IMG/VR virus record: IMGVR_UViG_3300033121_000823
Location: 19,348-83,347 of that record
Reading direction: 5' to 3' (one strand)
Length of the DNA: 64,000 nucleotides
Source: a virus
Lineage: Duplodnaviria > Heunggongvirae > Uroviricota > Caudoviricetes
The notes beneath the pieces were generated by a model that worked only from the letters and a program-made list of their open reading frames with translations, did not search any database and was not told where the DNA came from. This document shows, piece after piece, positions 1 to 64,000 of this stretch. Each line of letters starts with the position of its first letter. Position 1 is the stretch's first letter. The translations under genes and the position numbers were made by a program.

Positions 1-275
1 TCAATTATTTCAGTTGCAAACGCCGTTAATTCACCATTCATATCGCTCTCATGGAAGGCATATGTTTTATATCCTAAGTTTTGGACATATACAAGAGCCT
101 TCCTAAGTTTTTCTTCCGTCTTTTCACCAAACATAATGATGTATGGATGAACGTCGTAGGTTTGGTCATTCATGACTTCAACTATAGCATGTCCAGCCTG
201 GACAGCTTGTTGTGGCCCCGATAAATCTCTTCTTACGAATACGTATAATGTTGGTTTGTGCTAACATTCTGACAT
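1..275 (-). CDS. PTH2-like peptidyl-tRNA hydrolase, partial (runs off the window start); in-frame TAG at codon 5 (+261..263)
   Basis: Minus-strand RBS GAGGTG then ATG at 275..273, codons M-S-E-C-TAG. The frame then continues HKPTLYVFVRRDLSGPQQAVQAGHAIVEVMNDQ..., which matches the PTH2 motif VVRxDLxMGxGKxAAQxxHA and has no alternative start before that motif. Confidence 0.45.
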
Positions 276-286
276 AGAATTTCACC

Positions 287-607
287 TCATTTAAGATATA
301 TCTTTAAATCCTCTAATTCTTCATCTGTTAATGTTTTCAATAGTTGAAGGATTCGTTTGTCCTTGTCTGATTCTATATAGTCAATTTTAATTGGTGTTGC
401 AACATAGTTGTCTAATAAATATACTACACCGTCAACTTCTACTACTTTTCTAGCTTCTACCGGAGCAAGTCCACAAAAATATCCCTTCCCCTTAGAAAAG
501 AATTCTGCATCCTTCTTAGTAGAGAAGAAATGTGTAGGAATTCCCCTACTTCTATCATTCTCTTTTGTATATACGGCGTAAACTATTTTTATTTCATGAT
601 ACATCAT
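287..607 (-). CDS. hypothetical protein
   Basis: 106 aa ORF, TGA stop, tightly packed with neighbours. Confidence 0.5.
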   Translation of the reverse strand: MMYHEIKIVYAVYTKENDRSRGIPTHFFSTKKDAEFFSKGKGYFCGLAPVEARKVVEVDGVVYLLDNYVATPIKIDYIESDKDKRILQLLKTLTDEELEDLKIYLK

Positions 608-1485
608 AAATCCTTTAGGAAAGCATACTTAGCATATTCAAAATCTATATTAGTTAGGACGGAATTGTAGTTAGTATAATCATACTTAGTTGTATATTCA
701 TTATTAGATACTCTATCTGGCGTAGCTTGAATAAAATCTGCATAATATTCTTGAGTAATTGAATACATAGCATGTGTAGGATTCCTAAATATCATAGCTG
801 CTAACAAATCATGCATCTTCTTACTAGCATGTTTAGCGAAGTATAGTTGCAGGAAGTCTAATAAAAGAAATCCGGCCCTACTTTGTAGGTCGTATAACCA
901 TAAATCTTCCTTCGTAAATTCAAAGGCGTGACATACGTTCTTCCCAACATATCTCTTAAACGCCGTCGTATTAAACATCCAATCGGCCGCGCTATGGTCT
1001 CCATTAAAGTTAAATGTTGGCATTGATTCTTTACCGACAAACTTTTCAAGTTTTATGGATGGAGTTGCAATCGAGTATGGACAGAATCCGCCCTGTATTA
1101 CAACATCGGCCATAAGATGTTCTTTCCCGCCGAATAATTCGCGAAGATTAGTCATTGGCCCGATACTGAGCACGCGGCACATATCATTAATAGTTATTTC
1201 GCCGTCATCTTGGCAAGATAGGTCCGCCCCATACATCTTTAAAAGTTTATAGTGAGTCCCGCCGCTACTACTTTTACCTATCCTTTTTTCTCTATTACCC
1301 TTTGGAATCTTTATATGGAAGTTTAGTCCAAAGTACGTTCGTACAAAGTCGGCGATAGCAATTTGGTCTGTATCACCTGGTGTAATACATACTACATTTG
1401 GAGCTAATCCCTTGTGGATTAGGTATAATAATGCTATTAAGTCATCCGGGTCTCTACCTATGTCAGTTTCAAGTACTATCTTCAT
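604..1485 (-). CDS. nucleoside hydrolase (IU-NH family)-like protein
   Basis: N-terminal METDIGRDPDDLIAL resembles the IUNH aspartate cluster DxDxxxDD; 293 aa. Confidence 0.55.
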   Translation of the reverse strand: MKIVLETDIGRDPDDLIALLYLIHKGLAPNVVCITPGDTDQIAIADFVRTYFGLNFHIKIPKGNREKRIGKSSSGGTHYKLLKMYGADLSCQDDGEITINDMCRVLSIGPMTNLRELFGGKEHLMADVVIQGGFCPYSIATPSIKLEKFVGKESMPTFNFNGDHSAADWMFNTTAFKRYVGKNVCHAFEFTKEDLWLYDLQSRAGFLLLDFLQLYFAKHASKKMHDLLAAMIFRNPTHAMYSITQEYYADFIQATPDRVSNNEYTTKYDYTNYNSVLTNIDFEYAKYAFLKDL

Positions 1486-1802
1486 ATTAATCCAAGTACT
1501 TTCTTCTCCTCTTCAGTAAGCTTAGCTAGAGCCTTTTCTCTAATAAGAGATGTTGGATTAAACGTATCCAATTCTACAATTCCAACTACCTCGTGGTATA
1601 GATTATCTACTTTTAGTAAATTGACCTTTACTATGCTACCACAACCGATTATTGGTGAATTGTCAAGAAGTAGTGTTTGGTAATCAGACGCCAACTGCTC
1701 TTTTGAGAAGTAAAAGTATCTTCTTTCTGTCATATTATAGATTTTATATGCAGTTAGATACTTAATCACCTTAAGCTTTGGGGGGTTTACTGTCGCCATC
1801 AT
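1482..1802 (-). CDS. hypothetical protein
   Basis: 106 aa ORF overlapping neighbours by 4 nt, operon-like. Confidence 0.4.
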   Translation of the reverse strand: MMATVNPPKLKVIKYLTAYKIYNMTERRYFYFSKEQLASDYQTLLLDNSPIIGCGSIVKVNLLKVDNLYHEVVGIVELDTFNPTSLIREKALAKLTEEEKKVLGLI

Positions 1803-2019
1803 CTAATAACCTCGTCTTTTCTACCTTAATTTCATCAATTGGAATGTCGTGAATAATGTCAACACTGCCTGGACCTGTTAAGCCCCATACTTCAGCGGTA
1901 ACCGTTCCATCTTTCTTTTCTATTACTTGGCCGGTTGCAGGATAGCCTCTAGTGTTAAATACTGATTTAAAACTTATTAGGGAACCTTTCATATGGATTC
2001 TCCTCTTAATGAAATACAA
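1771..2019 (-). CDS. hypothetical protein
   Basis: 82 aa ORF. Confidence 0.3.
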   Translation of the reverse strand: MYFIKRRIHMKGSLISFKSVFNTRGYPATGQVIEKKDGTVTAEVWGLTGPGSVDIIHDIPIDEIKVEKTRLLDDGDSKPPKA

Positions 2020-2447
2020 ATTTTATCTTTGACCTGCACTTTATAAACTACTTCCTGTGCCGATGACTGAAACTTAACATCCATACTTTTATTAACTTCA
2101 TCATATGATAGGAATTCTAAAACTATCTTATCAAAAACTGGTTGTACATCTATTAAGGCATCGAATTCTGGAGTTCTTCTGTATGGAGAACATTTATCAA
2201 TTGCCGCACAACATCTACGTAATGATACGGCAAGCGGTCCACTTAAGTTTTCAATAAACGCGTTACGCGCTGCAATCCTGTATAAATCATGAGCATACAT
2301 TCTATCCGTAAGGTAGGATAAACCTAAAGCCTCAAATAACTTAAGTTCTTTTTCTGAATAGTCAGTTTTATAGTCCATTATATTATTAACTTCTTCATAT
2401 ACATTCATCATATCTAGAACGGAATGCTCTATAAGAGCAAGTTTCAT
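1989..2447 (-). CDS. hypothetical protein
   Basis: 152 aa ORF. Confidence 0.4.
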   Translation of the reverse strand: MKLALIEHSVLDMMNVYEEVNNIMDYKTDYSEKELKLFEALGLSYLTDRMYAHDLYRIAARNAFIENLSGPLAVSLRRCCAAIDKCSPYRRTPEFDALIDVQPVFDKIVLEFLSYDEVNKSMDVKFQSSAQEVVYKVQVKDKICISLRGESI

Positions 2448-2761
2448 CTTGGTAAGCCTCTTTGGCGATTCATCTTATTTACTATTTCTTCAATTAATAG
2501 ATGGTGTGGCGTATCCACTACAATTTCCTCAATATCAAACCGTTTAAGCCATCGACCATCTTTAGTTTCTTCATAGGTGTATGAAAGGATATTTCCTCCG
2601 GTTCCTTCAAGCGGACCACATAATTGTGTAAACTTCTTTATATTTATTCCTAGACTCTTCTCTACCTCTTTCAAGGAAGAAAAGACGCCTAGCATCAATT
2701 CATCAATAAATAACTTGTAAGTATCCACTACTTCCAAATGTGTCAGTACGTAAACTGTCAT
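2444..2761 (-). CDS. hypothetical protein
   Basis: 105 aa ORF, 4-nt overlap coupling. Confidence 0.4.
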   Translation of the reverse strand: MTVYVLTHLEVVDTYKLFIDELMLGVFSSLKEVEKSLGINIKKFTQLCGPLEGTGGNILSYTYEETKDGRWLKRFDIEEIVVDTPHHLLIEEIVNKMNRQRGLPR

Positions 2762-3072
2762 ACTAGGATTCCATCCTTATATAAGTAGAAACTATGAGGA
2801 CGTCCACAACATTCACATCCTTCATCTTCAGAATTTTGTCCAGTAATTTCTTCCCATTCTGCAATAGCTTCTTCTAAGGATAGTCCTTCTCTAGTAGCTT
2901 CTTTGGCTAGAGCGCCTAGCCATCGTCCATCTTCACACTTCCAATATTTAACGTAATGTTCATCTTCACGTATCCACTTTACTTTCCATCCGGCAGATTC
3001 TAAATTTTTCCAATCATCATCGGAAAGCCACCAGTCTCCACCGCTATTATTACTTGAATATTCCACTATCAT
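2758..3072 (-). CDS. hypothetical protein
   Basis: 104 aa ORF. Confidence 0.4.
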   Translation of the reverse strand: MIVEYSSNNSGGDWWLSDDDWKNLESAGWKVKWIREDEHYVKYWKCEDGRWLGALAKEATREGLSLEEAIAEWEEITGQNSEDEGCECCGRPHSFYLYKDGILV

Positions 3073-3348
3073 TTACAAACTCCTTAACTTTCTTAAGAAA
3101 GTGCTCTTTAGAACAATGAAATGCTTCCAAAAGTAGAAAGCCATATACACTACGCCAAATGGTGCAAATATCATTACTAGTGGTATACAACATACCATAA
3201 GCATAGCACCAACATTACATGAAAGTTTAATTGGTAAGTCGTCCGTAAGATAGTCTACTACATCTGACGCTAGACATATAAGCGTCATCATACCAACGAA
3301 GTAAAATAGTGCTACAAAAATAGTTACTAATGTTATAATAATTGCCAT
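3073..3348 (-). CDS. small membrane protein
   Basis: 91 aa with two or three hydrophobic helices. Confidence 0.45.
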   Translation of the reverse strand: MAIIITLVTIFVALFYFVGMMTLICLASDVVDYLTDDLPIKLSCNVGAMLMVCCIPLVMIFAPFGVVYMAFYFWKHFIVLKSTFLRKLRSL

Positions 3349-3349
3349 A

Positions 3350-3538
3350 CTATTTTAAAACCTTTTCGACGTAAAATTTAAGTGATGCATGTGCTTCCTC
3401 TTTAGATGTAAACACATGAAGTGCTCCTAACATACCAGTTTCATCAAACCACACGTATCCATCTTTATCACACATATAATCCTCTATTCTTTCCCCAACT
3501 TTTACCTTATATACATGAGGTAATTCTGCCTTTTCCAT
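3350..3538 (-). CDS. hypothetical protein (TAG stop)
   Basis: 62 aa ORF; stop is TAG at 3350..3352. Confidence 0.4.
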   Translation of the reverse strand: MEKAELPHVYKVKVGERIEDYMCDKDGYVWFDETGMLGALHVFTSKEEAHASLKFYVEKVLK

Positions 3539-3822
3539 TGTTAATCTCCAACATTACATTCTTAAATTTGAGTGAACCCTTCGTATGAGGGTTATTCGGT
3601 GTTTGTTTAGTAGAGAAAGAAACATTGGCGAATTCTACTTCTTCCAAGTAAAATGTTTCGCCGCCCGTCTTAACTACCCACATAGGGATTGTCGGGTCTT
3701 CTAAGTGTTTCTTGTTAAAGTGAAATACTAGTTCTTTGCAGTGCTAGAGCATTTAAAAATCCATATTGTTAGAGGAGTGAATTCAACTGTAGGTTATACC
3801 AATTAATATAACATCATACGAG

Positions 3823-4218
3823 TTACCACTTTACATGTATGAATGGATAGCCATATCCGGTATCAATACTAACAGTAAAGTTACCTCTATCTTTTAGATA
3901 GATTGCTACTTTATCAACTATAAGTTGCTGCTCTTCTTTTGATATAAAAGAACGACCCGTTTCTGATAAGTCTATACAACTTTCTCTGTGACCACACTTT
4001 GCACTCTTATATAATGCAGTATCTATTTGTGACATTACATATTGAAGAGATTTGCTAAATCTTTCAGTATTATGAGAGTCGGCAATACTTAATAAATCTT
4101 TATCTTTTAAGTTACTAATCATATGCCTAGTTTCCACATTTTTCACATGATACACATATAGTGCATACGATATACCGATACCGACCGAACAACCACAGAA
4201 AAATCCAACTATTACCAT
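3823..4218 (-). CDS. hypothetical membrane-anchored protein
   Basis: 131 aa with N-terminal hydrophobic segment. Confidence 0.4.
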   Translation of the reverse strand: MVIVGFFCGCSVGIGISYALYVYHVKNVETRHMISNLKDKDLLSIADSHNTERFSKSLQYVMSQIDTALYKSAKCGHRESCIDLSETGRSFISKEEQQLIVDKVAIYLKDRGNFTVSIDTGYGYPFIHVKW

Positions 4219-4293
4219 TATTTATTCTCCTCAAAATATTTTACAGTGGCCTGTACAGTTTCCTTAGTATTATACTATCTATCGACCACCGTG

Positions 4294-4623
4294 TCAAGGG
4301 GTCTTTTTCTTTAATAGGCCCTCTTTTTCTATGAAAGAACGGAGGGACTCGCCGTCCAAATATAAGTCTCCGACAATCCTGTTAAAACTGTTGATGTCCA
4401 TTAAGTTTACAGGGTCGTTAGATGGGATAAAAGCTATTACTTCCTTAGCATTCATTACTTTATCCATGACTATTTTTTGAACCGTCTTACCCTCTGGGGT
4501 TGATAGTTCTGGCGTATCTACGCCGCGAATTCTAATAGAAAATTCCCTAGTAATCAATACTTTTATAGTATCTCCATCATGTACGGATATTGGATGAACT
4601 TTAAGTGCTATTCCCAGTTCCAT
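4294..4623 (-). CDS. SNase-like thermonuclease
   Basis: HDGDTIKV ... IRIRGVDTPE matches the staphylococcal nuclease motif GDT..(V/I)RL.GIDAPE. Confidence 0.55.
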   Translation of the reverse strand: MELGIALKVHPISVHDGDTIKVLITREFSIRIRGVDTPELSTPEGKTVQKIVMDKVMNAKEVIAFIPSNDPVNLMDINSFNRIVGDLYLDGESLRSFIEKEGLLKKKTP

Positions 4624-4852
4624 TTAGTTTTTCCCCTAGCTTAAATAAGTAGTTACATGCTTTAGCCGCTTCCACAATCTCTTCATTCGTTAGCTCGATG
4701 AGTAATTCCTCTTTAAAGATTGAGGCGACCTTTTGAACTTCCTCTAAGGAAGCCCAGTTGATGTCGCCCAAGAATGTTTTCCCGGCGGCCCTCATAGCTA
4801 ACGCATCTTTATACGTTTGGATGGCCATCATTTCTACATTAGAATTCTGCAT
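4601..4852 (-). CDS. possible small MazG-like NTP pyrophosphohydrolase
   Basis: 83 aa with EE-rich helices (LEEVQKVASIFKEELL, NEEIVEAAK); weak resemblance to dimeric MazG. Confidence 0.25.
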   Translation of the reverse strand: MQNSNVEMMAIQTYKDALAMRAAGKTFLGDINWASLEEVQKVASIFKEELLIELTNEEIVEAAKACNYLFKLGEKLNGTGNST

Positions 4853-5321
4853 TATCCAACACCAATTCCAAGTATGAACGAGCCATTAAATATAGTTTTC
4901 TTTTATTACCTGTAACAGTTTCCAAGTTATGGTTTAAATCGGCAATCTTTACAAGTATTGCGTATGTATCTACGGATAATCTTTCAATATACTTGTGATA
5001 TTCCTCATCTGGAAAGTGAGTCATACTTTTAACTGCACCACCAATAACCACTCCAAACTTATCATAGATTTCATCTATGGTAGTTGGTGTATCCTCGACG
5101 ATGTCGTGGAGAAGTCCAACAATACTAACGATTTCCTTAGTACGTTGATAGAAGGCTAGTTCCTGAGCATCTTGGCTTACCCTAACCAAGTGAGTCGAAA
5201 AACAATCCGACCCGTCCCATCTTTTTTGTCCCTTATGACGTTCCTTCGCCAAGGCATATGCCTTAGCGTATAATTCTTTATATTCCACTTTACATTTCCT
5301 TATTAAATGATGACCAACCAA
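4839..5321 (-). CDS. HD-domain (p)ppGpp hydrolase (SpoT/Mesh1-like)
   Basis: HKGQKR...THL and LLHDIVEDT are hallmark RelA/SpoT HD hydrolase motifs. Confidence 0.65.
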   Translation of the reverse strand: MVGHHLIRKCKVEYKELYAKAYALAKERHKGQKRWDGSDCFSTHLVRVSQDAQELAFYQRTKEIVSIVGLLHDIVEDTPTTIDEIYDKFGVVIGGAVKSMTHFPDEEYHKYIERLSVDTYAILVKIADLNHNLETVTGNKRKLYLMARSYLELVLDNAEF

Positions 5322-5676
5322 ATACTCGAACTGCCAAATACATCATATAGCGTTTCCATAGAGGAACCTTTAATGTTCGCATAGCATCTAAAAAGATGGC
5401 ATCTGCCAAAATTCTACTAAACTTGCAGCGTTTACGATACATATAATCGTGGATTACTGCGGCCTTGCCGTGTTGTCCATCTGGCTGAAATATAAACCAT
5501 AAAAAGCGTGGAACGCTAGCAAAGTCTGTATAGAACCCTGCTGGCACATCAATATAGATTCCAGAACCCTTTCCACCAACTTCATATGAAAACTTTTCCA
5601 ATACCTTGTAGATTGGACGCCCGCTAACTGTTTTTTCCGTTGCCTCAATACGTAACGGTGACTCAAAAGTACCCAT
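5290..5676 (-). CDS. DUF1353-family protein
   Basis: YTDFASVPRF ... HDYMYR pattern typical of DUF1353. Confidence 0.45.
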   Translation of the reverse strand: MGTFESPLRIEATEKTVSGRPIYKVLEKFSYEVGGKGSGIYIDVPAGFYTDFASVPRFLWFIFQPDGQHGKAAVIHDYMYRKRCKFSRILADAIFLDAMRTLKVPLWKRYMMYLAVRVFGWSSFNKEM

Positions 5677-5961
5677 TGGGAACTCCCCTTATTTGTATCC
5701 TTTTAAGTCCTTCCTATTTTTTAGATAGCCTCATAGCCGCGATTCTGCTTCTAAAATTACATTTATCTACGAATAAAATTCGTGGGCTAGTATTATCTAT
5801 TCCCTGCCATAACCCGTTCTCATAGGACAACCGACATCCTCGAACTGTTTATGTTGCTACTTCTGAGGTGTACGGCATTTAGCCTCCCTCATTAGGTTGT
5901 GTAGTCGCGAACTTAGCTCTAGAACACTCCAGCGTAATTTCGAGCTATCTACTTATTATAT

Positions 5962-6504
5962 TCACCCAAATACAGTTCTTCTAATTGTTTTGGATACTTC
6001 ATCTATCGAGGAAGTTGTCATATTTTCTTTTGGAATTAGGTCAATATAGTGAACTTTTAAATCAAGAAGAAGTTTCTCAATTTTCTCATGAATTTCATCA
6101 GCTTCTTTTTTAGTTTGATTTCTACCAACCGATTTATATTCCCATGTTCTATGTAATAGAAAGTTGTAATTATTATGTTTAATAAAGATATCTTTCACCG
6201 CTTGTCTAAATGATAGAGGCCACTCCTCTTTGGTGTATATTAAAGAGAGGAGAAGAGGAGAATCAGTAATTATAACATCTACTTTGCCAATAAGTCTTTC
6301 TATTTTATGTAATTGTTTACCAAAAATGTAAGGTTGGACCCGTAGGTCTTCATGCCTCTTTGACCAAGTAAGGTCTTTAGCATATTCAGTTACAAGTTCA
6401 CAGTTATATCCTTGTACTTTTAAGTCTGATGTCAGTCTCATAGCGACTGTAGACTTACCACTACAAGGAGCGCCAAACAGGTTAATTACCTTAGAAAGAC
6501 TCAT
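5962..6504 (-). CDS. P-loop nucleoside/nucleotide kinase (AAA_28/NadR-kinase-like)
   Basis: Walker A GAPCSGKST, 180 aa; could be a nicotinamide riboside kinase-like enzyme. Confidence 0.45.
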   Translation of the reverse strand: MSLSKVINLFGAPCSGKSTVAMRLTSDLKVQGYNCELVTEYAKDLTWSKRHEDLRVQPYIFGKQLHKIERLIGKVDVIITDSPLLLSLIYTKEEWPLSFRQAVKDIFIKHNNYNFLLHRTWEYKSVGRNQTKKEADEIHEKIEKLLLDLKVHYIDLIPKENMTTSSIDEVSKTIRRTVFG

Positions 6505-6506
6505 TT

Positions 6507-7181
6507 ATGGAATTCCTCCACGGAATAAAAGATATATTAGTTGGGATATTCGGTCCTACAGCCGTCAGTATACTTTTCGTAAGTATAGGGCTCATAATAC
6601 TTTACAAATTCTTGAAGCCAATACTTATATCTATCTGCTCTACAGCATGTAGTTTGAAAAACCGCTTCGTAAATTTACTATCCATTACTGAACAATTCCA
6701 GAACAATCATGGGTCATCCATGAGAGATGCTATTGACGCAATTCATAGCAATGTAATTGACATTAAGAGGGATATAAAAATAATTGACGGCCGAACTACT
6801 ACTATTATGAGTATTATTGGCGACAACCAAATGTCTGTAGGCATGTATGAAACAGATAAGCATGGTAACTGTATCTTCGTTAACGGACGGTGGACAGAAA
6901 TTACTGGAATGTCGATTGATGATGCCCAATCATATGGATGGGTAAATTCTATACATCCAGACGATAGAGAAAAGGTACAAGAAAATTGGGATTATGCTCT
7001 TAGACACTCATCTAAATTCGATATGATTTATTCTATAATAAACATTAAGACACAGAAAACTACCAAAGTCAGAGGATATGCACTACCAATAAAAAGTACC
7101 GACAATTCAGTTATAAGATTTGTCGGCGCTTTAATAGTTATGTCTTGTACTGTATGTCCAGTACATAAGACTACTGGATAA
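6507..7181 (+). CDS. membrane-anchored PAS-domain protein
   Basis: Two N-terminal TM helices then a PAS-like core (GMYETDKHGNCIFVNGRWTEITG ... WVNSIHPDDREKVQENW); only sizeable plus-strand gene in the first 18 kb. Confidence 0.5.
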   Translation: MEFLHGIKDILVGIFGPTAVSILFVSIGLIILYKFLKPILISICSTACSLKNRFVNLLSITEQFQNNHGSSMRDAIDAIHSNVIDIKRDIKIIDGRTTTIMSIIGDNQMSVGMYETDKHGNCIFVNGRWTEITGMSIDDAQSYGWVNSIHPDDREKVQENWDYALRHSSKFDMIYSIINIKTQKTTKVRGYALPIKSTDNSVIRFVGALIVMSCTVCPVHKTTG

Positions 7182-8385
7182 TTCGCTTGTCCTGACCTTC
7201 CAAAATATATCTTGGGCGACCAGAGAAATCAGTAAACTGAGTTGATGGTGGAATGTCCATATGATTTAGGATTGTACTTAGTAAGTTTACTGGGTAATAT
7301 GGTTGTCCCTTTATTTCAAAGGCATTTCTATCCATTTCACCGATTACACCACCAGTGTATTTTCCACCAGCTAACAGTAAAGGCACGTTTTTTGCCCAAT
7401 GGTCGCGGCCAGCATCCTGGTTGATTGGCGTTCTTCCAAACTCAGTAGAAACGACTACCATAGTAGTCTCTAGCAATCCACGTTCCTTCAACTCGTTGAT
7501 GAGGGTAGATAATGCCTTGTCTACCTCTGGGACTAACCGTTCCATTCCATCTTTTATATTGGAATGCATATCCCAACCGCCGTGTGTAACCGTAATAAAG
7601 CGGGAACCTCGTTCTACTAACCTTCGAGCCAGCAACAAGTTACGTCCAACATCAGTATTGCCGTACGCGAAACGTACATTCTCAGACTCCGCTTCAATCT
7701 TAAAAGCTTCCGATGAAGACCCGAACATAATATCAAAAGCTTGCTTTTTATGTTCATCGACAATCTTCAATCCGTTAATAGAAGAAAAGTTAGTGTCTAA
7801 ACTTTTTAAGACTTGGTGCCGCTGAGTAAAGCGTTCTACCGGAATATTTATGGCGAGATTCTTTTTACCTTCCGAATCTATTGTGAAGGGGTTATTTTGG
7901 GCACCTAGATAGGCCGCGTATAGGCCAGTCATACGCGAATTAGATACATAGTTTGGAATGCCATCGCGGCCGTTCGCCCCATACATCTTATTCACAACAC
8001 TTCCATATGAAGGATGTGTTTGGGCCGCCCCTTGATTTTCATCATTAAAGTTATAACCCGTTGATACCCATACACTTCCGCCTTGATGGCCAGCATTTTG
8101 GTGGCTAAAATTGTGGACTAACGTATAATCGTTGAATTGACTAAGATTATTCCATACGCCGCCCAAATATCTTCCATCTTTTGTTTTAACGTATCCATTT
8201 ACGCTCTTATAGCGGTCAATAGCATCTGGACTAGCATTAAAACTTTCAGCGTGGGACATACCACCAGCTAGAAATAGGAAAATGATACTTTTTTGGTGGT
8301 CTTTAGTGGCCGAGCCGACTAAATTGGGTAATCCAACCGCACTTAGCCCAAGTGCTCCACTTTGTAGGAATGTTCTTCTTAGCAT
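7171..8385 (-). CDS. DUF1501-family protein with twin-arginine signal
   Basis: N-terminal MLRRTFLQSGALGL is a TAT motif; FLAGGMSHAESF and C-terminal TEFGRTP...GRDHW...LAGG match DUF1501 hallmarks. Confidence 0.7.
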   Translation of the reverse strand: MLRRTFLQSGALGLSAVGLPNLVGSATKDHQKSIIFLFLAGGMSHAESFNASPDAIDRYKSVNGYVKTKDGRYLGGVWNNLSQFNDYTLVHNFSHQNAGHQGGSVWVSTGYNFNDENQGAAQTHPSYGSVVNKMYGANGRDGIPNYVSNSRMTGLYAAYLGAQNNPFTIDSEGKKNLAINIPVERFTQRHQVLKSLDTNFSSINGLKIVDEHKKQAFDIMFGSSSEAFKIEAESENVRFAYGNTDVGRNLLLARRLVERGSRFITVTHGGWDMHSNIKDGMERLVPEVDKALSTLINELKERGLLETTMVVVSTEFGRTPINQDAGRDHWAKNVPLLLAGGKYTGGVIGEMDRNAFEIKGQPYYPVNLLSTILNHMDIPPSTQFTDFSGRPRYILEGQDKRIIQ

Positions 8386-8424
8386 CTCTTATTTCTCCTA
8401 TACATTTTTTCTTCTATTAACTGA

Positions 8425-8516
8425 TGGCGGATATTTTCGGAATTGAACCGAACCCGGATTTTACTCGCGGACAGCTTAGCAGACTGTTGTAACGAACCAA
8501 TAGTTACCTAATATCC
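8425..8516 (-). tRNA. tRNA-Ser(GCU), type II, CCA encoded
   Basis: Acceptor GGATATT/AATATCC, T-arm TTCGG-TTCAATT-CCGAA, anticodon stem ACAGT/GCTGT with loop CTGCTAA, long variable arm. Confidence 0.55.
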
Positions 8517-8533
8517 CTACGTAATAATACGCC

Positions 8534-8809
8534 TTATTGATGGTCATTATCTCTTGGGTCAAAAGATGGTTTTATCTTTTTATATTCAATTGGTTTGAAT
8601 TCTGATAGACTATCTATTTTCCAAACAAGAGTACGAATCTTACACTTCTTACATTCATAAAATCGTAGATGTTGGAACATTAGAATTGGAGCTATTGTTT
8701 CCTCCTCATTGAGGACACGTACTATTCCACACTTACATTTACATATGTATTTTTCGGTTATCTTACGCATCTTTTCCCCTAGAGCAAAGCATACATACCA
8801 TTCCATCAA
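8534..8809 (-). CDS. hypothetical Cys-rich protein
   Basis: 91 aa with CKCKC and CKKCK motifs. Confidence 0.35.
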   Translation of the reverse strand: MMEWYVCFALGEKMRKITEKYICKCKCGIVRVLNEEETIAPILMFQHLRFYECKKCKIRTLVWKIDSLSEFKPIEYKKIKPSFDPRDNDHQ

Positions 8810-9518
8810 AACGTAAAACGTATTTATAGGTTAAATATCCACAACTATAAAGCAAATCATAAGATTCTGCTATATTTCTTACTTTTACTAATTGTCCACA
8901 CGTATATGTATAATATGAATTCTCATACTTTACCAAATGTTTATCACAATATCCTTTGTTGAAATCAGTCATAAAGGAAATTATGAGACAGTCGGATGTT
9001 TTAACTAACAAATTCTTAATAGTCTTATCCGTTAAGTGCTGGCACACATTGAATATAACGGTAGTAGCATCTTTTGGCAAGTCTGACGGCAAGTTCTTTC
9101 CGTCATATAGTTCAGTTCCTAGGGTTCGAAAGACAACATCAAAACCCCAATAGTCAACACTATGCGGAATAAACTTTTTAAGTGCTCCATAGCCACAACC
9201 AATGTCGATTACAGTTTTTGGATTAACCTTTGTCAAAAATGATGGAACTTCCATATCTTCCATCAACATCCTATTCATAGTATTACACTTATCTATATCG
9301 CCAGTCATTCCACCGCCAACTATTGACGAACTATCAATTTTAGCAGCGGCCGTCCAAAATTCTTTAAATGAGAAAGAGTCGTCATCTTGATTTAGTGCAG
9401 ATAGATGCTTTTCAGTCACTCCATTTGTTTTCAACATGTTAAAATATTCTGTATTTGAAGCGGCGTCAAATATACCAATTTCATCTAATTCTTTCATTAG
9501 AAAACTCCACGAGAACAT
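8763..9518 (-). CDS. SAM-dependent methyltransferase
   Basis: VIDIGCGYGAL matches motif I; 251 aa. Confidence 0.55.
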   Translation of the reverse strand: MFSWSFLMKELDEIGIFDAASNTEYFNMLKTNGVTEKHLSALNQDDDSFSFKEFWTAAAKIDSSSIVGGGMTGDIDKCNTMNRMLMEDMEVPSFLTKVNPKTVIDIGCGYGALKKFIPHSVDYWGFDVVFRTLGTELYDGKNLPSDLPKDATTVIFNVCQHLTDKTIKNLLVKTSDCLIISFMTDFNKGYCDKHLVKYENSYYTYTCGQLVKVRNIAESYDLLYSCGYLTYKYVLRFDGMVCMLCSRGKDA

Positions 9519-9724
9519 ACTTCAGAATTAATCGTTATGCAACTTTTTATTGCGTCTTGTATACATTTACCACCATTCCAGTCTTTTACAAATTGTTTAG
9601 TTGGAACTAGTGTAGTAGCATCGTTTATCCAAATAACTGTATGAATGTCTATTTTTGGACGAACAACACTCTTTCTATCAATCGTATTTAAGATTGTTCT
9701 ACTATCTATATAGATTTTAGACAT
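9497..9724 (-). CDS. hypothetical protein
   Basis: 75 aa ORF. Confidence 0.3.
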   Translation of the reverse strand: MSKIYIDSRTILNTIDRKSVVRPKIDIHTVIWINDATTLVPTKQFVKDWNGGKCIQDAIKSCITINSEVCSRGVF

Positions 9725-10179
9725 AATTCCTCACTAGTCATAACGTCCTTAGACGTTTTATACTTTAAAACTTGTCGTGCATTAGCTATAGAGTCTTCCA
9801 AATCCTTCAATTTTTCAAGGATTGGCCTGCCATCCTTATAAAAAAGCTGAAAGGCTTCGCATAAAACGCTATGCGTAGCTATCCATTTTACGAGAAAGCT
9901 TTCACTCGTTTCGGAGGAAAATGAAGCAAGCCCCGGCGAAAGAATCTTCATCATCTTATCAAGGAATACCCGCTCATCCTCACGAATTTCCATCTTTTTA
10001 CTTATATAGCAGTTAAGAAGTTCTTCGGCATTTATCAGTTTTCCATGGTAGAAATTCATAGTTTCAGTAAGCTTTTTTACATTCTTTTCTATGTCTTCAC
10101 GCTTACAGACATGTTCTACATTATTAAACATATCGGATGTAATATTAACATCACATATATCACATAGTATTAGACACAT
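9706..10179 (-). CDS. hypothetical protein, paralog of 10609..11079
   Basis: Shared N-terminal C-x-C...H-x-C..ED motif and conserved KW..(I/A)..(V/I) helix. Confidence 0.45.
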   Translation of the reverse strand: MCLILCDICDVNITSDMFNNVEHVCKREDIEKNVKKLTETMNFYHGKLINAEELLNCYISKKMEIREDERVFLDKMMKILSPGLASFSSETSESFLVKWIATHSVLCEAFQLFYKDGRPILEKLKDLEDSIANARQVLKYKTSKDVMTSEELCLKSI

Positions 10180-10556
10180 CCATAACCCCCTATACCAATT
10201 TTTAAATCATCTTGCAGTGTTGCTGTAAGCCCAAGTTTATTAAAGTTAAATATAAGAATCCAAATATCTACGTATACTTCATCACAAGCATAAGCATCCA
10301 ACTTGTAGAGTTCTGGCACTTCAATACCATTTTTCACAGCAAACTGTCCGATTTCAAGCGAAATTACATTATCTTCATAATCATTACAATAGTTAGTAAT
10401 ATCAAATCCGCTTTCTTTGACGCCGCTTATATAAGCCTTCTTAATTAATGATTTTGTAATTTTTCTTTTAAATTTATCTTCAATATCAACAGAAAATGTA
10501 CTAGTTTTTCCGTGACCATCATTAGATTCATCGCCGACAATTAAAGTAATAACCAT
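10170..10556 (-). CDS. hypothetical protein
   Basis: 128 aa ORF. Confidence 0.4.
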   Translation of the reverse strand: MVITLIVGDESNDGHGKTSTFSVDIEDKFKRKITKSLIKKAYISGVKESGFDITNYCNDYEDNVISLEIGQFAVKNGIEVPELYKLDAYACDEVYVDIWILIFNFNKLGLTATLQDDLKIGIGGYGCV

Positions 10557-10608
10557 TTTTAATTTCCTATATTAGGAGTATAGTCCATATTCACCAATTT
10601 GAAAATCC

Positions 10609-11079
10609 TTAAGATACAATCGCGTCAACAATATCCTGAACCGTCTTATCTAAGACTACATCCGTAAACTTCATAGGCTCTAATGATTCAATACATGCTT
10701 CACGAATTTCTTCCAAAATTTCCTCAGGACGTTTACCATGTCTATTTTGGAATAATCTATATGCGTGGAATGCAATATCATAGATTGCCGACCACTTATG
10801 GATAAATGAGTCGATATTGTCATATTGAAAAGAACCACTAACAGTATTTAGAAGCATAAGTTCAGACAAAAAATCCTTCAAAGTTTCATCAGTAATCTTA
10901 CTATAGTTAGAACTTATGTAATTATACAGTACATCTTCAACACGATGCTTTTTTCGAATCGACGCAGCAATCTGCTCATTAAGATTTCCAATGTATTTTC
11001 TAACGTCTTCCATATCACAAATATGTGTATCTAATTCATTAGTTATATCTTTATTGCAACAATCGCATCTTATCAGCAT
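10609..11079 (-). CDS. hypothetical protein, paralog of 9706..10179
   Basis: See the paralog entry above. Confidence 0.45.
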   Translation of the reverse strand: MLIRCDCCNKDITNELDTHICDMEDVRKYIGNLNEQIAASIRKKHRVEDVLYNYISSNYSKITDETLKDFLSELMLLNTVSGSFQYDNIDSFIHKWSAIYDIAFHAYRLFQNRHGKRPEEILEEIREACIESLEPMKFTDVVLDKTVQDIVDAIVS

Positions 11080-11346
11080 GTTATTTTATCCTATTTTGAC
11101 CTATTCGGCAGTAACAGCACATCATCAAAATCCAATTCTACTTCATTACTTATAATCATGCCTCACCAATAATTCTCATCTTCTTTGCTAGAACTACCTG
11201 CGTATTCCTACGGTCGAAACCGTAGATGAATTGGTTACAATATTCAACCTTAAATAAGGTGCCACGTCCGTCATATTTTCTACCATCATCACGGTTCCAA
11301 AGTATATGGAATCCTGTCATATAAGTCTGGTTTGCATCACTACGTG

Positions 11347-11571
11347 CTAGGTCGGCTCGGCTAAATCATCATATGTGTCGATTGTAGAACCACCAGCCAT
11401 CTTTGTTAGTCGAAGGTCTACTTCCATATTTGGAAGAATTTCTTCGCATAATTCTGCTAATCTACGTGCTGTTTCTCCATAGGCTGGAGCACATAAGGAA
11501 AGATGAGATGCAATAAAACTGTGTGTTCCGCCGCCGTAAATTACGATTTTCTTTTTCATTAGACGCTCCAA
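11347..11571 (-). CDS. truncated Rossmann-like ORF, possible frameshifted gene
   Basis: KKIVIYGGGTHSF N-terminal motif then TAG after 74 aa. A 54-codon ORF in another frame follows at about 11160..11340. Confidence 0.3.
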   Translation of the reverse strand: MERLMKKKIVIYGGGTHSFIASHLSLCAPAYGETARRLAELCEEILPNMEVDLRLTKMAGGSTIDTYDDLAEPT

Positions 11572-11939
11572 AAACCTACAGAATTATATTTTTCTGGCAA
11601 TGTGACACAAAATAATTCACCATTATGGTGATAACTTTTATCTTTAAGCAAATCATTTAATTCTTCATCAATATAAATTTGTTCTTCTTTTACCTTGAGA
11701 TAGTCCAAGGAATTATACCAATCTGTCATTTTATAGACAAGCGGATTTTGATTTACATAATAATAGCCAGTAATACCTAAATTAATTAGCTTACAAAGCT
11801 CTAATTTTGATATTTCTCCATCTCTTCTAATGAAGATACTTTCAGCTATATCTGGAAGTAACTTTGCGAACGTAATATAGAAGTCATTATCGCCAAATTT
11901 TACGCCAAACTGTTTCATTTTATTCCCTTGGAATTTCAA
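11559..11939 (-). CDS. hypothetical protein
   Basis: 126 aa ORF. Confidence 0.4.
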   Translation of the reverse strand: MKFQGNKMKQFGVKFGDNDFYITFAKLLPDIAESIFIRRDGEISKLELCKLINLGITGYYYVNQNPLVYKMTDWYNSLDYLKVKEEQIYIDEELNDLLKDKSYHHNGELFCVTLPEKYNSVGFWSV

Positions 11940-12279
11940 TTTTAGAAAAAAGCATATTACTCAGTGCTGCAAATATATCATTTACAGCAGTAACATCTTT
12001 AATTTCAATTATTTCTTTATTTATACTATTAACTATTTTGAACATTGGAGTCAAACCTTTTCTATATACTATAGAAAATTCATTATAAGTTCCGTGTGTT
12101 TTATATAATAAAAATGGGTATAACTCTTTATTGTAAGACCTATAATGATATTCTATGTTATCATCTGCATATTCACGTTTTACAATGGTTATAATAGAAA
12201 GAATATCTTTCTCTTTTTCATTTTTACAACAAAAATAATAACCTGGACTATTTGGAAGTCCTTTTGTAAATTTACTCAT
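11920..12279 (-). CDS. hypothetical protein
   Basis: 119 aa ORF. Confidence 0.4.
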   Translation of the reverse strand: MSKFTKGLPNSPGYYFCCKNEKEKDILSIITIVKREYADDNIEYHYRSYNKELYPFLLYKTHGTYNEFSIVYRKGLTPMFKIVNSINKEIIEIKDVTAVNDIFAALSNMLFSKIEIPRE

Positions 12280-12298
12280 ACATTAATCCTTATTAATA

Positions 12299-12410
12299 GT
12301 GGTCACCCTTGGAATCGAACCAAGATACGTCCATTAGTAGTGGAATTTAAAATTGCTGAAGAAGATTAACTTCTATATACTGCTTTATCCATTAAGCTAA
12401 GTGACCAAGG
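12299..12410 (-). tRNA. atypical tRNA-like gene (about 108 nt)
   Basis: Acceptor GGTCACT/GGTGACC, D-arm GCTT-AATGGATA-AAGC, T-arm CTTGG-TTCGATT-CCAAG; about 34 extra nt between D- and T-arms. Confidence 0.35.
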
Positions 12411-12451
12411 GCGGATTAAACCGCACTAACATTACACCAATACACCGTTTA

Positions 12452-12829
12452 TTATCTTTTCCTAATCATTAACATTTCATCAGCTAAAACTGTATGTCCT
12501 CTATCACTATAATTTTGTTTACCAATTCCTCTAATTTTTCCAAAATTAACCTTAACTAAGGTTCCACTTCCATATCCATAATTAATAGCATCTATTCTTT
12601 TTAAGAAAATATGAAAACCTGATGTATATGTATGAAAACCTGATGTATATGAACGATTAGAATTACATACTACAGTAGTACGTTTTGCTTTAAGCCATTT
12701 ATTAAATTGATAAGGCTTTCCAAGCAAGTAAGGTACTTTACCATATATACGGACTGACTTCCATCCAACGCCAGCCGCCAAATTTCTTCTTTCCTCATCA
12801 TCAAGTTCATGCACAATTTGTAAACACAT
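12452..12829 (-). CDS. hypothetical protein with internal tandem duplication
   Basis: Protein repeat YTSGFH x2 encoded by tandem about 19-bp DNA repeat near 12607..12650. Confidence 0.4.
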   Translation of the reverse strand: MCLQIVHELDDEERRNLAAGVGWKSVRIYGKVPYLLGKPYQFNKWLKAKRTTVVCNSNRSYTSGFHTYTSGFHIFLKRIDAINYGYGSGTLVKVNFGKIRGIGKQNYSDRGHTVLADEMLMIRKR

Positions 12830-12830
12830 A

Positions 12831-13388
12831 TCACTTTTCCCTTCTTGCAGAAGCTAAAATCCTATCAATTCCAATATTCTTATCAGACCACCAAGTTAGG
12901 CGAATCTTATCACGAACCTTATACGTTTTTTCTCTCGTTCCATCTTTTACAAAATTAACTTCATCTTCATCAACAAACTTATACTTCATACGACGTTTAG
13001 ACTTACCATTTATATCTCTGTAAGATTCCACATAGTCAAAAACGGGTCGAGTAATCTTACGTCCTGTATATACCTTGCGGTATTTTGGAACTGTTCTAGT
13101 TTCACTCTTATTCAGATATTCCAATCTGTATGGAATGTCTTGTCTATTCAATTCACTAGTAATATTCCATTCATAATATGAGTAGTAGTCAAAAACAATT
13201 GACCGTTTCTTTCCACGGCCCTTTTGACGTTTAGACTTTTTATGTGGACGAGAAGGCATATCATCCCACGAATTAGGAATATTTCTTCTCTTCCCACGGA
13301 CAAAGTCCGTATGGTCTTCATCACAGTTATAACGACGCTCTTGAGTAGTTCGTGGGCGTCTATATGAGGAAGTCATATGATGTTTCAT
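12831..13388 (-). CDS. highly basic hypothetical protein
   Basis: 185 aa, Arg/Lys-rich. Confidence 0.4.
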   Translation of the reverse strand: MKHHMTSSYRRPRTTQERRYNCDEDHTDFVRGKRRNIPNSWDDMPSRPHKKSKRQKGRGKKRSIVFDYYSYYEWNITSELNRQDIPYRLEYLNKSETRTVPKYRKVYTGRKITRPVFDYVESYRDINGKSKRRMKYKFVDEDEVNFVKDGTREKTYKVRDKIRLTWWSDKNIGIDRILASARREK

Positions 13389-13399
13389 AGAAAATTCCT

Positions 13400-13780
13400 T
13401 TACTTTACGGTTTCAACTCCAACAACTTCATAGTCAGAAGTAAGTATATATGGCTTGATTACATATTGTGTGTAGTGAACTTTAACTTCCTTACCAACAT
13501 TTTCTTCCATCTTCTTACCGACATCTTCAGATGTCGTTGAACATGACCAATAACCAAACATTGGCTTATCAGTACCTTGATTTAGTGGAACATCTACAAG
13601 TTGTAGTTCAGCATCATAGCTTTTAAAGAATAAACCCTTTTTTGATACCTTAATTAACTTACCACCCCTTGTTCCCTCAGAATATCCCTTACCAACTCCA
13701 CCCATACATGAACAACCGCCCACAACACATAAAAATAGTATAAAACATACTACCACACATCCAATGAATTTTTCCATACT
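13400..13780 (-). CDS. putative lipoprotein
   Basis: Track ORF 13400..13990 probably starts at internal MEKFIGCVVVCFILFLCVVGGC, a lipobox-like signal. Confidence 0.35.
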   Translation of the reverse strand, partial: SMEKFIGCVVVCFILFLCVVGGCSCMGGVGKGYSEGTRGGKLIKVSKKGLFFKSYDAELQLVDVPLNQGTDKPMFGYWSCSTTSEDVGKKMEENVGKEVKVHYTQYVIKPYILTSDYEVVGVETVK

Positions 13781-13787
13781 TGTATTC

Positions 13788-14102
13788 CTAAATAATAAGA
13801 GATTTTGTCGGTAAGACAATTCCGCCAAATTGGGCACTATACATATCTCGAAGTTGTTCGACAATTGGATATGGTTTAACGATAAGTGATTCCCCACTAA
13901 CTTCCAATGTTTTTTCAGAATCAGAAATAAATTGGGGCCAAGGTTGAGCGGAAAGCTGTGTATTGCCAGCTCTATCTTGAGCCATTCCAAGTGTTATTGG
14001 ATTTTGTACGCAATATGTGTCAGTAGATGCGTCATGTGATAACACCTGTGCAATCACAATTTCCCCCGATAAAAACTTAAACGCCCTGATTTCATTTATC
14101 AT
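13788..14102 (-). CDS. hypothetical protein
   Basis: 104 aa ORF. Confidence 0.4.
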   Translation of the reverse strand: MINEIRAFKFLSGEIVIAQVLSHDASTDTYCVQNPITLGMAQDRAGNTQLSAQPWPQFISDSEKTLEVSGESLIVKPYPIVEQLRDMYSAQFGGIVLPTKSLII

Positions 14103-14637
14103 TCTTTAGCTCCTTACCAATTTCTATAATCATTTTATATATTTTGGTATCTAAAACACCAGTAATAATATTTCTTACGTCCGTTAATATTAACCCAAGT
14201 TTATTTATACCCCAGTCATCAATATTATTTAAAGCATCTTTTTCGCTATATCCAATACCCCAAATTCTATCAGTTGGACTAGCTTCGACTAGCAAATCTG
14301 GATATGTGCCTAGAAGTAAATCTCTTAAATCTTCATGATAAGAAAATTTACATAGACATCCATAAAAAACTACCTCTGAAGATATAGCATCCCATACCTT
14401 AGCATCAAATCCATTAACCAATCTACCTAAACGCTTTTGCTCTCTAGGAGAATTAGTATTCATAATAGCATTGAATGATTCCTCGTCATTGAAGCATAGA
14501 GCCTTATTAGCCATCATATACTGCTCAACACAGTTAAATGTGGTCGGCTTTTCAAGCCGTTTAATAGGAGAAAAAGCAGTAGTGAATGGCGATTCATGCC
14601 AATTACTCAGCGGGCCGCCCCAGAAAAAGTGATACAT
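14092..14637 (-). CDS. NADAR-domain protein (YbiA-like)
   Basis: SNWHESPF ... VEQYMMANKALCF ... NSPREQKRLGR ... LVEASPTDRIWGIG match the NADAR/DUF1768 family. Confidence 0.65.
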   Translation of the reverse strand: MYHFFWGGPLSNWHESPFTTAFSPIKRLEKPTTFNCVEQYMMANKALCFNDEESFNAIMNTNSPREQKRLGRLVNGFDAKVWDAISSEVVFYGCLCKFSYHEDLRDLLLGTYPDLLVEASPTDRIWGIGYSEKDALNNIDDWGINKLGLILTDVRNIITGVLDTKIYKMIIEIGKELKNDK

Positions 14638-15200
14638 TAGAAATAGTTCTCCATATATTCCGCGACCTGTTTACATAGGTCATCTATTGACATAACAAGA
14701 TTAATTTCATCTACAGTTCGTATGTCTTGATTGAATCTTTCTGTTTGTACAATCAAGTCCAACTTTCTAATATAATATGGATGAAATCCAGCGAAAATCT
14801 TCTTATTACTTCGTCCAAGTTCCTTACCATACTCAAAGAGAGTTATTGGACAAAGTGTTTCGGCCGGGAACCAGAATAAGATATAGTCGGCAACCTTGAT
14901 TTGGTCATACTCCCAATGAATCTGGGCGGCTGGATTAGGTAATCCATCACGTCGCGGATTAACAATATTTAATGGATACCCTTTTAAGATATTAAGGAGT
15001 TTTTCGGCGACCTCTTCCTGCCAGTTTGGGCAATTTGAAATACCTCCAGCTAAAAATAGACATCCCCAATCATTTTTTGGAACGTCTGGACACTTAAAGT
15101 ACTTCGCCATACTCAGCCTCCTCAAAAATTTCATCTTGACACGCTTGACATAGGCCAGAAATTTTATACTCGCGAATAGATAAATTATCCCTAAAATCAC
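14637..15200 (-). CDS. nucleoside 2-deoxyribosyltransferase-like protein
   Basis: CLFLAGGISNC ... NPRR resembles the PF05014 YLAGP core. Confidence 0.45.
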   Translation of the reverse strand: MILGIIYLFASIKFLAYVKRVKMKFLRRLSMAKYFKCPDVPKNDWGCLFLAGGISNCPNWQEEVAEKLLNILKGYPLNIVNPRRDGLPNPAAQIHWEYDQIKVADYILFWFPAETLCPITLFEYGKELGRSNKKIFAGFHPYYIRKLDLIVQTERFNQDIRTVDEINLVMSIDDLCKQVAEYMENYF

Positions 15201-15297
15201 TCATGATTATATCACACTCGCAAAGTGGACATTTCTTATTACGTACTAAAGACGTTTCACGAATATATCCAACCTGCTTCATAATTTCTTCATTCAT
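15094..15297 (-). CDS. small zinc-ribbon protein
   Basis: CPLCECD ... CQACQDE. Confidence 0.35.
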   Translation of the reverse strand: MNEEIMKQVGYIRETSLVRNKKCPLCECDIIMSDFRDNLSIREYKISGLCQACQDEIFEEAEYGEVL

Positions 15298-15755
15298 GGC
15301 TTAAATCCTATTTTTCGCGTAGAGTCGCCGAAAATACTTCTTGGAATATTATGCGGGTGAAAGATACCGTCTTTTCGCGAGCAAAAGACGAATTCGGCGG
15401 TTGCTACACATTTTTTCTCTATTAATTTTCTAGATTGAGAGTGTACTTCGACACTTATAGTTATAGCCTTTGTTCTAACATCAGTAATTCGACATTTAAT
15501 GTAAACAATATCACCCATTTGGGCGGCAGCATGAAACGTGCCGTTGAATTTATGAGTTACTGCACTATCACACTCTGTAAGAGTAAGGATTTGAGATACG
15601 CAGCAGGCAGCCGCTAAATCCATTTTAGAGAAGAGGGCACCACCGAAAATCATTGGTTGCATATAGTTAGTATCGGCGGGCATTACAACAAAGTTTGTTT
15701 CAAAAGTTAGGAAGTCATTCCAATTTTTATTCATATTATCCCTTTCAATATTCAA
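15294..15755 (-). CDS. hotdog-fold acyl-CoA thioesterase-like protein
   Basis: 4HBT-like core MPADTNYMQPMIFGGALFSKMDLAAA ... HAAAQMGDIVYI. Confidence 0.5.
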   Translation of the reverse strand: MNIERDNMNKNWNDFLTFETNFVVMPADTNYMQPMIFGGALFSKMDLAAACCVSQILTLTECDSAVTHKFNGTFHAAAQMGDIVYIKCRITDVRTKAITISVEVHSQSRKLIEKKCVATAEFVFCSRKDGIFHPHNIPRSIFGDSTRKIGFKP

Positions 15756-15757
15756 AG

Positions 15758-15835
15758 TTTGGTGTGCCAGAAGGTGCTCGAACCCTTCTCTGTTGCTCTT
15801 CAGGCAACCACTTTACCATCTAAGTTACTGGCACC
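15758..15835 (-). tRNA. tRNA-Phe(GAA), CCA encoded
   Basis: Acceptor GTGCCAG/CTGGCAC, D ACTT-AGATGGTA-AAGT, anticodon stem GTTGC/GCAAC with loop CTGAAGA. Confidence 0.6.
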
Positions 15836-15846
15836 TACTTCATAGG

Positions 15847-15919
15847 TCGTACTAGTAAGAATCGAACTTACATCTTGATTGTATCAGAATCACGTCTTAA
15901 ACCATTAGACGATAGTACG
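15847..15919 (-). tRNA. tRNA-Ile(GAU)
   Basis: Acceptor CGTACTA/TAGTACG, D GTCT/AGAC, anticodon stem TGATT/AATCA with loop CTGATAC, T-arm GTAAG-TTCGATT-CTTAC. Confidence 0.6.
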
Positions 15920-15920
15920 T

Positions 15921-16027
15921 TGGCGGGGAAGTTTGGATTTGAACCAAAATATATAGATTTTCAGTCTATTTTTTACCTTTTGGTATTTGCTGATATAGCA
16001 TATACAGGCTACATTTTTCTCTTCCCC
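15921..16027 (-). ncRNA. tRNA-like element with T-arm, CCA and embedded ATCAGCAA motif
   Basis: TTTGG-TTCAAAT-CCAAA then CTTCCCC-G-CCA; anticodon-like hairpin ATAGA-CTGAAAA-TCTAT. Matching acceptor GGGGAAG lies 107 nt away with a TATATCAGCAAATACCAAAAGG insert. Confidence 0.3.
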
Positions 16028-16032
16028 ATAGT

Positions 16033-16103
16033 ACCCAATAAGCGAATCGAACGCTTGCTTCAACCTTGTAAGGATTGCACTCTAACCACTGAGTTAATCG
16101 GGC
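16033..16103 (-). tRNA. tRNA-Val(UAC)
   Basis: Acceptor GCCCGAT/ATTGGGT with two GU pairs, D ACTC-AGTGGTTAG-AGTG, anticodon stem CAATC/GGTTG with loop CTTACAA, T-arm AAGCG-TTCGATT-CGCTT. Confidence 0.5.
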
Positions 16104-16104
16104 A

Positions 16105-16317
16105 TTATACATCATCAAAAATTTTTGGAGGATTTTTTAACATTAAAGTTATAACTACTGCTCCGCTAGCAAACATTAGTCCAACAACAGATGCGTGCTG
16201 TGCATCAATATTTCTTTCAAAGTTCCAGCCGCCAATATACAGCGGAATGAATGGAATAATAAAACAAAAGATAGCATTAAAACCTGCCCAAAATATACCT
16301 TTCATATGAATCTCCAA
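16105..16317 (-). CDS. small membrane protein
   Basis: 70 aa with two TM helices. Confidence 0.4.
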   Translation of the reverse strand: MEIHMKGIFWAGFNAIFCFIIPFIPLYIGGWNFERNIDAQHASVVGLMFASGAVVITLMLKNPPKIFDDV

Positions 16318-16728
16318 TTACATTACAACCTTACTTTCCACAAATATATCTTGCAACGATTCAAAGTAACCCTTCCAAGGTGGATACTTTTCAACCTTCT
16401 CGTAGTAAGTTTCATCGCTCACCGAGTCAATGATTGCTTGAGCATCCTTTTCATTTTTGTAAATTCCAACAATACAACCGTGTCCTTCAGAGTTTCCAAA
16501 GGAATCACCAGTACTATATCTCGCTAATACAATGTACACAGTTTGTCCACGAACTACATCAAAAGGAACTTCCTTAGTAATTGACATTGGAAAGGGTGCT
16601 ATTCGAATTTCTCTCAATTCGAAATTGTAGATTGATGTACCACGATACGACCAAGCTCCACCATCTTCCTCTGCTCCAATACCACTTTCTTCACACCATT
16701 CATCAAAGTCAACATATAGTGACGTCAT
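16318..16728 (-). CDS. hypothetical protein
   Basis: 136 aa ORF. Confidence 0.4.
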   Translation of the reverse strand: MTSLYVDFDEWCEESGIGAEEDGGAWSYRGTSIYNFELREIRIAPFPMSITKEVPFDVVRGQTVYIVLARYSTGDSFGNSEGHGCIVGIYKNEKDAQAIIDSVSDETYYEKVEKYPPWKGYFESLQDIFVESKVVM

Positions 16729-17255
16729 CGTATAATCCTTTTACATAACATTGAATAGTTTGATTCAAGTATCTCCTTGCCGAACCATGTAGGAATTTTA
16801 ACTACTGGAAATTCAATCTCAGTACTACTTAATAATTCTAATTCTAGAATAATCTTACAATTACTAAAAATATCTACATAAACTGAAAATGTTTCATAAA
16901 GATGTACTTTACGATTGAATCCTAGATGCCACTCAAAATTATTGGAATCTAATTTAAATCTTGTCTTAAAGAGATTTGCTGTTGGAAGAGATTCTAATAT
17001 TGTATAGGCGTCACGACTAATTTCATATTCTCTTTCATACTTTTTATACTTCTGTGTTATAAAATATACAGTGTTATTTTTACTTTCAAGTTTTCTTATT
17101 CTAGTCTTTCCATCATCTAAGTACTTTTGAGTTAACTGATAAGAATCAACAATATAAGGGACACAATGTTTTATAAAATTTTCAGTAGATAATTCAAATT
17201 TTTGCTCAATTTCAAACACTGTTGTATCCTTCTTTATATGCTCTATTAAGAGCAC
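16725..17255 (-). CDS. hypothetical protein
   Basis: 176 aa ORF. Confidence 0.4.
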   Translation of the reverse strand: MLLIEHIKKDTTVFEIEQKFELSTENFIKHCVPYIVDSYQLTQKYLDDGKTRIRKLESKNNTVYFITQKYKKYEREYEISRDAYTILESLPTANLFKTRFKLDSNNFEWHLGFNRKVHLYETFSVYVDIFSNCKIILELELLSSTEIEFPVVKIPTWFGKEILESNYSMLCKRIIR

Positions 17256-17517
17256 CGTTAAAGTTTAGACTTCGTGGATTTCCAAGTTCTGCATCCATTT
17301 TACCCATCTCACGAGTATACTTACAGAGTAATTTTTCTACTTCCAATGTATATGGTTCTTCTGACATATAAAATGCTGTCCCATGAGCGGGACAGTTCAT
17401 ATGCATTTCTTCTCTCTTACATCCAGAACATTTCGTAACTCTAGGTAAGTATGGTGAAGTAACGCTACTACGTAGCGAAAGTTCTCTATGCCTTTTCATA
17501 CGATTTATCCAAATCAA
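17212..17517 (-). CDS. hypothetical Cys/His-rich protein
   Basis: 101 aa with CSGCK..HMNCPAHG. Confidence 0.35.
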   Translation of the reverse strand: MIWINRMKRHRELSLRSSVTSPYLPRVTKCSGCKREEMHMNCPAHGTAFYMSEEPYTLEVEKLLCKYTREMGKMDAELGNPRSLNFNGALNRAYKEGYNSV

Positions 17518-17695
17518 ACGGAGTAATGTGGTATATTGATTCTTCAGTCCATAGGATAGTATCCTTTTCTCTTCTATCCCATAGTTCTTCTTTATAGTTT
17601 AAGGCATTAATAGCCATTTCTATAGAAGAAAAAACTCCAATTATACTAGTATCGAAGTATTTTTTACAAGTACGAGTCAAAATATATAATTCCAT
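17486..17695 (-). CDS. hypothetical protein
   Basis: 69 aa ORF. Confidence 0.35.
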   Translation of the reverse strand: MELYILTRTCKKYFDTSIIGVFSSIEMAINALNYKEELWDRREKDTILWTEESIYHITPFDLDKSYEKA

Positions 17696-17712
17696 ATATA
17701 CTCCTTAATAAG

Positions 17713-17784
17713 TCCAGCCAGCAGAACTCGAATCTACTTAATGAGGGCCACAACCTCACGCATTACCATATATGCTATGGCTGG
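17713..17784 (-). tRNA. tRNA-His(GUG)
   Basis: Acceptor CCAGCCA/TGGCTGG, anticodon stem TGAGG/CCTCA with loop TTGTGGC. Confidence 0.55.
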
Positions 17785-17835
17785 GAAGGTGAGATAGGAT
17801 ACTATTGAGGTATCATTTCAACGCAGTAGCGTTGC

Positions 17836-17862
17836 GTTTTATCTGTAAGGACTTTTGTTTAT
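17836..17862 (+). terminator. hairpin plus T-run (plus-strand-oriented intrinsic terminator-like)
   Basis: CAACG-CAGTAG-CGTTG followed by CGTTTTAT. Confidence 0.3.
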
Positions 17863-17907
17863 ACAGTTTGCCATTAAAACTACTATCTCATTTATAGGAA
17901 TATACAT

Positions 17908-18132
17908 TTACTTACTCTTCCGAAGGAAGGGAATACTTCCCCAGCGTTCCTTAGTCTTTTCAAGTCCAACTTCTTCAGAAATCTTCTTCGCCTTAAGCGA
18001 AGCATCAGTCGAAAGTTTTGTACTTTCCAACTCAACCTTTTTATTGAGATGAATGACCGTTCCAATAATGCCCACTGAAAGAACAATGGCAAGACAAACA
18101 ATTCCACACAACTTTACTTCATGTGACATTTC
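17908..18132 (-). CDS. small membrane-anchored basic protein
   Basis: Track ORF 17908..18249 overlaps tRNA-Arg; likely starts at internal MSHEVKLCGIV... Confidence 0.35.
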   Translation of the reverse strand, partial: EMSHEVKLCGIVCLAIVLSVGIIGTVIHLNKKVELESTKLSTDASLKAKKISEEVGLEKTKERWGSIPFLRKSK

Positions 18133-18164
18133 AAAACTCCAAAAATTAATAGGAAAAGAAATAG

Positions 18165-18236
18165 TGCCCTTCATAGGATTTGAACCTACTCTTATACTTT
18201 CGTAGAGTATCGTGCTCTCCGTTACACTAAAAGGGC
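18165..18236 (-). tRNA. tRNA-Arg(ACG)
   Basis: Acceptor GCCCTTT/GAAGGGC, D GTGT-AACGGAG-AGCAC, anticodon stem ATACT/AGTAT with loop CTACGAA. Confidence 0.6.
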
Positions 18237-18364
18237 ATAGCACACTCAATTGGTTTGTCCAATATCTCTACTAAACTTAAAAAGTAGAAATGTTATGATA
18301 TTCATGAGTATCATTATTACACCATAAGTGTGTAAGCTTGTTAGAGGTACATATGATAGTTCTA

Positions 18365-18445
18365 ACTTACTCAGCGGAAGCGCAGAAAATCGAATTCTGG
18401 ACCCTTTCGGGCACTGTTTTCAAGACAGTTTAGCACGCCAACTGC
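18365..18445 (-). tRNA. tRNA-Ser(UGA), type II
   Basis: Acceptor GGAAGTG/CGCTTCC, anticodon stem ACTGT/ACAGT with loop CTTGAAA, variable arm GCCCGAAAGGGT, T-arm CAGAA-TTCGATT-TTCTG. Confidence 0.55.
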
Positions 18446-18509
18446 AATCACTTCCTGGTCGCGGATTCTTACGCTCATGAAACGTAAGTTTGCTAGCTTA
18501 ATCCGCAAG

Positions 18510-18595
18510 CGTTCCACTGGGGAATCGAACCCTATCCTTCCAACCAACGTATTTAAGGAATCAACTTAGAAGATTGATGTCGGCTACAGTGGAAC
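18510..18595 (-). tRNA. type II tRNA, anticodon unresolved
   Basis: Perfect acceptor GTTCCAC/GTGGAAC, T-arm TAGGG-TTCGATT-CCCCA, about 86 nt with long variable region. Confidence 0.4.
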
Positions 18596-18602
18596 GTAAA
18601 CA

Positions 18603-18668
18603 GACATCACTTTTTAAACAAAAACCATTGTTATTTTGATAGTTGCTGATGATGTCTTAGTACCGTGT
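18603..18668 (-). ncRNA. conserved inter-tRNA element A (hairpin AGACATCA...TGATGTCT containing ATCAGCAACTAT)
   Basis: Shares TTTTGATAGTTGCTGATGATGTCTT with element B (22444..22499) and ATCAGCAA with 15975..16032; sits between tRNAs. Confidence 0.35.
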
Positions 18669-18670
18669 AC

Positions 18671-18742
18671 GGGTAACGCCCCCGTCTCATCAGATTGAAA
18701 TTCTGAGAACCTCACTTGAAGTTAAACACGGCATATTATTTT
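18671..18742 (-). tRNA. tRNA-Glu(UUC)-like with atypical T-loop
   Basis: Acceptor GCCGTGT/ACACGGT, D AACT-TCAAGTGA-GGTT, anticodon stem TCAGA/TCTGA with loop ATTTCAA, T-arm ACGGG-GGCGTTA-CCCGT. Confidence 0.4.
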
Positions 18743-18797
18743 TGGTGTATACTATATAGGCACCATTTCTGGAAACTTTTATCTATAGGAGAATCAA

Positions 18798-19382
18798 ATG
18801 TACACCTGCAAATGTGGGACTATATTCACACAAACAAAACATAATCAAATTTATTGTAGCAAAAAATGTAAATATAAATTTAAAAGATTAAAAGTATTAG
18901 CAAATAAAAACAAAAATAATTTTTGTATTGTATGTAATACAAATACATATAATCCAAAATATTGTTCTAAAAAATGTTATTTATCAATAAATAAAATTTC
19001 TAGTCCAAAATTAAAAGATGTTTTTTGTAAAAAGTGTAATACGTTTCTTAGAAACGGTTCTACATTATCCCAAATAAAAATTTGTAATAATTGTAATCCT
19101 AATTATGTTGATTGGTCAAAAATAACAAAAATAGAAATGAGAAATAAATATAAAAATTCATTGCAATATCATTCAAGACTACGTTCTTTAGCAAGAAAGA
19201 AGTGTAAAGATAATACCTGTAAAATATGTGGATATACATTACATATTGAAGTATGCCATATACGTCCTATATCAGATTTTCCAGACACAGCTTTAGTTTC
19301 TGAAATAAATGATATGTCAAATCTTGTAGCTTTATGTCCTAATTGCCATTGGGAATATGACAACGGATTAATAAAACTTTAG
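18798..19382 (+). CDS. HNH homing endonuclease, free-standing in tRNA cluster
   Basis: Multiple CxxC zinc fingers; C-terminal HIEVCHIRPISDF ... LVALCPNCHWEYDNG is an HNH His-Me finger; plus strand among minus-strand tRNAs. Confidence 0.75.
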   Translation: MYTCKCGTIFTQTKHNQIYCSKKCKYKFKRLKVLANKNKNNFCIVCNTNTYNPKYCSKKCYLSINKISSPKLKDVFCKKCNTFLRNGSTLSQIKICNNCNPNYVDWSKITKIEMRNKYKNSLQYHSRLRSLARKKCKDNTCKICGYTLHIEVCHIRPISDFPDTALVSEINDMSNLVALCPNCHWEYDNGLIKL

Positions 19383-19383
19383 C

Positions 19384-19452
19384 AGCGGAACCTGGAATCG
19401 AACCAGGGAGGTTAGCTTATGAAACTAACGAGATACCACTTCTCAATTCCGC
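19384..19452 (-). tRNA. tRNA-Met(CAU) (could be fMet, Met or Ile-lysidine type)
   Basis: Acceptor GCGGAAT/GTTCCGC, anticodon stem TTAGT/GCTAA with loop TTCATAA, T-arm CCTGG-TTCGATT-CCAGG. Confidence 0.5.
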
Positions 19453-19455
19453 AAG

Positions 19456-19529
19456 TTTCACTAGTTGGACTCGAACCAACGCTGTCGCGGACTATTAATC
19501 CCGCCGTTCTACCACTGAACTATAGTGAA
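19456..19529 (-). tRNA. tRNA with 8-nt anticodon loop (ATTAATAG), identity unresolved
   Basis: Acceptor TTCACTA/TAGTGAA, classic D-arm GTTC-AGTGGTA-GAAC, T-arm GTTGG-TTCGAGT-CCAAC, anticodon stem GCGGG/CCGC(T). Confidence 0.45.
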
Positions 19530-19671
19530 TCCTCCATTATTAGTAGCGATGGATTGACACTCATTTTAGTCGCCGTAACTTTACACCAATAACTCCGACT
19601 CAAAGTGTCGTTGTGTTCATATACAGCCAAAGTAATCATATTTTAATTCCCATTACTGGGGAATCGCGCGA

Positions 19672-19710
19672 GTAGTCCGGGTAGGAATTGAACCTACGAC
19701 TTCCACTTTA
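19672..19710 (-). tRNA. 3' exon of intron-containing tRNA (anticodon likely UAU or GAU)
   Basis: Anticodon 3' stem AGTGG, variable AAGTC, T-arm GTAGG-TTCAATT-CCTAC, acceptor CCGGACT complementary to GGTCCGG at 20021..20027. Confidence 0.45.
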
Positions 19711-19992
19711 TCTTACCACTATAGTTTTCACTACCAATAAATTGTTTGTGGTCTGGACTTTTTCTTTATCATGATATTATTTCTAATATTTTAGATATTT
19801 CCCGTAAAGTCTCTGCACTTTTTGGCGTCTTCAATCAAGAATTAGACAAATGTATACTATTGTGTCATAATTGTCACTGTGAAGAACATGCCAACTTAGC
19901 TCAAGATTGCCATGATAGTTAGTAACTATCGAAGGTTTCCTTGAATTTGAGAAATTCTACTTTTACCGTTTCCAGTAAAGCACTCATAAATC
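19711..19992 (-). mobile_element. group I intron in tRNA anticodon loop (about 280 nt, no intact ORF)
   Basis: R-like GTGCAGAGACTTTACGGGAAA and S-like AAGAAAAAGTCCAGAC (compare td R GTTCACAGACTA, S AAGATATAGTCGGAC); 5' exon ends in U, intron ends in G. Confidence 0.45.
19795..19920 (+). pseudogene. remnant HNH-like ORF inside the tRNA intron (antisense)
   Basis: Short ORF ending ...ELDKCILLCHNCHCEEH resembling the C-terminal LCPNCH HNH motif of 18798..19382. Confidence 0.25.
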
Positions 19993-20027
19993 TAAGAATG
20001 GCGCTCTAACCACTGAGCTACCGGACC
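19993..20027 (-). tRNA. 5' exon of intron-containing tRNA
   Basis: GGTCCGG-TA-GCTC-AGTGGTTA-GAGC-G-CCATT-CTT; no downstream complement for anticodon stem until 19702..19706. Confidence 0.45.
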
Positions 20028-20159
20028 ATACGGCCTATCGGCCGATATATTCTTTACTACAAACTAAATATATTCTATATGAGTGGACACTGTGGGAGTC
20101 AAACCCAAAAAACTTCGTTGCAAGCGAAATCCCTACATCGGTAGGACCAGGCCCATTAT

Positions 20160-20354
20160 TTATATCTTCACAAGATTATTAGGTTCAAAAGAGGCGAAAG
20201 TCTGTTTATTACTTCGTCTCATATACTCAACTCTAACACGCTTTTCACTAAAACCGCAGATGATACCGCGTTTAAGTCGTGTTGTACAACCAATCTTTAC
20301 AGGCATTACAACCTCATCACCAAGCGATAGTTCTTTTCCGGCAAAATCTTTCAC
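20160..20354 (-). CDS. hypothetical small protein
   Basis: 64 aa ORF. Confidence 0.3.
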   Translation of the reverse strand: MKDFAGKELSLGDEVVMPVKIGCTTRLKRGIICGFSEKRVRVEYMRRSNKQTFASFEPNNLVKI

Positions 20355-20614
20355 ATTACATTCCTTATATGGGCCTTTGTCTTCTCAATTCTTTCAAAGT
20401 TAGCTCTGCCATCATTACATGATAAACAGGCAACCCAAATATCTTCATCATACCAGCCTAGTCTACCATTACATCCAAGACACTCTTTATCAATATTATT
20501 GCAATATTCCTCATATTGTTTTTGTGACATATCTCCATCAATGTCACTCGGTAGTCTTCCAGGTTTTGCCAACAGTTTATCTGGTAGTTGTTTCATGTGG
20601 TTTCCATTTTTCAT
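20351..20614 (-). CDS. small zinc-finger protein
   Basis: CLGCNG ... CLSCNDG. Confidence 0.35.
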   Translation of the reverse strand: MKNGNHMKQLPDKLLAKPGRLPSDIDGDMSQKQYEEYCNNIDKECLGCNGRLGWYDEDIWVACLSCNDGRANFERIEKTKAHIRNVM

Positions 20615-21200
20615 AAATTAAATTATCAATTTTAATTTGCATTTCTTTTTTAAATTCATTAATTTCAGTTAATTTATGATGATTAGGACATAATGGTATT
20701 AGATTTTTAACGTCATTATTACTATGATTATAGTCAATATGATGCACTTCTACAACTTTATCCCAGTCACATATTGCACATTTATACTCCCAATATTGAA
20801 AACAGATATGTCTATAAATAGTTCTTGTTTTAGAACCTTTAACAAACATTCCAGTTTTATACTGACCGTTATTTTCCCCGCTTCTAAAGAATGTATTCGC
20901 ACACGCTCTAGAACAAACGCTTTTTTCATCCTTATGATTTGTTTTAGTTTGAAATTTAATATTGCAAACTGGACAAACCTTTTCAAGTATTATATACTTT
21001 CTCGACCATGCCCATTTATCAAAATGGGAAATATTTAAGTTATTTTCAACAATAATTTTTTCAAGCTTTTTAAAACCATTACCATTTATTGGTATATTTA
21101 AAGCTCTAGCAAACTCACTTTTACTTTTTGATTGATTAGCTATTAATTGTAAATTTTCTATAGACTGCATAGTATATCTCCTTAATATACTATACACCAA
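20577..21200 (-). CDS. HNH homing endonuclease
   Basis: CPVCN/CSRAC zinc fingers and VVEVHHIDYNHSNNDVKNLIPLCPNHH HNH motif. Confidence 0.7.
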   Translation of the reverse strand: MVYSILRRYTMQSIENLQLIANQSKSKSEFARALNIPINGNGFKKLEKIIVENNLNISHFDKWAWSRKYIILEKVCPVCNIKFQTKTNHKDEKSVCSRACANTFFRSGENNGQYKTGMFVKGSKTRTIYRHICFQYWEYKCAICDWDKVVEVHHIDYNHSNNDVKNLIPLCPNHHKLTEINEFKKEMQIKIDNLIYEKWKPHETTTR

Positions 21201-21226
21201 TTTTAGTCTAACATCAAAGATTTCGG

Positions 21227-21304
21227 TCTAGTAGGTCGGATTTGAACCGACGTAATCTCCTGTTCCCAAAACAGGCGAGATAAACCAAACTCCTCTACTA
21301 CTAG
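21227..21304 (-). tRNA. tRNA-Pro(UGG)
   Basis: Acceptor CTAGTAG/CTACTAG, anticodon stem CCTGT/ACAGG with loop TTTGGGA, T-arm GTCGG-TTCAAAT-CCGAC. Confidence 0.55.
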
Positions 21305-21308
21305 TTGT

Positions 21309-21408
21309 TCGCGAATATAGGATTCTAACCTATTCTCAGTTCCGTAAACTGCACTAGCCTCATGCACCAGAAAAGAAGTTCTAATCATCGTCATGACAAA
21401 CATTCGCG
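21309..21408 (-). ncRNA. atypical tRNA-like element (100 nt) flanked by 7-bp inverted repeat CGCGAAT/ATTCGCG
   Basis: T-arm-like ATAGG-TTAGAAT-CCTAT and anticodon-like CAGT-TTACGGA-ACTG; no canonical D-arm. Confidence 0.3.
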
Positions 21409-21411
21409 AAG

Positions 21412-21485
21412 CTCCATCCCTACGTAACGCTCGTAGCAAAGCGGGTGTTAACAGCACCCCGGATTCACTTGCTTCCTCGGATGGA
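21412..21485 (-). tRNA. tRNA-Asn(GUU)
   Basis: Perfect acceptor TCCATCC/GGATGGA, anticodon stem GGGTG/CACCC with loop CTGTTAA, T-arm CTACG-AGCGTTA-CGTAG. Confidence 0.5.
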
Positions 21486-21550
21486 ATAATACATAAGTGA
21501 TTGTTATCTTGAGTAATTAGCTACTTTACTCTCATCCAATGTTATGTAAG

Positions 21551-21623
21551 CGATGTATACGGGAATTAAACCCGCAGCATCGTGTTCGACAAACACGCCT
21601 CATTATCGTTTGAGTCATACACC
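21551..21623 (-). tRNA. tRNA-Asp(GUC)
   Basis: Acceptor GGTGTAT/ATACATC, D CTCA/TGAG, anticodon stem CGTGT/ACACG with loop TTGTCGA. Confidence 0.6.
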
Positions 21624-21627
21624 ATTA

Positions 21628-21715
21628 GTATCGACAACAGGATTTGAACCTGTATGGTATTTTTATAACCGGCACGTTCTAAGCGTGATGCGTCTGCCTT
21701 TCCGCCATGTCGACA
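21628..21715 (-). tRNA. tRNA-Leu(UAG), type II
   Basis: Acceptor TGTCGAC/GTCGATA, anticodon loop CTTAGAA, long variable arm, T-arm ACAGG-TTCAAAT-CCTGT, 88 nt. Confidence 0.55.
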
Positions 21716-21804
21716 TACTTTCTACCGAAAGTAGTAAAGACAAAATATAAAGCTTAAAATAAGCGAAATAATTATAACTGCTAGAAGCACAAATATAGCA
21801 ATAA

Positions 21805-22020
21805 TCATTTACAATAAACCTTTACCTCTTCTTTTTCTCTATCAACTTCTTTATATCCACCTTTTCTAGCAACATCAGTAGTTGGAGACTGAACATTTCT
21901 ATCTTCAAACCAAACTGTGCAGTCTTGCTCGCCTTGTCCTTCAAACCAACTTGCTAAAATCTTAGCTTGTTTAAAGGTTAACCCTTCAAAAATACAACGT
22001 GCCATAATTATTCCTTTCAA
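21805..22020 (-). CDS. hypothetical protein within tRNA cluster
   Basis: 71 aa ORF with upstream spacing consistent with RBS. Confidence 0.4.
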   Translation of the reverse strand: MKGIIMARCIFEGLTFKQAKILASWFEGQGEQDCTVWFEDRNVQSPTTDVARKGGYKEVDREKEEVKVYCK

Positions 22021-22025
22021 TTTAT

Positions 22026-22099
22026 TGGTGGAACCATAGAGAATCGAACTCTACTATTCTGGGTAAGAGCCAGAAGCATCACCACAATGCTTTGGTTCC
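22026..22099 (-). tRNA. tRNA-Lys(CUU), CCA encoded
   Basis: Acceptor GGAACCA/TGGTTCC, D GCAT-TGTGGTG-ATGC, anticodon stem TCTGG/CCAGA with loop CTCTTAC, T-arm TAGAG-TTCGATT-CTCTA. Confidence 0.6.
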
Positions 22100-22197
22100 A
22101 ACTACGTTGGTATTATAGTTACAAAACTGACTAGTGTTCCACATAATGGATTGGCCTCCCAATTTAATTGCTTGGAAATTTTTGCTGAACTAGTCAA

Positions 22198-22269
22198 GTA
22201 GGGCCGCAGGGACTTGAACCCTATTCTTCTTGTTAAAAGCAAGAAGCTTCACCGTAAAAGCTTCGACCC
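22198..22269 (-). tRNA. tRNA-Lys(UUU)
   Basis: Acceptor GGGGTCG/CGGCCCT, D GCTT-TTACGGTG-AAGC, anticodon stem TCTTG/CAAGA with loop CTTTTAA. Confidence 0.6.
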
Positions 22270-22368
22270 CAAATATTGCACATACATTGAATATTAAAAC
22301 TCTTATTATAGTTTGCAGAACCATAATAATTGCCAATGTCATCTACTGCATTATTAGATGGTGCAAGT

Positions 22369-22439
22369 GGATTGTGAAGGATTTGAACCTCCATCACCGG
22401 CTAATTCGACGGTGCATTTTTCATTATGCTAACAACCCA
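22369..22439 (-). tRNA. tRNA, anticodon arm non-canonical (unresolved)
   Basis: Acceptor GGGTTGT/ACAATCC, D GCAT-AATGAAAA-ATGC, T-arm GGAGG-TTCAAAT-CCTTC; anticodon region ACCGTCGAATTAGCCGGTG. Confidence 0.4.
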
Positions 22440-22443
22440 TTAG

Positions 22444-22499
22444 AACAGACTACGAATCGCATCAATTAACAGTTGATAATTTTATAGTTGCTGATATAG
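22444..22499 (-). ncRNA. conserved inter-tRNA element B (hairpin AGACTA...TAGTCT containing ATCAGCAACTAT)
   Basis: Aligns with element A over TTTTATAGTTGCTGATATAGTCTT. Confidence 0.35.
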
Positions 22500-22502
22500 T
22501 CT

Positions 22503-22575
22503 TGGCGGGCGGGGTTGGTTTTGACCAACAACTCTAACTAAAGTTAGTGTATTTCTTTATACTACCCACCCATAA
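22503..22575 (-). ncRNA. tRNA-like gene with 4-nt anticodon loop, CCA encoded
   Basis: Acceptor GGGTGGG/CCCGCCC, D GTAT/ATAC, T-arm GTTGG-TCAAAA-CCAAC, GCCA 3' end; CTAAC-TTTA-GTTAG hairpin replaces the anticodon loop. Confidence 0.35.
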
Positions 22576-22633
22576 ACAGATTACACTAATCATTGATAAT
22601 TAATGTTTGATTAGATTTTGCTGAGGTAATCTT

Positions 22634-22721
22634 TAGTGAGCCATAAGGGAATCGAACCCCTTGCCTGCCAACACACATAATAAAGGCAACTGTTTTACAG
22701 ACAGCCGTGTGTAATATGACT
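22634..22721 (-). tRNA. type II tRNA, possibly Tyr(GUA), atypical D region
   Basis: Acceptor GAGTCAT/ATGGCTC, anticodon-like GCTGT-CTGTAAA-ACAGT, long extra arm, T-arm AGGGG-TTCGATT-CCCTT. Confidence 0.35.
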
Positions 22722-22736
22722 CATTATTTCTTCCAA

Positions 22737-22818
22737 GTATCGCCGGTGGGATTCGAACCCACAATCCCGAAGGCAGGAATTTTTAAGACTCCTGTGTATA
22801 CCAGTTCCACCACGGCGA
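22737..22818 (-). tRNA. tRNA-Leu(UAA), type II
   Basis: Acceptor GTCGCCG/CGGCGAT, anticodon stem GGAGT/ATTCC with loop CTTAAAA, variable arm with TTCG hairpin, T-arm GTGGG-TTCGAAT-CCCAC. Confidence 0.5.
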
Positions 22819-22833
22819 CATACATTCTTTTTA

Positions 22834-22907
22834 GTACTAGTTGTCGGAATCGAACCGACTCTTTTTCCGTTTTACAAGAACGGTGCCTTCCCATTCGGCC
22901 AAACTAG
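22834..22907 (-). tRNA. tRNA-Thr(UGU)
   Basis: Acceptor ACTAGTT/AACTAGT, anticodon stem CCGTT/AACGG with loop CTTGTAA, T-arm GTCGG-TTCGATT-CCGAC. Confidence 0.55.
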
Positions 22908-22921
22908 TGAAATAGCACTGG

Positions 22922-23539
22922 ATGGCGTATATAGTAGTATACACTTCACATAATCCAGTAAAGAGGTCAAAAAAAATGAACAAGTGCGAACAATGTCAAA
23001 ACGATTCCAATGGTAGATTTTGTTCTAAACGATGCTGTATTATTTGGAATAATAAAGCTAGAGCCAAACCTAAAAAGGAAAAAGTACAAAAACTTTGCCT
23101 AAACTGTTCAAAGCCAACTAAACGTAAATATTGCTCAAGTGATTGTTCACAACAATATAAAAAGCAAAGCTTATGTTTAAATTGTAACAATAAAACAAAA
23201 AGAAAATTTTGTTCCACAAAATGTCAAAGACAATTTTTAGATAAAAAAATATTTCTCAATATAGAGTCAGGAGTTAACTTATGTCTACATAGCAAAAAAC
23301 GCTATCTAATACATAAATATGGTGACAAGTGCTCTATATGTTCGGTTGAAACATGGCTCGATAAACCACTCGTGAAGATTTTAGACCACATTGATGGTAA
23401 TTCATCAAATAATGATATTACTAATCTTCGTTTAGTTTGCTCAAATTGCGACTCTCAACTACCAACATACAAAAGTAAGAATAAAGGAAACGGTAGACAT
23501 TACAGACGTGAACGATACAAAAACAATCAATCATACTGA
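22922..23539 (+). CDS. HNH homing endonuclease
   Basis: Repeated CxxC/CSxxC zinc knuckles; C-terminal HIDGNSSNNDITNLRLVCSNCD HNH motif. Confidence 0.7.
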   Translation: MAYIVVYTSHNPVKRSKKMNKCEQCQNDSNGRFCSKRCCIIWNNKARAKPKKEKVQKLCLNCSKPTKRKYCSSDCSQQYKKQSLCLNCNNKTKRKFCSTKCQRQFLDKKIFLNIESGVNLCLHSKKRYLIHKYGDKCSICSVETWLDKPLVKILDHIDGNSSNNDITNLRLVCSNCDSQLPTYKSKNKGNGRHYRRERYKNNQSY

Positions 23540-23597
23540 CCGTTGCCCTGTCCCACTATTATACTACCTTAGTACCTCTCAGTCAACGGGGTCAAAT

Positions 23598-23622
23598 TAT
23601 TCAGTAAAAGGTCCGGCGGTCG
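23598..23622 (-). terminator. GC hairpin plus T-run downstream of 23656..24072
   Basis: CCGGCG-AC-CGCCGG followed by ACCTTTTAC on the minus strand. Confidence 0.35.
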
Positions 23623-23655
23623 CCGGTTGTCCGCTCATTATACTAAGTGGAACCC

Positions 23656-24072
23656 CTACTGTCCAGTGGTCAAAAGTTTAGCCTGTTCTTCCAAAATTAT
23701 TCTTTCGGCAATTCGTTCTATCAATGCTCGTATCCGATTAAGTAGTCGGCAACGTCCTCTTCTCAATTGTAGGTCAACCGTAGAAGTCACGATTGCACCG
23801 CTTTCTCCATAGCTTACATCAGCCCTATAATAAAAGCTGTTTACGCGACCATGTGGCGATAAAGTTTTCACTTCAAGATAGCCAATATTTGTCCTAGTAT
23901 ATACTTTACAAGTAACTTCTAAATCTGCATCCTTAACAATCGGCGGAATATTTTCCCGTATCTTTTGGAAGACCGGATGGTCCTCACTAATCCTAACAGT
24001 CTTACTATCTTCGGCTGACGCCTCAGTTAATAGGAAAAAAGAAAGTAGGGCCGCCGCGAATATCTTATACAT
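23656..24072 (-). CDS. secreted hypothetical protein (contains 40-bp repeat copy)
   Basis: Signal peptide MYKIFAAALLSFFLLTEASA; RBS GAGGAAAAAT; internal GESGAIVTSTVDL encoded by the repeat. Confidence 0.5.
   Translation of the reverse strand: MYKIFAAALLSFFLLTEASAEDSKTVRISEDHPVFQKIRENIPPIVKDADLEVTCKVYTRTNIGYLEVKTLSPHGRVNSFYYRADVSYGESGAIVTSTVDLQLRRGRCRLLNRIRALIERIAERIILEEQAKLLTTGQ
23769..23808. repeat. 40-bp perfect direct repeat, copy 1 (inside secreted-protein gene)
   Basis: GTAGGTCAACCGTAGAAGTCACGATTGCACCGCTTTCTCC is identical to 45421..45460. Confidence 0.8.
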
Positions 24073-24092
24073 ATTTTTCCTCTATTAACGAA

Positions 24093-24120
24093 AAAAGGGA
24101 AGCCGTAGCCTCCCTTTTAT
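24093..24120 (-). terminator. bidirectional intrinsic terminator
   Basis: GGGAAGCCGTAGCCTCCC: 7-bp stem with TACG loop, flanked by A-run upstream and TTTTATTT downstream on plus, TTTTTTCG on minus. Confidence 0.5.
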
Positions 24121-24269
24121 TTGGGTATGTTATAGCTACGCATTAACACTGTGGAGTAGGAAATAATGGTGAGGAATTTATACGGAGCGACGCTTCGACG
24201 CAATCTCTCTCATGTTTATAATTCTTTTTATTATTCATAGTTTCTACCTCCACTACTATATACGCCAAG

Positions 24270-24611
24270 TTAATCAACTTCCTTGTATAATTTAGCATAA
24301 TCATCTTCTTTTAAGGAACTTCCAGTCTTTAAGACTGCTTCCATAACTTCTTTTCCATGCTCGCGGAAGTCCTCACCAAGATTATCTCTTGTGATTCTTC
24401 TAAGTGCTACTCTTTGGAAAACTCCAGGACTTTTAGCTACCTTTACCGCTTCGCCAGATGAAGTCTTACATTCTCTAAATCTTGCAATAATCTCTGAAAT
24501 AATTGCGATGAATCCACTTATTGTAGCAGGGTCTAAAGCAGCCTGCCTATTTCCAGTTAGTTCGCCATAATTAATGGCTGTTGCCGAAGCAACTTCTTGT
24601 AATTTACTCAT
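24270..24611 (-). CDS. hypothetical protein
   Basis: 113 aa ORF. Confidence 0.4.
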   Translation of the reverse strand: MSKLQEVASATAINYGELTGNRQAALDPATISGFIAIISEIIARFRECKTSSGEAVKVAKSPGVFQRVALRRITRDNLGEDFREHGKEVMEAVLKTGSSLKEDDYAKLYKEVD

Positions 24612-24943
24612 TATCGTCTCACGCTTCTTTGTACACTTCTAAAGCGTCCGTTTCTTTGTACAGACTTTTCAACCTGTACGTTTTGACGAACTACTTGTTT
24701 CTCTACAACAATAGCAGCGCCATGATGGCCGACAACCTGTCGTTCAACAATAATTCGTTGCGGATGTGAAACCTCAATGAATTGTACATGAGGTACTTCT
24801 ACAAACTCAACAAATCTTTGAGGATGCGCCACAACCTGTCTTTGTACAACTACATTTTGTTGACATACGTTTTGTCTACAATCTGTAGCAGATGCTACAC
24901 CAACAAAACCGAATGCGATTAGTAATCCTAAGATATACTTCAT
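24611..24943 (-). CDS. secreted low-complexity repeat protein
   Basis: Signal peptide plus degenerate repeats VVxHPQRxVE / QVVxHHG. Confidence 0.45.
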   Translation of the reverse strand: MKYILGLLIAFGFVGVASATDCRQNVCQQNVVVQRQVVAHPQRFVEFVEVPHVQFIEVSHPQRIIVERQVVGHHGAAIVVEKQVVRQNVQVEKSVQRNGRFRSVQRSVRR

Positions 24944-24955
24944 ATTTTTCTCCTA

Positions 24956-25555
24956 TTAATTTTTTGACTTTATTGCTAATGCTTTACTATGCATCCACAG
25001 CTTTAATGTCTTTACTTCTTCATCTGATAGTGGTGGGGAACCCTTTGGCATTCTAGCTTCGCCTTCCAATAATAGGGAGGCATCACTTCTATGAAAGACT
25101 AATTCTCTATTAGCTAATTCTAGGGAATCATCAGAAGATACTACTAATTTTCCATCCTTAACCAAAGTTAAGTCACCATCTTGTTTTGTATCACCATGAC
25201 ACTTTGCACATTTCTCAACATATAAGGAAAGTACTTTACTTTCCAAAGCATCTACTGGTTTTTGTTCCGGCTCGACTGGCTTAGCTGGTACTTTTCCAGC
25301 TACATTACCGAGTGTTAATGATTGTAAGGCAAGCGTCATCTTCTTTAACTCTTCAACTTGCTCACGAAGAATCTTTAATTCTTCATCCTTCTTAGCATTA
25401 TCTTCAGCTACTAATTTTTGTCCATGACTATAATAGCCTTGAACTCCTAAATATGTATTTGGGTCAAATTGAACAACTCTCTGACGTACAATTACGTCAG
25501 TAGCCATAACTGGCATAGTTAGTAATCCAATAAATAATGCTAGTAAGTACTTCAT
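24956..25555 (-). CDS. secreted PSCyt1-like (Planctomycete cytochrome-C-type domain) protein
   Basis: Signal peptide, coiled coil, then VEKCAKCHGDTKQDGDLTL ... MPKGSPPLSDEEVKTLKLWM matching the PSCyt1 CxxCHG...L motif. Confidence 0.5.
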   Translation of the reverse strand: MKYLLALFIGLLTMPVMATDVIVRQRVVQFDPNTYLGVQGYYSHGQKLVAEDNAKKDEELKILREQVEELKKMTLALQSLTLGNVAGKVPAKPVEPEQKPVDALESKVLSLYVEKCAKCHGDTKQDGDLTLVKDGKLVVSSDDSLELANRELVFHRSDASLLLEGEARMPKGSPPLSDEEVKTLKLWMHSKALAIKSKN

Positions 25556-27267
25556 TACTGTTTAACCTCATAGTTCTTATCTTCAATCCAACCTTCTGTT
25601 CCATCGGCTAGCTTAACTCTAAGCCATCCGGGTTGAGACTGTCCAGAATCTACAATTGCAGTAACTTTTGTACCGGCTTCAATTCGTTTGATAACGACCG
25701 TCCCCTCCTTATAAATATTACACCCATTCTTGATAATTCCAAGATAAGTGTCAAATTTTTCGGTAGTTATCTTGGTAAGACCGTTCAAAATAATCATCGT
25801 TTGTTGGAAAAGGCCGGGTACTCCATCAGTGTTTGCATCTTCCCACAAGTCACGCGGAATAGACTGCTTATTTGCAAGTAGTAATGATAGGCGGCCAGGA
25901 ATCTTATAATTGATATCCTGTAAACCTTCCTTACATTTATCATTCAATTCTTGTTCGGTTACTCCACATTCATGTGCAACCTGCTTAATATCTAATGGCT
26001 TATTATACCATTGGATTACACGATAGTAAGCCTTTAAGTTATCTTCAGGTGAAGTTCCATTACTTTTCTTCAATGCTTTTGCGTATAATTCTTGATTTTC
26101 CTTAACAGAATCTTCAAAGCGGTCAGACAGATAGGCCCTTTCAACTCTTAATTGGTCTGCCTTATCCTTATAGTATACTAAACCGCGACTCTTCAAATAT
26201 TCCTTAATAGTATTCTCTGATGGTAGTGGACCTACAGCATGACAATCAAAACATCCATGTGGAGTAATTACGCGGGCATCGCCTAAAACATCACTTAAAT
26301 GACGAACAATTGTAGCGTCAGCAAAATCAGCAAGATTTTCTTTTGCGTCATATAAATCATACGTCTGAAGCTTTAATTGATTAGTTGCGAATATTTCACC
26401 ACCATCAAAAGTGTCAGGTGGCTTACCACCAAATGATGGAAATCTCTCAATATAATCTCTATTACCAGCTTGAAATTTTACGTCATAAGTCTGATATAGC
26501 CAACCAAGTTCAGTTCTATAGCCAAATAAAATTCTATTATGTCTGGCTACATTCTGTGAGGCAGTTACTATAGTTGCAAACTCGTTACCAATTTCTCTAC
26601 TCTTAGCAATATCTGGAAGCCCCCAGGCTGCCCTAAAGTCTTGTACTGTCTTGGGTTGCGTAATATTTGCATACAATAATGTACGATATATTGAGATATT
26701 TTTAGGGTCTCTATCAGATTGCTTAGTTCCAAGGCTAGCATTATATACAAGCCAGTCAGCACGAACGACAGCATTGCCAGCCATAAGACGTAACAAAGCA
26801 TTATTTTCATGTTGGATGATTGGCTCTAACATATAACCGTCAAACTTAGTTATTGATTCCCAAGCTTCTGGTGTCCAATTATAATTTCTAATATCTATCC
26901 AATACATAGTGTCGGAAATTTTATTAAGCTCGCGTATTTTCTTAAAATCCCACGCTTTTTCTTCTTCGTCATATTCAGCTAATGCTAGAGGATAAAAACT
27001 TCCTGCCGATAGTGCTTCACCCTTAGTTGGACCACTCATAGAGTGTAATAGAAAAGAAAGTGTAGTAAGCATCGGCGGCCGCAATTCTTCCGGAACGGCA
27101 TAAGTTGTTATGCCGCGAATATATTGTCTATCTTCCGCCGGTTCATATTTTTGGAGAAATACTAAAAAGGATTCAACCTCAGAGTTTGGCGTCTTTAGTT
27201 TTTGTGGTTGCTCTTGGGCGAGTAAACTTCCGCCGATAAGTATAATTCCTACAAAGTATTTCCACAT
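25555..27267 (-). CDS. secreted 570-aa protein with CxxCH motif and C-terminal SH3b-like domain
   Basis: Signal peptide; HGCFDCHAVG; C-terminal GTKVTAIVDSGQSQPGWLRVKLADGTEGWI. Confidence 0.45.
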   Translation of the reverse strand: MWKYFVGIILIGGSLLAQEQPQKLKTPNSEVESFLVFLQKYEPAEDRQYIRGITTYAVPEELRPPMLTTLSFLLHSMSGPTKGEALSAGSFYPLALAEYDEEEKAWDFKKIRELNKISDTMYWIDIRNYNWTPEAWESITKFDGYMLEPIIQHENNALLRLMAGNAVVRADWLVYNASLGTKQSDRDPKNISIYRTLLYANITQPKTVQDFRAAWGLPDIAKSREIGNEFATIVTASQNVARHNRILFGYRTELGWLYQTYDVKFQAGNRDYIERFPSFGGKPPDTFDGGEIFATNQLKLQTYDLYDAKENLADFADATIVRHLSDVLGDARVITPHGCFDCHAVGPLPSENTIKEYLKSRGLVYYKDKADQLRVERAYLSDRFEDSVKENQELYAKALKKSNGTSPEDNLKAYYRVIQWYNKPLDIKQVAHECGVTEQELNDKCKEGLQDINYKIPGRLSLLLANKQSIPRDLWEDANTDGVPGLFQQTMIILNGLTKITTEKFDTYLGIIKNGCNIYKEGTVVIKRIEAGTKVTAIVDSGQSQPGWLRVKLADGTEGWIEDKNYEVKQ

Positions 27268-27280
27268 GTTTCTTTTCCTA

Positions 27281-28147
27281 TTAACTTATTTTAGATATAC
27301 GATATCCAGGAATTTCTATTTTAGAAATTTGTCCACTTAAAATAATCGTAGTATTTCCTGTTGGAATTGGCGTTGGTGTTGGGTCAGGCTTTGGATTAAC
27401 TTGTGTTGGTGGCCCATATCTTAAGTCATTCAACTGTCTAATATCTTCTTTCATAGGCTTATTAATTGACGGATTGTAAAATGGGTTAATTAGGCTATTT
27501 GGAACGCTTACGTGAGATACACCAATACCATGCATCGTTTCATGACATACTACATTCTCTAAATATATTCCTCGGCCATTTTTTCCAAATGGAATCCATG
27601 TTTCATCTAAGTCAAATTTACCAAATAGCTGTCCTCTATATGAGGAAGAGGATGGTAATTGAAACCAAGCTAGTGTTCCACTAGACCCATCAAAATCATC
27701 TTGGCGACCTCTACCAACATCATATACTAAATTTGCTTCATTAGCAGATGAAACTTTTATAAAGGTTAAACCGCATACAGCACTAATATTATCTAGTGCA
27801 ACCCTAATAGTTTGTTCCCAATCTTCGCGAGACATTTCTTCATCATATCCACTTATACAATAAGTAAGAGTTTTCATGCCCCATTTTGGGACAGAGCCAG
27901 CCTCCTCAATTAAAAATTCATGGTCGGGCAATGAACATCTTGGAGATTCCATCGCACGTACTAATTTACCATCAATAGTTTCACTTGAAAAGTCTAAACC
28001 GGCAGTCTTTTTAAGACGTATAATGCCGCTCGCAATATCTTCGAGCGAAAATGTATCCTTAATATAACCATACTTCTTCAAATATGTATATACTCTTGAA
28101 ACATCTAAATCCTTATTAGATAAGAACTTACTAATTTTATCTAGCAT
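27281..28147 (-). CDS. zinc metalloprotease (zincin HExxHxxGxxH)
   Basis: VVCHETMHGIGVSH motif; Pro/Thr linker then C-terminal domain. Confidence 0.55.
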   Translation of the reverse strand: MLDKISKFLSNKDLDVSRVYTYLKKYGYIKDTFSLEDIASGIIRLKKTAGLDFSSETIDGKLVRAMESPRCSLPDHEFLIEEAGSVPKWGMKTLTYCISGYDEEMSREDWEQTIRVALDNISAVCGLTFIKVSSANEANLVYDVGRGRQDDFDGSSGTLAWFQLPSSSSYRGQLFGKFDLDETWIPFGKNGRGIYLENVVCHETMHGIGVSHVSVPNSLINPFYNPSINKPMKEDIRQLNDLRYGPPTQVNPKPDPTPTPIPTGNTTIILSGQISKIEIPGYRISKIS

Positions 28148-28159
28148 AGAATTCTCCTA

Positions 28160-28186
28160 TAAAAAAAGCCCACAATTAGTGGGCTT
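28160..28186 (-). terminator. intrinsic terminator after 28206..28757
   Basis: AGCCCAC-AATTA-GTGGGCT hairpin followed by TTTTTTT on the minus strand. Confidence 0.5.
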
Positions 28187-28205
28187 TGGATACACTCAGT
28201 TTAAA

Positions 28206-28757
28206 TTATGGATTTGTTCGTGGTTTGTAATTGTCATTTACTGGAAGCGGAGCACCAGTCTTATACGTTAATTCACCTGGAACATCATTTGTACTATATA
28301 GAACTGCATGGTCAGCACCAAAGTCAACTGAATCTCCAGCATTAGCACCCTTAGTTACAGCTCCAGTAACAGCATTCCAAGAATCTTCATCTAATCTTCT
28401 TGTTGTTGTTAAAGAGTTTACACTCCGAGCACCGCCAAAGTCAGACCCGCCAGATAGTAAAACTGTATTTGCTGTTCCATTGATAGTAGTTGCCAATTTC
28501 TTAGCAATGTATACACCAGGAGTATTACCCTTATTAAAAGTTCCATTTGTTAACCCTTTAAAAGTACCAAGATTTCCGCTTGAAGTTGGAGATACAGCTA
28601 ATACTACTTTTGAGCCATACGATACCTCTCCAGATACATTATCTCTTAGAGTTCTAGCATTTACGGCTAAGTCTGCATTTGCAACCTCACCAGCCTTTAC
28701 GATGGTACATCCATTATTCTTTTGAGGATTACCACTAATTGCTTTTGTAACAGTCAT
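28206..28757 (-). CDS. hypothetical Gly/Thr/Asn-rich protein
   Basis: 183 aa; composition resembles structural or adhesin-like proteins. Confidence 0.35.
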   Translation of the reverse strand: MTVTKAISGNPQKNNGCTIVKAGEVANADLAVNARTLRDNVSGEVSYGSKVVLAVSPTSSGNLGTFKGLTNGTFNKGNTPGVYIAKKLATTINGTANTVLLSGGSDFGGARSVNSLTTTRRLDEDSWNAVTGAVTKGANAGDSVDFGADHAVLYSTNDVPGELTYKTGAPLPVNDNYKPRTNP

Positions 28758-28824
28758 TTATTTTCTCCCGATTGGGACATTCCTAAAATCCACGCATTGT
28801 CCTATCCAACTATATATACACCTT

Positions 28825-29283
28825 TTAGGAATTTTTAATCTTATTCACGAGAGATATAACTCTTAGTCGCATACCTTCAGTCGTTATTCCATAAATCTTA
28901 CTAAGTTCTGCATTCGTATATTTCATGACAAACCGTTCATTAAACAATTTCTTTTCTTCTGCTGATAATCCATCTAAAATATCTATTATTTCTGTAGAAA
29001 AATCCTTAAAGGAAATATCAATATACTCATCAATATTTTTGTCATGCGGTTTATAGTAAGTTACATAAATGTTATAACACTCCCATTTTATCCTCATAGT
29101 AAGGTACGTCTTAAATGACATACCCCTATCATTCTTAAAATGTGCAAGCGCATTCATAAGTCCTATCATACCAGCACTTTTTCGTTCTTCTGGAGATAAG
29201 TTTTTTCCAAAAAATCTAGTTACTGATTCAATAGTATGTTTATTCTCAGAATACTTTGATTCGAAAGTAGTATTATCTATCAT
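28825..29283 (-). CDS. sigma-70 family sigma factor (regions 2 and 4)
   Basis: Region 2-like GMIGLMNALAHFKNDRGMSFKTYLTMRI; region 4 HTH LSAEEKKLFNERFVMKYTNAELSKIYGITTEGMRLRV. Confidence 0.6.
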   Translation of the reverse strand: MIDNTTFESKYSENKHTIESVTRFFGKNLSPEERKSAGMIGLMNALAHFKNDRGMSFKTYLTMRIKWECYNIYVTYYKPHDKNIDEYIDISFKDFSTEIIDILDGLSAEEKKLFNERFVMKYTNAELSKIYGITTEGMRLRVISLVNKIKNS

Positions 29284-29924
29284 ATTAGATTACATTTCGT
29301 TTTAGAAGTTAAAAATATACCATTACTAAACTGATATGCAGTAAGGAGTTCCGATTTTTTCTCCTCATACATTATATCGTTTGATATATTCGTTCCCGTA
29401 TAATCATACGAGGCATTTGGAAAAATATAGATGCACCAATCCTTAAAATTAGACTTAAGCGTATCTAGTATTTCCGATAACATCTTTCCATCTTTTAATG
29501 GAATATTCTTAACCTCTAATCCACATACTCTCTGTTGAATATCTAGTTTTACTTGTGTCGTATCAAATAGACTTCCAATAGCAATTATAAATCTATACCT
29601 AGAGATTATTCTTAATACTTCAACACCAGGAGTTTTCTTTATAGTCTCTCTAGAAACTTCACCAATTGAAAAGTTAGTATGACCCATCCAGAATTTAAAT
29701 TGTTTCATTGGATGCAGCGTATCATCAATCTTCCATAGTCCAAATGGAGTCATTGACATCTCTTGAACTGGAATCATATCATCAAGTTGAAGTAAGGTAT
29801 CTTCTTCAGCCGTAGAAAAATCAGACTTTTCTTCTTTTAATAAGGTATTTTTAATTGGACTATAGTCATAGTGCATACTTTCCCAGTGAATTTTACGTTC
29901 CATCTGTTTTTCCTCCAGTAGCAA
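29280..29924 (-). CDS. hypothetical protein
   Basis: 214 aa ORF between sigma-like genes. Confidence 0.4.
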   Translation of the reverse strand: MLLEEKQMERKIHWESMHYDYSPIKNTLLKEEKSDFSTAEEDTLLQLDDMIPVQEMSMTPFGLWKIDDTLHPMKQFKFWMGHTNFSIGEVSRETIKKTPGVEVLRIISRYRFIIAIGSLFDTTQVKLDIQQRVCGLEVKNIPLKDGKMLSEILDTLKSNFKDWCIYIFPNASYDYTGTNISNDIMYEEKKSELLTAYQFSNGIFLTSKTKCNLI

Positions 29925-30228
29925 AAACTAGCTCAGGGTCAACTATTGGAACCTCTTCACCATTTTCATCTTGATTAATATACTTCTTCTGTTCTTCTAT
30001 TAGGCTATATACGTCTAGCAATACATCTGAAAGAGTTTTCACAACTACAACTTTTAATGCTTTTAATTGTTTCGTATCTACTTTATCAGCGGCGGCCGTA
30101 TATACATCAGTAAGTAGTGACGTATTCATAATACGTCTTAGGGCATTACCAAACTTATCTATATCGGTAAACTCTACATCTATCATTATATTGTCTATAT
30201 CTTCAAAGTCAAATGTAATTTTATTCAT
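29893..30228 (-). CDS. hypothetical acidic protein
   Basis: 111 aa ORF. Confidence 0.35.
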   Translation of the reverse strand: MNKITFDFEDIDNIMIDVEFTDIDKFGNALRRIMNTSLLTDVYTAAADKVDTKQLKALKVVVVKTLSDVLLDVYSLIEEQKKYINQDENGEEVPIVDPELVFATGGKTDGT

Positions 30229-30766
30229 TGGCTTCCTTTATCTTATCCAGGCTCTTATTAATTATAACTGAAACCCTGTTTTTTGAAATGTTATATTTCG
30301 TAGCAATTTCAGACATAGTAGCATTATCGAAAAAATACATACGAATCATTTCTTGGTCTCTATCAGATAGAGACGAATTATTAAGTAAATAGTCAATATA
30401 TTCTCTATCTATAATAGATTTCACATCACTACTTTTCGCTTCTAAAAAGTTATATAAGTTTGTATTTTCACTTAATTCAAAGTCAAGACTCTTTATTAAA
30501 CAATCTTTATACTTAACGTATTCAGACTTTATGTTTTTTACAGCAAATTTATAGTTTAGATTTCTATAAGCATCTCTATCTGCCGATTTTTCTGGGTCAT
30601 ATCTTTTATCGGCCATCATTCCATAATATGCAACGTATGCAATAGCATCACTATCCTTACTTCTTATATTACAATATTTCCTTAAAAAATTTCTAGCATC
30701 TCTTAAATACTGCTTTAGTGGAAGGTACTGACTACACATCTTAATATACTTGCACTCCTGTCCCAT
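30221..30766 (-). CDS. second sigma-70 family-like protein
   Basis: Region 4 HTH LSDRDQEMIRMYFFDNATMSEIATKYNISKNRVSVIINKSLDKIKE; weaker region 2. Confidence 0.45.
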   Translation of the reverse strand: MGQECKYIKMCSQYLPLKQYLRDARNFLRKYCNIRSKDSDAIAYVAYYGMMADKRYDPEKSADRDAYRNLNYKFAVKNIKSEYVKYKDCLIKSLDFELSENTNLYNFLEAKSSDVKSIIDREYIDYLLNNSSLSDRDQEMIRMYFFDNATMSEIATKYNISKNRVSVIINKSLDKIKEANE

Positions 30767-31761
30767 GTCAACGGGGGTGGTTGAATAGTTTTCGGATTTT
30801 TGTAAAAATTACGCATCAACTCGACCGTCGCATCAAAATCCGGCTCTACCCATTCCCCCTGGCCAAAAAACCATTTTCCATCCTGTGCTATTACCTTCTT
30901 GGTATATGGAATAGCATATTCCTTTAATACAAATTCAGACTGACCGGCATAATCTGTCATAATAACAGGCTTTCCACAGCCCATCATTTCACACGCTTCC
31001 AAATTCCAACCTTCGGCACGCGAAGGAAATATTCCACAATCAGCATGTCTCATTAAGTTTGCTACATCTGAATCAGTAGCTAAACGTGGAATTATCTTTA
31101 TTTTATGTCCAAGCTTGGAAGCTTTATACTTTTTCTCCCACTCTTTATTCTTCTCATCGGAATAAAAAGGATTATGGTTACACATTAATAATTCAACATC
31201 ATCTTTATCAGTGAATGCAGCATTAAAAATGTCAACTAATATATCGTGTCCCTTTCTTATTTCCCACTTCCCCATGTTAAGAAAGCGTACACGCCCTATC
31301 GGGCGGTTAATAGGGAAAAAATGTTCATTATAGCCGAGTGGCACAATGCTACTATTTATTCCATACTTAAGAAGTACTTGGGCCGCCCACGCTGAGCATA
31401 CTATATTGTGGTCACACCTTCCTAGTAAATTCGCTTCCTTCTCTGTTAGTCTATCTAGTTCAAATATAGACCAGCCAATATGGGCACCTTTTCCAACAAA
31501 CATTGACATATCAAATTGATGCCAAAGTCTTACACAGGGTGCGTTTACATCATATGTATCTGCCCTTCTAATCATATCGGCCATTTCAGACTTTTTATAT
31601 AATGGGACTTCTGGCTGACCAATTGGAAATAATGCTACTTCTTCAAGTCTATTATAGGCAGACGCGATTTCTGTTCCTACACGACCATATCCTAATGTAT
31701 TTATCGGTGCTATAAAATTTAAGCTCATCCACCAGCTCCCCATAGTGCATAAACGCGGCAC
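30715..31761 (-). CDS. GT-B fold group-1 (GT4-like) glycosyltransferase
   Basis: FPSRAEGWNLEACEMMGCGKPVIMTD is the EX7E motif region. Confidence 0.55.
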   Translation of the reverse strand: MPRLCTMGSWWMSLNFIAPINTLGYGRVGTEIASAYNRLEEVALFPIGQPEVPLYKKSEMADMIRRADTYDVNAPCVRLWHQFDMSMFVGKGAHIGWSIFELDRLTEKEANLLGRCDHNIVCSAWAAQVLLKYGINSSIVPLGYNEHFFPINRPIGRVRFLNMGKWEIRKGHDILVDIFNAAFTDKDDVELLMCNHNPFYSDEKNKEWEKKYKASKLGHKIKIIPRLATDSDVANLMRHADCGIFPSRAEGWNLEACEMMGCGKPVIMTDYAGQSEFVLKEYAIPYTKKVIAQDGKWFFGQGEWVEPDFDATVELMRNFYKNPKTIQPPPLTWDRSASILRCVVSTFH

Positions 31762-32273
31762 TTAGTAAAATCTGTAAGTGTAACATTTAACACATTAATT
31801 CCGTAATCTTGTAATTCTTTTCTAAGAAGGTCAGTTAATACTTCATCAAAGTCCTCGTGAGATTCCTTAATATCTGTGTAAGTCATACTAGACATCGCAT
31901 TTTTAATTGCGGCGAGTGCAAAATCTTTTACAGTATCATCATACTCAAATGATTCGGTGAGAAGTTTTACTACATCAGAAACTTCATAAACTACTATACC
32001 ACTTACACCTACAGCAATATCATCCTTAGTAGTAACGTACTGTGCAACCAAGTTTACTGTTTGGCGTTTTACTGGCACTACTTCTACCTCAGTAACTATA
32101 GGCCAGTAAAAGTGTACGCCAGTCTTAAAAATACCATTTTCGGCCGACATTAGTTGCGGATATCTACCACTCCTAAAGCGAACACCAGAATGAGTACTCC
32201 TAACAATCTTAATATGAGGTATAAAAGAAAGTATTGCATCGAAAAATTGTCCTATCCAGTTTAATGCTTCCAT
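31725..32273 (-). CDS. hypothetical protein (possible SPFH-like)
   Basis: 182 aa; weak band-7-like beta-rich pattern. Confidence 0.25.
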   Translation of the reverse strand: MEALNWIGQFFDAILSFIPHIKIVRSTHSGVRFRSGRYPQLMSAENGIFKTGVHFYWPIVTEVEVVPVKRQTVNLVAQYVTTKDDIAVGVSGIVVYEVSDVVKLLTESFEYDDTVKDFALAAIKNAMSSMTYTDIKESHEDFDEVLTDLLRKELQDYGINVLNVTLTDFTKCRVYALWGAGG

Positions 32274-32763
32274 TTATACCTCCAGTGGACCATGCGGATA
32301 ATGAGTCCGCGTCCTTAACGGCTTATAAAAAGCTTCTACACGCTTATTAGGGTGTATTCGGAAACCCCAAGAACCTATGATGTTATAACTTTTCCTCTAT
32401 TACATCCATTTTGAGTTAAGCACAGACTAATCAGTAGTCTGACAGAGTAATATCATTACCATAGATTTGTTTTTCCGGTAAATCACACCGTCTGCAATTA
32501 AGCAGCCAAGGCTAGCGAAGCTTTGCCAGTTAAAAAATTTTGCCTAATTTTTACGTAGATAAGACTTCTACGGCGTGCTACTTAGTACTAAGTAACGTAA
32601 GTCGATTCAATTTATGGCCCATGTAATTTTTGGTTCTATAATCTTAGTTTCTTGTCCACATGATGGACACCTATGAATATATACGCCAGTAATAACTATA
32701 TGCATTGGTGGATTATGTGATGGATGAGTACATATATCCTTAATCCATGTTCCATTTTCTGTT

Positions 32764-33573
32764 TCATTGTACATAGTAATGTCCATTATAAAGTGCTATT
32801 AGAGAAGGATTTACGATGATTTTATATCCCATAAAACGTATCTGATTACATACGGAAATATGTTCACAATCTTCATTAGAATATTTAATGAAATTCTTTG
32901 TAAATAGCAATCCTCTGTATATTGACATGCCTCCAAAGGCAGCTTTTACTTCATAATGAGGCTGCCCACGCTTTAAGTCTAGAAGATTATAGTTATCTCC
33001 TTTTTCTTCTAAAGGACGGTATGTCCAACTATCATAGTATACCTTTGATTTTGAACCATCATCAAGTTTGGAATATAGTAGACCGTTAGCAGTTACAGCC
33101 CCAAAATCCTTATAAATATGAAGTAATCCAAATGAGTGGAATAACCCTTCATACGAAAAGCCGCCCTTAATGTCGAAGTCATAGACTATTGTATAGTCAT
33201 ATGGAATATCTGGAACGTACTTATTACGCATGTCTGCCATAGCAGTTCTACGTAACAAACCTTTACCGGTCATTTTTGGCGTTCCGATATTATACGACTG
33301 ACCAAGTTGGTTATTTAAGATATATTCCCGCGTTCCATCAAAAGAATCGTTCTCAACAATATCAAAAGTAATATCTATGTTTAGTGCTTTAAACCTTTCA
33401 ACATTGTCATGTAATTCTTTTATACAATCTCTTGCTAGTCCACATACTAAGATTTTTGGTCTAGTGGTATATAAATATGTATACCCGGCATTTAAAATAG
33501 CTGAATATTCTAATATATTTTGTGGAGGAAACATAGATTCTGGAAACTGTATTCCAAAATAATTAATCTGCAT
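32764..33573 (-). CDS. hypothetical protein, possible nucleotide-sugar transferase
   Basis: 269 aa; weak GT-A-like features. Confidence 0.2.
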   Translation of the reverse strand: MQINYFGIQFPESMFPPQNILEYSAILNAGYTYLYTTRPKILVCGLARDCIKELHDNVERFKALNIDITFDIVENDSFDGTREYILNNQLGQSYNIGTPKMTGKGLLRRTAMADMRNKYVPDIPYDYTIVYDFDIKGGFSYEGLFHSFGLLHIYKDFGAVTANGLLYSKLDDGSKSKVYYDSWTYRPLEEKGDNYNLLDLKRGQPHYEVKAAFGGMSIYRGLLFTKNFIKYSNEDCEHISVCNQIRFMGYKIIVNPSLIALYNGHYYVQ

Positions 33574-34120
33574 ATATTTTATCCATATTGAAGAATCTCC
33601 AGCCTCTATCGTTTATTGTGCCATCATCAATATTATCTAAATATTCTAACATTTCGTTAAATGTTGAAAAAAATCTTTCGTGTGGTAAAATTCCATATAG
33701 CCAAGGTGGAATATTATCCTTACCCTGCTTACATACAATAAGACATGGCTTTTTCTGTTGACTAGCAACAATTAATTCATGATATGTCCCGCACATATGA
33801 CATTCTTTATTAACGAGTACTATTAGAAAATGTGCCGCGTCAACCATTGCAAGGTCGGCCCTAACAATTTCTTTCATAGTTTCATGAAGTTTATCATACT
33901 GTTTTTTCTCTATTAACTCTTTTCTAAATAATACAAATTTTTCATCTTCATTTAGAGCTGGATTATTAATGGTACTCTTATCTAGTGGATTTAAAATGCC
34001 GACTCCATATGTTCTTAAATATGAATCTACTAATATTCTCCAACTCTTTCCTCTGTCCTTACAATCATCAATTGGTCCTGCAAGATATGCTATTTGCCCT
34101 TTGAGTTTTCCCATATCCAC
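33563..34120 (-). CDS. nucleoside 2-deoxyribosyltransferase-like protein
   Basis: GQIAYLAGPIDDC core typical of PF05014. Confidence 0.5.
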   Translation of the reverse strand: MDMGKLKGQIAYLAGPIDDCKDRGKSWRILVDSYLRTYGVGILNPLDKSTINNPALNEDEKFVLFRKELIEKKQYDKLHETMKEIVRADLAMVDAAHFLIVLVNKECHMCGTYHELIVASQQKKPCLIVCKQGKDNIPPWLYGILPHERFFSTFNEMLEYLDNIDDGTINDRGWRFFNMDKIYAD

Positions 34121-34305
34121 TCCTGTTTATTCTTTTCTAGTGCTGATTTACACTTATCTTCAATACGAGCAAAGAAATAACCAATCATCCAATGATATCT
34201 TTTCATATTAAAATTCTCAATATCATGTGATGATTCATGAGGACAATCCTCACTATCTAATCCATCATAATATGCATTATAGCCAGCCTTGTGAGTTTTG
34301 TTCAT
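34090..34305 (-). CDS. hypothetical small protein
   Basis: 71 aa ORF. Confidence 0.3.
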   Translation of the reverse strand: MNKTHKAGYNAYYDGLDSEDCPHESSHDIENFNMKRYHWMIGYFFARIEDKCKSALEKNKQEWIWENSKGK

Positions 34306-34393
34306 AGGTTCCTTTCATATTGGAAAATAGTTTTATAGTTGGCCGTCCGATTTTGCTTCGGATTAATCGTCTAGAACGGCCAATCTTTTGATA
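34306..34393 (-). promoter_or_regulatory. nested hairpin element in rIIB-downstream intergenic region
   Basis: GGCCGT...ACGGCC outer stem enclosing TCCGA-TTTTGCT-TCGGA. Confidence 0.25.
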
Positions 34394-35443
34394 TTAGAAC
34401 TTTGCAACACCTAGTGGTATTGATTGAATATCATAAATATAATCAGTCTTAAACGACCGATAATTGCCTGCTGACTTATCATCTGAAGTCATGTAGAAGG
34501 TAAATACATCACAATCCTCATTATCGTGTAGAACACCGCACCGTGTTTCTTCCTCGCCGTCTTCCTTAACATATGTAAAGGAATAGTGCTTGTTAAGAGT
34601 CATATCATCTGTAGTCAACTCTTCTACGTATTCAGACTCGTCTACTACGGTAATATCCTTAGTATCGTAATCATCGCCAACATTACCACTATAAACTGGA
34701 GCGTTTAACGGAGCCTTATAATCTCCAACTACAGTATATGCACAAGTTCTCAACTTTTGGCAGTTATGGTCATTAGGAACACTAACAACATCCTCAGGAG
34801 CAACCTTACAGATGATTACCTTATCTCCACTGGAATGATACCAGCCGGTAGGCCCACTGTAAGCTAACGCTCCAACGTGGAAACCTTGTGAACAATGTCT
34901 TGTGAAGTCATCATCCACTTCATTACGCGGCATACGCATAGTAGCTCCAGGCTTATTATCATAAGTTCCTGAATACTTATCTAAGTAGTTTCCACGAACT
35001 GACTTATATGCTAGAAAGCATCCATCCTCAGTTAACATTAATCCATTTACTTCCAAGAAGCCCCACAATTCCTTCACACTTCGTGAAGATGGATTTTGTA
35101 GAAGCCGCTCGAAGAACTTTACCAAAGGAGTAAAGTCGAAACCGTTAGCCATCATTGACATGATAGCCTTAGAGACGCTATTACTTACAGGATTTCCGTC
35201 AACATAAACTCCTGTGGAATCTACAGTTACACGGTCTAACGTCCCAATTCTTTGGTTTACTACTTTCGCGACCTCTTTTACGGTGTCTAAATTCTTCAAG
35301 AAAAGGTCTGCATCCTTTTCATTAAAAGCCTTCCGTAGGACCGCATATTGCGGATGGTCCTTAGCAACTGTATATGCTGAACCATCAACAAGAACATTCA
35401 AAGTACCATCACCAATAACCTGACGACCAATCATTCTACTCAT
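34394..35443 (-). CDS. rIIB: rIIB
   Basis: FLAYKSVRGNYLDKYSGTYDNKPGATMRMPRNEVDDDFTRHCSQGFHV aligns with T4 rIIB FYAWKVVRSNYFDCHSNTFDNSPGKVVSMPRNSVNDDDTQTCSRGLHV. Confidence 0.8.
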   Translation of the reverse strand: MSRMIGRQVIGDGTLNVLVDGSAYTVAKDHPQYAVLRKAFNEKDADLFLKNLDTVKEVAKVVNQRIGTLDRVTVDSTGVYVDGNPVSNSVSKAIMSMMANGFDFTPLVKFFERLLQNPSSRSVKELWGFLEVNGLMLTEDGCFLAYKSVRGNYLDKYSGTYDNKPGATMRMPRNEVDDDFTRHCSQGFHVGALAYSGPTGWYHSSGDKVIICKVAPEDVVSVPNDHNCQKLRTCAYTVVGDYKAPLNAPVYSGNVGDDYDTKDITVVDESEYVEELTTDDMTLNKHYSFTYVKEDGEEETRCGVLHDNEDCDVFTFYMTSDDKSAGNYRSFKTDYIYDIQSIPLGVAKF

Positions 35444-35473
35444 AAATTTTCTCCAAATAAAAAAAAACGAAAT

Positions 35474-37447
35474 TTACTTACTATCTATCATACGAACATA
35501 ATTTTTAACGGCAGGCGTCGTATAATTCGACGCACTAACATATTGAAGCATAGGATATAATTTTTCTATCTTATCGTTCAATGTTTTAACTTTAACTTTA
35601 GCATCATCAACCTCTTTAATTTTTTCACTAAAGAAAGATTGATACATGTCATATAGATACTTATAGTCACTATCGTAATCTAACGACTTAATTATATCTA
35701 TTTCATCCTTCGAAAGGTTCTTTGACGGAGTATTAAATAGATTTCTATTTAGTATAGGATATGACGCATCAATTTTGTAAAGATTATTCTTTAATATTGT
35801 ACGAGTCTCATCTTTTAAATAATCATCAATATGAGTCCATCCAGCATTCTTTGCAGAATCTATTAGTTTTGATTTTAGACCAAAAATTGAGTCTAATACT
35901 GCTGAACAATTGTTCAGTTGCTTGATAAGTCGTGACATTGAATACCAATTCATCTTCGCATTTTTAATATCAAAACCGTGTAACTCGCAGTATACACCCT
36001 TTTTAGTAAAATCTATCGTTTCAGATACCCAACTTTTAGTTATATACGAACTTTGTTGATATCGCATTCCTTGCGAAGTTTTTGCTCTAGCTACACCTTT
36101 CTTTCTAGTTGGCTGATAAGTAACAGAACTTATTGGAAGTATAATTGAGTCATCACAACCTAGAGCATTAATGACAGACTGCTTATCCTCAAATAGATAA
36201 GCGGCTTTTCCAGTATTTGCTACATAATTGCGTAGACGGACTACTGACCCCTTCTTCTTAATAGCTGCTAAATCATCATAAAAAATGGTAAATTCTTGAT
36301 TTAGAGATATATATCTATGATTAACAGTAATCTTCGTATTTGAAAAATTCTTATAGCATTTACGACAATCATTAACTGATAAAGTAAATCCTGAGTCAGG
36401 AAATAATTGCTGATTATTATATTGAAAAGCTGAAACATTCAATATTCTTTGCAAAGTATAATCAAGCTTAGAATAATACTCAATGAATGTTAGACGCGAT
36501 TCATATAAGTTTTTACTATTCTTATAGGACTCAGATGCCATATTCTGAATAGAATTCTTAACCTTGTTCAAGGTATTCTCTATGAATGCTATAGTCTTAG
36601 CGTCATAGGATAAGCCCTCGCGAGAAACTTCAATTGATACATCTCCAGTTTCTACAAAAATATCTATTCCGGCAGAAGTAATAGCATTATTTATGCTATG
36701 ATTTACTACTGGATATGCAACTGATGCCATAATAATGCGGCAGCCAGTACCATCGCCCTTTCTAATACCCCAATTATCTTTCTTTAAAGAATATTCGGGA
36801 TTTACAATATTCAATTTATTTCCAACCATCTTTGGCTTAACAGTAAAATACTTATATAAGTCTGTTGCCCTATTAGCAAATGCTGATTCATCACCACGAA
36901 CAGTTGGAAAGCTAATCTTTACACCACTTCTTTCCGGCGAATGAACTTCGGAAAGTAGAGATAATGACGGAACTCCATCCTTGTTTAGGAAGGCTCGCCA
37001 TTCATACTTAATACCATTATACCAACTTGTAATATTGAATGTTCGTGTATGATATGAGAATGGTGTTTTCGACCCAAGTCCAAGACATCCATTAAATAAG
37101 TTAGAATTATCCTTACTAGACATTCCGTATGTGCTGAATACTTTTTGAATCGTTTCTTTGGACATACCAGTTCCAAAGTCGCGAATGTAAAATTCTGGCA
37201 TACTCCAAGTGGGGATATGTACCTCAAAAGCTTCAGCAGCGTTTCCATTTGCTATATGACTATCAAGAGCATTTGTACTTAGTTCACGGATGCAGGCTCG
37301 AATCTTATCAGAATATAATCCATCCGACAAAATATGGAACATTTTCGGCCCCATACTTATGGAGAATGTACTAGTTTCAAATGTATCGTCGTCTAAATTT
37401 ACGACTCTATTACCTTCATTCAATAACTTCATTAGAATTTTCCTCAA
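35474..37447 (-). CDS. rIIA: rIIA
   Basis: [38 protein letters not shown] aligns with T4 rIIA [47 protein letters not shown] also shared; 657 aa. Confidence 0.85.
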   Translation of the reverse strand: [657 protein letters not shown]

Positions 37448-37853
37448 TTATAGAATTAACCCAACTGTCTACACTCTTTAATACTTTTAATTGTTCTGAA
37501 TCAGGAACAGAATTCCTAACCCAGTTTTTAATGACGGACGGCATAAATAGTCTTCCATCTTTAATACCGTACGTTATACATCTATCACAATACTCAAAAA
37601 CGCTATCTTCATCATAGGATGTAAGTATTAGCTGTGGTTTTCCGGCTATTGCGTAAACTACTACAGCACGCTGTATTCTACCTAAACCAGTAATATACTT
37701 TATAAGGAAAGGGTCAACTATCGGCGTAACATCATCTTTTTTCTCTATTACCCTTACTACACTTTTCCCAAATTCATATCCGCAGGGACAAACTTTTGTC
37801 CTAACCCCTACAGAGCGTTTACATTCTGAGCATATCTTTTTTCCCTTACTCAA
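37416..37853 (-). CDS. zinc-ribbon protein
   Basis: CSECKRS...CPCGYEF. Confidence 0.4.
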   Translation of the reverse strand: MSKGKKICSECKRSVGVRTKVCPCGYEFGKSVVRVIEKKDDVTPIVDPFLIKYITGLGRIQRAVVVYAIAGKPQLILTSYDEDSVFEYCDRCITYGIKDGRLFMPSVIKNWVRNSVPDSEQLKVLKSVDSWVNSIIEENSNEVIE

Positions 37854-38070
37854 GTTCTATACCCGCCTTCCTGATAACCGATGCCGTATCAAATACCTTA
37901 TCTTCATCATGCTTAGAAAAACCAATTTCAGATACCACTATATCTTTATCAATAGAGTAGGATTCGTCTAAATATAAAAGTAAAACATTTATTGCAGCGT
38001 CTAAGTGATTGTTAATTTTATCGTTACAGATAACTACTCGTAAGTTACCGGAGCTAACATAGTACTTCAT
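37846..38070 (-). CDS. hypothetical protein (same frame as upstream ORF, separated by TAG plus 4 codons)
   Basis: 74 aa; weak RBS. Confidence 0.35.
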   Translation of the reverse strand: MKYYVSSGNLRVVICNDKINNHLDAAINVLLLYLDESYSIDKDIVVSEIGFSKHDEDKVFDTASVIRKAGIELE

Positions 38071-38082
38071 ATGTAATATACT

Positions 38083-38472
38083 CTAATTTTGAGTCTCCGT
38101 CAACGGGGCGTACAATTTTTCACAGTCTTTTATTATTTCCTCGTCAGTTTTTTCACTAAAATCTTCAAGAAATTTTGGGACATTTTGTATGGCTATGGAA
38201 GGTGGAAACCTACAGTTTTGTGCGATATGTAAAAGCCACACAGCTTCTCCATTCAGTCCATCAAAATTAATAGAGAAAAAATCACATGTGCGTGCAGCGT
38301 TTACGTCGTGAATGTCTATTCTAGACTTCGTTGAAACGATTATAGTAATCTCTTTTAGTTTCGAGCCGAGTTGTTTGGCTAACCCGCTAGCCCACTTAGC
38401 CGGTCCCTTTATAAATACTGCGTTTGGCGACATGCCTACTGGCGGCTTCCATTTATTTGGAGTTATAGACAT
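38083..38472 (-). CDS. hypothetical protein (TAG stop)
   Basis: 129 aa ORF. Confidence 0.4.
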   Translation of the reverse strand: MSITPNKWKPPVGMSPNAVFIKGPAKWASGLAKQLGSKLKEITIIVSTKSRIDIHDVNAARTCDFFSINFDGLNGEAVWLLHIAQNCRFPPSIAIQNVPKFLEDFSEKTDEEIIKDCEKLYAPLTETQN

Positions 38473-38517
38473 TTAAGATTATTCCTACAATAATACCAAT
38501 TATAATACCAGCCACAA

Positions 38518-38826
38518 TCATACATTTTCTAGCTCATTCGAAATCATTTGCTGTTTGATAGAATTATAGATACAGAGGGCTGGCCAAATCATATTTAATT
38601 TAATTATCTTTAAATCTGTATCTGATATATCAAGATTTTCTCTCATATCTCTTTCTATAGCATTTATAGTATCTTTAAGAGTATTGAAGAGTTCTAAATT
38701 CTCATCTTTGAATTCATCAACTAATTTAATAAATAGCTTATATGGAAACTGTGTATCCTCTAATTTCATCTCTTTTACCGACTGCTCATAAAAACTCTCA
38801 AGTAGTTCTTTTTTAACTTTTATCAT
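38518..38826 (-). CDS. hypothetical protein
   Basis: 102 aa ORF. Confidence 0.4.
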   Translation of the reverse strand: MIKVKKELLESFYEQSVKEMKLEDTQFPYKLFIKLVDEFKDENLELFNTLKDTINAIERDMRENLDISDTDLKIIKLNMIWPALCIYNSIKQQMISNELENV

Positions 38827-39320
38827 AAATAGAAGCTCCTTACTGTTATACCCTTACGAACCCAGCAGTCATTGATTAGTTCTTTAATGAAATCCCAATT
38901 ACCACCTGCTAATGCAGAACCAAAACGTGGACAGACAATCTCATACGTTGCACGACTATCATTCGCCATATCTGTAGATATACTTACAGCTACGCTCTCC
39001 ATACATCGTACAAGATGATTATAGAATAACGGTCTACCTCCACCAAGTGTTTGGGCACACATGTTAGCTACTACTACCATTCTATACGAATGATTCGTAT
39101 CCATATGATTTGAGCATGGAATTAGTTGGGTTTTTCCTAACATCTGAAGATACGTCTCTTCATGATATCGTTTTTTAGCTTCTGGATATAAACGTCCTAA
39201 AGGGACGACGAAACCAGCTCCCCAAGCATTTTTATTATTCACTATATGTGGAATATATAAGACTTTTCCAAGACTGTTTCCAACGTATTCAAATAAATCA
39301 CCTTGTGTTTCTGTAAACAT
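38823..39320 (-). CDS. macro-domain-like protein
   Basis: TQGDLFE ... HIVNNKNAWGAGFVVPLG ... VCPRFGSALAGGNW resemble the MacroD motifs VQGDIT, VNAAN..LGGGGV, FPAISTGVYG. Confidence 0.45.
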   Translation of the reverse strand: MFTETQGDLFEYVGNSLGKVLYIPHIVNNKNAWGAGFVVPLGRLYPEAKKRYHEETYLQMLGKTQLIPCSNHMDTNHSYRMVVVANMCAQTLGGGRPLFYNHLVRCMESVAVSISTDMANDSRATYEIVCPRFGSALAGGNWDFIKELINDCWVRKGITVRSFYL

Positions 39321-39321
39321 A

Positions 39322-39714
39322 TTATTCTGGCACCTTTAAGTTATAGTCTTTAGCTACTAATAGATATTCATACCTAATATCCTCGATATATTCTGGATTA
39401 CCCAACAAATCTATAAGTCCATCATGAAGACGGATTTGAAACCTGCTTAAGCGGTAAGAATTTAATGATTGCCTATCAATATCAAACCATTGTGGATAAT
39501 ATTCACATAGTGCTGGAAAATCTGGATTACCAATAATCTTACTAATTTGTTCTTCAGATAGAGCTAATCCTACTGCACAATTTCTAACTTCACCATCCAC
39601 AGTTACTTTATATAAGCATGTATCACCATCACTGGTTGCCGGTTTACCACACTCAACAACAAACTTTCGCCACGCCTTATCAAAAATATCTTGCAAAGTA
39701 ATTTTCTTATTCAT
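39322..39714 (-). CDS. hypothetical protein
   Basis: 130 aa ORF. Confidence 0.4.
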   Translation of the reverse strand: MNKKITLQDIFDKAWRKFVVECGKPATSDGDTCLYKVTVDGEVRNCAVGLALSEEQISKIIGNPDFPALCEYYPQWFDIDRQSLNSYRLSRFQIRLHDGLIDLLGNPEYIEDIRYEYLLVAKDYNLKVPE

Positions 39715-39916
39715 CTTCTTTCTTCCTCAATTGCATCATAGTAATGATTGGGCCGCCAGCACCGATAACGGCCATTACAACCTTTTCCCTTAACTCATCC
39801 TCAAATGGAAGTGTTCCTATCATGTAGACCATTGCAACACATACGCCACCAAAAATAGCATAATTCAAAGTAATAGTAAATGTCTTTACGATATAACGAT
39901 TTAATTCATCATTCAT
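39707..39916 (-). CDS. small membrane protein
   Basis: 69 aa with two TM helices. Confidence 0.4.
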   Translation of the reverse strand: MNDELNRYIVKTFTITLNYAIFGGVCVAMVYMIGTLPFEDELREKVVMAVIGAGGPIITMMQLRKKEDE

Positions 39917-39951
39917 TAGATTTCACCTTAGTATAGTCGTATCCACTTCTT

Positions 39952-40269
39952 TCATAGTTTCACCTTCTTCAAAATAATGTCGTCGGCGTCACCAAAATTC
40001 TTATTTGGGCCAGCAGAGATAGCAGTAATCGTTGTGTCAGTACTGGTTAGCTTTACTAAGGTTCCATACGAGTCGATTTCTAAAATCGAATCTTTTAATG
40101 CATTTCTAAGAATTACTTTGGTCGCCTCAACTTTTTCCACATCAACTACCTTAATCTTTTCATTAGCTGCCTTTCTAGCAGCCATAACGGCTGGAAATAG
40201 TTGGGCACAAAGTATTCCAACTATTGCTATAAGCACTAATAATTCAACTAAAGTGAATCCACGCTTCAT
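39952..40269 (-). CDS. prepilin-type (type IV pilin/pseudopilin-like) protein
   Basis: MKRGFTLVELLVLIAIVGILCAQLFPAVMAARKAA is a class III signal with N-methylation motif; resembles Planctomycete DUF1559 N-termini. Confidence 0.6.
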   Translation of the reverse strand: MKRGFTLVELLVLIAIVGILCAQLFPAVMAARKAANEKIKVVDVEKVEATKVILRNALKDSILEIDSYGTLVKLTSTDTTITAISAGPNKNFGDADDIILKKVKL

Positions 40270-40874
40270 TGGTTATATTCCTTACTAATAATTTTGTAGA
40301 TTACTCGTTCACCCTTTGGGCTTTTACGTTCATAGAGTGGCCGTACAACTACCCCTTCCATCACATTTGTCGCATTTTGTACACGGCTCTTTCCGGCCGC
40401 TAACAAAGTTAATTCTTGGAACGAGTGTGGAAACTTTCCTATGAATGGAGGACGTAATACATTATACGTATTGAACATCTTTTCCCTCTCATCAATATCT
40501 AGGAATCTTTCTTCATTACGGTCATATATGTCGAAAGCATAGAAAGCTCGCTTACCACCTTCAAGACCATACTTAAATCCCTTAACATTTCCAGTTGCTT
40601 CGCCATACAGCACGAAGTGAGTATTCTCGCGGAGAAAATTCTTACATGCTTCACTTAAAGTGTGGAAGCATGTCCAATGCTCACTTTTAAAAGATTCTTC
40701 TACCCAGTGATTTCTAGTTCCTACTTTAAATGTAGTATTTTTACTATCATAGTAAACTCTACAATTAGAGTTATGTACAATAATTCCATTTGCTATAAAA
40801 TTATTGTTATATTTTACTTCAATATCACAAGCTAAATATACTTCTTTTAAATAGTCTTTTTTATGTAATCTCAT
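40266..40874 (-). CDS. C-intein (35 aa) fused to C-terminal half of Rnl2/Rnl5-type RNA ligase
   Basis: MRLHKKDYLKEVYLACDIEVKYNNNFIANGIIVHN|S resembles split DnaE IntC (…VYDIGVERDHNFALKNGFIASN). Downstream EGVVVRP and KIISKEY resemble ligase motifs IV and V. Confidence 0.6.
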   Translation of the reverse strand: MRLHKKDYLKEVYLACDIEVKYNNNFIANGIIVHNSNCRVYYDSKNTTFKVGTRNHWVEESFKSEHWTCFHTLSEACKNFLRENTHFVLYGEATGNVKGFKYGLEGGKRAFYAFDIYDRNEERFLDIDEREKMFNTYNVLRPPFIGKFPHSFQELTLLAAGKSRVQNATNVMEGVVVRPLYERKSPKGERVIYKIISKEYNQ

Positions 40875-41601
40875 ATTTTTCTCTATTAGTTTTTAAACAA
40901 CTATCTGTAAATTTCACATCTTTGATATTAGATAAATCTAAATTATTTGACAATTTACTAATCCAAAATTTAAACTCTGACTCCTGCATATTCCCTTTCA
41001 TATAATTAATTCTTTTATGTACAATGACTATATTACTTTTAATATAGCCAATTTCTGGATTAATCCTATCAATTGATGCAGTCTGTTTTGTTACTTTATT
41101 ACTATCTGGATAGAAATTAATATTTATTCCAGAATAATAACATTTAAAATTTTGTTTTTCAAATTGACTCCAAATATCTTCCATAGATATATCTATAAAT
41201 ATAAGTCTTTCTTCGCAAGATTGTAATATTCTTCTATAATATGAATATGATATGTCTTTATATCCATTTTTCCTACATTTAGATATCTTATCACATCCAC
41301 AACTTTTTGTTAAGTTTCTTTTTAATGAACTTATATTTATAATTTTTTTATTTCCACAATCACACGTACATAAAAATTTAGCCTTATTATGTCTATCTAA
41401 TCCATGATATGACTCTACAATTAGTTTATTAAACTTTTTACCTATAACAGACATATCTACACCAGAATCCTTTTTTCTTCTTATACCATATTTTTTCATT
41501 TTTTTATATATAGTATGAGTAGTTGTGTTTAATATTCTAGCAGTGGCAGTTATATTGTTATAACTTAATAATTCTTGTAATTTTTCTTTTGTTATATGCA
41601 T
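40861..41601 (-). CDS. Mob-like HNH homing endonuclease between intein halves
   Basis: N-terminal HTH, CTCDCG...CGC zinc finger, ASIDRINPEIGYIKSNIVIVHKRINYMKGN variant HNH motif; paralogs at 50483..51094 and 61077..61787. Confidence 0.55.
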   Translation of the reverse strand: MHITKEKLQELLSYNNITATARILNTTTHTIYKKMKKYGIRRKKDSGVDMSVIGKKFNKLIVESYHGLDRHNKAKFLCTCDCGNKKIINISSLKRNLTKSCGCDKISKCRKNGYKDISYSYYRRILQSCEERLIFIDISMEDIWSQFEKQNFKCYYSGININFYPDSNKVTKQTASIDRINPEIGYIKSNIVIVHKRINYMKGNMQESEFKFWISKLSNNLDLSNIKDVKFTDSCLKTNREKYEIT

Positions 41602-41643
41602 AATTTGGTCTCCTTACCAAAATATACATAGTAAAGAAAAGAA

Positions 41644-42429
41644 TCACAAGTGTACTACATCATCTTTTTCTGTTAATTCTCCAGCGGAGACATAACCTCT
41701 ATTTTTTGTAAGAATAGGATGGTCAACTGTACATATCAGTTCTTTACCATTATCAAAATGTAATTTTAACCAAGACTTTTCTAACCTTTCAAACTTTGTT
41801 GCTAATACTACATCTTTAGTGTATGTATCATTTTCTATATCATAACTTATAATATTTTGCCCGGATTTAATATCCTTAATTTTAATATCTCCATCTGGAG
41901 TTGATACTAATGTATCCTCATGAACGCAGCCATGAATCTTCTCTTCAACCCACACTAACTCATTATCTTCAAAGTACTTATGGAGTTTTACGCCACTATC
42001 AATATCATACTTTGATAGTGATTCTCCGCTCGTAAAATTACCGCCGCTTGAAAGGTGTAGTTCTGGCTCCCAGTGTTTTACGCCAAGAACTTGGGATAAA
42101 TCGTCGCCCTCCTTAACTGTAAGTCCATCCGGAACTTTTACTAGGCAGCCGTCACTTAAATAACCGCGTAGTTTAACAGCCTTAACGCGTACTTCTTGCA
42201 CGCCGTCATTCTTGTTTAAGAATGTAAATGGTTCCTTCCAACAATCTACGACCGATTGTGGTTGAATCCAAACGGCTAACTCGCCATCCTGCCAACTATC
42301 CGTATTTACGACTACTTGAACAGTCCCCTCAAATAGACGAACTATAGATAACTTTTCGGCGTCTGGATGTTTTTCCTTCTTGACGACTACGACTGGCGCC
42401 TGATGTGTAAACTTTGTCATTCTTTCCAT
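41644..42429 (-). CDS. N-terminal half of Rnl2/Rnl5-type RNA ligase fused to N-intein (about 94 aa)
   Basis: About 165-aa N-extein ends in nucleotidyltransferase motif I EEKIHG. Intein block A CVHEDTLVSTPDG and block B TVDHPIL follow; the ORF ends in TGA without a C-terminal splicing block. Confidence 0.6.
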   Translation of the reverse strand: MERMTKFTHQAPVVVVKKEKHPDAEKLSIVRLFEGTVQVVVNTDSWQDGELAVWIQPQSVVDCWKEPFTFLNKNDGVQEVRVKAVKLRGYLSDGCLVKVPDGLTVKEGDDLSQVLGVKHWEPELHLSSGGNFTSGESLSKYDIDSGVKLHKYFEDNELVWVEEKIHGCVHEDTLVSTPDGDIKIKDIKSGQNIISYDIENDTYTKDVVLATKFERLEKSWLKLHFDNGKELICTVDHPILTKNRGYVSAGELTEKDDVVHL

Positions 42430-42656
42430 CCTTCTTCAATTACTATTGCGTATAACGATGCTGGATTAGTTAATGCTAGCTCAGTAGTTATACTTATCCA
42501 AGTACCATCATCTAATTGTAGATGAAGAACATTACATGCTATTGCATCAACTGATATTATTTTTTTTCCTATTAATTTTTCAGGGTCAATCTTCATTTTA
42601 CATTCCCCACGGTTATATGATATGAATCGAATGGATACCGATACTTTGGAAGACAT
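42417..42656 (-). CDS. hypothetical protein
   Basis: 79 aa ORF. Confidence 0.35.
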   Translation of the reverse strand: MSSKVSVSIRFISYNRGECKMKIDPEKLIGKKIISVDAIACNVLHLQLDDGTWISITTELALTNPASLYAIVIEEGWKE

Positions 42657-42967
42657 AACTTACTTCTAATGTCGGCTATTCCATCAGAATAAGCCTTTAG
42701 GAAGAAGTATGGTTTCTGTTCATAGATGTATGAACTATAGGAAAATCCTATTTTCCTTCCATTCATATACTTCCAATTCATTCGTCCTGGCTCTTCCTTA
42801 CCAAGACGAGTAATCGTAATATGTGCTCTGTATGCTTGTCTCTGTACATACCATGCCTTTGGAATTAGGGAATAATAATAATCTACAATTCCTTGGTCTA
42901 TTTCCAACGTAACATAGTGATTATGATACTTTACGCGACCTACGGATGAAAACACGTTTAACTCCAA
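42593..42967 (-). CDS. 2H phosphoesterase (LigT/CPDase-like or Acb1-like)
   Basis: Two H-x-T-x motifs, AHITITR and YHITVGN; 124 aa. Confidence 0.6.
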   Translation of the reverse strand: MELNVFSSVGRVKYHNHYVTLEIDQGIVDYYYSLIPKAWYVQRQAYRAHITITRLGKEEPGRMNWKYMNGRKIGFSYSSYIYEQKPYFFLKAYSDGIADIRSKLCLPKYRYPFDSYHITVGNVK

Positions 42968-44032
42968 TCATAATACTGTTGTTTTATCCTTATAAGTTGT
43001 TCCATAACTCTTCCACTTGATTGGTGATGAAATTAATGACTCTGAAAAACCTTTCGGCTTCTTATCGCACCAAGTTAAGAATATTCCGTCAGGTTTAACA
43101 ATTCTTTCAGCATTTTGAAAGATTCTTAAATTGTCACCAAATGTTCCATACTTGATTGGACCTTGATTTTTGTTGAATTTATTATGGTCGTCACCTAAAT
43201 TAATTCCAATTTCGGATTCGTTGAACGGTCCATCACCATGCCTTGAAAAGAATGTACGAATTACTCCAACAATTTCGGCGGTAATCCCTCTTAGTTTACA
43301 AAAATCTAGTGCATATCGAGGAGTTACACTGCTCCAAGTAGTGTACGGAATCATTCCATAAACTTCATCTAATCCAAAACCTTGAGTTCCCTCAAAAATA
43401 TAACACTTAAAGTGTTCTTCATATGGAGCTTCAAACATTTCAAGCGTTTCACCACACCATGACCACGGATTAAAGCTTATTAGCTTTTCAAGTATTTCAT
43501 AAGTACCAGAATAATTATAAAAAGAATCTATATATCTCTCTTTCATGAGATAAAGCTTATCTAGCTTATCCTGTACAGAGTCTCCATAAAAGATTGCGTC
43601 ATTGCCATACTTTAGGAAATATTCCTTAGTCTTTCCAACTCCAACTCCACAACTTAAATATCCATCATGGAAATCCATATATTTTTGGAGTGGAGTAGTT
43701 ACTAAACATTTAGGATGTATCCTCATTACATCTCTAAAATTTACAAAATTCTTCAACGCTTCATATTCACGACGCATTGCCAATGGTTCTACAATAGAAT
43801 TCCTATCATGCAATGTTTTCACCCCATGAAATGTTCCACTTCCAAATTGTGAGAAGATATGACTATGACCACTTGGTAAAACTACTCTATGTCCAGCCTG
43901 ATGGCCACCACAAAATCTGACATTTACTACGTCAGATGGAAAGTGCGTCTTAACGGCGTTAGCCGTAAAATAATCTACTGCTGTACCCTTTCCCTCATCA
44001 CCGAATCCCATACCAACTACAATTTTATTCAT
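42968..44032 (-). CDS. adenylosuccinate synthetase family protein (PurA-like, possibly PurZ)
   Basis: GFGDEGKGTAVDY (P-loop GDEGKGK), CGGHQAGHRVV (GGHNAGH), FEGTQGFGLD (FEGAQG); IMP-site motif GTTGRGIGP diverged to CGVGVGKT. Confidence 0.7.
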   Translation of the reverse strand: MNKIVVGMGFGDEGKGTAVDYFTANAVKTHFPSDVVNVRFCGGHQAGHRVVLPSGHSHIFSQFGSGTFHGVKTLHDRNSIVEPLAMRREYEALKNFVNFRDVMRIHPKCLVTTPLQKYMDFHDGYLSCGVGVGKTKEYFLKYGNDAIFYGDSVQDKLDKLYLMKERYIDSFYNYSGTYEILEKLISFNPWSWCGETLEMFEAPYEEHFKCYIFEGTQGFGLDEVYGMIPYTTWSSVTPRYALDFCKLRGITAEIVGVIRTFFSRHGDGPFNESEIGINLGDDHNKFNKNQGPIKYGTFGDNLRIFQNAERIVKPDGIFLTWCDKKPKGFSESLISSPIKWKSYGTTYKDKTTVL

Positions 44033-44056
44033 GGTTATGCCTTTAGATAGATATTG

Positions 44057-44461
44057 TCATACATTTTTTTTAGTAATATCAAAATGTATGCCTTTCATAT
44101 ACTTATTAAGCTGTTTTTCTTGAAAGAAAAAAGTATTTCTTAGTCGTTCTTTAATAGAACTTTCTTCATCAAGAAGAACATAATAGTCGTCTATTTTACT
44201 ACCATTTTTTATAAATGGAATTACGATTGAAAAAATTTGTAAATTGTTGGTAAGATAATATTCTTTTAGCTCATTTGCATACATTTTGTATTCAAAAGAT
44301 GGTACATCTATAGTAAAAACTTTTAATGAGCTATTCAATGAATATGGAATATATACGCAAACTCTAGAATAAGAACCTCTTCCAAAGCGAAATCTTCCAC
44401 TATTCCAAATTTCTAGACCAAGTACTTCTCTTAAAAGCTTCCTATTCGTTGGAAATGACAT
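44057..44461 (-). CDS. hypothetical protein
   Basis: 134 aa ORF. Confidence 0.4.
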   Translation of the reverse strand: MSFPTNRKLLREVLGLEIWNSGRFRFGRGSYSRVCVYIPYSLNSSLKVFTIDVPSFEYKMYANELKEYYLTNNLQIFSIVIPFIKNGSKIDDYYVLLDEESSIKERLRNTFFFQEKQLNKYMKGIHFDITKKNV

Positions 44462-45405
44462 TAACCAAGCTCCAATTTAGAGACCGACATCTTATTTGTT
44501 GATGGAGTCTTTACCTTTACTTCACTTAAAGCCTTACTAAGGCTAGCTGTATGATGAGAGGATAAAGACATTTTCTTTGCCGTATCCTTCACATGATATC
44601 CTTCATTAGCTCCAATAATACTGGCGATTGCCTCACATACCAAGTCTGGATTTTCAAGCTTAATTACACGCTCTCCAAAAAGCTTCTTCCAAAAATCATT
44701 AACATCCCTATCATCATAGTAAGACGATAGGTTTGGAATAATAAAGTAGACTTCATACATTTCATGTAATTCATTAACTAAATTTTCCAATTTCATATTT
44801 TCAGCTAAACCGCCAATATGGTCTACAACATACTTAGATGATACATCGCGAGCCTTCTCATCTCCAATAATGAAAAGATATCCTTTCTTTCCACGCTTTT
44901 CCCAAGAATCTAATACTGTTCTACGAGCCATAAAGTACATAGCTAGTTCGTAAGATTCAAACTTTTGCCCGCCACCACCGCCTTCCAAAAATATCTTTCC
45001 CAAATCTTCATCAATACGAACATCGGATTCAAACTGCCCAATCTGGATTGGAACAGTATCACATGTAGCATCTCCAATGCCACCAGTAAGAATTTGCGGG
45101 CCTTCTACATACTTTTGTTCTAAAAGAATAGAAAGAAGTTTTGGAAGCTTTGTTTGCAATGTTCTAGGAACACTACCCATACTGCCGGTAACATCAAATA
45201 ATACTGCGACTGGAGTAGTAATAGGATGCTCGTCGCTGTCTCTCGATTCACGAATTTTCCCCTTAATATTTAGGTCATTATGTAGTGCTGATGCCCTACC
45301 AGCCCTTACATCAACATCATGGGTAAAGCTAGTACTATAGCCACTACTCTTAACTGCTCGCTGTCTTGCGTCATATGCATCGTCTGTCCAATTTCCACCA
45401 CCCAT
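44461..45405 (-). CDS. vWA-domain protein
   Basis: MIDAS-like LFDVTGSMGS; likely true start ATG at 45405 after RBS AGGAGA (track start at 45429 is TTG). Confidence 0.55.
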   Translation of the reverse strand: MGGGNWTDDAYDARQRAVKSSGYSTSFTHDVDVRAGRASALHNDLNIKGKIRESRDSDEHPITTPVAVLFDVTGSMGSVPRTLQTKLPKLLSILLEQKYVEGPQILTGGIGDATCDTVPIQIGQFESDVRIDEDLGKIFLEGGGGGQKFESYELAMYFMARRTVLDSWEKRGKKGYLFIIGDEKARDVSSKYVVDHIGGLAENMKLENLVNELHEMYEVYFIIPNLSSYYDDRDVNDFWKKLFGERVIKLENPDLVCEAIASIIGANEGYHVKDTAKKMSLSSHHTASLSKALSEVKVKTPSTNKMSVSKLELG

Positions 45406-45406
45406 A

Positions 45407-46336
45407 TTAAATCTCCTTATGTAGGTCAACCGTAGAAGTCACGATTGCACCGCTTTCTCCCATATTGAATTGTCTAAAAGTTCTCTTACCAATCTTCTTT
45501 GCTAATACTTCGTTAAACTTATCATGAAGTTCCCACGCGTCATCAGCAACAATAGTTGTCATATCAAGCACGAACTGAATATCTTCCTTCCTTATAAGTT
45601 TTCTTGCTATTTGTTTTACAAGACAAACATCAAAAATTTTGGAAGACATAGTCTTCTTTTCATACTCATCGGAATAATACGCTCTTCCGATGTATTTTTT
45701 CGTCAAATATCTTGGCCGTTCTCCTGACGGAAAAATATTAGACCATCCCAATAAAGTTCCGCCGTGCGTCTCACAATTAATTAAGAAGTGTTCCGGCGTT
45801 AAGTTCGCGGCGACCAAATTCTTACTATGTAAGTAGCCAAGTATTGTCATAAGACGATTAAGCATCCAAGCGGCGTCCCTAATATCTATTCCTCCCGTGT
45901 ATCGTTTTAATACGTCGGCCAGACTACATGTTTTTTCCCTATTAAATACTTGGACCGTTAAGTCAGCTCCATAATTTGTATTAATAGAGAAAGAAGTAAT
46001 GGGTACTGGTAACAGTTTGTCAAAAAATATGTCACCGCGAACCTTATTAAGTGTATCCAGGCCGTCCTTTAAGAATTTATTGGCCGCAGGATGTTTGGCC
46101 ACCTTTACAACTACATCCAAGTTTCCATACACTGTAGTTAGGTCGCCGTCTGTCATCTTATATACTTTGTACGGCCCAATTACAGTTGGATTTTTCCAAC
46201 TTTCATACAGTTCTTGTGTCGACTTGAATAGTTCGGCTGAACCACCATGGTCAGGATGATGCTTTATCTTTAAGTCACGAAAGATTTTATCGGCGTCACC
46301 TTTTCCAAAGACATCACACGGTAATATATACGTCAT
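45407..46336 (-). CDS. J-domain plus protein-kinase-like fusion protein
   Basis: IKHHPDHGG is a J-domain HPD motif; HSKNLVAANLTPEHFLIN is a kinase catalytic-loop-like segment; C-terminal 13 aa encoded by the 40-bp repeat. Confidence 0.4.
   Translation of the reverse strand: MTYILPCDVFGKGDADKIFRDLKIKHHPDHGGSAELFKSTQELYESWKNPTVIGPYKVYKMTDGDLTTVYGNLDVVVKVAKHPAANKFLKDGLDTLNKVRGDIFFDKLLPVPITSFSINTNYGADLTVQVFNREKTCSLADVLKRYTGGIDIRDAAWMLNRLMTILGYLHSKNLVAANLTPEHFLINCETHGGTLLGWSNIFPSGERPRYLTKKYIGRAYYSDEYEKKTMSSKIFDVCLVKQIARKLIRKEDIQFVLDMTTIVADDAWELHDKFNEVLAKKIGKRTFRQFNMGESGAIVTSTVDLHKEI
45421..45460. repeat. 40-bp perfect direct repeat, copy 2 (3' end of J-domain/kinase gene, just upstream of vWA gene RBS)
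   Basis: Identical to 23769..23808; encodes GESGAIVTSTVDL on the minus strand in both contexts. Confidence 0.8.
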
Positions 46337-46480
46337 AAAATTACCTTTTTATTACAATGATTACAAATTATATACTTGTATGATAATGTAAAATATACAT
46401 CCTCAATAACCTCTATTTGAATTTTATTATCAATATTTTTCAAACAAAAATTACATAACATGTTTAAAAATTCCATAGTT

Positions 46481-46678
46481 TTACCATGTTTTTAGCATTA
46501 CACCATTAGAGCAGTTTGGACATGTAATATAGTTATAGCCACTAGGACATCCACTATAATCAGTGTATGTTTGCTTTTTAACGTCATTTGGAACATACTC
46601 TAATGTAGCTCCACAATGTGAGCACACAATACGCTTTACTACACTTTCATGTGGATTTGTACTAACTACTTTAACCAT
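46481..46678 (-). CDS. zinc-ribbon protein
   Basis: CSHCG ... CPNCSNG. Confidence 0.4.
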   Translation of the reverse strand: MVKVVSTNPHESVVKRIVCSHCGATLEYVPNDVKKQTYTDYSGCPSGYNYITCPNCSNGVMLKTW

Positions 46679-46710
46679 GTTTTACTCCTTCTGAAGTTCC
46701 ATATATATTG

Positions 46711-46781
46711 GCGTAGCGAGTAGTCCCGCAGGGAATCGAACCCTAGAAGCCGACTTTATAAGAATCAGCCGTACAACCAGT
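46711..46781 (-). tRNA. tRNA, anticodon probably UAU (Ile-AUA type)
   Basis: Acceptor GGTCCTG/CGGGACT with GU pairs, anticodon stem TGATT/AGTCG with loop CTTATAA, T-arm TAGGG-TTCGATT-CCCTG. Confidence 0.4.
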
Positions 46782-46815
46782 AGCCAGGACCATACTGCCT
46801 TTCGGCAGTTTTAAT

Positions 46816-47160
46816 TTACTTATTACTTGAAATGAAGTTATGTAAATTAATATATAATGTTTTTATTGGGGCAAGAATTAAACTTCTAAGAGAAAGGCAT
46901 TCTTCTTTACTCATAAGTAAATCAAGACAGCCAACAAAGTCAAGTGAGGATTGACATAATGTAGGTAGCTTTACTACATCATTTTCTTCGTCAATACTAA
47001 ACTTATAACATTCTAAGATATCTGCATAGTTATGATAATCCTTCTCACGAAGAAAACCAATCACAATATCTAAAACTTCAATCTGATTTTCCTTGCAAAT
47101 TTGCAATGTACTCATGTTTGTAACATCCTTAAAAAGATAAAGAATTGTAATCCCGAACAA
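46816..47160 (-). CDS. hypothetical protein
   Basis: 114 aa ORF. Confidence 0.4.
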   Translation of the reverse strand: MFGITILYLFKDVTNMSTLQICKENQIEVLDIVIGFLREKDYHNYADILECYKFSIDEENDVVKLPTLCQSSLDFVGCLDLLMSKEECLSLRSLILAPIKTLYINLHNFISSNK

Positions 47161-47276
47161 AATAGCTGAAAAAAGAACAGATACAGATATGAATCATATT
47201 TGGTCTTTTCATAATTATCATATGCTTGAAAGGCAAAGAATAGTGCCATAAACATAAAAGCTAATGACAACAACAT
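47104..47276 (-). CDS. small hydrophobic membrane protein overlapping SPFH stop
   Basis: ATG overlaps TAG of 47278..48105 (TAGTATG); about 57 aa MLLSLAFMFMALFFAF... Confidence 0.3.
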
Positions 47277-47277
47277 A

Positions 47278-48105
47278 CTACTTATCCTTTAAAGGAAGTT
47301 GAATAAATGGAGTTCCATTTGAGCCGCTAACCATAGGCAACTTACCATCCCACTTTTCCATAGCCTTGTAACTTAGAAGTTCCGGCGAAAGACTCTTAGT
47401 AATAGTTTCATTAGCTTGAGCTTCTGCTCGTGCTTTTTCCAAAATTGATTCTGCTTCACCTTTTGCCTTAGCAATTGCTTGTGCTGCTTCAGCTTCAATC
47501 TGCTTAACTTTATTCGCTGCTTCAATAGCTCGCTGCGAACTTTCAATAGTCGCGGAAATAGAATCCTTTACTTTTTCCGAAACTTGAATCTTTCCTACAA
47601 AGGCCAGCATATCAAATGCAAAGCCACGCGGCCCCAATTCTTTGCGTAAATCTGCCAAAACTTCATTAAGTAGAAGTTCACGTTTTTCACCCAACATCTC
47701 TACAGCTTTGTACTTGCCGGCGTGGCGAGTAATAGCGTCACGAACCTTTGAACGCATATAGTAATGTGTAATGTACTTTGCATCTTGTCGTAGTTCCTGA
47801 AAAATCGTTGGAATGAACTTTTCTTCAATACTATAGGATAGTGCCACATCAGCTTTTAGGACTTCACCCTCTGACGAGTTAAATGAAATCGCTTCATCAA
47901 TTGGACTCCCCTCATTAATATCTTCAGTCCAAACTACATTTTGGGTAAATGTAGGGAATTCGTAAATACGAGTTGTCCACTTATTGTAAGGAATACGACC
48001 TCGCAATAGTTCGGACGCAGTTCCCTTATCGCCACCCCAATAATTTACTTTAACACCAACCCAACCGGGCTCAATTGTTTCACAACCAACACTCATAACC
48101 AACAT
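47278..48105 (-). CDS. SPFH/band-7 (HflC/stomatin-like) protein
   Basis: N-terminal TM, SPFH core, C-terminal coiled coil EAEAAQAIAKAKGEAESILEKARAEAQA. Confidence 0.6.
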   Translation of the reverse strand: MLVMSVGCETIEPGWVGVKVNYWGGDKGTASELLRGRIPYNKWTTRIYEFPTFTQNVVWTEDINEGSPIDEAISFNSSEGEVLKADVALSYSIEEKFIPTIFQELRQDAKYITHYYMRSKVRDAITRHAGKYKAVEMLGEKRELLLNEVLADLRKELGPRGFAFDMLAFVGKIQVSEKVKDSISATIESSQRAIEAANKVKQIEAEAAQAIAKAKGEAESILEKARAEAQANETITKSLSPELLSYKAMEKWDGKLPMVSGSNGTPFIQLPLKDK

Positions 48106-48154
48106 ACAGAATACAAAAAACAGTACAATACCACCAACTGCAAACTTAAACTGA

Positions 48155-48340
48155 TTAATCGTTTAGATACTCCTTGAAAAACTTTGGAACGTAATGATAT
48201 AATAAGAGGAACCATACAATTAAGGTTAAAATTCCACCAGTTAGTGCAAAATCCATGGAAGCTGCCATAAAACTGGTAGATACTTCAATAATTAGTGCAG
48301 TCAATAAGACTGTGCCTACTAGGCGAATTAAATGCTTCAT
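48155..48340 (-). CDS. small membrane protein
   Basis: 61 aa with two TM helices. Confidence 0.4.
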   Translation of the reverse strand: MKHLIRLVGTVLLTALIIEVSTSFMAASMDFALTGGILTLIVWFLLLYHYVPKFFKEYLND

Positions 48341-49431
48341 AATACACGAGTTACTTTCTCGGGCGATGCCCGCATTAAGGTTATTGGATTTATGTCAGTC
48401 TCTCCATTGTCGTACTTCGTCTTAGCCTCGAATAGGAAGTTATTGAAAGGACAATCCTTTATTGCCAACGCAAACTTCTTTCGCGACTTTTCATCCTTAA
48501 AACAGAACCAATGATTAGACATTGTTTCCATTATTTTTTGAAGTTTTTCCTCTAAGGCTCGTGCCTGCTTCTCAACATATGGAAAATAACATATTACTTC
48601 ATCAAGTTCTCCATTCAATATATATTCGATTAAACGTGATTCCGACTGTATATTCCCATTGTTTGCCATCCGGTGGAGCATTAAGTAGGTGGAATTTTTC
48701 ATCTTGAACCGCAAATTATTGCGGTCGCGAAGAACAAACCCCTCAAAAGTTTTATCCGTTCGCTCTAGATTTGCTATGAACGCCTCAACATCCATGATAT
48801 CGCCGAAAGAATATTCTTCAGGCATCTCCACACCTATTTCTTTTCCTATTACTTTTGTGATTGGATGAAGTAATTCAACTTCTCCATCAAATACCGTTAA
48901 TAGGAAAAGAGATGGTGTATTGTATAGGCGAACAACTTGATTATATCGCGAACACAATTCAAAGACATATGTCTTCGTTTTTTCCAATCGTTGGAAGAAG
49001 TTTTCCGGGGCGGCTAACATAAATAGTTGTCGCCACGTTATAAAATCATTTACATTCCTGCCGCCAAAACTTCCACGCGTTTGTACGTGCCATTCTCCAT
49101 TCCAATAGTAAACTACGATATACGAGCCATCTTCCTTGAAAGTTGCTACGCTTTCCTCAAACTGAAATTTCTTCATTTCATTAGGATATTCACCCCAATT
49201 AAAGAAACGGTAAAAACCGCGAGCACATAATGACCAATCTTTGGAATCTAGAGTAAGTGCCCGACATTCACGAACTATCGGCTCAAACTTCATCTTAGAG
49301 GAAGCTATTTGGCCATAGTTGAGGATTACTCGACTATCCGTTGGATGCTTTATAGCATTTATTCCATAATAATGGTTTAAAAGAGATAAGTCTCCATTAT
49401 TCTTTATTAGAAACTTTTGAACGTCGAGCAT
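48337..49431 (-). CDS. RNA ligase 1 (Rnl1-like)
   Basis: FKEDGSYIVVYYWNGEWHVQTRGS aligns with T4 Rnl1 [24 protein letters not shown] around Lys99. Confidence 0.65.
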   Translation of the reverse strand: MLDVQKFLIKNNGDLSLLNHYYGINAIKHPTDSRVILNYGQIASSKMKFEPIVRECRALTLDSKDWSLCARGFYRFFNWGEYPNEMKKFQFEESVATFKEDGSYIVVYYWNGEWHVQTRGSFGGRNVNDFITWRQLFMLAAPENFFQRLEKTKTYVFELCSRYNQVVRLYNTPSLFLLTVFDGEVELLHPITKVIGKEIGVEMPEEYSFGDIMDVEAFIANLERTDKTFEGFVLRDRNNLRFKMKNSTYLMLHRMANNGNIQSESRLIEYILNGELDEVICYFPYVEKQARALEEKLQKIMETMSNHWFCFKDEKSRKKFALAIKDCPFNNFLFEAKTKYDNGETDINPITLMRASPEKVTRVL

Positions 49432-49688
49432 TATTCCTCAACCTTAATCAAAAGTGAATCTTCAGTAGGTTGCGACACAGTCAATCCAAAAGAAGTTAAC
49501 TCAACATGAACACGACTAATAATGTCAAGATTGTCATGATAAAAGGTGAATGTTGGGGCTTCGCCACAACCATCCCACTTTTCAATCTTTTCATATAATT
49601 GGTCATATAGTTCTGACGCGATAGCGTTACATTGCATACCAAATGCCACTCTCCGTTCTTTAACCAATTCTTTAATATCTTTATCCAT
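49431..49688 (-). CDS. hypothetical protein
   Basis: 85 aa ORF. Confidence 0.35.
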   Translation of the reverse strand: MDKDIKELVKERRVAFGMQCNAIASELYDQLYEKIEKWDGCGEAPTFTFYHDNLDIISRVHVELTSFGLTVSQPTEDSLLIKVEE

Positions 49689-49696
49689 TTTTACCT

Positions 49697-50047
49697 CTAA
49701 TCAGATGAGTCTACATCCCAAATTTTTCCACACACTGTACAAATAAGACGATTATAGCATCGTCCTAAATTTTCCAAATGAACATAGTTATGTCCAGGAC
49801 ATGACTCTTCGTTAGGAATAATTCCACTTCCATGGCATGAAGTACATATACAGCGGAAGTGACTATGTAAGTGACGATTTTTCGAAGTATTCTTATACCG
49901 TCCTTTAATTCGATATGCATTTATGCGAAGATTCCACCCGCCATATCCGCGGCATACATGGCACACCTTATGTGTATGTGGAATTTTAAGGCGACGAATT
50001 GGAAAATCTAAAAAGGCATCTTTATCATTTGGAGTTAGATACTTCAT
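49697..50047 (-). CDS. Cys/His-rich zinc-binding protein
   Basis: CHVCRGYGGW ... CTSCHGSG ... CTVCG. Confidence 0.4.
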   Translation of the reverse strand: MKYLTPNDKDAFLDFPIRRLKIPHTHKVCHVCRGYGGWNLRINAYRIKGRYKNTSKNRHLHSHFRCICTSCHGSGIIPNEESCPGHNYVHLENLGRCYNRLICTVCGKIWDVDSSD

Positions 50048-50508
50048 AACAAATTCCTATGTTTACTTACCACTGATGAAATTTCTTCAAAAGCTCGCCT
50101 ATACGCATCTTCCTTAGGAACTATTTGTTTTAAGTCTCCATAGTGCATCTCAATACATTGAAAGAGAAGGTCTTTAATTTCAGCTTCTCGTGGAACGTAT
50201 GGAAGAGTACTTTCTTGATAAGCCTTTTCAAGGCGTTTTTCCGATTCCTTAAAAAATTCTCTAATCCAATTTTCTCCCACATCACCACGGCGAATTGCCT
50301 TCATTAGTTCTTTAGCTCTGGTTAAGTCTATTGTTCCAAGAGTAAGAATTTGTTCAACTTCGTCGAGTAAGCGAACTACGTGGTATAAAAATTTTACATC
50401 TGTCATGTATATTTTTCTAGATTCAAATCTTTTTGATTTTTTCATACCTTTATTAAAAAGAAGGTAATATTCTATTAATTCATTATCCGTTAAATTTTGC
50501 AAGCTCAT
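50044..50508 (-). CDS. hypothetical protein
   Basis: 154 aa helical ORF. Confidence 0.4.
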   Translation of the reverse strand: MSLQNLTDNELIEYYLLFNKGMKKSKRFESRKIYMTDVKFLYHVVRLLDEVEQILTLGTIDLTRAKELMKAIRRGDVGENWIREFFKESEKRLEKAYQESTLPYVPREAEIKDLLFQCIEMHYGDLKQIVPKEDAYRRAFEEISSVVSKHRNLL

Positions 50509-51094
50509 ATTTAGCTACCTTCATACATAAATCTTTAAAATCTTGATTATTATAAACATTTTTTAATTTATTAATATCTTTATGAACCCACTGAACATTC
50601 CCTTCAATATAACCTAATTTTGAATCTATTCTATCAAGAGATGCGGTATGATTACTTAAGCTTAAAGAAATATCTTCTCCAGATAAAGCACATTTTTTAT
50701 TTTGTTTTAAATATAGTTCATAAATATATTTTTCTGTAATTTCAAATATAATATATCTCTGTTTTGCATTTGAAAAAATAGAACGAAAATATGTTTTTGT
50801 TAGTTCTTTATATCCTTGAAAGTTTCTTTTAGATTGTATGCCCTTTTTACAACCACATGTTTTAGTTTTTCCATTCCTTAAATCACTTCCACATGCTATA
50901 AAAATTTTCCCACAAATGCACTTACATTCCCAATATGCTAAATTTCTTGCCCGTTTTGTTTTAAAGGTTTCTGGAGCAATAACTTTTCTTATGACTATAC
51001 AACTTCCATAACTTTTACCAGTTTCGTTCTTTAAATTAGATGCTTCTTTTTTCTTTTTTGTTTTCATGTATATCTCCTTTGTATAGAGATACAC
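50483..51094 (-). CDS. Mob-like HNH homing endonuclease paralog
   Basis: CKCICG...CGC and ASLDRIDSKLGYIEGNVQWVHKDINKLK. Confidence 0.5.
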   Translation of the reverse strand: MYLYTKEIYMKTKKKKEASNLKNETGKSYGSCIVIRKVIAPETFKTKRARNLAYWECKCICGKIFIACGSDLRNGKTKTCGCKKGIQSKRNFQGYKELTKTYFRSIFSNAKQRYIIFEITEKYIYELYLKQNKKCALSGEDISLSLSNHTASLDRIDSKLGYIEGNVQWVHKDINKLKNVYNNQDFKDLCMKVAKYELAKFNG

Positions 51095-51110
51095 CGTTTA
51101 GGTTATGATA

Positions 51111-51728
51111 TTAATCTTTGACTACGATATTTCGTCTATTTATTTCATTTTTAATATCTTGTAGAGTTGTTTTGTGAGAAACGCCTAATCTTTTTTCAAG
51201 ATTGTGTATTTCTTTTATTTCTTCCATATCTTTAGTACTAGAAGCTTTATGAATTTGCGAAAATGCGTAACCTTTAAACGAGTGCCATGCTTTCTTACTT
51301 AGGAATAAGTCCCTTCTTTCCCTAACTAGATTTCCGACCTGAGTAGAATGGATAACACACTCCAATGGAGTGTATAACGAGTCAACCATGTTGGGATTGC
51401 ACTCGGAAGCTAAGGCAAAGTAGTCAACAATATTGTATATCGTGACATCATACTGCTTATCTTCATCCTGAATGTGATGAAGTTGATAGGAAGAGAAACG
51501 ATTATTCAATGTACGCCACTTTCCAAAACCGACAAGTTGTCGGTCAAGATGTGGGAATAGTTCACTTTTTGGAGGGATACAAAATCCATATATGTCGACG
51601 TCTGACCCACCATTACTTACATGGTAGGCTTGACTGCCCATAATTGTTAGGTAATGAATATTATCAACTATCCATGCTTCGCATCCCGGCAGTAACTTCT
51701 TATCATATAACCGTTTAATCAAATTCAC
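51111..51728 (-). CDS. Pol-beta-superfamily nucleotidyltransferase, unknown substrate
   Basis: GSQAYHVSNGGSDVDIYG fits the GS-x9-DxD minimal NTase motif. Confidence 0.45.
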   Translation of the reverse strand: MNLIKRLYDKKLLPGCEAWIVDNIHYLTIMGSQAYHVSNGGSDVDIYGFCIPPKSELFPHLDRQLVGFGKWRTLNNRFSSYQLHHIQDEDKQYDVTIYNIVDYFALASECNPNMVDSLYTPLECVIHSTQVGNLVRERRDLFLSKKAWHSFKGYAFSQIHKASSTKDMEEIKEIHNLEKRLGVSHKTTLQDIKNEINRRNIVVKD

Positions 51729-52179
51729 ACAATACCTCGCTTAAATCAATTTCTAGTTCACTTTCTATAAATGGAACATAAATAGCACGTTCAAATGTAT
51801 CATTCCATTGGTCTTCATTGAGGCATTGGATAAAAAATTCATCCAACAATCCATCATCAATATCTAAGATTTCCATACATATTCTATGTCTTGCAGCATA
51901 CTCTTTACAGTCTAACTTTCCTTCAGCATCATACGTTTCGCCTTCGTAAAGGAAGGCAAAATGCCAAGATGATTGAGGAACATCATTGAAAGTACCAGCA
52001 ATCCACTTCTTATTACATTCAATTGGATATTCAGTTGACGCAAACTGAATTACCTTGAATGATGACATGTCACAGCCATTCTTTTCCAAGTAAAGATAGG
52101 CGGCGTATACACCTACTAAGCAGCCACCATTATTAATTGTTGGAATTTGAGATGTTACTTTGAAGAAGTTATAGAGCAT
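51715..52179 (-). CDS. hypothetical protein
   Basis: 154 aa ORF. Confidence 0.4.
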   Translation of the reverse strand: MLYNFFKVTSQIPTINNGGCLVGVYAAYLYLEKNGCDMSSFKVIQFASTEYPIECNKKWIAGTFNDVPQSSWHFAFLYEGETYDAEGKLDCKEYAARHRICMEILDIDDGLLDEFFIQCLNEDQWNDTFERAIYVPFIESELEIDLSEVLCEFD

Positions 52180-52182
52180 ACT

Positions 52183-52443
52183 CTACTCCGTAATATTCCA
52201 AGCTTTCTTAATTTTGGAAACCGTATCTTCATCAACATGTTGAATCAAATAACATTGGTCTAGAAATGCCTCATTAGAGCCTCCAGATTTATGGACACCA
52301 CCATCTGTCATATCTAAGAATGTAACTACATCAAAACCATAGTCAGCATCAAAATGTGTTTCCTTAATACAGACACATACGTCCATACCGTAGGAATCGC
52401 CAGTCAATACTACATCGCCGACTTTACAGTTATAAAGGTTCAC
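52183..52443 (-). CDS. hypothetical protein (TAG stop, same frame as next gene)
   Basis: 86 aa ORF. Confidence 0.4.
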   Translation of the reverse strand: MNLYNCKVGDVVLTGDSYGMDVCVCIKETHFDADYGFDVVTFLDMTDGGVHKSGGSNEAFLDQCYLIQHVDEDTVSKIKKAWNITE

Positions 52444-52585
52444 TTTTTTGCCCTTCTATTTGAAATCACTTTTAATCAACATTCTATGTTCCTAAAGCAT
52501 ACGAAAATATTTTTCGAAATAAAAAGTGCCCGGAGGTTCCGCCATTATACTTGGAAGGAACCTACCGGGCAAGGGGTCAGAAAAA

Positions 52586-53158
52586 TCAGCAACTGCATGT
52601 GAAGAACGAGCCGCCACCGTCCTTATTCTCGTACTTTGTTCCCTTAATTCCATCTAACTCATTATAGTGAGTCCAAAATTCGTCGGGAACAGATTCACCA
52701 TCAAAGCGTGGGCCGTGATTTACGTAATCCCCATATTCAACATATCGCTTTCCATACTCGACAACCTCATCAAAATCCATTCCATAACATGCTGCCCATT
52801 TGGTAATCCAGCCAATATGGCTATCCTCATATCTTTTTTCTAGTTTTTTAGAATATGAATCATGGTCGAAAGAGTCATGTTCCCATGCATGGCGTAATGA
52901 AGAGATACTACCGGGATACAAACAAAGGAGGCACGTATCGTCATACGTTTTATCCTTCTCAAATGGATTAACTACTGCTACGTGAGGTCTAAATGAACAT
53001 GAGACATAGTATGTTCCGTCAATTTTCTTAATGCCAACATGGTCACCGGGCCATACAGGTTCACGAACCTTAGCAACAATGACCGCAATATGTAGAGCAT
53101 CTCTTACGCCAACATCCTCATCAGTCAACTTTTTCAAAAATAGATTATCCTGCGACAT
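52586..53158 (-). CDS. hypothetical protein
   Basis: 190 aa ORF. Confidence 0.4.
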   Translation of the reverse strand: MSQDNLFLKKLTDEDVGVRDALHIAVIVAKVREPVWPGDHVGIKKIDGTYYVSCSFRPHVAVVNPFEKDKTYDDTCLLCLYPGSISSLRHAWEHDSFDHDSYSKKLEKRYEDSHIGWITKWAACYGMDFDEVVEYGKRYVEYGDYVNHGPRFDGESVPDEFWTHYNELDGIKGTKYENKDGGGSFFTCSC

Positions 53159-54629
53159 TACTGCGAACCTCCTTTAAAGTATACTCTTTGAGTAATTTTC
53201 CATTAAGAAAAACTGGTTGCATAATATTCCACATCTTAAAAGATGCATTATATTCTTCCTTCGATAAATCTTCAACAAGCTCAAGTTTGGAAGTACGTTT
53301 TACTCCAAGTAAACCTCTCGCAGACTTCTTAACTCCATCATCAGTCTTTGGGTCTTTAAATACGTTGATAGACTTCCCATCTACTTCTCCATAAGTAGTC
53401 TTAACTGCAAATCCAAACGTATCTCTAGTAGTATACCTATAAGTGAATGAGCCAATTCCAAGAACAGGGATATTACTTGCGAAACCCTTACGTTTTAAGC
53501 CCTCTAAAATATCTCTTTGACGTTCCAAAGTAATTGAATCGCCATAAATAATTCCAATGTGTGGGTCAAGACTCTTGTAACCCTTACGAGTAAAGGAACC
53601 GCCGAAAATCTTATGCATCATTTCAACAGAACCATAATACTCTGGAGTTCCAAATGTAGCATCTTTATCGCCACAAATAATTTTAGTTGGATTACCGGAA
53701 TCGGGCCTGATTGTAACCTTACCACTCCTATTCATAATTTCATTCTTCAACTTTGGAAGAATTTCTGTAATGACCTTCCAATAGTCATAAGAATCACATA
53801 CAATGGAAACTATTCCATCTGGATATACTTCAGTGATTAACCGCTTAAACTGTTCGAGTTCTCCAGTCAATAAATCTTTTCCACTCGCGAGAATTGCTAT
53901 AGTTTGTGTTGAATGCTCTGTAGCAACAACAGATGTTCCAATTAGTCCTGTAGCACCATAATAGTGCTTAAGAAATTTTACGGCAGGAACTGTATCTGTA
54001 CCAGTAAATGATAATAAGTGGCCAGCTCCACTTAAACATGCACTTTCTAAGCCAGACATCCCTCTATAAGAGAAATCATGCCCTTGCCATTGCACAAAAT
54101 CTCTATCGCCAACCGTTTCATCGGCATATTCATTAAATACCCGTCTATATTCAGCAGCAATAGTGGCGGAAGTACATGGTTCCCAAAGTACATTCGACAT
54201 ACTTGTTTCTAAGAAGTTTGTTAACCAGAAAAAGTCTGGCAATGTATTATGAATAGTATACATTGGTACACGTAGAGGAACTTTAGTGCCCTCTGGTACT
54301 GCACAAATCTTAATTGGAAGATATCCTAATGTATGTAAATCACTTACATGCTTAGATGAAATGTCGCGACCAACAAAATCACGAATATTTTCTTCATGCT
54401 CTTCGAGAACAGAGCTTTTCGGTCGATTAAAAAAGTTATCATTCCACTGACGAATCAAATAATCCTTAATGTAATATTGTAATCCAAAAAATACAACCTC
54501 ATTAATATTTGGAATACGAGACCCACGCGGTGTAAAATTTGAATAAATTCGTTCAGTGTCTTGAGGATACTGATTTCTGTGGTCTAACTTATATGAATCA
54601 GTATATGTCAATGGCATCATTTCAATCAT
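53145..54629 (-). CDS. NAMPT-family enzyme (NadV or Namat)
   Basis: 494 aa; N-terminal LTYTDSYKLDHRNQYP and overall length fit the NAMPT family. Confidence 0.7.
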   Translation of the reverse strand: MIEMMPLTYTDSYKLDHRNQYPQDTERIYSNFTPRGSRIPNINEVVFFGLQYYIKDYLIRQWNDNFFNRPKSSVLEEHEENIRDFVGRDISSKHVSDLHTLGYLPIKICAVPEGTKVPLRVPMYTIHNTLPDFFWLTNFLETSMSNVLWEPCTSATIAAEYRRVFNEYADETVGDRDFVQWQGHDFSYRGMSGLESACLSGAGHLLSFTGTDTVPAVKFLKHYYGATGLIGTSVVATEHSTQTIAILASGKDLLTGELEQFKRLITEVYPDGIVSIVCDSYDYWKVITEILPKLKNEIMNRSGKVTIRPDSGNPTKIICGDKDATFGTPEYYGSVEMMHKIFGGSFTRKGYKSLDPHIGIIYGDSITLERQRDILEGLKRKGFASNIPVLGIGSFTYRYTTRDTFGFAVKTTYGEVDGKSINVFKDPKTDDGVKKSARGLLGVKRTSKLELVEDLSKEEYNASFKMWNIMQPVFLNGKLLKEYTLKEVRSNVAG

Positions 54630-54780
54630 TAGAGTACCCCTACCAAAATTTTAATTTGTTTTATTATTTTATACAGCGTATGAAATTTCTAAACATTGAC
54701 CAACTAGTATGGTATCACTTGGAGCGTCTCCAATATCATTACATAATTGTGGGGCATTGATTTTTAATGTATACACTATA

Positions 54781-55644
54781 TCAATCCTTCAAAATATCAT
54801 AGAAAAAGTTAATACCGTCCATCTGTTCATCACGGAATGAATTAGTAGTTGCTACCCAATCAATGTTGGGAATGGGGAGTAATTTGCTAAAGATTCCATG
54901 GTATACAGCAAGACCAACATGTTTGGCACCGTTTTCCTTTAAGAGTTTTGCAGTTCCGGCAAAAGTCCCACCACCATCACATAAATCGTCTAGAATTAAG
55001 CAGTTATTAGTCGGCTTTCCTTCAACAATTGTGAATCCAGTCAACTTACCATTTGGTTCTCGTACTTTTTCACACAATACTGTATCTGATGAACGTAAAA
55101 AGTTAAAACGGTCAACAGCGCCCTTATCGGGAATAACAATGGTTGGAAAATTGTCATCGCGTACATTTTTGTATTCACTGATTGAATTATAGAAAAATTC
55201 TTGCCCTTGTATTGGAAGAATAGTATTCTTTTCAGCAAACTTCTTATTTACCAACAGGTCAAAAAAGCTTTCACTGTGTGGACAATGAATCCATACATCG
55301 GAAACACTAAGATATTCCGATAAAATATCTAAGAATACCTTTTCTGTCCACGGACTTACATACTCTGTAGTTCTGTCCATTCGTTGGGCAGATAGGTACA
55401 AAATTTCCACAATTGGTTGTGTAGCACCATTCTTAGTAACTGTATCTAAGAGCATACATAGACGAACTAAGTCATCCCCCGTCTTAATACGGGCGAAAAT
55501 ATGTGGGTCACGCACAATCTTCTTAAGTGTGAAGTGCGGCATACCATCTGGCATTGTTACCCACGAAAGTTGCATACGTCCATCGTCAAAAATGTTTTTA
55601 TACACTAGATGTTTCTCCAAGTATTTTAAGTAGTCTAAGCTCAT
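54781..55644 (-). CDS. Prs-family enzyme (PRPP synthetase or ADPR-PP synthetase Adps)
   Basis: PRPP-binding loop CLILDDLCDGGGTFAGTAKLLKENGAKHV aligns with Prs [29 protein letters not shown]; divergent N-terminal half. Confidence 0.65.
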   Translation of the reverse strand: MSLDYLKYLEKHLVYKNIFDDGRMQLSWVTMPDGMPHFTLKKIVRDPHIFARIKTGDDLVRLCMLLDTVTKNGATQPIVEILYLSAQRMDRTTEYVSPWTEKVFLDILSEYLSVSDVWIHCPHSESFFDLLVNKKFAEKNTILPIQGQEFFYNSISEYKNVRDDNFPTIVIPDKGAVDRFNFLRSSDTVLCEKVREPNGKLTGFTIVEGKPTNNCLILDDLCDGGGTFAGTAKLLKENGAKHVGLAVYHGIFSKLLPIPNIDWVATTNSFRDEQMDGINFFYDILKD

Positions 55645-56278
55645 GTGTTGAATTAGTTAAATCATGTACTTCATCGAATCCATTTACATTAAATAATCCA
55701 TGAAGAAATCGTAATGGATAGTCTTGATAAGGAATGATTTCCTTTAGTTCCTTAACAGATTTATTTTGACAATAATCATGCCCATACAAGTGTTGAGCAA
55801 TTCTCTGTATAGAGTTACGATGACAATCTAAATAGCGGCTATAAAAATAGTTACAAGCCTCATGAATTGATGGAACGGAAAATACGCGGCAGTCAAAAGT
55901 GCCGTAAAAGCCCGTCTTATCATTTCTCATTTCCTCCGTAAGGAAGATAGAACATGTAGTAGCGAATAAACTGCATAGTTTGTTGATTCGGCCCGAATAG
56001 ATTAGCTGAGACTGTTCCTCTGTTGGCCGCCAACAAAAACTTATTTCATCAGATGAAGTGAAAGCATATGGAAAATTATACTCTTCACAGATATATTCCA
56101 TACACTTTTGCATTACCCAAGAGAAATTACTATCAAATGGCTGAGTTAGTTTATGCCTTTTCAGAACTTTTGAAAAGTTAACTCCATCAACTCTTACAAT
56201 AATCCACTCATTATGAGGAGCTTGTAAATCGAGTTTCTTTTCATAGTCTTTCATACGATTCGACAAATCGAGAGTCAT
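55598..56278 (-). CDS. hypothetical protein
   Basis: 226 aa ORF. Confidence 0.4.
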   Translation of the reverse strand: MTLDLSNRMKDYEKKLDLQAPHNEWIIVRVDGVNFSKVLKRHKLTQPFDSNFSWVMQKCMEYICEEYNFPYAFTSSDEISFCWRPTEEQSQLIYSGRINKLCSLFATTCSIFLTEEMRNDKTGFYGTFDCRVFSVPSIHEACNYFYSRYLDCHRNSIQRIAQHLYGHDYCQNKSVKELKEIIPYQDYPLRFLHGLFNVNGFDEVHDLTNSTHELRLLKILGETSSV

Positions 56279-56883
56279 GTAATTGTTACCTTAAATGGTT
56301 TATTACTTGGAATATACTTTGATGTTTCTGTCAACCTAATGAATAGACGTTTACCATCTCTAATAGCAGGAGTCGCACGATGCAAGTGCTCACTATACGT
56401 ATACACTTGCAAAGGTTTAATAGAAGAAAAAATGATAGGGCGAACCTTACAAGCAAGGCCAAGTACCTTATCCCAATTTACTCGCCCCTTATCCGGCACA
56501 TATACCGTCCTATCCTCGCTTAAGAATTGTGTGGCCGAAACATCACTACTAATAAATAGATTGTGAATCTCACCGACCGGTTCTTCGATTGGATTTGGTG
56601 TACAGTCTATATGCCAAAATGGCAGGGCAGGCACATCATCTTTTTTCAAGTTATGCACTTTAATATCTACAAGTACATACTTATGAATATTAAAAATGTT
56701 GATTGAAGATAATACTTCGCGGACATAATCCGTGGTATTCTTCATTACGAAATCGTAATCGCCCCATTTATATGAGGTCGCCGGAAAATCTTCTTCTTTT
56801 GGCGGCGGCATACATTTTTTCCCTATTAACGCGGACGGTAGTCCGCTAATTGTGTATAGGGATTGATTTACTTGAATATCCAT
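56275..56883 (-). CDS. hypothetical protein, possible Fe(II)/2OG oxygenase-like
   Basis: FWHIDCTP (HxD) and later HLHRAT. Confidence 0.25.
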   Translation of the reverse strand: MDIQVNQSLYTISGLPSALIGKKCMPPPKEEDFPATSYKWGDYDFVMKNTTDYVREVLSSINIFNIHKYVLVDIKVHNLKKDDVPALPFWHIDCTPNPIEEPVGEIHNLFISSDVSATQFLSEDRTVYVPDKGRVNWDKVLGLACKVRPIIFSSIKPLQVYTYSEHLHRATPAIRDGKRLFIRLTETSKYIPSNKPFKVTIT

Positions 56884-57042
56884 CGCTCTTCCTTTGGAAG
56901 AAAGGATTGAAGCATAATAAAGTTAACAGTTTGTCTTACTAGTAAGTTTCTTACTTCTTCATTAACTTCAGAAGAAAAGATAATTTGAATTGTAAGTAGA
57001 GTAATAACAGTAATTTGAAAAATGCTACCAATTTTCAAGAAG

Positions 57043-57267
57043 TTATAAAGCATTAAGCACCTTCAATACTTCATACTTAGCACTCTCCAAGTGTTCCTCA
57101 GTCCCATAAGCAAATACATTGGCAGGACTGTTCTTACACCAAATTTCATACTGTTCATCAGTTAGAATATGCCACGAATAATTCTTTCCATTATTAAAGA
57201 CTTGTCCGACCATTCCTTTAGAACGAATAGCACATAGTTCATTGCTCAAATTAGACATGTGAAACAT
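57043..57267 (-). CDS. hypothetical protein
   Basis: 74 aa ORF. Confidence 0.35.
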   Translation of the reverse strand: MFHMSNLSNELCAIRSKGMVGQVFNNGKNYSWHILTDEQYEIWCKNSPANVFAYGTEEHLESAKYEVLKVLNAL

Positions 57268-57833
57268 TATTGTGCAGTCTCCTCATTGTGATGGTCAACA
57301 AAATTGATTGGACGGCTAGCCATAATTTCCCTAACTTCATTGAATGATAGAGGTTTTTTCCAAACGTCCCATCCAATGTCGATAGTTTTTCCGCCAATAT
57401 CCTCTAATGAACCATGTGAATGTCCATATAAGCACCATGAACCATGATGGCTTTTTTGCCATACACGCATGGCGTAATGAGACATTACAATAAATTGTTT
57501 ATTGATTCGTCGTTCTAGGAACGAATGAGTTTCCGTAAATAAGTGTCGATAATACTTTCGAATGTTATCGTCATGATTGCCATAAATAAGAATGATATTT
57601 CGGCATCGAACCATGTTTCGGAATTCTAGAACACGTTCCTTACCACCAAATGACCAATCGCCCAAATGGTACAACGTATCATTCTCATCTACATGAGAGT
57701 TGATTACATCTGCAATATGCTTCGTCATAACAAATTCATCGGCGTAGGTTCTATATCCTTTATCCCAGTCTGATACAATTGGACCTGCGATATTCTTATG
57801 AAACGCATGAGTGTCCGAAATAAAATATTCCAT
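57267..57833 (-). CDS. calcineurin-like metallophosphoesterase
   Basis: FISDTHAFH, HLGDWSF, YGNHDDN, GHSHG motifs. Confidence 0.65.
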   Translation of the reverse strand: MEYFISDTHAFHKNIAGPIVSDWDKGYRTYADEFVMTKHIADVINSHVDENDTLYHLGDWSFGGKERVLEFRNMVRCRNIILIYGNHDDNIRKYYRHLFTETHSFLERRINKQFIVMSHYAMRVWQKSHHGSWCLYGHSHGSLEDIGGKTIDIGWDVWKKPLSFNEVREIMASRPINFVDHHNEETAQ

Positions 57834-58508
57834 TTATCGTTGCTCCAACGTCGGTTTAAGCCATAAATCATCTTCAAACAAAAACCACATTCCAAATCCA
57901 TCTAGAGTCCTAAAAGAGCTAATACTATCCGCCCTGAACATCTTAAAGAGTTCTTCGCGAATTCTTTCTTTTGAAATACCAGACAAAAGACCTTTTAGGT
58001 CAGAATCATATAGAAAGGAAGAAATTTCCTTATCTAACTTAAATCCTAAGGTAATTGCGAAGCGAAATGCTCGCAAAATTCTAAGTCCATCCTCAGTAAA
58101 ACGCTTCTCTGGCGAACCAACACAACGGATAATTCGCTGAGCAATATCCTTAATTCCACCATGTGGGTCAATATACGTTCCATCGTACTTTGCGATAGCA
58201 TTCATCGTAAAGTCACGACGCTCCAAATCGTCGTAAATACTTCCAGCTTCAACCTTATCAGGATGTCTTCCATCATTATAAGCTCCATCCTTTCGACAAA
58301 GAACATAATCAGTAGTTCCAATACCTGGAATCTTAGCACGAATAGTTAGGAACTGTGGAGTTTCCAAAAAGATTGTTCCGCCAATTCTAAGAATTTCTTT
58401 CCTCATTTCATCGTATGATGATGCTTCTACAGAAAAGTCAATATCCTTACTATTCCTTCCAATAATTTCATCACGAACACAGCCACCAACCTTATAGAAC
58501 TTGACCAT
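57834..58508 (-). CDS. CCA-adding tRNA nucleotidyltransferase (minimal head domain)
   Basis: YKVGGCVRDEIIGRNSKDIDF is the class II CCA/poly(A) polymerase GGxVRD..D.D motif; likely start at MVKFYKVGG. Confidence 0.65.
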   Translation of the reverse strand: MVKFYKVGGCVRDEIIGRNSKDIDFSVEASSYDEMRKEILRIGGTIFLETPQFLTIRAKIPGIGTTDYVLCRKDGAYNDGRHPDKVEAGSIYDDLERRDFTMNAIAKYDGTYIDPHGGIKDIAQRIIRCVGSPEKRFTEDGLRILRAFRFAITLGFKLDKEISSFLYDSDLKGLLSGISKERIREELFKMFRADSISSFRTLDGFGMWFLFEDDLWLKPTLEQR

Positions 58509-58995
58509 AGAAGCCAGTCTCCGTGTCAAAAGTAATGTCCATCTTAATACCAGTTGCTCTAACGTCAAGCTTTCCACACTGCTCAATCAGATATTGAGTA
58601 TTTTGCCACCGCAAAACCATCTTATTTATGGTTCCAAATGGTACGTTATGAACGCCGCGATTAAAACATTCATCAGCATTAAATGAGAATGTTTCGTAGA
58701 AGATTACACTGGAAAAATACTTTTTAGCCAATTTAACATAATCTTTACATTCCTTCCACGTAATATTCATATTGTCGACAATTGGAATATTTCCATCAGC
58801 AAGAATCTTCTCGACTCTCTGCTTATTCAAGTTGTGAAATACTCCAAGTTTACTAGCATCAAATTGATAAGTTCCGTCCTTGATAAAGTACGAATCTGTA
58901 GAACAAATCAACGAGTTGTGATAATAGTGCATTTGGATAAAGTTAGCCAAAGTACTTTTACCACTACCCGGAAGTCCACGCATAATAATTAACAT
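58492..58995 (-). CDS. P-loop polynucleotide kinase-like protein
   Basis: Walker A GLPGSGKSTLA; 167 aa; adjacent to phosphoesterase and CCA enzyme. Confidence 0.55.
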   Translation of the reverse strand: MLIIMRGLPGSGKSTLANFIQMHYYHNSLICSTDSYFIKDGTYQFDASKLGVFHNLNKQRVEKILADGNIPIVDNMNITWKECKDYVKLAKKYFSSVIFYETFSFNADECFNRGVHNVPFGTINKMVLRWQNTQYLIEQCGKLDVRATGIKMDITFDTETGFYGQVL

Positions 58996-59039
58996 ACGAA
59001 TTCATTCTAGGCTCCAACATTATACTATGTAGAGACCTG

Positions 59040-59498
59040 TTACGCAAGGGGGTCAAAATATTGACGATAGAGTTTTGAATTGATGGGTTGTGCATACAAC
59101 CTTTTGAAAATATTTGATTCAATATACGGAACGTAGAGTTTGCTTAAAAGAAGTCTCTTGAATTCCATAATTGAAGTTACTTCAAAAAGTTTCCACATTC
59201 TGTAGTAGAAAAGGCTGTAGCAACTTCTAACAAATTGTATTCCTTCCTCATTAAATCTATTTGTAAGGAAATAAGATAGTGGCTTATTTCTTTCATTGTT
59301 GCATCCATAGCAACATGCGACGACATTCGCCGGGTAATTCTTACCACCTAAACATACAGGAATTATATGTTCTGTTGTACGAGTTGTTGGCGTCAAATTC
59401 TTATTACAGAAGAAGCATACTTTTACTTCTTTAGTTACTGGAATTATACCACTTCTTTTTCTTTTACGTTTTGATTTAACTACCATTTTAGTTTCCAC
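59040..59498 (-). CDS. small HNH endonuclease
   Basis: CFFCNK...TEHIIPVCLGGKNYPANVVACCYGCNNERNK. Confidence 0.6.
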   Translation of the reverse strand: METKMVVKSKRKRKRSGIIPVTKEVKVCFFCNKNLTPTTRTTEHIIPVCLGGKNYPANVVACCYGCNNERNKPLSYFLTNRFNEEGIQFVRSCYSLFYYRMWKLFEVTSIMEFKRLLLSKLYVPYIESNIFKRLYAQPINSKLYRQYFDPLA

Positions 59499-59731
59499 GC
59501 TTGTTCAAGATGCATTCTTTCGCGAAATATTGATAGTTCTAGCTCTATTTGATACTGTTGTTCTATCTTAGTAGATTCTTCAATAAATTTATCAAAGGTA
59601 TTCCAGCATCTTTGTGAAAGGTAGTATAAACTACCAATTCTCTTATAGTTCGGCCTATATTTCTTAACAAAGTCATTAAACAACTTATTGTTAACGTATT
59701 GTCTTTCAACAAGACGACACAGCTTAAACAT
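59480..59731 (-). CDS. hypothetical protein
   Basis: 83 aa ORF. Confidence 0.35.
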   Translation of the reverse strand: MFKLCRLVERQYVNNKLFNDFVKKYRPNYKRIGSLYYLSQRCWNTFDKFIEESTKIEQQYQIELELSIFRERMHLEQAWKLKW

Positions 59732-60068
59732 CAGTATTCTCCATCAAATTCAAGTAAGAGAATTGCGACGATTGCATATAGTGCAAACCACCAGAAACCA
59801 CACGTAAAAAGTATTGCAAGTCCAATAAGTATTACGACCAATTCAATTAGTTGCATCACTTAACCTCGTATTCAAAAGTCTTACAAAATTTGATGCATTT
59901 ATCTTTGCAAACATACCAAAAAATTGGCAAATAACGAGATTATCCTGAAAGACAAGAACTTGAGTAAATCTATCATCAACATCCTTATTGTACATTTCAT
60001 GTTCACGTCCGATATTCTGCGTAGTAAACACTTAGATGTTCCTTATGTGCGGCGAGGAGACTAGTTTA

Positions 60069-60348
60069 GCTACTACAAAAAGAAAGTAGTGATATAGCCA
60101 AATAGAAGAATAGCAAATGTTACAATATTTAGAGCTGTTAGCTTTACACACGTTGGGTATTTTTCATCATTGGGAATAAATTTCAAATTCGCTAAATTTA
60201 GAATTAACATGATTCCATACGCCTGAGGAAATGTCAACAAGGCAGTTCCAAAAGTAGTTACAATGAACCACGCCCATAAAAGCTTGAATGTAAGAGCCTA
60301 GAACATTCCTGTCAAAATAGCGTAAACAAAACTTCCAAAATGTGCCAT
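60069..60348 (-). CDS. small membrane protein with in-frame TAG at codon 17 and TAGTAG terminator
   Basis: RBS AGGAGAATTAAG-ATG, then MAHFGSFVYAILTGMF-TAG-ALTFKLLWAWFIVTTFGTALLTF... (74 more hydrophobic codons), ending TTG TAG TAG. No ATG/GTG near the start of the downstream part. Confidence 0.4.
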
Positions 60349-60358
60349 CTTAATTCTC

Positions 60359-60553
60359 CTAAGTCATAATGATAAAATCAACATCACCACCAACTTTACA
60401 TCTTTCCAAGAATTGTTTATCTGGAAAAACTATGACATTAGTTACAGTTTCCAAATCTAAAAATCCAAGATTATCACCAATTCTAGGAACGAAATTTGTA
60501 TTTTTACATACTTGTTTTAGTGTCTTGCTGCTTACAAAGATTATTCTATACAT
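60359..60553 (-). CDS. hypothetical protein (TAG stop), paralog of next ORF
   Basis: Shares PR(I/V)GD...FP.K..L with 60557..60784. Confidence 0.4.
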   Translation of the reverse strand: MYRIIFVSSKTLKQVCKNTNFVPRIGDNLGFLDLETVTNVIVFPDKQFLERCKVGGDVDFIIMT

Positions 60554-60556
60554 CGT

Positions 60557-60784
60557 TTACTCCGCAAAAACTATGGCAACGTAATCATTATTTGGATAAT
60601 TATTTCCAGGTAAATTTATTTTATTCAAATAATCTTTTGTTGGAAACAAAAGAACCTGCTTAACGACTGGAAATAATCCATTTACTTTAGGACAACATAC
60701 TAACATATCTCCTACACGAGGAATAATAGGAGCAATCATTACAAGCGATGAAGTCATACTAAAATTGGATATGTATATCTTCAT
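60557..60784 (-). CDS. hypothetical protein, paralog of 60359..60553
   Basis: 75 aa ORF. Confidence 0.4.
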   Translation of the reverse strand: MKIYISNFSMTSSLVMIAPIIPRVGDMLVCCPKVNGLFPVVKQVLLFPTKDYLNKINLPGNNYPNNDYVAIVFAE

Positions 60785-61076
60785 ACTAGCTCCTCAAACT
60801 GATTGAAGCAATTTGTACTCCATAGTAATCACCACGCATATCATATTGACGTTTATATTCATCAATAATTTTTTCAATGTCAAACTTCATTAGATAGTAT
60901 TGAGTAGTAAGTTGAATGACTACAATCAATCTGTTCGTTTCTTTTTCGATTACTAAGATTGAGTTCATGCTAATCGCGCCTTTCTAGCAAAGAAAGTAAA
61001 GTTTTCTATTATGTTGTACTTGTGATGGACGCAACGATTCTACTTCTTTTTGAGTTAGCATAAACTATTAATCCTT

Positions 61077-61787
61077 TTAAGATGTGGACGCAATTAATTT
61101 ACAATATCTAATAAATTCATCTTGTGATAACTCATTTTTCATATAATTAACAGTCCTATGTACTATTTGAATATTATCTTTAGTATAACCTAAATTATTA
61201 TTAATTCTATCTACTGATGCAGTACCATCAGTAAAAGATATTGAAATATTAGATAATATACATTTGTATTTTTGCTGAACCAGTAAGTTTTCTATGTCTT
61301 GTAATGTTATCTCAAATATTCTATTTTTCCTCTTAGATTCTCCTTTTAATTTTGAAAAATACCGTTTTATATTTTTAACTTTATTTGATGGAATAAATTT
61401 TGATGATTTATGACATAATATACATCCAGATTCATTATAATTAAATATATCTGCTTTTTTATAAGATATATTACCACAGTCGCATTTAGTTTGATAATAT
61501 ATAACTGGTCTATTTTTTATATATTCTCTTTTATATCCAATAACAGTTAATGTGCCGCGTTTTTCGCCAATTGGTATTGTTACACAATATTTACAATTAC
61601 GTTTATTATTTAATGTGTTAGCAACAATTATTTGTTCTGTATTACACTTTTTACATTTTACTAAAATAATATCTAAAGGATACTTATAGTGTTTACCTTT
61701 AGTTTTTTCTCCTACCTTATCTAAGATAGTATAGGTAGGATGATTAAGTTGTTTCCATTCATCATTAGTTTTATGTAAAGTAGTCAT
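61077..61787 (-). CDS. Mob-like HNH homing endonuclease paralog
   Basis: CDCGN...C zinc finger and ASVDRINNNLGYTKDNIQIVHRTVNYMKN. Confidence 0.5.
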   Translation of the reverse strand: MTTLHKTNDEWKQLNHPTYTILDKVGEKTKGKHYKYPLDIILVKCKKCNTEQIIVANTLNNKRNCKYCVTIPIGEKRGTLTVIGYKREYIKNRPVIYYQTKCDCGNISYKKADIFNYNESGCILCHKSSKFIPSNKVKNIKRYFSKLKGESKRKNRIFEITLQDIENLLVQQKYKCILSNISISFTDGTASVDRINNNLGYTKDNIQIVHRTVNYMKNELSQDEFIRYCKLIASTS

Positions 61788-61840
61788 TGTATATCCTATT
61801 CATGGTTTATCTATCCATGAATATATACACCTAACTACTT

Positions 61841-62566
61841 TTATTTTTGCCTTTTTAAGGCATATAAAGCTCTTACAGCATCACTATTCTTTTTTTGCTG
61901 CCCATGCAAAACGAGACAAAAACTTTCTTCTTTCGTCAGTGGATTTGCAGCATGACTATCATCCTCGTCGATAGGCATATTTCCAGCCTCATGACGATTG
62001 AAGATAACCTTTGAATAACGAAGATTATTTTCAACAATCATGTGGTCAAGTCTACCTCCATACGAGGCAGTTAATACGAAATTGGCAGGAATATCCTTAA
62101 TTTTATTTGACCAAACTTTGAGATTCTTTGTGTAAGCATAGAATAGTCTATCGCTATGTAGCTCTGCCATTCTTACCCACGCATCAAAATATGCCTGAGA
62201 AAAGAAATCGCCCGAACTATGTATTCTACACACTCCTAGATTAGAAGGCATCGAGTCATTTAATAGAGAAAAAATGTGTGAAGATGTTTTTGCCGACCTA
62301 ACCAATTTCGTATTATGGTCGTCCGACGCAAACTTTGCCTTATACAATACTTCCAATGAGGCCGCGTAACACCTAAACTTTGTGTGCGGCCCGTCCACTA
62401 TCTTCCCATCAACAACCTTAGATAGACACTCATTACTATAGGGGCAAGTATGTCCCGCCAGTAAGTCGAGCGAATATATCTTTCGGTCGCCGCCTAAATA
62501 CTTCTTAATCCAAGGAGCTTTAGCAAGCTTTTGTAGCTTGCTGTTTGCCTTGGAAAACTTCAACAT
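61841..62566 (-). CDS. hypothetical protein
   Basis: 241 aa ORF. Confidence 0.45.
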   Translation of the reverse strand: MLKFSKANSKLQKLAKAPWIKKYLGGDRKIYSLDLLAGHTCPYSNECLSKVVDGKIVDGPHTKFRCYAASLEVLYKAKFASDDHNTKLVRSAKTSSHIFSLLNDSMPSNLGVCRIHSSGDFFSQAYFDAWVRMAELHSDRLFYAYTKNLKVWSNKIKDIPANFVLTASYGGRLDHMIVENNLRYSKVIFNRHEAGNMPIDEDDSHAANPLTKEESFCLVLHGQQKKNSDAVRALYALKRQK

Positions 62567-62582
62567 ACTTATTTTTCTCCTG

Positions 62583-62789
62583 TTACCACCAAAGTGTTTT
62601 CTTTTTCTTTACAATCACATATTCTATCTCAGATAGAGCGATATTCATGATTTGAATATTTTTGTCGAGAACTATCAATTCCATGGAATTTATAGAATCG
62701 CCCGAATATTTAATCTTAAACTCTTTAAACCATATGGAGATAGAGTTTCCACTTTTAAAGCCAATTTCAACTAGTGAAGCTTCTTTCAT
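62583..62789 (-). CDS. hypothetical protein
   Basis: 68 aa ORF. Confidence 0.35.
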   Translation of the reverse strand: MKEASLVEIGFKSGNSISIWFKEFKIKYSGDSINSMELIVLDKNIQIMNIALSEIEYVIVKKKKTLWW

Positions 62790-62833
62790 GTTTTTTCTCT
62801 ATTAACTTTTGATAAATCTGAATAATCGCGAAG

Positions 62834-62905
62834 TGTCTCTACTAGGACTCGAACCTAGATTTTGGGATTTAGAGTCCCTCGTATTTCCAATTATACGATA
62901 GAGAC
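62834..62905 (-). tRNA. tRNA with anticodon CUA (putative amber suppressor, or sense-UAG decoder)
   Basis: Perfect acceptor GTCTCTA/TAGAGAC, D GTAT-AATTGGAA-ATAC, anticodon stem AGGGA/TCCCA with loop CTCTAAA (C32 U33 C34 U35 A36 A37 A38), T-arm CTAGG-TTCGAGT-CCTAG. Confidence 0.5.
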
Positions 62906-63001
62906 AGCCTTTCAGGATGTATTACCTACTATCTAAGTAAAACGACCATCCAAGCAAAATCATAAAACAAACTGCGCCAATTAACAAGCATATAGCTTCC
63001 A

Positions 63002-63358
63002 TTATGCACCCAACTTTCCAAGCGCTCTGAACAATGCAATCTTAGTTCCTTCCTTTCGCACGAAAGGCTTCTTCTTTGGGAAATTGTACTTTGCTGAAGT
63101 TGTTACACCATCAGGCGTTGTAACTTCAACATGAGTAAATCCACCATGCGGCAATACAACGTCCCCATACTTTTTACTATATGTGACTTGATAAGGTCGT
63201 AATGGAAACTCCAATTTTCCTTCCTTTAGCTTTTCCTCATACTCATAACGAGAAAAAAGCCAGTTCCAATTTTCATCACATACAATCGTATCTCGCACAT
63301 GAGTAACACGAACCTTGTAACCCTTCTGACGTAGCTTTTCAACAGTAACTTCACTCAT
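63002..63358 (-). CDS. hypothetical protein
   Basis: 118 aa ORF with RBS AGGAGG. Confidence 0.45.
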   Translation of the reverse strand: MSEVTVEKLRQKGYKVRVTHVRDTIVCDENWNWLFSRYEYEEKLKEGKLEFPLRPYQVTYSKKYGDVVLPHGGFTHVEVTTPDGVTTSAKYNFPKKKPFVRKEGTKIALFRALGKLGA

Positions 63359-63461
63359 AAAACCTCCTGGAATTCATAGTAATTGTTGGACTTTTCACGC
63401 TTTTTCAACTCAAGACGGCGAAGTCGTTCGAACTTGTCCGTCTTTTCACGCTTTTTCTTTT
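63359..63461 (-). CDS. small basic repeat protein (unlisted short ORF)
   Basis: MKQNKIFEERQRRNHQKKKREKTDKFERLRRLELKKREKSNNYYEFQEVL; the KKREK repeats explain the DNA direct repeat CTTTTCACGCTTTTTC x2. Confidence 0.3.
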
Positions 63462-63484
63462 GATGGTTTCGGCGTTGCCGCTCT

Positions 63485-63778
63485 TCAAAGATTTTGTTCT
63501 GTTTCATACTTTAGTTGCAATTTACGGAAATTGGATTCTGTCATACGAGACAATGTAAATGACGCCAGCATATACACTAAACTATCTACGCTATCAGCTT
63601 CATCTGCATTGATAATGTAGTAATAGTTTTTTGCAGTGATTGTAGCTTTCAGTGCTTGAAGCTTTGTTGAATCAATTTTATCGAGGATTTCTAACACCAT
63701 CTGTTCCATCTCATCGTTGTGATGGATATACTGTGATAGTAGCTCATCAATTTCCTTTTTGCTATACTGACTCGACAT
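63485..63778 (-). CDS. hypothetical protein
   Basis: 97 aa ORF. Confidence 0.4.
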   Translation of the reverse strand: MSSQYSKKEIDELLSQYIHHNDEMEQMVLEILDKIDSTKLQALKATITAKNYYYIINADEADSVDSLVYMLASFTLSRMTESNFRKLQLKYETEQNL

Positions 63779-63980
63779 ACTTAAAGTCCTCTCCCTTAAA
63801 GTTATGAATATCCGCGCCTAAATTCTTACCAACAGAAAGATGATAGGCTCTTTCACCTACAACTCCCATCATCTCTCCCGGCTCTTTCATTTCACCAATC
63901 GGTGTTTGAAGTTGGCGAAAAGCCTCGCCAATATCATCCAATGACGAAATTTCAACCGCTACATAAAGTACATACTTCAT
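63762..63980 (-). CDS. hypothetical protein
   Basis: 72 aa ORF. Confidence 0.35.
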   Translation of the reverse strand: MKYVLYVAVEISSLDDIGEAFRQLQTPIGEMKEPGEMMGVVGERAYHLSVGKNLGADIHNFKGEDFKYVESV

Positions 63981-64000
63981 TTGACTTTCCTAAATGCGAC

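Follow-up and report, generated by a model that had tools for sequence, protein, structure and literature searches.

How a gene whose fifth codon is a stop could give rise to an intact hydrolase is the question raised by the first 275 nucleotides of the viral DNA studied here (IMGVR_UViG_3300033121_000823:19348-83347; the whole stretch of 64,000 nucleotides is called the window below). Positions 1..275 hold, on the minus strand, the 5' 91 codons of a PTH2-like hydrolase gene, recognized from its translation, from an identical contig in another data set (L085) and from the profile and fold of its family. A Shine-Dalgarno motif, GAGGTG (283..288, minus strand), which the stop codon of the upstream open reading frame overlaps, lies 7 nt 5' of an ATG (273..275, minus strand) that opens the leader ATG TCA GAA TGT TAG. 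On translation the frame reads M-S-E-C, then TAG, then HKPTLYVFVRRDLSGPQQAVQAGHAIVEVM and onwards until it leaves the window at position 1. The in-frame amber codon (261..263, minus strand) has C as its next base and is kept in relatives. An earlier note on this DNA had described a TAG at codon 5 following M-S-E-C from an ATG close to a ribosome-binding site, and our reading of the minus strand behind GAGGTG agrees with it.

The codons that follow the TAG are CAC AAA CCA ACA TTA TAC GTA TTC GTA AGA AGA GAT, which places the core VFVRRDL 7 codons past the stop and not 4, as had been claimed; the family block x-Y-V-F-V-R lies about 5 codons past it. The accompanying claim that no ATG, GTG or TTG intervenes between the TAG and the conserved motif holds. 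The first such codon in frame is M35 (173..171), beyond the R-x-D...Q-x-x-H-A core, and initiation there would remove the core because M35 sits past this motif. Public gene callers made just this choice (P0001, P0003) and dropped the core. The remainder of the gene, which was to be sought beyond position 1, is supplied by L085, where the C-terminus ends ...TEIIERTEDLKRFQLLK and is followed by TGA. At full length the gene has 104 sense positions including the TAG, with the last 14 codons and the TGA beyond window position 1.

The identity of the encoded protein emerges more clearly from its family than from the window alone. Against the Pfam PTH2 profile (PF01981, threshold 23) the window protein scores 13.8 bits as the 91-aa fragment and 13.6 bits as the 99-aa full core, which is below the gathering threshold, yet PTH2 is among its top Pfam matches. 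The same profile is matched by 31 of 33 aligned family members (best E 2.7e-11), and the member from LR756511 reaches 27.8 bits, above the gathering score of 23. When the family profile was compared with the PDB, the significant matches were solely to Pth2 (24bt_A, 3.8e-7; 2zv3_A, 6.2e-7; 1rzw; 1q7s/Bit1; 1rlk; 1wn2). An AlphaFold2 model of the hydrolase, built from 78 sequences, gave a pLDDT of 96.6 and a pTM of 0.87, and a Foldseek search of the PDB with this model returned Pth2 structures for all of the best 13 matches (TMq 0.72-0.81), with a steep fall afterwards. The PTH2 assignment in the earlier note is upheld at the profile and fold level, while the window protein on its own stays under the Pfam threshold. 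Judged by profile and modeled fold, the gene product is a divergent PTH2-fold hydrolase belonging to a distinct clade, and the assignment is firm at family level.

The archaeal and eukaryotic Pth2 enzymes (PF01981; MJ0051, 2zv3; AF2095, 3erj; human PTRH2/Bit1, 1q7s) have a like fold (Foldseek TM 0.72-0.81, probability 1.0), and have in common with the phage family the R-x-D-L...(A/V)-Q-x-x-H-A motif, a T-A-x-A strand and a length of about 100-115 aa. The phage family differs from them in the loop after R-x-D-L, which is 2 residues shorter, and, in HMM alignments to 2zv3 and 24bt, in two active-site columns: a near-invariant Gln stands where Pth2 has the conserved Lys of its G-K-G-K loop, and an invariant Glu takes the place of the acidic residue, Asp in Pth2, at the (E/R)-D-A-G site. 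It is further set apart by being phage-borne and by a reading frame locked by a stop codon. The PTH2 superfamily cleaves the ester bond joining a peptide to the 3' end of tRNA, and in Pth2 of S. solfataricus the conserved Lys of the G-K-G-K loop and the Asp are reportedly catalytic. Because both of these residues are replaced, by Gln and Glu, we name the protein PTH2-like, after the superfamily, and not a canonical Pth2, and the change of the loop Lys to Gln means that peptidyl-tRNA hydrolase activity proper is not assured. The earlier note's view that a PTH2 is unusual in a phage does not stand, since such genes have already been reported in jumbo phages (Iyer et al. 2021, PMC7824862), so that the mere presence of PTH2 in a phage is no novelty.

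A lone in-frame stop near the 5' end resembles a nonsense mutation, and GenBank annotators left out or shortened the gene, so that one might take it for a pseudogene or attribute its TAG to an error of sequencing or assembly. Comparison with relatives makes this scarcely credible. Among 139 non-redundant relatives drawn from IMG/VR, GenBank phages, GTDB contigs and metagenomes, 116 have a TAG leader, that is, an ATG, 1-8 codons and a TAG directly before the core, and 5 have a TGA leader. More than 115 independent and highly diverged sequences (30-45% protein identity), drawn from four collections, share the feature, the frame past the TAG is intact and under obvious constraint, and the identical TAG is present in the independent assemblies L085, L086 and L109.

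The first set, comprising 77 IMG/VR loci, the GenBank loci and the window, gave 69 unique sequences: 52 with a TAG leader (ATG at most 7 codons 5' of the TAG), 4 with TGA, none with TAA and 13 with an ordinary start. This pattern was replicated in GTDB, where the TAG leader is present in 13 of 14 contigs (most of the 14 from Gemmataceae or Planctomycetota MAGs), and in metagenomes, where it is found at 51 of 56 new unique loci and a TGA leader at one more. Searches of GenBank phages with the window by megablast and blastn gave no match, and there is no sequenced close relative there; tblastn against the same phages detected relatives in many jumbo phages, with the same DNA arrangement as in the window. 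Their leaders read ATG ACT TAG ATT in Acinetobacter phage ME3, ATG TCT CAC TAG ATT in Yersinia phage fHe-Yen9-04, ATG GCA CAA TAG AAT in Cronobacter phage GAP32 and ATG ACT CAC TAG GTT in LR756511, a 595-kb uncultured phage. HD-domain::PTH2 fusions of Stenotrophomonas and Xanthomonas jumbo phages also open with M-x(1-3)-TAG, as in the HD::PTH2 gene of XacN1 (GAGGA-N8-ATG AAG TAG), and an unannotated family member in RsoM2USA has the leader AAGGAG-N8-ATG TTG TAG ATT.

The orthologues thus keep ATG-x(1-8)-TAG, and do not start past the TAG at a conserved alternative site, the outcome that would have told against the earlier note. Close relatives of the window gene (85-93% protein identity) retain the TAG and the codons after it behind a leader of different length (ATG CGT TAG, M-R-TAG, in L087 and L088); it is the stop and not the leader peptide that is conserved. 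As a background control we counted the same pattern (ATG, 1-5 codons, a stop, then a long open frame without an early start) on other frames in about 1.2 Mb of flanking phage DNA, where it occurred 26 times with TAG, 34 with TAA and 36 with TGA, all at background rate. The split of 52 TAG, 4 TGA and 0 TAA among the 69 unique family genes is, by contrast, more than chance. By this crude criterion, TAG leaders show no general enrichment on other genes near the module in that flanking DNA.

It could nevertheless be that ribosomes never read the TAG, that ATG-x-TAG is a separate mini-ORF, and that the hydrolase is made, suppressor-free, by re-initiation or from a non-canonical start after the stop (ATT, ATC or CTG). 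ATT is a known rare bacterial start codon, and it is the one most often found next to the TAG on its 3' side (15 of 52 genes, with ATC in 2 more). An ATG, GTG or TTG also lies somewhere between the TAG and the core in 19 of the 52 TAG-leader genes, so that read-through is not strictly needed in these. Against this, 33 of the 69 unique genes have a TAG leader with none of these codons before the core, the codon after the TAG is CAC in the window, and at many loci it is GTT, GTA, AAC, AAT or ACC. The Shine-Dalgarno sequences likewise serve the leader ATG and not later starts: of 56 genes, 41 have an SD-like motif 3-12 nt ahead of the leader ATG, but only 1 of 22 has one ahead of the first alternative start past the stop. 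Re-initiation also provides no reason why the stop should be TAG and never TAA (52:0), and it cannot account for the variety of codons after the TAG, for second TAGs in mid-gene or for a stop type that tracks the anticodon of the neighboring suppressor. We consider it unlikely.

The second TAGs occur in frame within the body of several members, at a surface loop some 40 codons past the leader, and the terminal stop of these genes is TGA or TAA; the same holds for L075, which has an internal TAG only and no leader TAG. Across the family the terminal stops are TGA in 32, TAA in 32 and TAG in 3 genes (n = 67), so TAG is avoided in this position. The base 3' of the leader TAG (n = 52) is A in 35 genes, G in 15, C in 2 and T in none, the window having the rare TAG-C. 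In E. coli, amber suppression is favored by a 3' purine.

A candidate for reading the stop is present in the window itself. A tRNA gene with the amber-suppressor anticodon CUA, the proposed decoder of the TAG, was found by ARAGORN and Rfam at 62833..62905 (minus strand); its 62.5 bits on the Rfam tRNA model exceed the gathering score of 29. It has G1-C72 and A73 and no long variable arm. It is the one tRNA with anticodon CUA among the 17 in the window, it has no close paralogue among the other 16, and it is not adjacent to the hydrolase gene, from which it lies 62.6 kb apart. Across the family a suppressor tRNA was found in the flanks of 47 of the 64 loci with adequate flanks, within 1 kb in 29 of them and on the same strand in 45 of the 47. 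The distance is typically 30-400 nt, upstream or downstream, and the suppressor is often the sole tRNA in 20 kb. Linkage was also seen at 12 of 14 GTDB loci.

The anticodon matches the stop. Pairs of anticodon and leader stop were CTA-TAG at 35 loci, TCA-TGA at 2, CTA-TGA at 1 and TCA-TAG at none (Fisher p = 0.004), and 19 of 19 further pairs from metagenome loci were CTA-TAG. The covariation of TGA with TCA comprises two loci only, of which L052 is a clean opal case (AAGGAG-N7-ATG AAG TGA GTT..., with the tRNA-TCA 252 nt upstream) and L045 is ambiguous, having an ATG after the TGA; at L165, which has a TGA leader, no suppressor tRNA lies on the 7-kb contig. At L053, the single locus checked, there was no same-strand terminator-like site between tRNA and gene, which is compatible with their co-transcription there. 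Members without a leader stop are still linked to the tRNA (L009, L048, L062, L068, L078 and L081, and L091 with a tRNA-TCA). Because the linkage persists in these, the tie between hydrolase and suppressor looks functional and not only regulatory.

Protein neighbors, by comparison, are weak and patchy: an HNH endonuclease in 13 loci, and in 9 a small protein that is fused to the hydrolase in L077, L079 and L080. The suppressor tRNA is the only strong partner of the hydrolase gene. By sequence comparison, then, the family displays a conserved leader stop, a suppressor anticodon that matches it, ribosome-binding sites placed to serve the leader ATG and a PTH2 fold. Reading the TAG as a sense codon, which the earlier note envisaged, is backed by the tRNA-CUA of the window and by the family-wide linkage to suppressors of matching anticodon. 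The suppressor tRNAs are heterogeneous across loci and that of the window has no close paralogue, so that they point to no particular inserted amino acid; the Gln seen at the TAG in database proteins is an artefact of table-15 translation and no evidence for Gln insertion. We also considered, and set aside as unlikely, an initiator-like suppressor that would use the TAG as a start codon, since the window tRNA is paired at 1-72 and is without the three G-C pairs by the anticodon loop, and an in-frame ATG precedes the TAG almost everywhere.

A suppressor tRNA together with in-frame TAGs in at least two or three window genes might instead point to a reassigned code, with TAG as sense (table 15) genome-wide or in large blocks, as in crAss-like and Lak phages, and the hydrolase gene as one of many affected; table 15 was in fact chosen by public gene callers for several short family contigs. 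Coding density speaks otherwise. For the window, code 11 gives 0.85 and a sense reading of TAG gives 0.86, and at more than 60 loci it is 0.70-0.97 under code 11, with TAG as sense bringing no meaningful rise. About 8-10 window genes terminate at TAG, and for isolated phages with the module the existing annotations use the standard code. We therefore hold general reassignment to be highly improbable. Since those 8-10 genes still terminate at TAG, any suppression must be partial. Backup stops after TAG terminators were not enriched in the window.

We consider it likely, from these comparisons, that the phage's suppressor activity gates hydrolase synthesis and that the amount made scales with this activity. 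Ribosomes would initiate at the leader ATG, ahead of the stop, and at the leader TAG release factor 1 and the charged tRNA-CUA of the phage would compete. With no suppressor, termination would release a harmless di- to penta-peptide and no hydrolase would be made, whereas with charged tRNA-CUA present a fraction of ribosomes would add an amino acid in response to the TAG and go on to complete the enzyme. As read-through would occur only with charged tRNA-CUA, the hydrolase should be made only when the suppressor is active, in an amount proportional to that activity relative to release factor 1. The position of the stop in an unconserved N-terminal leader would make the identity of the inserted residue irrelevant and failed rounds nearly cost-free, and the heterogeneity of the suppressor tRNAs fits a gate that is blind to the inserted residue. 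That read-through takes place, and why the hydrolase should be the gated gene, are points that we infer from the sequences.

The anatomy of the leader, an SD, an ATG, 1-4 codons and a stop, is also that of a minigene of the lambda bar type. Very short open reading frames favor the drop-off of peptidyl-tRNA and become toxic if Pth is limiting, and with a Pth-like gene downstream one can conceive of a sensing loop in which the leader generates or senses drop-off while the enzyme is expressed independently. The enzyme frame, however, follows on from the mini-ORF without a break, and in at least 33 lineages it lacks a separate start. Because the conserved frame continues in phase right after the stop, the leader is not a stand-alone unit of this kind, and the matching suppressor tRNA and the internal TAGs would be left unexplained. 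We regard a minigene with independent expression of the enzyme as very unlikely, although a minigene layer could coexist with gating by the suppressor, as slow termination at very early stops would favor suppression.

The hydrolase gene may not be the only client of the suppressor. A second window gene with an ATG-x-TAG-CAC leader, encoding a small protein, lies at 3507..3752 (minus strand; TAG at 3746..3744) and begins ATG CTC TAG CAC TGC AAA..., or M-L-TAG-HCKELVFHFNKKHLEDPTIPMWVVK.... Its homologues in L067, L076 and L042, each directly downstream of the PTH2-like gene, have normal starts and a conserved (I/V)-(I/V)-F-H-F/Y-N-K block, which in the window gene lies upstream of the first in-frame ATG, GTG or TTG. 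A candidate third TAG gene, for a small membrane protein, lies at 60073..60348 (minus strand), with its TAG at codon 17 (60300..60298) and an SD of AGGAG; its alignment with an annotated homologue of 97 aa in Pseudomonas phage vB_PsaM_M1 runs through the TAG position. The sequence evidence for this candidate is weaker than for the other two window genes. Oddly, it ends in TAG-TAG itself. Candidates for TAA leaders in the window (35476, 33615, 17601 and 14673) were rejected as spurious, ordinary starts being nearby, as was a TAG candidate at 21523 that overlaps tRNA genes. Outside the window, GAP32-like phages have an HD-like gene directly after the PTH2-like gene, with a conserved TAG at its codon 47. 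In the Xanthomonas and Stenotrophomonas jumbo phages this HD module and the PTH2-like domain are joined in one fusion, and the matches of the HD-domain partner to HD/HDIG are only marginal.

Our confidence in the physiological purpose of the gating is lower than in the gating itself. The reading that we prefer is a coupling of suppression to the handling of tRNA esters, which could take either of two forms. The hydrolase may serve for clean-up, its dose following the load of peptidyl-tRNA and stalled ribosomes that read-through creates, or it may act as a governor on the suppressor's own ester and so cap suppression. If the latter were true, a phage with the standard code could retain a suppressor to serve a small number of private TAG genes. 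An altered substrate connected with the tRNA 3' end is slightly favored by the change from Lys to Gln and by the HD partner that a TAG locks.

Extending the preferred coupling further, suppressor and stop-locked hydrolase might form a self-contained, horizontally mobile circuit of key and lock, in which the hydrolase is made only by way of the suppressor and acts on tRNA esters that the suppressor generates or bears, capping suppression. We put this forward tentatively, as a possibility on the doubtful side. If true, it would provide a phage with a sparse private sub-code that does not poison its own TAG-terminated genes. The clients of such a sub-code would be a handful of TAG genes, for example the two further window candidates and the HD partner of GAP32-like phages, and the circuit could be a stepping stone to full TAG reassignment in other phage lineages.

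The leader stop has also exposed a systematic annotation error. GenBank records of Yersinia phage fHe-Yen9-04 and Ralstonia phage RsoM2USA are without the gene, and it is probably also missing from those of Serratia phage BF and several Erwinia phages, where the tblastn match lies under no annotated feature. In the GAP32 and ME3 annotations the gene is truncated, and in XacN1 it is annotated from a later ATG. PHROGs holds the family as a fragment family of 77 positions (phrog_34073), and public protein sets hold the gene as C-terminal fragments or, where table 15 was applied, with an artificial Gln.

Phage suppressor tRNAs that read in-frame stops are already known from recoded phages, as is phage PTH2. 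Within openly searchable full text, we found no paper that connects phage suppressor tRNAs, or a stop codon in a leader, with PTH2 or indeed any hydrolase, and a widespread lock-and-key pairing of suppressor and PTH2-like gene in standard-code phages appears to be new. It would constitute a natural, widespread case of a single gene stop-locked to a co-transmitted tRNA, a minimal circuit that is testable in culturable phage-host pairs, and the pairs of tRNA and leader are ready-made orthogonal parts for synthetic biology. In tying stop-codon suppression to an enzyme of peptidyl-tRNA or the tRNA 3' end, the pairing offers a hint of how phages tolerate their own suppressors, and possibly of the origin of stop-codon reassignment.

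Among cellular genes, the closest parallel that we can draw is with prfB, which encodes RF2. Synthesis of this translation factor depends on how an early in-frame UGA is decoded, and it reports the competing activity at that codon. The output of the phage gene would be set in the same manner, by the decoding of an early in-frame stop. The two differ in that prfB bypasses its stop by a +1 frameshift, with feedback on RF2, whereas for the phage gene we propose in-frame reading by a dedicated tRNA and any feedback is hypothetical.

For the enzyme itself, the nearest precedent is the PTH2 of jumbo phages, for which hydrolysis of peptidyl-tRNA in the rescue of ribosomes has been proposed (Iyer et al. 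2021, PMC7824862). That family (example APU01446.1) is probably the same as ours or overlaps with it. The terms "suppressor" and "stop codon" each have 0 occurrences in the survey (PMC7824862), and it accordingly makes no mention of a leader stop or of a link to a suppressor.

Recoded phages (crAss-like, Lak, Agate), in which stop codons have been proposed as a regulatory gate (Borges et al., bioRxiv 10.1101/2021.08.26.457843), resemble the present case in that a phage suppressor tRNA serves in-frame TAG or TGA codons while the host code is standard. Recoding there affects tens to hundreds of genes, for the most part late ones, and under code 11 the coding density collapses. Here, by contrast, the code is standard, TAG still terminates, and one recurrent gene, with a few others, is locked. 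The lock lies at codons 2-9, and the tRNA is usually adjoining.

The jumbo phages with orphan suppressors (XacN1, RsoM2USA, Atu_ph07) also bear on our proposal. The targets of the two tRNA-CUA genes of XacN1 could not be identified when that phage was described (PMC5852040), and for the tRNA-CUA of RsoM2USA no specific target was given (PMC8504454). The published analyses of these two phages (PMC5852040, PMC8504454) considered only the sequence downstream of annotated stops, or counts of TAG triplets. XacN1 and RsoM2USA each carry, besides a tRNA-CUA, a leader-TAG member of the family described here, which would provide the orphan suppressor tRNAs of jumbo phages that use the standard code with a first client gene that is both recurrent and conserved.

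Many public protein entries of the PTH2-like family carry M-L-Q-I... or M-T-Q-I... at the N-terminus, among them the products of L089 (277..600) and L090 (397..726) and the database proteins P0027 and P0058. The DNA behind the Q in these entries is TAG, and the residue appears because gene callers applied table 15, in which TAG is a sense codon, to short contigs. Other public entries are N-terminally truncated calls that begin inside the conserved Y-V-F-V core. A second in-frame TAG lies within the enzyme itself in loci L013/L014/L018, L016, L036, L011 and L035, where it falls in the loop that follows the H-A-x-x-E helix. The gene at L075 has only the TAG in this loop, together with a normal ATG start.

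In-frame TAG codons are also found in other genes of the window. A second TAG-leader gene (3507..3752, minus strand) opens with ATG-CTC-TAG-CAC, its TAG at 3746..3744. The product is a small phage protein that is conserved (...VFHFNKKHL..PMWVVK..FSTK.TP.NPHTKGS...). The homologue of this gene sits directly 3' of the PTH2-like gene in three other phages, with a normal start there. A third candidate is a small membrane-protein gene (60073..60348, minus strand) whose codon 17 is an in-frame TAG; Pseudomonas phage vB_PsaM_M1 has a homologue that can be aligned through this site. Two successive TAG codons end the gene and a third follows three codons on, an arrangement that is odd if TAG is suppressed.

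The suppressor tRNA of the window lineage is distant from the PTH2-like gene, at 62.6 kb, and the tRNA gene directly 3' of the hydrolase has the anticodon CAT. This gene lies just past window position 1, at 2575..2645 of L085 (a contig identical to the window phage), and occupies the same place in the related phages L086 (980..1050) and L087 (1120..1190), and the gene order in this lineage is PTH2-like gene, tRNA-CAT, HSP20 gene. At L091, a 385-kb metagenomic phage contig, an opal suppressor tRNA (anticodon TCA, 9092..9164) lies about 840 nt upstream of a family gene on the same strand (10001..10363) that starts in the ordinary way and lacks an in-frame stop; linkage of tRNA and hydrolase therefore occurs without the leader stop.

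tRNA-like genes with an 8-nt anticodon loop were predicted by ARAGORN in the window (19455..19529, minus strand; 4-base anticodon 'taat', loop ATTAATAG) and at L165, a locus with a TGA leader (990..1063, 'cttc'). A 'ttaa' version is predicted in the close relatives L086 (3496..3568) and L087 (3643..3716). All of them might be suppressors of the frameshift or ochre type, or else predictions that are mis-folded.

With regard to the host, the window encodes at 7171..8385 (minus strand) a DUF1501 protein (244 bits) that carries a signal of the twin-arginine type, and most of the GTDB family loci L095-L108 belong to MAG contigs of Gemmataceae or Planctomycetota. Together, these suggest a planctomycete-like host for this group.

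Other genes adjoin the hydrolase elsewhere in the family. In 9 loci a small protein with the motif ...F..AF+......D...YN.lRG.....GF.P... is encoded just 5' of the PTH2-like gene, with small upstream ORFs of this kind at L027, L038, L040, L043, L046, L049 and L062, and the same protein appears fused to the hydrolase N-terminus in three further loci, L077, L079 and L080. In L071 and L061 (Pectobacterium phage CBB and Yersinia phage fHe-Yen9-04), the PTH2-like gene is overlapped at its end by an HD-like protein gene, at 10318..10884 in both, in which codon 47 is a conserved in-frame TAG in the context ELD(T/S)G-TAG-GDS. The same HD module is found as an N-terminal fusion to the PTH2-like domain in RAS14, Xoo-sp13, XacN1, L041 and L083.

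What the first reader, a model, noticed from the sequence alone, without database searches (positions are those of the whole stretch)
15758..22907. Large tRNA cluster interleaved with homing endonucleases and non-canonical tRNA-like genes
At least 25 tRNA or tRNA-like genes on the minus strand between 15.7 and 22.9 kb (plus others elsewhere) include Phe, Ile, Val, His, Arg, Ser x2, Met, Pro, Asn, Asp, Leu x2, Lys x2 and Thr. Three HNH genes on either strand (18798..19382, 20577..21200, 22922..23539) sit among them, as SegB does in the T4 tRNA region. Several members are atypical: 8-nt anticodon loop (19456..19529), 4-nt loop with intact CCA (22503..22575), unusual T-loops GGCGTTA/AGCGTTA, about 100 nt tRNA-like elements (12299..12410, 21309..21408), and a type II gene with a degenerate D-arm (22634..22721).
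Basis: seen in the sequence. Interest (0 to 1): 0.5.

Follow-up and report, generated by a model that had tools for sequence, protein, structure and literature searches.

The report
Phage tRNA array invaded by selfish elements
A large uncultured phage carries about 22 tRNA genes plus four tRNA-like RNAs in 7 kb.

Summary
Standard detectors find 16 uninterrupted tRNA genes on the minus strand of 15.7-22.9 kb. Relaxed detection and comparison with two related phages (L002, L252) add Glu, Asn, Ala, Tyr and Arg(UCU), and four tRNA-like RNAs remain. All three HNH genes are confirmed.

The main new result is a 282-nt group I intron at 19712-19993. It splits a tRNA-Ile(UAU) gene between anticodon positions 34 and 35.
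- L002 carries the exact intron-less allele. A third variant, L268, carries the intron in a different downstream context.
- The intron belongs to the classical bacterial tRNA-intron family. On a 34-member alignment, 94% of cells pair in the proposed structure, against 28-40% in slid controls.
- Its guide sequence has a compensating change that fits the Ile exon.
- The same core motif lies inside split tRNA genes in at least 87 viral contigs and three GenBank phages. A 2014 review stated that all phage introns then known were in protein-coding genes.

All three HNH sites differ from L002: two genes are simply absent there and one survives only as a remnant.

The atypical tRNAs are not all decay:
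- Glu(UUC), with a changed D-loop and T-loop, shows 8 compensated pairs among three phages.
- Asn, and the tRNA with an 8-nt anticodon loop, are 96-97% identical between genomes that are about 70% identical.

What the odd tRNAs do remains untested.

The parts
22834..22908 (-). tRNA-Thr(UGU), first gene of the array
   Evidence: ARAGORN; Rfam 58.6 bits
22737..22819 (-). tRNA-Leu(UAA), type II
22637..22722 (-). tRNA-Tyr(GUA), type II, D arm lost. The D-region ACACAC can pair with GUGUGU in the variable region.
   Evidence: Rfam 22.1 bits. Positional homologue of the canonical Tyr genes L002 4157-4240 and L252 14388-14473. Fold.
22503..22575 (-). tRNA-like RNA: 7-bp acceptor stem, D and T arms, 5-bp stem with a 4-nt loop, T-loop UCAAAAC, encoded GCCA
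   Evidence: ARAGORN ps90, '(tt)'. Fold z = -3.3. 100% identical in L002 together with about 200 nt of flanks.
22367..22438 (-). tRNA with a non-standard anticodon arm (4-bp stem, loop UCGAAUUAGC). Its L002 homologue has the loop AUAUAAA.
   Evidence: Rfam 45.9 bits
22198..22270 (-). tRNA-Lys(UUU)
22026..22099 (-). tRNA-Lys(CUU)
21628..21714 (-). tRNA-Leu(UAG), type II
21550..21623 (-). tRNA-Asp(GUC), T-loop UUUAAUU
   Evidence: Rfam 48 bits; ARAGORN ps90
21411..21485 (-). tRNA-Asn(GUU) with a changed elbow (D-loop CAAGUGA, T-loop AGCGUUA), discriminator G
   Evidence: ARAGORN ps90. 96% identical to L252 15685-15761 against a background of about 70%. No similar tRNA in 50,697 phage records.
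21309..21408 (-). 100-nt tRNA-like element: acceptor stem CGCGAAU/AUUCGCG and T arm AUAGG-UUAGAAU-CCUAU; the middle part is unclear
   Evidence: Sequence. Fold z = -1.4, so weak. No homologue seen in L002 or L252.
21225..21304 (-). tRNA-Pro(UGG)
20577..21200 (-). Free-standing HNH endonuclease gene (HNH2). The 607-nt block 20608-21214 is absent from L002.
   Evidence: PHROG HNH families 1e-15; Pfam HNH_2 19.9 bits, just below the cut-off. Insertion boundaries.
20085..20159 (-). tRNA-Ala(UGC) with G3:U70, a 5-bp D stem with a tiny loop, and a weak lower acceptor stem
   Evidence: ARAGORN relaxed and mt modes. Identical in L002. D, anticodon and T stems covary with L252 19296-19367.
19994..20027 (-). 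tRNA-Ile(UAU) 5' exon (positions 1-34, ends ...CUU)
   Evidence: ARAGORN -i; alignment with the intron-less L002 allele
19712..19993 (-). Group I intron, 282 nt, no ORF. It contains P1-P9, a P7 G-binding site and a terminal G.
   Evidence: Rfam RF00028 55.4 bits. Exact gap in L002. Structure tested on 34 homologues. Matches 78 of 84 conserved columns.
19672..19711 (-). tRNA-Ile(UAU) 3' exon (begins AUAA...)
   Evidence: The spliced product folds as a perfect cloverleaf tRNA-Ile(UAU).
19455..19529 (-). tRNA with an 8-nt anticodon loop AUUAAUAG ('UAAU')
   Evidence: ARAGORN; Rfam 50.6 bits. 97% identical in L252 16957-17031.
19382..19453 (-). tRNA(CAU), Met type
18798..19382 (+). Free-standing HNH endonuclease gene (HNH1), antisense to the array. 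L002 keeps only an 80-nt remnant of its 3' end.
   Evidence: Pfam HNH_2 40.5 bits and HNH 24.9 bits
18660..18732 (-). tRNA-Glu(UUC) with a changed elbow (D-loop UCAAGUGA, T-loop GGCGUUA)
   Evidence: ARAGORN -mt. Three-phage alignment: 100% paired, 8 of 21 pairs compensated.
18511..18605 (-). tRNA-Arg(UCU)-like with a long extra arm. Positional counterpart of the canonical Arg(UCU) L002 8236-8308.
   Evidence: ARAGORN ps90. Fold z = -1.1, so weak.
18456..18505 (-). 50-nt mini-helix: 7-bp acceptor-like stem plus a hairpin carrying CAU, then GACCA
   Evidence: Sequence; fold z = -2.2. Identical in L002.
18374..18455 (-). tRNA-Ser(UGA)
   Evidence: ARAGORN
18164..18236 (-). tRNA-Arg(ACG)
17712..17784 (-). 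tRNA-His(GUG)
16031..16103 (-). tRNA-Val(UAC)
15921..16027 (-). tRNA-like RNA: acceptor stem GGGGAAG/CUUCCCC plus GCCA, anticodon arm with GAA, canonical T arm. The D arm is replaced by two hairpins flanking a TCAGCAA motif.
   Evidence: Rfam 26.9 bits. Fold z = -2.6. Hairpin 1 covaries with L002.
15845..15919 (-). tRNA-Ile(GAU)
15760..15834 (-). tRNA-Phe(GAA), last gene of the array
22922..23539 (+). Free-standing HNH endonuclease gene (HNH3), antisense, lying between the promoter-like sites and the first tRNA. The 605-nt block 22915-23519 is absent from L002.
   Evidence: Pfam HNH_3 26.6 bits; PHROG 3.5e-19
23558..23665 (-). Two strong sigma-70-like promoter matches (11 of 12) upstream of the array
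   Evidence: consensus match only
12299..12406 (-). Outlying 108-nt tRNA-like gene with an extra hairpin and a TCAGCAA motif between the D arm and a CUACUAA loop
   Evidence: Rfam tRNA 38.3 bits. Fold z = -2.5. Conserved in L002 at 44.4 bits.

Best explanation
This is the tRNA gene array of a large uncultured lytic-type phage that also encodes rIIA/rIIB, NAMPT and RNA ligases.

How the array probably works (inferred). It is probably transcribed from promoter-like sites at about 23.6 kb as one or a few polycistronic precursors. Host RNase P, RNase Z and the CCA-adding enzyme would then process them. This follows what is known for the T4 tRNA region. The mature tRNAs mostly carry U at position 34. 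They would supply decoders for the A/U-ending codons the phage prefers: AUA 23 per thousand, UUA 32, AGA 18, GAA 49.

The array is also a hotspot for selfish DNA.
1. Three free-standing HNH endonuclease genes lie between tRNA genes. At two of these sites the sibling phage L002 has no insert, and at the third it keeps only an 80-nt remnant. L002 carries another nuclease gene at a fourth site.
2. A 282-nt ORF-less group I intron sits between U34 and A35 of tRNA-Ile(UAU).

The intron presumably splices itself (inferred from structure). The 5' exon end CUU pairs with the intron's GAG to form P1, with U34 in a U-G pair. The 3' exon AUAAA pairs with the adjacent intron UUUAU to form P10. An external guanosine attacks after U34, and the intron's terminal G then directs exon ligation. 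The product is a canonical tRNA-Ile(UAU).

The intron descends from the bacterial and phage tRNA-Leu(UAA) intron lineage. It adapted to the Ile gene through one guide-sequence change, and the two anticodon loops differ at only one base.

What is shown: the intron's presence and absence among relatives, its exact boundaries, covariation in its structure, covariation in tRNA-Glu, and the HNH domains.

What is inferred: transcription and processing, actual splicing, endonuclease activity, aminoacylation, and any role of the atypical tRNAs.
For: tRNA calls. HNH domains.

Intron:
- Rfam RF00028 55.4 bits against a gathering score of 50.
- ARAGORN calls tRNA-Ile(UAU) with a 282-nt intron.
- L002 has the uninterrupted allele, with the junction exactly CTT|ATAA.
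- L268, from a third sample, carries the same intron with a different downstream tRNA.
- The spliced product is a perfect cloverleaf.
- The intron is homologous to tRNA introns of Agrobacterium phage Atu_ph07, huge phage LR756501 and a Microcoleus phage.
- It is also homologous to classical alpha-proteobacterial tRNA-Arg(CCU) and cyanobacterial tRNA-fMet introns.
- On 34 sequences, 94.3% of cells pair, against 28-40% when partners are slid. 35 of 56 pairs carry double changes, and 0 of 500 shuffles reach this.
- The window's P4 has compensated pairs seen in none of the other 33 sequences. It matches 78 of 84 conserved columns. Intron position 7 is A, pairing with U36, where 31 of 33 relatives have T, pairing with A36.

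HNH insert boundaries. Codon usage. Promoter-like sites.

tRNA-Glu covariation: 100% paired and 8 compensated pairs. Asn and the 8-nt-loop tRNA are 96-97% identical to L252, against about 70% for the genomes.

T4 precedent for a tRNA precursor that also yields species I and II RNAs: PMC2330249.
Against: - There are no expression, splicing, aminoacylation or cleavage data.
- P1 has only 3 base pairs. The fourth pair seen in relatives (A-U) is U-U here.
- One near-invariant core base differs: C instead of T in GUGUAGAG.
- The host is unknown, so the codon-supplement argument compares only phage codons with phage anticodons.
- Several elements have no support beyond a fold and conservation in a close relative: 21309-21408, 18511-18605, 18456-18505 and 22367-22438.
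- At the site of the 8-nt-loop tRNA, other strains carry a different tRNA whose anticodon loop is 7 nt (L002) or 6 nt (L268). That looks unconstrained.
Confidence: 0.8

Rival explanations
1. The atypical members are decaying pseudogenes or assembly noise. On this view only the roughly 17 canonical genes function. The elements concerned are: the tRNA-like RNA with a 4-nt loop, the 100-nt elements, the mini-helix, Tyr without a D arm, Arg(UCU) with an extra arm, 22367-22438, and possibly the 8-nt-loop tRNA.
For: - Change between close relatives is rapid. Tyr has a canonical D arm in L002 and L252 but not here. Arg(UCU) is canonical in L002.
- The anticodon arm of 22367-22438 is rewritten between the window and L002.
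- The tRNA at the position of the 8-nt-loop gene has a 7-nt loop in L002 and a 6-nt loop in L268.
- Fold z-scores are weak for 21309-21408, 18511-18605 and 20085-20159.
Against: - Glu has 8 compensated pairs and Ala keeps G3:U70 with covarying stems.
- Asn and the 8-nt-loop tRNA are more conserved between the window and L252 (96-97%) than canonical tRNAs such as Val (82%).
- The 4-nt-loop element is 100% identical in L002 amid diverged neighbours.
- The window is identical to an independent assembly over 14606-22550 (L004).
Confidence: 0.35
2. The non-canonical tRNAs are counter-defence molecules. They would be versions that host tRNA-cleaving defences (anticodon nucleases, or Septu-type variable-loop nucleases) cannot recognise. 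Alternatively they act as decoys that soak up such nucleases. The HNH genes would help by moving or amplifying these cassettes.
For: - The window encodes several RNA-repair proteins: a T4 Rnl1-like ligase, an Rnl2-type ligase and RlaP.
- The variation falls in the anticodon loops, the Tyr variable and D regions, and the elbow, which are parts that tRNA-binding enzymes generally contact (my own reasoning, not checked here).
- SegB-driven amplification of tRNA-Tyr defeats Septu, which cuts the tRNA-Tyr variable loop, and nuclease genes are statistically linked to phage tRNAs (PMC13096335).
- Haplotypes are mosaic, with breakpoints at tRNA borders.
Against: No host, no defence system and no cleavage data are known. 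A decoy role and a resistant-decoder role make different predictions, and neither was tested. Codon supplementation alone explains the canonical members.
Confidence: 0.25
3. The tRNA at 19455-19529 is a natural four-base decoder or +1 frameshift-promoting tRNA. It would resemble laboratory suppressor tRNAs that have an extra anticodon-loop nucleotide.
For: It has an 8-nt loop in an otherwise canonical cloverleaf (Rfam 50.6 bits). It is 97% conserved in a relative whose genome is about 70% identical. +1 frameshift suppressors with expanded anticodon loops are well established (for example SufB2; bioRxiv 10.1101/2020.12.31.424971).
Against: - In L252 the closing G-U pair is a U-U mismatch, so the loop may be 10 nt.
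- No candidate frameshift site was identified.
- Other strains carry an unrelated odd tRNA at the same site.
- No homologue was found in IMG/VR using the stem-loop motif; the seven hits were chance matches.
Confidence: 0.07
4. The intron is a dead insertion that inactivates this tRNA-Ile(UAU) copy. Decoding of AUA would then rely on the second copy at 46720-46791.
For: A second Ile(UAU) gene exists. P1 has only 3 base pairs. There is one substitution in a near-invariant core position.
Against: All helices are intact, with lineage-specific compensated pairs in P4 and an adapted P10. The exons give the best cloverleaf of the three Ile(UAU) genes compared. The intron is 99% conserved in L268, from another sample. 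Three-base-pair P1 helices work in the Azoarcus tRNA-Ile intron (my own knowledge; not checked here).
Confidence: 0.07

Closest known systems
Bacterial tRNA group I introns: cyanobacterial and plastid tRNA-Leu(UAA), cyanobacterial tRNA-fMet, alpha-proteobacterial tRNA-Arg(CCU) and Azoarcus tRNA-Ile(CAU). The IC3 label for these is from my own knowledge; Nakagawa et al. 2026 (PMC13011429) class 81% of bacterial tRNA introns as subgroup IC.
   Same: - Inserted in the anticodon loop at 34/35, as in tRNA-Leu(UAA).
- Short and without an ORF.
- Same guide sequence (U)UGAGUGC, the same P7 G[A]GACU/AGUCC, and the same AGUCCAGACNACAAAC and CUAUAGUGGUAAG elements.
- Alignable along its whole length, with covariation.
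   Different: - The host gene is tRNA-Ile(UAU), which was not seen among about 186 other split tRNAs carrying the same motif.
- The carrier is a phage.
- P10 is adapted to the Ile exon.
- P5 and P6 carry extra hairpins, giving 282 nt against about 200 nt.
- P4 is AU-rich.
T4 tRNA region with SegB (PMC2330249; PMC13096335)
   Same: A phage tRNA operon that also encodes tRNA-like stable RNAs (T4 species I and II). A free-standing homing endonuclease gene lies between tRNA genes. That gene is present or absent among relatives.
   Different: The nucleases here are HNH, not GIY-YIG. There are three of them, two antisense to the array. The array is about three times larger. One tRNA gene carries a group I intron, which T4 tRNA genes do not.
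Group I introns of phages in protein-coding genes (T4 td, nrdB and nrdD; Twort; Bastillevirinae; Jug phages)
   Same: A self-splicing group I intron in a phage genome that also holds many homing endonuclease genes. The 3' part of the window's intron is 89% identical over 59 nt to an intron in a crAss-like phage helicase gene.
   Different: Inserted in a tRNA gene, not a protein-coding gene. A 2014 review stated that all phage introns known then were in protein-coding genes (PMC3984707).
Frameshift-suppressor tRNAs with expanded anticodon loops (sufD, sufJ and SufB2 types)
   Same: An 8-nt anticodon loop in a normal cloverleaf.
   Different: This one occurs naturally and is conserved across phages. 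Nothing shows that it decodes, and its amino-acid identity is unknown.
Mitochondrial-type degenerate tRNAs
   Same: Loss or replacement of the D arm, non-canonical D-loop and T-loop interactions, and detection only by relaxed or mitochondrial search modes.
   Different: Encoded by a phage of bacteria. The alternative elbow (D-loop CAAGUGA with T-loop RGCGUUA) is shared by Glu and Asn and is conserved with covariation.

Membership tests
Group I intron (Rfam RF00028), bacterial tRNA-intron lineage | Score at or above the curated Rfam gathering threshold | tested here: met
   55.4 bits against 50 at 19734-20017
Group I intron (Rfam RF00028), bacterial tRNA-intron lineage | 5' splice site after a U that forms a U-G pair in P1. 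The intron ends in G. P10 pairs with the 3' exon. | tested here: met
   The exon ends CUU and pairs with intron GAG (positions 9-11). The intron ends ...GGUAAG. Intron UUUAU (positions 4-8) pairs with exon AUAAA. The boundaries are fixed by the intron-less L002 allele.
Group I intron (Rfam RF00028), bacterial tRNA-intron lineage | Conserved core helices P3-P9, including P7 with a bulged A and a G-C guanosine-binding pair, supported by covariation | tested here: met
   56 pairs on 34 sequences: 94.3% paired, 35 pairs with double changes, 0 of 500 shuffles as high. P7 is invariant, so it neither supports nor contradicts the structure.
Group I intron (Rfam RF00028), bacterial tRNA-intron lineage | Insertion in the anticodon loop of a tRNA gene whose exons give a valid tRNA | tested here: met
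   ARAGORN -i; spliced product folds as a cloverleaf
Group I intron (Rfam RF00028), bacterial tRNA-intron lineage | Assignment to subgroup IC3 with subgroup-specific covariance models | not tested
   Subgroup models were not available. Assignment rests on homology to tRNA-Arg(CCU), tRNA-fMet and tRNA-Leu introns.
Group I intron (Rfam RF00028), bacterial tRNA-intron lineage | Guanosine-dependent self-splicing | not testable with these tools
   Needs an in vitro splicing assay or RNA-seq
tRNA (Rfam RF00005) | Score at or above the gathering threshold of 29 bits | tested here: inconclusive
   Met by 15 genes in the region and by 12300-12406. Not met by Tyr (22.1 bits) or 15929-15978 (26.9 bits). 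Glu, Asn, Ala, Arg(UCU), 22503-22575 and 21309-21408 are not listed at all.
tRNA (Rfam RF00005) | Cloverleaf maintained by compensating changes among homologues (atypical members) | tested here: met
   Glu: 21 of 21 pairs kept in 3 phages, 8 compensated. Ala: D, anticodon and T stems compensated and G3:U70 kept. Not testable for Asn and the 8-nt-loop tRNA because the copies are nearly identical.
HNH homing endonuclease (free-standing) | HNH nuclease domain | tested here: met
   HNH1: Pfam HNH_2 40.5 bits. HNH3: HNH_3 26.6 bits. HNH2 is below the Pfam cut-off (19.9 against 21) but matches PHROG HNH families at 1e-15.
HNH homing endonuclease (free-standing) | Gene present or absent at otherwise collinear sites in relatives | tested here: met
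   Blocks 22915-23519 and 20608-21214 are absent from L002. Block 18743-19299 is deleted in L002, which keeps a remnant.
HNH homing endonuclease (free-standing) | Site-specific cleavage of the insert-free allele, and biased inheritance | not testable with these tools
   Needs purified protein or co-infection experiments
SegB / GIY-YIG Seg endonucleases of T4 | GIY-YIG catalytic domain | tested here: not met
   The listed Pfam and PHROG matches of all three proteins are to HNH families apart from one PHROG family of unknown function. The resemblance is functional, not family membership.
+1 frameshift-suppressor tRNAs | Anticodon loop with an extra nucleotide | tested here: met
   Loop AUUAAUAG, 8 nt
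+1 frameshift-suppressor tRNAs | Reads four bases or shifts the reading frame | not testable with these tools

The most novel reading that the evidence does not exclude
The atypical tRNAs are a previously undescribed functional class of phage tRNAs. They include the Glu and Asn genes with the changed elbow, the conserved tRNA with an 8-nt anticodon loop, and the perfectly conserved 4-nt-loop RNA that ends in CCA.

On this reading they are shaped by conflict with host tRNA-targeting defences, acting as nuclease-resistant decoders or as decoys. Alternatively, the 8-nt-loop tRNA may decode in a non-triplet way. The HNH genes and the group I intron would then drive exchange of these cassettes between distantly related phages.
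Probability: 0.17. Interest if true: 0.8.

Novelty: new variant of a known kind. Interest (0 to 1): 0.55.

Why it matters
1. The window gives a natural 'filled site / empty site' pair for a group I intron in a phage tRNA gene. The intron is in a host gene, tRNA-Ile(UAU), that I did not see among about 186 related split tRNAs. Its guide sequence shows how an intron of the tRNA-Leu(UAA) lineage can move to a neighbouring anticodon with one compensating change.

2. The quick survey run here suggests that group I introns in phage tRNA genes are widespread but under-annotated. The Rfam model misses the homologues in three GenBank phages. A 2014 review stated that phage introns were confined to protein-coding genes.

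3. A conserved, covarying alternative tRNA elbow and a conserved tRNA with an 8-nt anticodon loop are concrete targets for tRNA sequencing and structural work. They bear on current questions about why phages carry tRNAs: to supply codons, or to escape tRNA-cleaving defences.

Tried and rejected
- Megablast of the region against 50,697 phage records found nothing. Sensitive blastn hit only generic tRNAs and an HNH fragment.
- A scan of viral contigs with the neighbouring 570-aa protein found no relatives. So did a scan with an exact 26-mer of the intron core.
- Homologues of the in-cluster 176-aa ORF were limited to near-identical copies.
- More distant relatives found through the 570-aa protein (L255, L256, L264, L265, L266) have no tRNA cluster at that position, so they gave no comparative data.
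- The stem-loop motif of the 8-nt-loop tRNA gave seven chance hits in IMG/VR, none of them a tRNA.
- Rfam RF00028 did not detect the clearly homologous introns of Atu_ph07, LR756501 and the Microcoleus phage at E of 0.01 or better. Absence of an Rfam hit is therefore not evidence of absence for this lineage.
- Stop-codon recoding, suggested by the tRNA(CUA), is not supported in this window.
- I considered reading the TCAGCAA-containing elements that follow several tRNAs as armless tRNAs. One has a perfect Asn-type loop, CUGUUAA, with discriminator G. The fold statistics are not better than shuffles (z = +0.6 to -2.1), so I left this unexplained.
- ARAGORN at very low thresholds (ps80 with introns) gives 137 'genes' across the window and was disregarded.
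- The 'tRNA-Tyr(AUA)' intron calls in viral contigs are mis-split tRNA-Leu(UAA) genes.
- I did not use my recollection of the Azoarcus ribozyme sequence as evidence.

Full report
**What the window is**

Almost all genes lie on the minus strand, and G+C is about 35%. The proteins include rIIA and rIIB, nicotinamide phosphoribosyltransferase, a T4 Rnl1-like RNA ligase and a PurZ-like adenylosuccinate synthetase. The best match in 50,697 phage records is an uncultured 595-kb phage, at 33% amino-acid identity for rIIA. There is no nucleotide match. The source is therefore a novel large phage.

Related contigs come only from assemblies of public sequencing runs:
- L004 is identical to the window over 14606-22550.
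- L002 comes from a 184-kb contig and is 84-97% identical in patches.
- L268 is a third variant.
- L252 is a more distant relative, with about 70% nucleotide identity and 80% identity for a neighbouring 570-aa protein.

**Checking the observation**

ARAGORN at default settings finds 14 tRNAs on the minus strand between 15760 and 22908. Rfam at its curated threshold confirms 13 of these and adds Asp(GUC) 21551-21623 and an odd tRNA at 22368-22438.

Allowing introns adds a tRNA-Ile(UAU) at 19672-20027. Relaxed and mitochondrial modes add Arg(UCU), Asn(GUU), Glu(UUC), Ala(UGC) and the 22503 element. Sub-threshold Rfam matches mark Tyr 22637-22722 and 15929-15978.

I count about 22 genes with a readable anticodon and 4 tRNA-like elements. 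The three HNH ORFs are confirmed by Pfam and PHROGs.

**The feature that was missed**

Rfam reports a group I intron at 19734-20017 (55.4 bits, gathering score 50). ARAGORN places it in a tRNA-Ile(UAU) gene as a 282-nt intron.

L002 has the same gene uninterrupted. The alignment shows one clean 282-nt gap between CTT and ATAA of the anticodon loop. The intron is therefore 19712-19993, between U34 and A35.

The sequence shows the expected pairings:
- The exon end CUU pairs with intron GAG (positions 9-11). This forms P1, with the splice-site U in a U-G pair.
- The adjacent intron UUUAU (positions 4-8) pairs with the 3' exon AUAAA, forming P10.
- The intron ends in G.

The spliced product is a perfect cloverleaf. 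It is better than both the intron-less L002 allele and the second Ile(UAU) gene at 46720-46791. The anticodon stem differs between the window and L002 by a compensated pair, C-G against A-U.

L268, from a third sample, carries the same intron at 99% identity but a different tRNA downstream. Intron presence is thus polymorphic and separable from its neighbours.

**What kind of intron it is**

Sensitive blastn links the intron's 3' half to four phage sequences:
- Agrobacterium phage Atu_ph07.
- The 735-kb huge phage LR756501.
- A Microcoleus phage, where GenBank annotates a 286-nt 'tRNA-Arg'.
- An intron in a crAss-like phage helicase gene.

ARAGORN finds split tRNA-Leu(UAA) genes in the first two and a split tRNA-Arg(CCU) in the third. 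All three align with the window's intron along its full length.

The motif lies inside an intron-split tRNA gene in about 87 viral loci and about 99 bacterial loci. Most are Leu(UAA) split at 34/35. The bacterial set includes the classical hosts: Bartonella and Mesorhizobium tRNA-Arg(CCU), and cyanobacterial tRNA-fMet.

I wrote helices P1-P9 by hand from the window sequence and tested them on 34 aligned pre-tRNAs:
- 94.3% of cells pair, against 28-40% when the partners are slid.
- 35 of 56 pairs carry changes on both sides.
- No shuffle out of 500 reaches the observed values.
- P7, G[A]GACU/AGUCC, is invariant.

This structure was derived from one of the sequences, which inflates the 'cells paired' measure. 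The counts of double changes do not suffer from that bias.

The window matches 78 of the 84 intron columns that are at least 90% conserved in the others. The six exceptions break down as follows:
- Four are compensated pairs in P4.
- One is intron position 7, which is A here and T in 31 of 33 relatives.
- One is a C for T in the GUGUAGAG element that precedes P7.

Position 7 pairs with exon position 36. That base is U in Ile(UAU) and A in Leu(UAA). The Leu(UAA) and Ile(UAU) loops, CUUAAAA and CUUAUAA, differ only at that base. The simplest history is a move of a tRNA-Leu(UAA)-type intron into the Ile gene, followed by one compensating change in the guide sequence.

I saw no other Ile(UAU) host among the roughly 186 split genes examined.

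**How unusual this is**

[quoted passage not shown] My literature searches found recent surveys of bacterial tRNA introns (PMC13011429; bioRxiv 10.1101/2020.01.27.920355). They found none for phages.

The sequence data nevertheless show that such introns are frequent in viral contigs. Forty of 87 lie within 3 kb of at least two other tRNAs and 21 lie near at least four. The figures for bacterial loci are 28 and 5 of 99.

Some IMG/VR hits could be host tRNAs at prophage edges. The three GenBank phages cannot be explained that way. The Rfam model misses all three, which probably explains the lack of annotation.

The intron is therefore a new member of a known family, in a new host gene. It also has an empty-site allele available for comparison.

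**The endonuclease genes**

Relative to L002, the blocks 22915-23519 (HNH3) and 20608-21214 (HNH2) are clean insertions. At the HNH1 site L002 keeps an 80-nt remnant of the gene's 3' end, so there the difference is a deletion in L002.

L002 carries a different nuclease gene between Ser(UGA) and Arg(ACG). L252 has a 49%-identical relative of HNH3 at yet another position.

This is the behaviour expected of free-standing homing endonucleases. It parallels SegB in T4 functionally (PMC2330249), and a statistical association of SegB homologues with phage tRNAs has been reported (PMC13096335). These proteins are HNH, not GIY-YIG.

The intron has no ORF. It lies between HNH2 (about 550 nt upstream) and HNH1 (about 290 nt downstream). 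Help from one of them in trans is possible but rests on a single co-occurrence.

The 5' exon differs from L002 at 6 of 34 positions, by my count on the alignment, whereas the Ala gene just upstream is identical. That pattern fits co-conversion of the flanks.

**The atypical tRNAs**

*Glu(UUC), 18660-18732.* Homologues exist in L002 and L252. All 21 cloverleaf pairs are kept in all three phages, and 8 pairs carry compensating double changes. With slid partners the count is 0-1. The anticodon is constant. The D-loop, UC(A/U)AGUGA, and the T-loop, RGC(G/A)U(U/A)A, replace the canonical GG and UUCRANY.

*Asn(GUU), 21411-21485.* It shares the same alternative elbow (CAAGUGA with AGCGUUA). It is 96% identical in L252, with the similarity ending at the gene borders. 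No similar tRNA exists in the phage database.

*Ala(UGC).* It keeps the G3:U70 pair, and its D, anticodon and T stems covary with L252.

*Tyr(GUA).* It is the positional homologue of canonical type II genes in L002 and L252 but has lost its D arm.

*The 8-nt-loop tRNA, 19455-19529.* It is 97% identical in L252 and sits next to the Met gene in both phages. The closing G-U pair is U-U in L252, however. L002 and L268 carry an unrelated odd tRNA at that site, with 7-nt and 6-nt loops.

*The 4-nt-loop element, 22503-22575.* It ends in CCA and is 100% identical in L002, along with its flanks, amid diverged neighbours.

*Weakly supported.* The elements 21309-21408, 18511-18605 and 18456-18505 have little support.

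Some atypical members are clearly under structural selection. For others, decay cannot be excluded.

**How it probably works**

Two strong sigma-70-like matches lie just upstream of the array. By analogy with T4, whose 1.75-kb transcript yields eight tRNAs and the species I and II RNAs (PMC2330249), I infer polycistronic transcription followed by processing by host enzymes.

Most anticodons start with U. The phage favours A/U-ending codons, with AUA at 23 per thousand (32% of Ile codons), UUA 32, AGA 18 and GAA 49. This fits codon supplementation.

The window also encodes RNA-repair enzymes. Together with the recent literature on tRNA-cleaving defences, this makes a counter-defence role for some variants plausible but untested.

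**Verdict**

The finding gains a polymorphic self-splicing intron in a phage tRNA-Ile(UAU) gene and covariation evidence for a non-canonical tRNA elbow. I rate it a new variant of a known kind, of moderate to good interest.

Noticed in passing
window 62833-62905 (-): An amber-suppressor-type tRNA (anticodon CUA) is the joint-highest-scoring tRNA in the window (Rfam 62.5 bits). TAG is the rarest stop codon (7 of 81 long ORFs). Treating TAG as sense does not lengthen ORFs more than treating TGA as sense, so recoding is not evident in this window.
   Followed up: partly
window 40266-42429 (-): An Rnl2/PHA02142-type RNA ligase gene appears to be interrupted by an intein. Hint and intein-splicing matches flank a middle ORF with an HTH motif, and local G+C falls to 0.30. 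This looks like another selfish element in an RNA-repair gene.
   Followed up: partly
window 48337-49431 (-) and 51111-51728 (-): A T4 Rnl1-like RNA ligase and an RlaP (RNA-repair pathway) protein. A more distant relative, L266, has Rnl1 next to a polynucleotide kinase/phosphatase. This is the kind of equipment phages use to repair cleaved tRNAs.
   Followed up: no
window 42968-44032 (-): A PurZ-like adenylosuccinate synthetase (phrog_1211). It hints at 2-aminoadenine in the phage DNA.
   Followed up: no
window minus strand at 22624, 22494, 22188, 18649, 15993, 12359: Six of the nine minus-strand copies of the motif TCAGCAA lie in tRNA regions. Four sit 2-4 nt after a tRNA, inside elements closed by a perfect 7-8 bp stem followed by G and a run of T. 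Two lie inside insertions within tRNA-like genes. The motif is present in L002 and absent from the L252 cluster. Its function is unknown.
   Followed up: partly
L252 4559-4896 (+): The related phage contig encodes a tmRNA (Rfam RF00023, 63.7 bits).
   Followed up: no
L008, L010, L011 (Microcoleus phage OR578706, huge phage LR756501, Agrobacterium phage Atu_ph07): Three GenBank phages carry group I introns in tRNA-Arg(CCU) or tRNA-Leu(UAA) genes. Rfam RF00028 does not detect them at E of 0.01 or better. In the Atu_ph07 record no tRNA is annotated at the site (a short hypothetical-protein CDS overlaps it), and the LR756501 record has no annotation at all.
   Followed up: partly
window 46720-46791 (-): A second, intron-less tRNA-Ile(UAU) gene with a poor D arm lies far from the main array. 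Its acceptor stem is related to that of the intron-containing copy.
   Followed up: partly
L002 8446-9066 (-): I had assumed this 206-aa ORF was an HNH gene, but no family was on record for it and I saw no HNH motif by eye. Its C-terminus looks to me like a Vsr/DUF559-type nuclease, and it shares 33% identity over 95 aa with an L252 protein that is related to HNH3.
   Followed up: no
window 8425-8516 (-): An isolated tRNA-Ser(GCU) lies outside the main array.
   Followed up: no

Follow-up and report, generated by a model that had tools for sequence, protein, structure and literature searches.

The 64,000-nucleotide stretch of phage DNA analysed here (the window) carries, on the minus strand within a tRNA array, a tRNA-Ile(UAU) gene that is interrupted in its anticodon loop by a group I intron, and the P6 loop of this intron holds the antisense remnant of an HNH homing-endonuclease gene (Table 1). 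The 5' exon supplies the acceptor strand, the D arm, the 5' anticodon-stem strand CCATT and the loop bases C32, U33 and U34, U34 (19994) being the last, whereas the 3' exon supplies A35, U36, A37 and A38, the 3' anticodon-stem strand AGTGG, the variable loop AAGTC, the T arm and the acceptor strand, and ends at the discriminator A (19673) with no encoded CCA. Default ARAGORN and Rfam tRNA scans called no tRNA at the locus. With introns allowed, ARAGORN reports tRNA-Ile(tat) i(35,282), in which the acceptor and anticodon stems pair over the gap, as had been predicted for two tRNA halves separated by an insertion of approximately 280 nt. Removal of the intron in silico leaves a canonical tRNA-Ile(tat), the insertion being precise in the anticodon loop, and the predicted ligated exons read, on the minus strand, ...CCAUUCUU/AUAAAGUGG... 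(the slash marks the exon junction).

Table 1. Features of the interrupted tRNA-Ile(UAU) gene and its surroundings
Feature	Position	Strand	Evidence
5' exon of tRNA-Ile(UAU)	19994..20027	-	ARAGORN intron mode; sequence; intron-less allele in L250/L251
Group I intron, 282 nt; first base A19993, terminal (omega) G 19712	19712..19993	-	Rfam; covariation; absence in L250/L251
Internal guide sequence UUUAUGAG	19983..19990	-	Sequence; co-variation with exon context
P2 hairpin, GAAA tetraloop	19960..19980	-	8/8 pairs changed on both sides in relatives; MFE fold
P3 5' strand (19954..19949), P4 (19945..19940 with 19905..19900), P5/P5a hairpin (19935..19910)	19900..19954	-	Pairs changed on both sides in relatives: P3 6/6, P5 2/2, P4 3/6
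P6, UUGGC (19894..19890) with GCCAA (19826..19822), closing the 63-nt L6 insert (19889..19827)	19822..19894	-	
R element: P7 5' strand G[A]GACU (19813..19808), J7/3, P3 3' strand GGGAAA (19803..19798)	19798..19813	-	
P8 (UAUC/GAUA) and inner hairpin AUAUUA-GAAA-UAAUAU	19767..19797	-	3/4 P8 pairs changed on both sides
S element: J8/7 and P7 3' strand AGUCC (19759..19755)	19755..19766	-	Nearly invariant in 53 relatives
P9 three-way junction: CCAC/GUGG, hairpins CAA-UUUA-UUG and UAGU-GAAA-ACUA	19716..19751	-	
3' exon	19673..19711	-	Sequence; ARAGORN; intron-less allele
Antisense HNH homing-endonuclease remnant FGVFNQELDKCILLCHNCHCEEHANLA	19821..19901	+	tblastn; family HMM
Free-standing HNH endonuclease gene (context)	18798..19382	+	Pfam HNH_2 2.6e-10; PHROG HNH
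Second free-standing HNH gene in the tRNA array (context)	22922..23539	+	Pfam/PHROG; blastp

The boundaries were set by the group I rules that a U precedes the 5' splice site and a G is the last intron base, and the U (U19994) and the G (G19712) foreseen in the original prediction are both seen in the sequence. The junction elements that it named do lie on the minus strand, at positions one base away from those it gave, a shift that is immaterial since A19993 and A19711 are the same letter. The anticodon, for which UAU and GAU had both been considered, is UAU only, since with GAU the intron would have A as its final base, and since the junction reads CTT/ATAA in the natural allele without the intron.

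That allele is found in two metagenomic sister contigs, L250 (JGI 3300045345) and L251 (Logan SRR23702466), which were retrieved by exact-protein look-up and in which the same tRNA lacks the intron exactly, providing the comparison with intron-less relatives that had been proposed earlier. It scores 62 bits on the Rfam tRNA model and fixes the insertion point between U34 and A35 (34/35), confirming the anticodon-loop position. The 3' flank of the intron-less allele differs from the window at two positions in the first 1,780 nt and is 99.2% identical over the whole 1,829-nt match. Among phage genomes that hardly differ from one another, the intron is polymorphic, some having it and others not. 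L249, a Logan assembly made independently, matches the window with 100% identity over 5.2 kb, intron included, which shows that the intron is not an assembly artefact. Two further candidates for intron-less alleles, L003 and L004, were rejected, since they are merely similar tRNA-Ile(UAU) genes from other phages, whose acceptor and T stems differ. Exact-pattern scans of IMG/VR with the R element and with the whole 5' exon returned nothing, as did a scan of the JGI metagenomes with the exon-intron junction pattern, indicating that these sets contain no close relative of the phage, and no GenBank phage matched 20 kb of the window in a near-identity search.

The Intron_gpI model of Rfam (RF00028) matches the insertion with 55.4 bits versus a gathering score of 50 (E = 2.5e-11 over the whole window and 2e-13 over a 501-nt region). 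This match above the curated threshold, together with covariation in 38 of the 63 tested pairs, which were changed on both sides, bears out the group I assignment made beforehand, and the R-like (GTGCAGAGACTTTACGGGAAA) and S-like (AAGAAAAAGTCCAGAC) core sequences then pointed out correspond to the P7/P3' and J8/7/P7' elements. The score exceeds the threshold by just 5 bits, and the model placed P1 wrongly, in the D arm. When the structure was mapped on 53 distinct relatives (alignment A2), 92.2% of the cells were paired versus 33-45% in slid controls, and none of 500 shuffles reached any of the covariation measures. P7 is nearly invariant and therefore uninformative for covariation; it presumably houses the guanosine-binding pair. 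All of the core helices from P3 to P9, including P7 with its bulged A, can be drawn, the unconstrained MFE fold recovers P2, P3, P4, P5, P6 and P9, and the near-invariant core positions of the family are all kept in this intron. The ends of the L6 insert pair as an extra stem (UCUUCA/UGAAGA); an insert of this length could slow folding.

The internal guide sequence forms eight contiguous pairs with the ligated exons CUU/AUAAA. Three of these make up P1, in which GAG (19985..19983) pairs with the exon C-U-U and U19994 forms a wobble with G19985 at the 5' splice site, and five make up P10, in which UUUAU (19990..19986) pairs with AUAAA of the 3' exon (19711..19707). Across the Leu, Ile, Met, Asn and Arg hosts of the 53 relatives, the guide sequence and the columns of P1 and P10 change together with the exon context, and the guide A opposite U36 is the exact base that separates Ile(UAU) hosts from Leu(UAA) hosts, whose guide reads UUUGAG. 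Beyond its three pairs, the short P1 continues with a U-U mismatch and a G.U, a feature also seen in the other Ile(UAU) intron, L033.

On the opposite strand, the 63-nt P6 loop corresponds to 21 codons, VFNQELDKCILLCHNCHCEEH, that match the C-terminus of HNH endonucleases adjoining related intron-bearing tRNAs. Matches by tblastn include L103 (62% over 26 aa, E = 2e-6) and L084 (71% over 21 aa), and many independent matches, with E values from 1e-4 to 2e-6, all fall on the C-terminal motif ELDKCILLCxNCHxEIH. A family HMM built from 18 full-length HNH ORFs, which were chosen by their similarity to the query remnant and among which the motif is itself conserved, gives 32 bits (E = 8.8e-9) and matches the window only inside the intron, at one of 1,709 six-frame pieces, in keeping with the antisense HNH remnant claimed in the original prediction. 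The plus-strand ORF described there does exist (19746..19922, 58 aa), and instead of ending at LLCHNCH it continues CEEHANLAQDCHDS. Only the C-terminal ELDKCILLCHNCHCEEH part aligns with the profile (HMM positions 100-126 of 191), while the generic HNH models of Pfam give no match to the remnant at E<=1. The HNH-derived sequence is thus limited to residues ~26-52 and confined to the P6 loop and the adjoining P6 strand, the N-terminal part of the ORF being an antisense reading of the ribozyme core. What is left is the C-terminal Cys/His part; the start codon and the catalytic N-terminal His are absent and the beta-beta-alpha-metal motif is incomplete, and we accordingly regard it as a remnant and not as an intact gene. 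A reading in which the ORF keeps a whole HNH core, with YHD (residues 8-10) standing for the catalytic FHH in alignments to L069 and L090, was rejected, since YHD falls in the antisense of J8/7-P7, a stretch that all the relatives show as LWSGLYLHH, and since the HMM covers only the last 27 residues.

In the relatives, L6 is either a loop of 4-13 nt or the site of an HNH ORF, which is intact and in the sense orientation in L015, L018, L062 and L118 and antisense in L063 and L045. The HNH ORFs that appeared to be enclosed by long ARAGORN 'introns' in L021, L069 and L058 were set aside as spurious, because Rfam finds intact tRNAs inside these 'introns', which makes the ORFs free-standing.

Based on these data we propose that the element is, very probably, a working group I intron of the bacterial tRNA lineage, inserted at 34/35 of tRNA-Ile(UAU) in the tRNA array of a large T4-like phage. 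The array would be transcribed from the minus strand and the intron would fold into P1-P9, its guide UUUAUGAG holding the 5' exon end C-U-U in P1 by way of the U.G wobble. Free guanosine bound in P7 would then attack after U34, and the freed 3'-OH of U34 would attack after the terminal G19712, with the AUAAA of the 3' exon aligned by P10. The product would be a canonical tRNA that reads AUA codons (86 of the 327 Ile codons in sampled genes, 26%), its ends being trimmed and its CCA added by host or phage enzymes. We further propose that the intron formerly carried an HNH homing-endonuclease gene in its P6 loop, on the opposite strand, and that this gene was deleted except for 21-27 codons, so that the intron would no longer be able to home alone. 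The present/absent polymorphism is what the homing cycle predicts, whichever direction, gain or loss, the change may have taken.

That the two halves are unrelated truncated pseudo-tRNAs and that the sequence between them is no intron, the case that the original prediction named against itself, could draw only on the silence of the default ARAGORN and Rfam tRNA scans, and it is refuted by the pairing of the acceptor and anticodon stems across the gap, by the covarying group I core between the halves and by the sister contigs in which the halves are fused as one tRNA; we give it practically no credence. It is also improbable that ribozyme and endonuclease gene are decaying together, with inefficient splicing in a tRNA-Ile copy that is a pseudogene heading for loss. 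The endonuclease gene is already destroyed, P1 is weak, sister genomes do without the intron, and the window has a second, odd tRNA-Ile(tat) call at 46720..46791, all of which would fit such decay; yet the core helices and the near-invariant positions of the family are intact, the guide precisely fits its exon context down to the Ile-specific A opposite U36, the exons encode a tRNA that is canonical when joined, as in the 62-bit allele, and the second call comes from ARAGORN only and has no Rfam support at threshold. With this second call and with sister phages that lack the intron, the intron-bearing copy may not be under selection. The remnant, for its part, might be a chance CHNCH motif in an AT-rich RNA. 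The Pfam models are indeed silent and the N-terminal half of the ORF is plainly antisense ribozyme, but the match is unique among the six-frame pieces of the window, independent tblastn matches converge on the same C-terminal motif, and the sequence fills exactly the L6 insert that relatives lack, at the place where they carry whole HNH genes, two of them antisense, so that we hold a chance origin to be very improbable.

Compatible with the working, once-mobile intron that we favor is the rather unlikely notion that the intron is kept for the benefit of the phage, as it may disrupt the site of tRNA-targeting homing endonucleases, its own or those of a competitor, or may blunt host anticodon nucleases, the anticodon loop being unformed until splicing. 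The tRNA array holds three HNH genes, at 18798..19382, 20577..21200 and 22922..23539, two of which are related to intron-associated families: the HNH domain of the gene at 22922..23539 is 52-56% identical to HNH ORFs inside related tRNA-Leu introns, and the gene at 18798..19382, which is convergent with the array and whose stop codon abuts the 3' end of tRNA-Met, shows a distant relationship to the HNH family of the remnant in L6 (27% identity by blastp to the L103 and L096 ORFs, E = 4e-7). In the relatives L084, L006, L066 and L090, free-standing HNH genes directly abut intron-bearing tRNAs, and for phage introns both collaborative and trans homing have been established (PMC2988022). However, the nearest of these genes, 18798..19382, is also present in the intron-less L250; it coexists there with the intron-less allele and so needs no intron for self-protection, and for the same reason it is an unlikely trans-acting partner of the intron. 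Moreover, anticodon nucleases would reach the spliced, mature tRNA just as well as any other tRNA.

The element itself, a group I intron in a tRNA anticodon loop, is textbook material; what is new is its setting, a polymorphic insertion in the tRNA-Ile(UAU) of a T4-like phage. In a 2014 review of bacterial group I introns all of the phage introns then known lay in protein-coding genes, despite the many tRNA genes of phages (PMC3984707), later descriptions of a group I intron in a phage tRNA did not turn up in a full-text literature search, and a survey of tRNA introns from 2026 covered bacteria only (PMC13011429). At this one phage locus, intron-plus and intron-minus alleles, near-identical 3' DNA and a decayed endonuclease gene provide a snapshot of the homing cycle. 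The family, which proves to be common in uncultured phages, is present in at least 120 IMG/VR contigs, which match the P9 region, and in the cultured Agrobacterium jumbo phage Atu_ph07 (MF403008), where a tRNA-Leu with such an intron, at ~112,900-113,260, is unannotated. Standard tRNA scans miss these genes, and phage tRNA repertoires are therefore under-counted, including the suppressor tRNAs that are used to infer recoding. Carriage by phages also makes the hypothesis of horizontal transfer of bacterial tRNA introns directly testable. We tentatively suggest, as one possibility, that phages, especially large ones with tRNA arrays, may be an overlooked major reservoir and shuttle of tRNA group I introns of the bacterial and plastid type, carrying HNH genes in the P6 loop in either orientation, hopping between tRNA species by small changes of the guide (from Leu UAA to Ile UAU, and also Arg, Met, Asn and Lys) and cycling through gain, endonuclease decay and loss. 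If true, this would offer a tangible means by which tRNA introns came to be so unevenly scattered among bacteria, a matter of long debate.

Judged by its sequence, the intron falls squarely within the group I lineage of bacterial tRNAs, with nothing unusual but its setting. Its 16-nt S/P9 element, AGTCCAGACCACAAAC, which is common to Nostoc, Scytonema, Trichodesmium, Bartonella and others, occurs in over 120 bacterial species genomes, where 105 out of 120 hits fall inside intron-bearing tRNAs, and the intron core is 72-76% identical to those of phage tRNA-Leu introns. Its resemblance to tRNA-Leu and Azoarcus-type introns would place it, tentatively, in subgroup IC3. The general Rfam model appears insensitive to members with large inserts, as it missed the tRNA introns of Atu_ph07 and LR756511 at the gathering score and did not match the dnaB introns of crAss-like phages at E<=0.01.

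Among bacterial tRNAs, group I introns occupy position 34/35 in cyanobacterial and plastid tRNA-Leu(UAA) and 33/34 in tRNA-fMet (PMC13011429), and they are also carried by proteobacterial tRNA-Arg and tRNA-Ile(CAU). The phage intron shares with the bacterial ones the 34/35 site of tRNA-Leu(UAA), the core sequences, exons that pair in the anticodon stem and a compact P1-P9 architecture in which GAAA loops cap P2 and P9, and differs from them in residing in a phage tRNA-Ile(UAU), in a guide that is retuned by one base for U36 and in an L6 that carries the antisense HNH remnant. The dnaB introns of crAss-like phages (Kolpuevirus OQ198718 and cr111_1 MT774387) are likewise phage-borne, and their last ~60 nt, from the P7 3' strand via P9 to the terminal G, are 85-89% identical to the intron described here; unlike it, they split a protein-coding gene and hold a GIY-YIG endonuclease ORF in the sense orientation.

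Phage tRNA clusters are known to contain free-standing homing endonucleases, T4 SegB among them, and collaborative or trans homing is known for mobE with the I-TevIII-defective nrdB intron and for F-CphI with the psbA intron (PMC2330249, PMC2988022). In common with these systems, the present locus has homing-endonuclease genes in a phage tRNA array with polymorphic flanking markers, and an intron with a dead endonuclease near live free-standing endonuclease genes. SegB, in contrast, is a GIY-YIG enzyme and the tRNA genes of T4 have no introns, and the neighboring HNH gene here occurs in intron-less genomes too, which lends no support to a partnership with the intron. Endonuclease genes on the antisense strand, of the His-Cys box family, are known from group I introns of nuclear rDNA, where, as here, a peripheral loop carries the endonuclease frame, which runs antisense to the ribozyme. 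Those introns reside in eukaryotic rDNA and encode another enzyme family, whereas in the phage tRNA the frame is of the HNH family and has been cut down to its last ~25 codons, intact antisense counterparts being those of L063 and L045.

A tRNA-Ile gene of the window is split by a group I intron between U34 and A35 of its anticodon. A default ARAGORN scan of the window reports 17 tRNAs, the intron-bearing tRNA-Ile not among them; with introns allowed, the program returns tRNA-Ile(tat) with a 282-nt intron at position 35, and joining the exons in silico yields a clean cloverleaf with the anticodon UAU. Intron_gpI is the sole non-tRNA family in an Rfam scan of the window and matches at 19734..20017 (minus) with 55.4 bits (gathering score 50; window-wide E 2.5e-11), as the original prediction had anticipated in naming this search as a check. 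The tRNA halves it delineated are correct, with junctions within one base, and the pairing it noticed between R-like and S-like core sequences is P7. The intron is real and was correctly interpreted.

Features of the split tRNA-Ile gene, its intron and the associated HNH sequences
Feature	Coordinates	Strand	Description
5' exon	20027..19994	minus	GGTCCGG-TA-GCTC-AGTGGTTA-GAGC-G-CCATT-CTT (acceptor strand, D arm, 5' anticodon-stem strand, first three loop bases)
Intron	19993..19712	minus	282 bases between exons; first base A19993, last G19712
3' exon	19711..19673	minus	ATAA-AGTGG-AAGTC-GTAGG-TTCAATT-CCTAC-CCGGACT-A (loop remainder, 3' stem strand, variable loop, T arm, acceptor strand, discriminator)
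P2		minus	GAAA loop
P3		minus	UUUCUC with GGGAAA
P4		minus	UUCAAG with CUUGAG
P5 and P5a		minus	drawn in fold
P6		minus	UUGGC with GCCAA
P7		minus	G[A]GACU with AGUCC; bulged A
P8		minus	UAUC with GAUA, plus inner hairpin with GAAA loop
P9, three-way		minus	CCAC with GUGG closing two hairpins, one GAAA-looped
58-aa ORF	19746..19922	plus	antisense to intron
HNH gene	22922..23539	plus	HNH domain 52-56% identical to intron-encoded HNH proteins of same intron family
HNH gene	18798..19382	plus	distant kin of the family of the L6 remnant; also beside intron-less allele in L250
HNH-like gene	20577..21200		weaker match

The internal guide sequence, UUUAUGAG, occupies intron bases 4-11. Its GAG pairs with exon C32-U33-U34 in P1, where the canonical U.G wobble falls on the 5' splice site, and its UUUAU pairs in P10 with AUAAA, the first five bases of the 3' exon, so that across the ligated anticodon loop the guide can pair with eight bases in a row. 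When the intron is folded by itself without constraints, the minimum-free-energy structure contains P2, P3, P4, P5, P6 and P9, and P7 shows the bulged A that typifies the guanosine-binding helix.

Three contigs were retrieved by looking for exact copies of the 87-aa ORF next to it (20351..20614). As one of them (L249; Logan, SRR32380191) equals window 22550..17351 at 100% identity, intron included, the split tRNA is not an assembly artefact. In the other two (L250, JGI 3300045345, and L251, Logan, SRR23702466) both halves form one uninterrupted tRNA, ...GCGCCATTCTT|ATAAAGTGGAAGTCGTAGG..., and the comparison with intron-less alleles that had been proposed at the outset therefore fixes both the junction and the anticodon: UAU stands, and GAU, which had been offered alongside it, falls. 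At 62 bits on the Rfam tRNA model, the intron-less allele ranks with the best-scoring tRNAs of the array.

The two alleles could reflect intron gain or precise loss. Over the first 1,780 nt of 3' flank, just 2 positions distinguish L250 from the window (99.2% identity over the full 1,829-nt match); the 5' flank has 3 mismatches and a 1-nt D-loop indel within 62 nt, followed by rearranged sequence. Gain is mildly favoured, since such one-sided divergence at the insertion site is the expected trace of a donor co-conversion tract, but we can only infer this, as the upstream region is indel-prone anyway. In L250 and L251 a 94-aa Cys-rich ORF is intact there, whose two ends are all that the window retains, and both contigs are without 131 nt of the window's 64-aa ORF (DUF7205). 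The indel hot spot lies directly upstream of tRNA-Ile (window 20053..20324 compared with L250:835-1231 and L251), and a tRNA-like element with acceptor stem, T arm and CCA in the sister contigs (L250:872-950) is diverged in the window (20060..20160). Three bases 5' of the tRNA start, the hairpin CGGCCGATAGGCCG (20031..20044, minus) reads CGACCGATAGGTCG in L250 and L251; as the changes are compensatory on both sides, they suggest a conserved processing or terminator hairpin. A second presence/absence polymorphism of the tRNA array is seen at window 16239..17886 (~1.6 kb, with tRNA-His 17712..17784 and a 176-aa ORF without family match), which is replaced by ~210 nt in L250.

The claim of an antisense HNH remnant within the intron is borne out for part of the 58-aa ORF. 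A Pfam scan of this ORF gave no match at E<=1; tblastn against the fetched loci divides it into two distinct parts. Residues 1-25 (MWSGLFLYHDII...) match nothing but the conserved J8/7-P7-P3'-P8 core that other introns share, read in antisense, and we reject them as protein. For residues 26-51 (FGVFNQELDKCILLCHNCHCEEHANL) the match is to the C-terminal motif that occurs in real HNH ORFs (118-300 aa) adjoining intron-bearing tRNAs or overlapping their ends, for example in L103 (62% over 26 aa, E 2e-6) and L084 (71% over 21 aa), with further matches in L006, L113, L096, L008, L077 and others. A profile of 18 such full-length HNH ORFs had the remnant as its sole match among all 1,709 six-frame pieces of the window (32 bits, E 8.8e-9); these ORFs were selected for resembling the query, although they share a strongly conserved motif. 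L6, the loop of P6, is 63 nt long in the window as against 4-13 nt in relatives, and consists of exactly 21 codons, VFNQELDKCILLCHNCHCEEH, both ends of which pair as an extra stem. Longer members of the family have a whole HNH gene in L6: L015/L034/L080, L018, L062 and L118 carry it in sense, L063 (162 aa) and L045 (153 aa) in antisense. An antisense endonuclease gene in L6 is thus a living arrangement of this intron family, and L6 of the window is the wreck of such a gene.

At least 120 viral contigs of IMG/VR contain the P9 motif GGTAGTGAAAACTATAGTGGT, and in most of those listed a tRNA 3' half follows the A-N-G after it. With boundaries set by a U before the intron, a terminal intron G and an anticodon stem restored to 5 bp (ARAGORN-checked), we find 86 intron-bearing tRNAs among the matches listed: Leu(UAA) at site 34/35 (44), Arg(UCU) at 33/34 (7) and 34/35 (5), the CAU anticodon at 33/34 (7), Ile(UAU) at 34/35 (4, window included), and Asn, Lys and other hosts for the remainder. 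Default tRNA scans overlook the intron-bearing tRNAs of loci L005-L126, whose hosts also include long-arm UCA/CAA tRNAs (e.g. L083:1219-1505, L063:3793-4559, L045, L015). A tmRNA is also encoded by two of the intron-tRNA contigs (L033:2862-3216 and L069:8122-8405; Rfam 71.7 and 61.5 bits, respectively).

When the window's structure was mapped on an alignment of 53 distinct introns of <=300 nt each, 92.2% of the cells were standard pairs, compared to 33-45% with the 3' partners slid by 1-3 columns; both sides change in 38 of 63 pairs, P2, P3, P5, P8 and P10 account for most compensatory changes, and none of 500 shuffles reached any of five measures. P7 and the P9 hairpin used for fishing are invariant and therefore uninformative on covariation. 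The guide varies with exon context: UUUGAG for Leu(UAA), UUAUGAG for Ile(UAU) (window and L033), AUGGGUC for CAU and GUUGGCAGC for Asn(GUU). One A facing U36 in the window's guide retargets a Leu-type intron to tRNA-Ile(UAU). By core identity the window's intron is nearest to phage Leu(UAA) introns (72-76%) and less close to its fellow Ile(UAU) introns, which suggests that it moved from Leu to Ile independently. The 3' ends of crAss-like phage dnaB group I introns are 85-89% identical to its last 60 nt.

The window encodes rIIA, rIIB, RNA ligase, nicotinamide phosphoribosyltransferase and about 20 tRNA genes at 35% G+C. A search of GenBank phages with 20 kb of it gave no near match, and its rIIA is closest to that of a 595-kb uncultured huge phage (33% identity). 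As AUA accounts for 86 of 327 Ile codons in 13 sampled genes, a tRNA with a UAU anticodon has work to do. Three HNH genes lie in the tRNA array; the one at 18798..19382 is unlikely to depend on, or target, the tRNA-Ile intron site, because it is also present beside the intron-less allele in L250. The tRNA callers differ at 21551..21623, 22368..22438 and 46720..46791 (minus), with two Rfam tRNAs lacking an ARAGORN call; the last, a second tRNA-Ile(tat), is called by ARAGORN only, has an odd D arm and shares its acceptor ends (GGTCC.../...GGACTA) with the intron-bearing tRNA-Ile. A tRNA with an 8-nt anticodon loop, AUUAAUAG (19455..19529, minus; ARAGORN 'tRNA-??? taat', Rfam tRNA 50.6 bits), is kept in L250 with a single anticodon-stem change at 19500 and could be a frameshift-type or otherwise unusual decoder. 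A well-formed CUA-anticodon tRNA of amber-suppressor type (ARAGORN label Pyl) lies at 62833..62905 (minus; Rfam 62.5 bits). An adenylosuccinate-synthetase-family protein (42968..44032, minus; PF00709, 1e-28) has as its best PHROG one annotated as the PurZ-type enzyme of 2-aminoadenine (Z-base) phages, and the phage could thus have modified DNA.

A 2014 review (PMC3984707) placed all phage introns then known in protein-coding genes, and full-text searches of the literature open without subscription yielded no later report of a phage tRNA group I intron. A typical family member also matches the GenBank phages Atu_ph07, LR756501, LR756503 and LR756511, the last three being huge-phage assemblies. 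In the cultured Agrobacterium jumbo phage Atu_ph07 (MF403008, ~112,900-113,260) an unannotated tRNA-Leu(UAA) is interrupted at 34/35 by a 278-nt group I intron; the record shows there just a small 'hypothetical protein' CDS, and the word 'intron' is absent from the genome paper. As a lead, this wider pattern is of greater interest: phages harbour tRNA group I introns in large numbers, and these go unannotated.

Bacterial tRNA introns, of which 333 have been surveyed, occupy sites 33/34, 34/35, 35/36 and 36/37 (PMC13011429), and that of bacterial tRNA-Leu(UAA) shares the 34/35 site of the window's intron. The S/P9 element AGTCCAGACCACAAAC is found in the genomes of at least 120 bacterial species, including Nostoc, Scytonema, Trichodesmium, Bartonella and Bradyrhizobium, and among the matches listed it lies inside an intron-bearing tRNA in 105 of 120 genomes (Leu(UAA) 35, Met(CAU) 15, Arg(UCU) 13, and others). 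As this element recurs in bacterial intron-bearing tRNAs, the window's intron belongs to the classical lineage of bacterial tRNA introns and is an ordinary representative of it. For specialists it is noteworthy rather than astonishing: the kind of intron is known, and its setting is a phage tRNA-Ile(UAU), polymorphic and with an antisense endonuclease relic.
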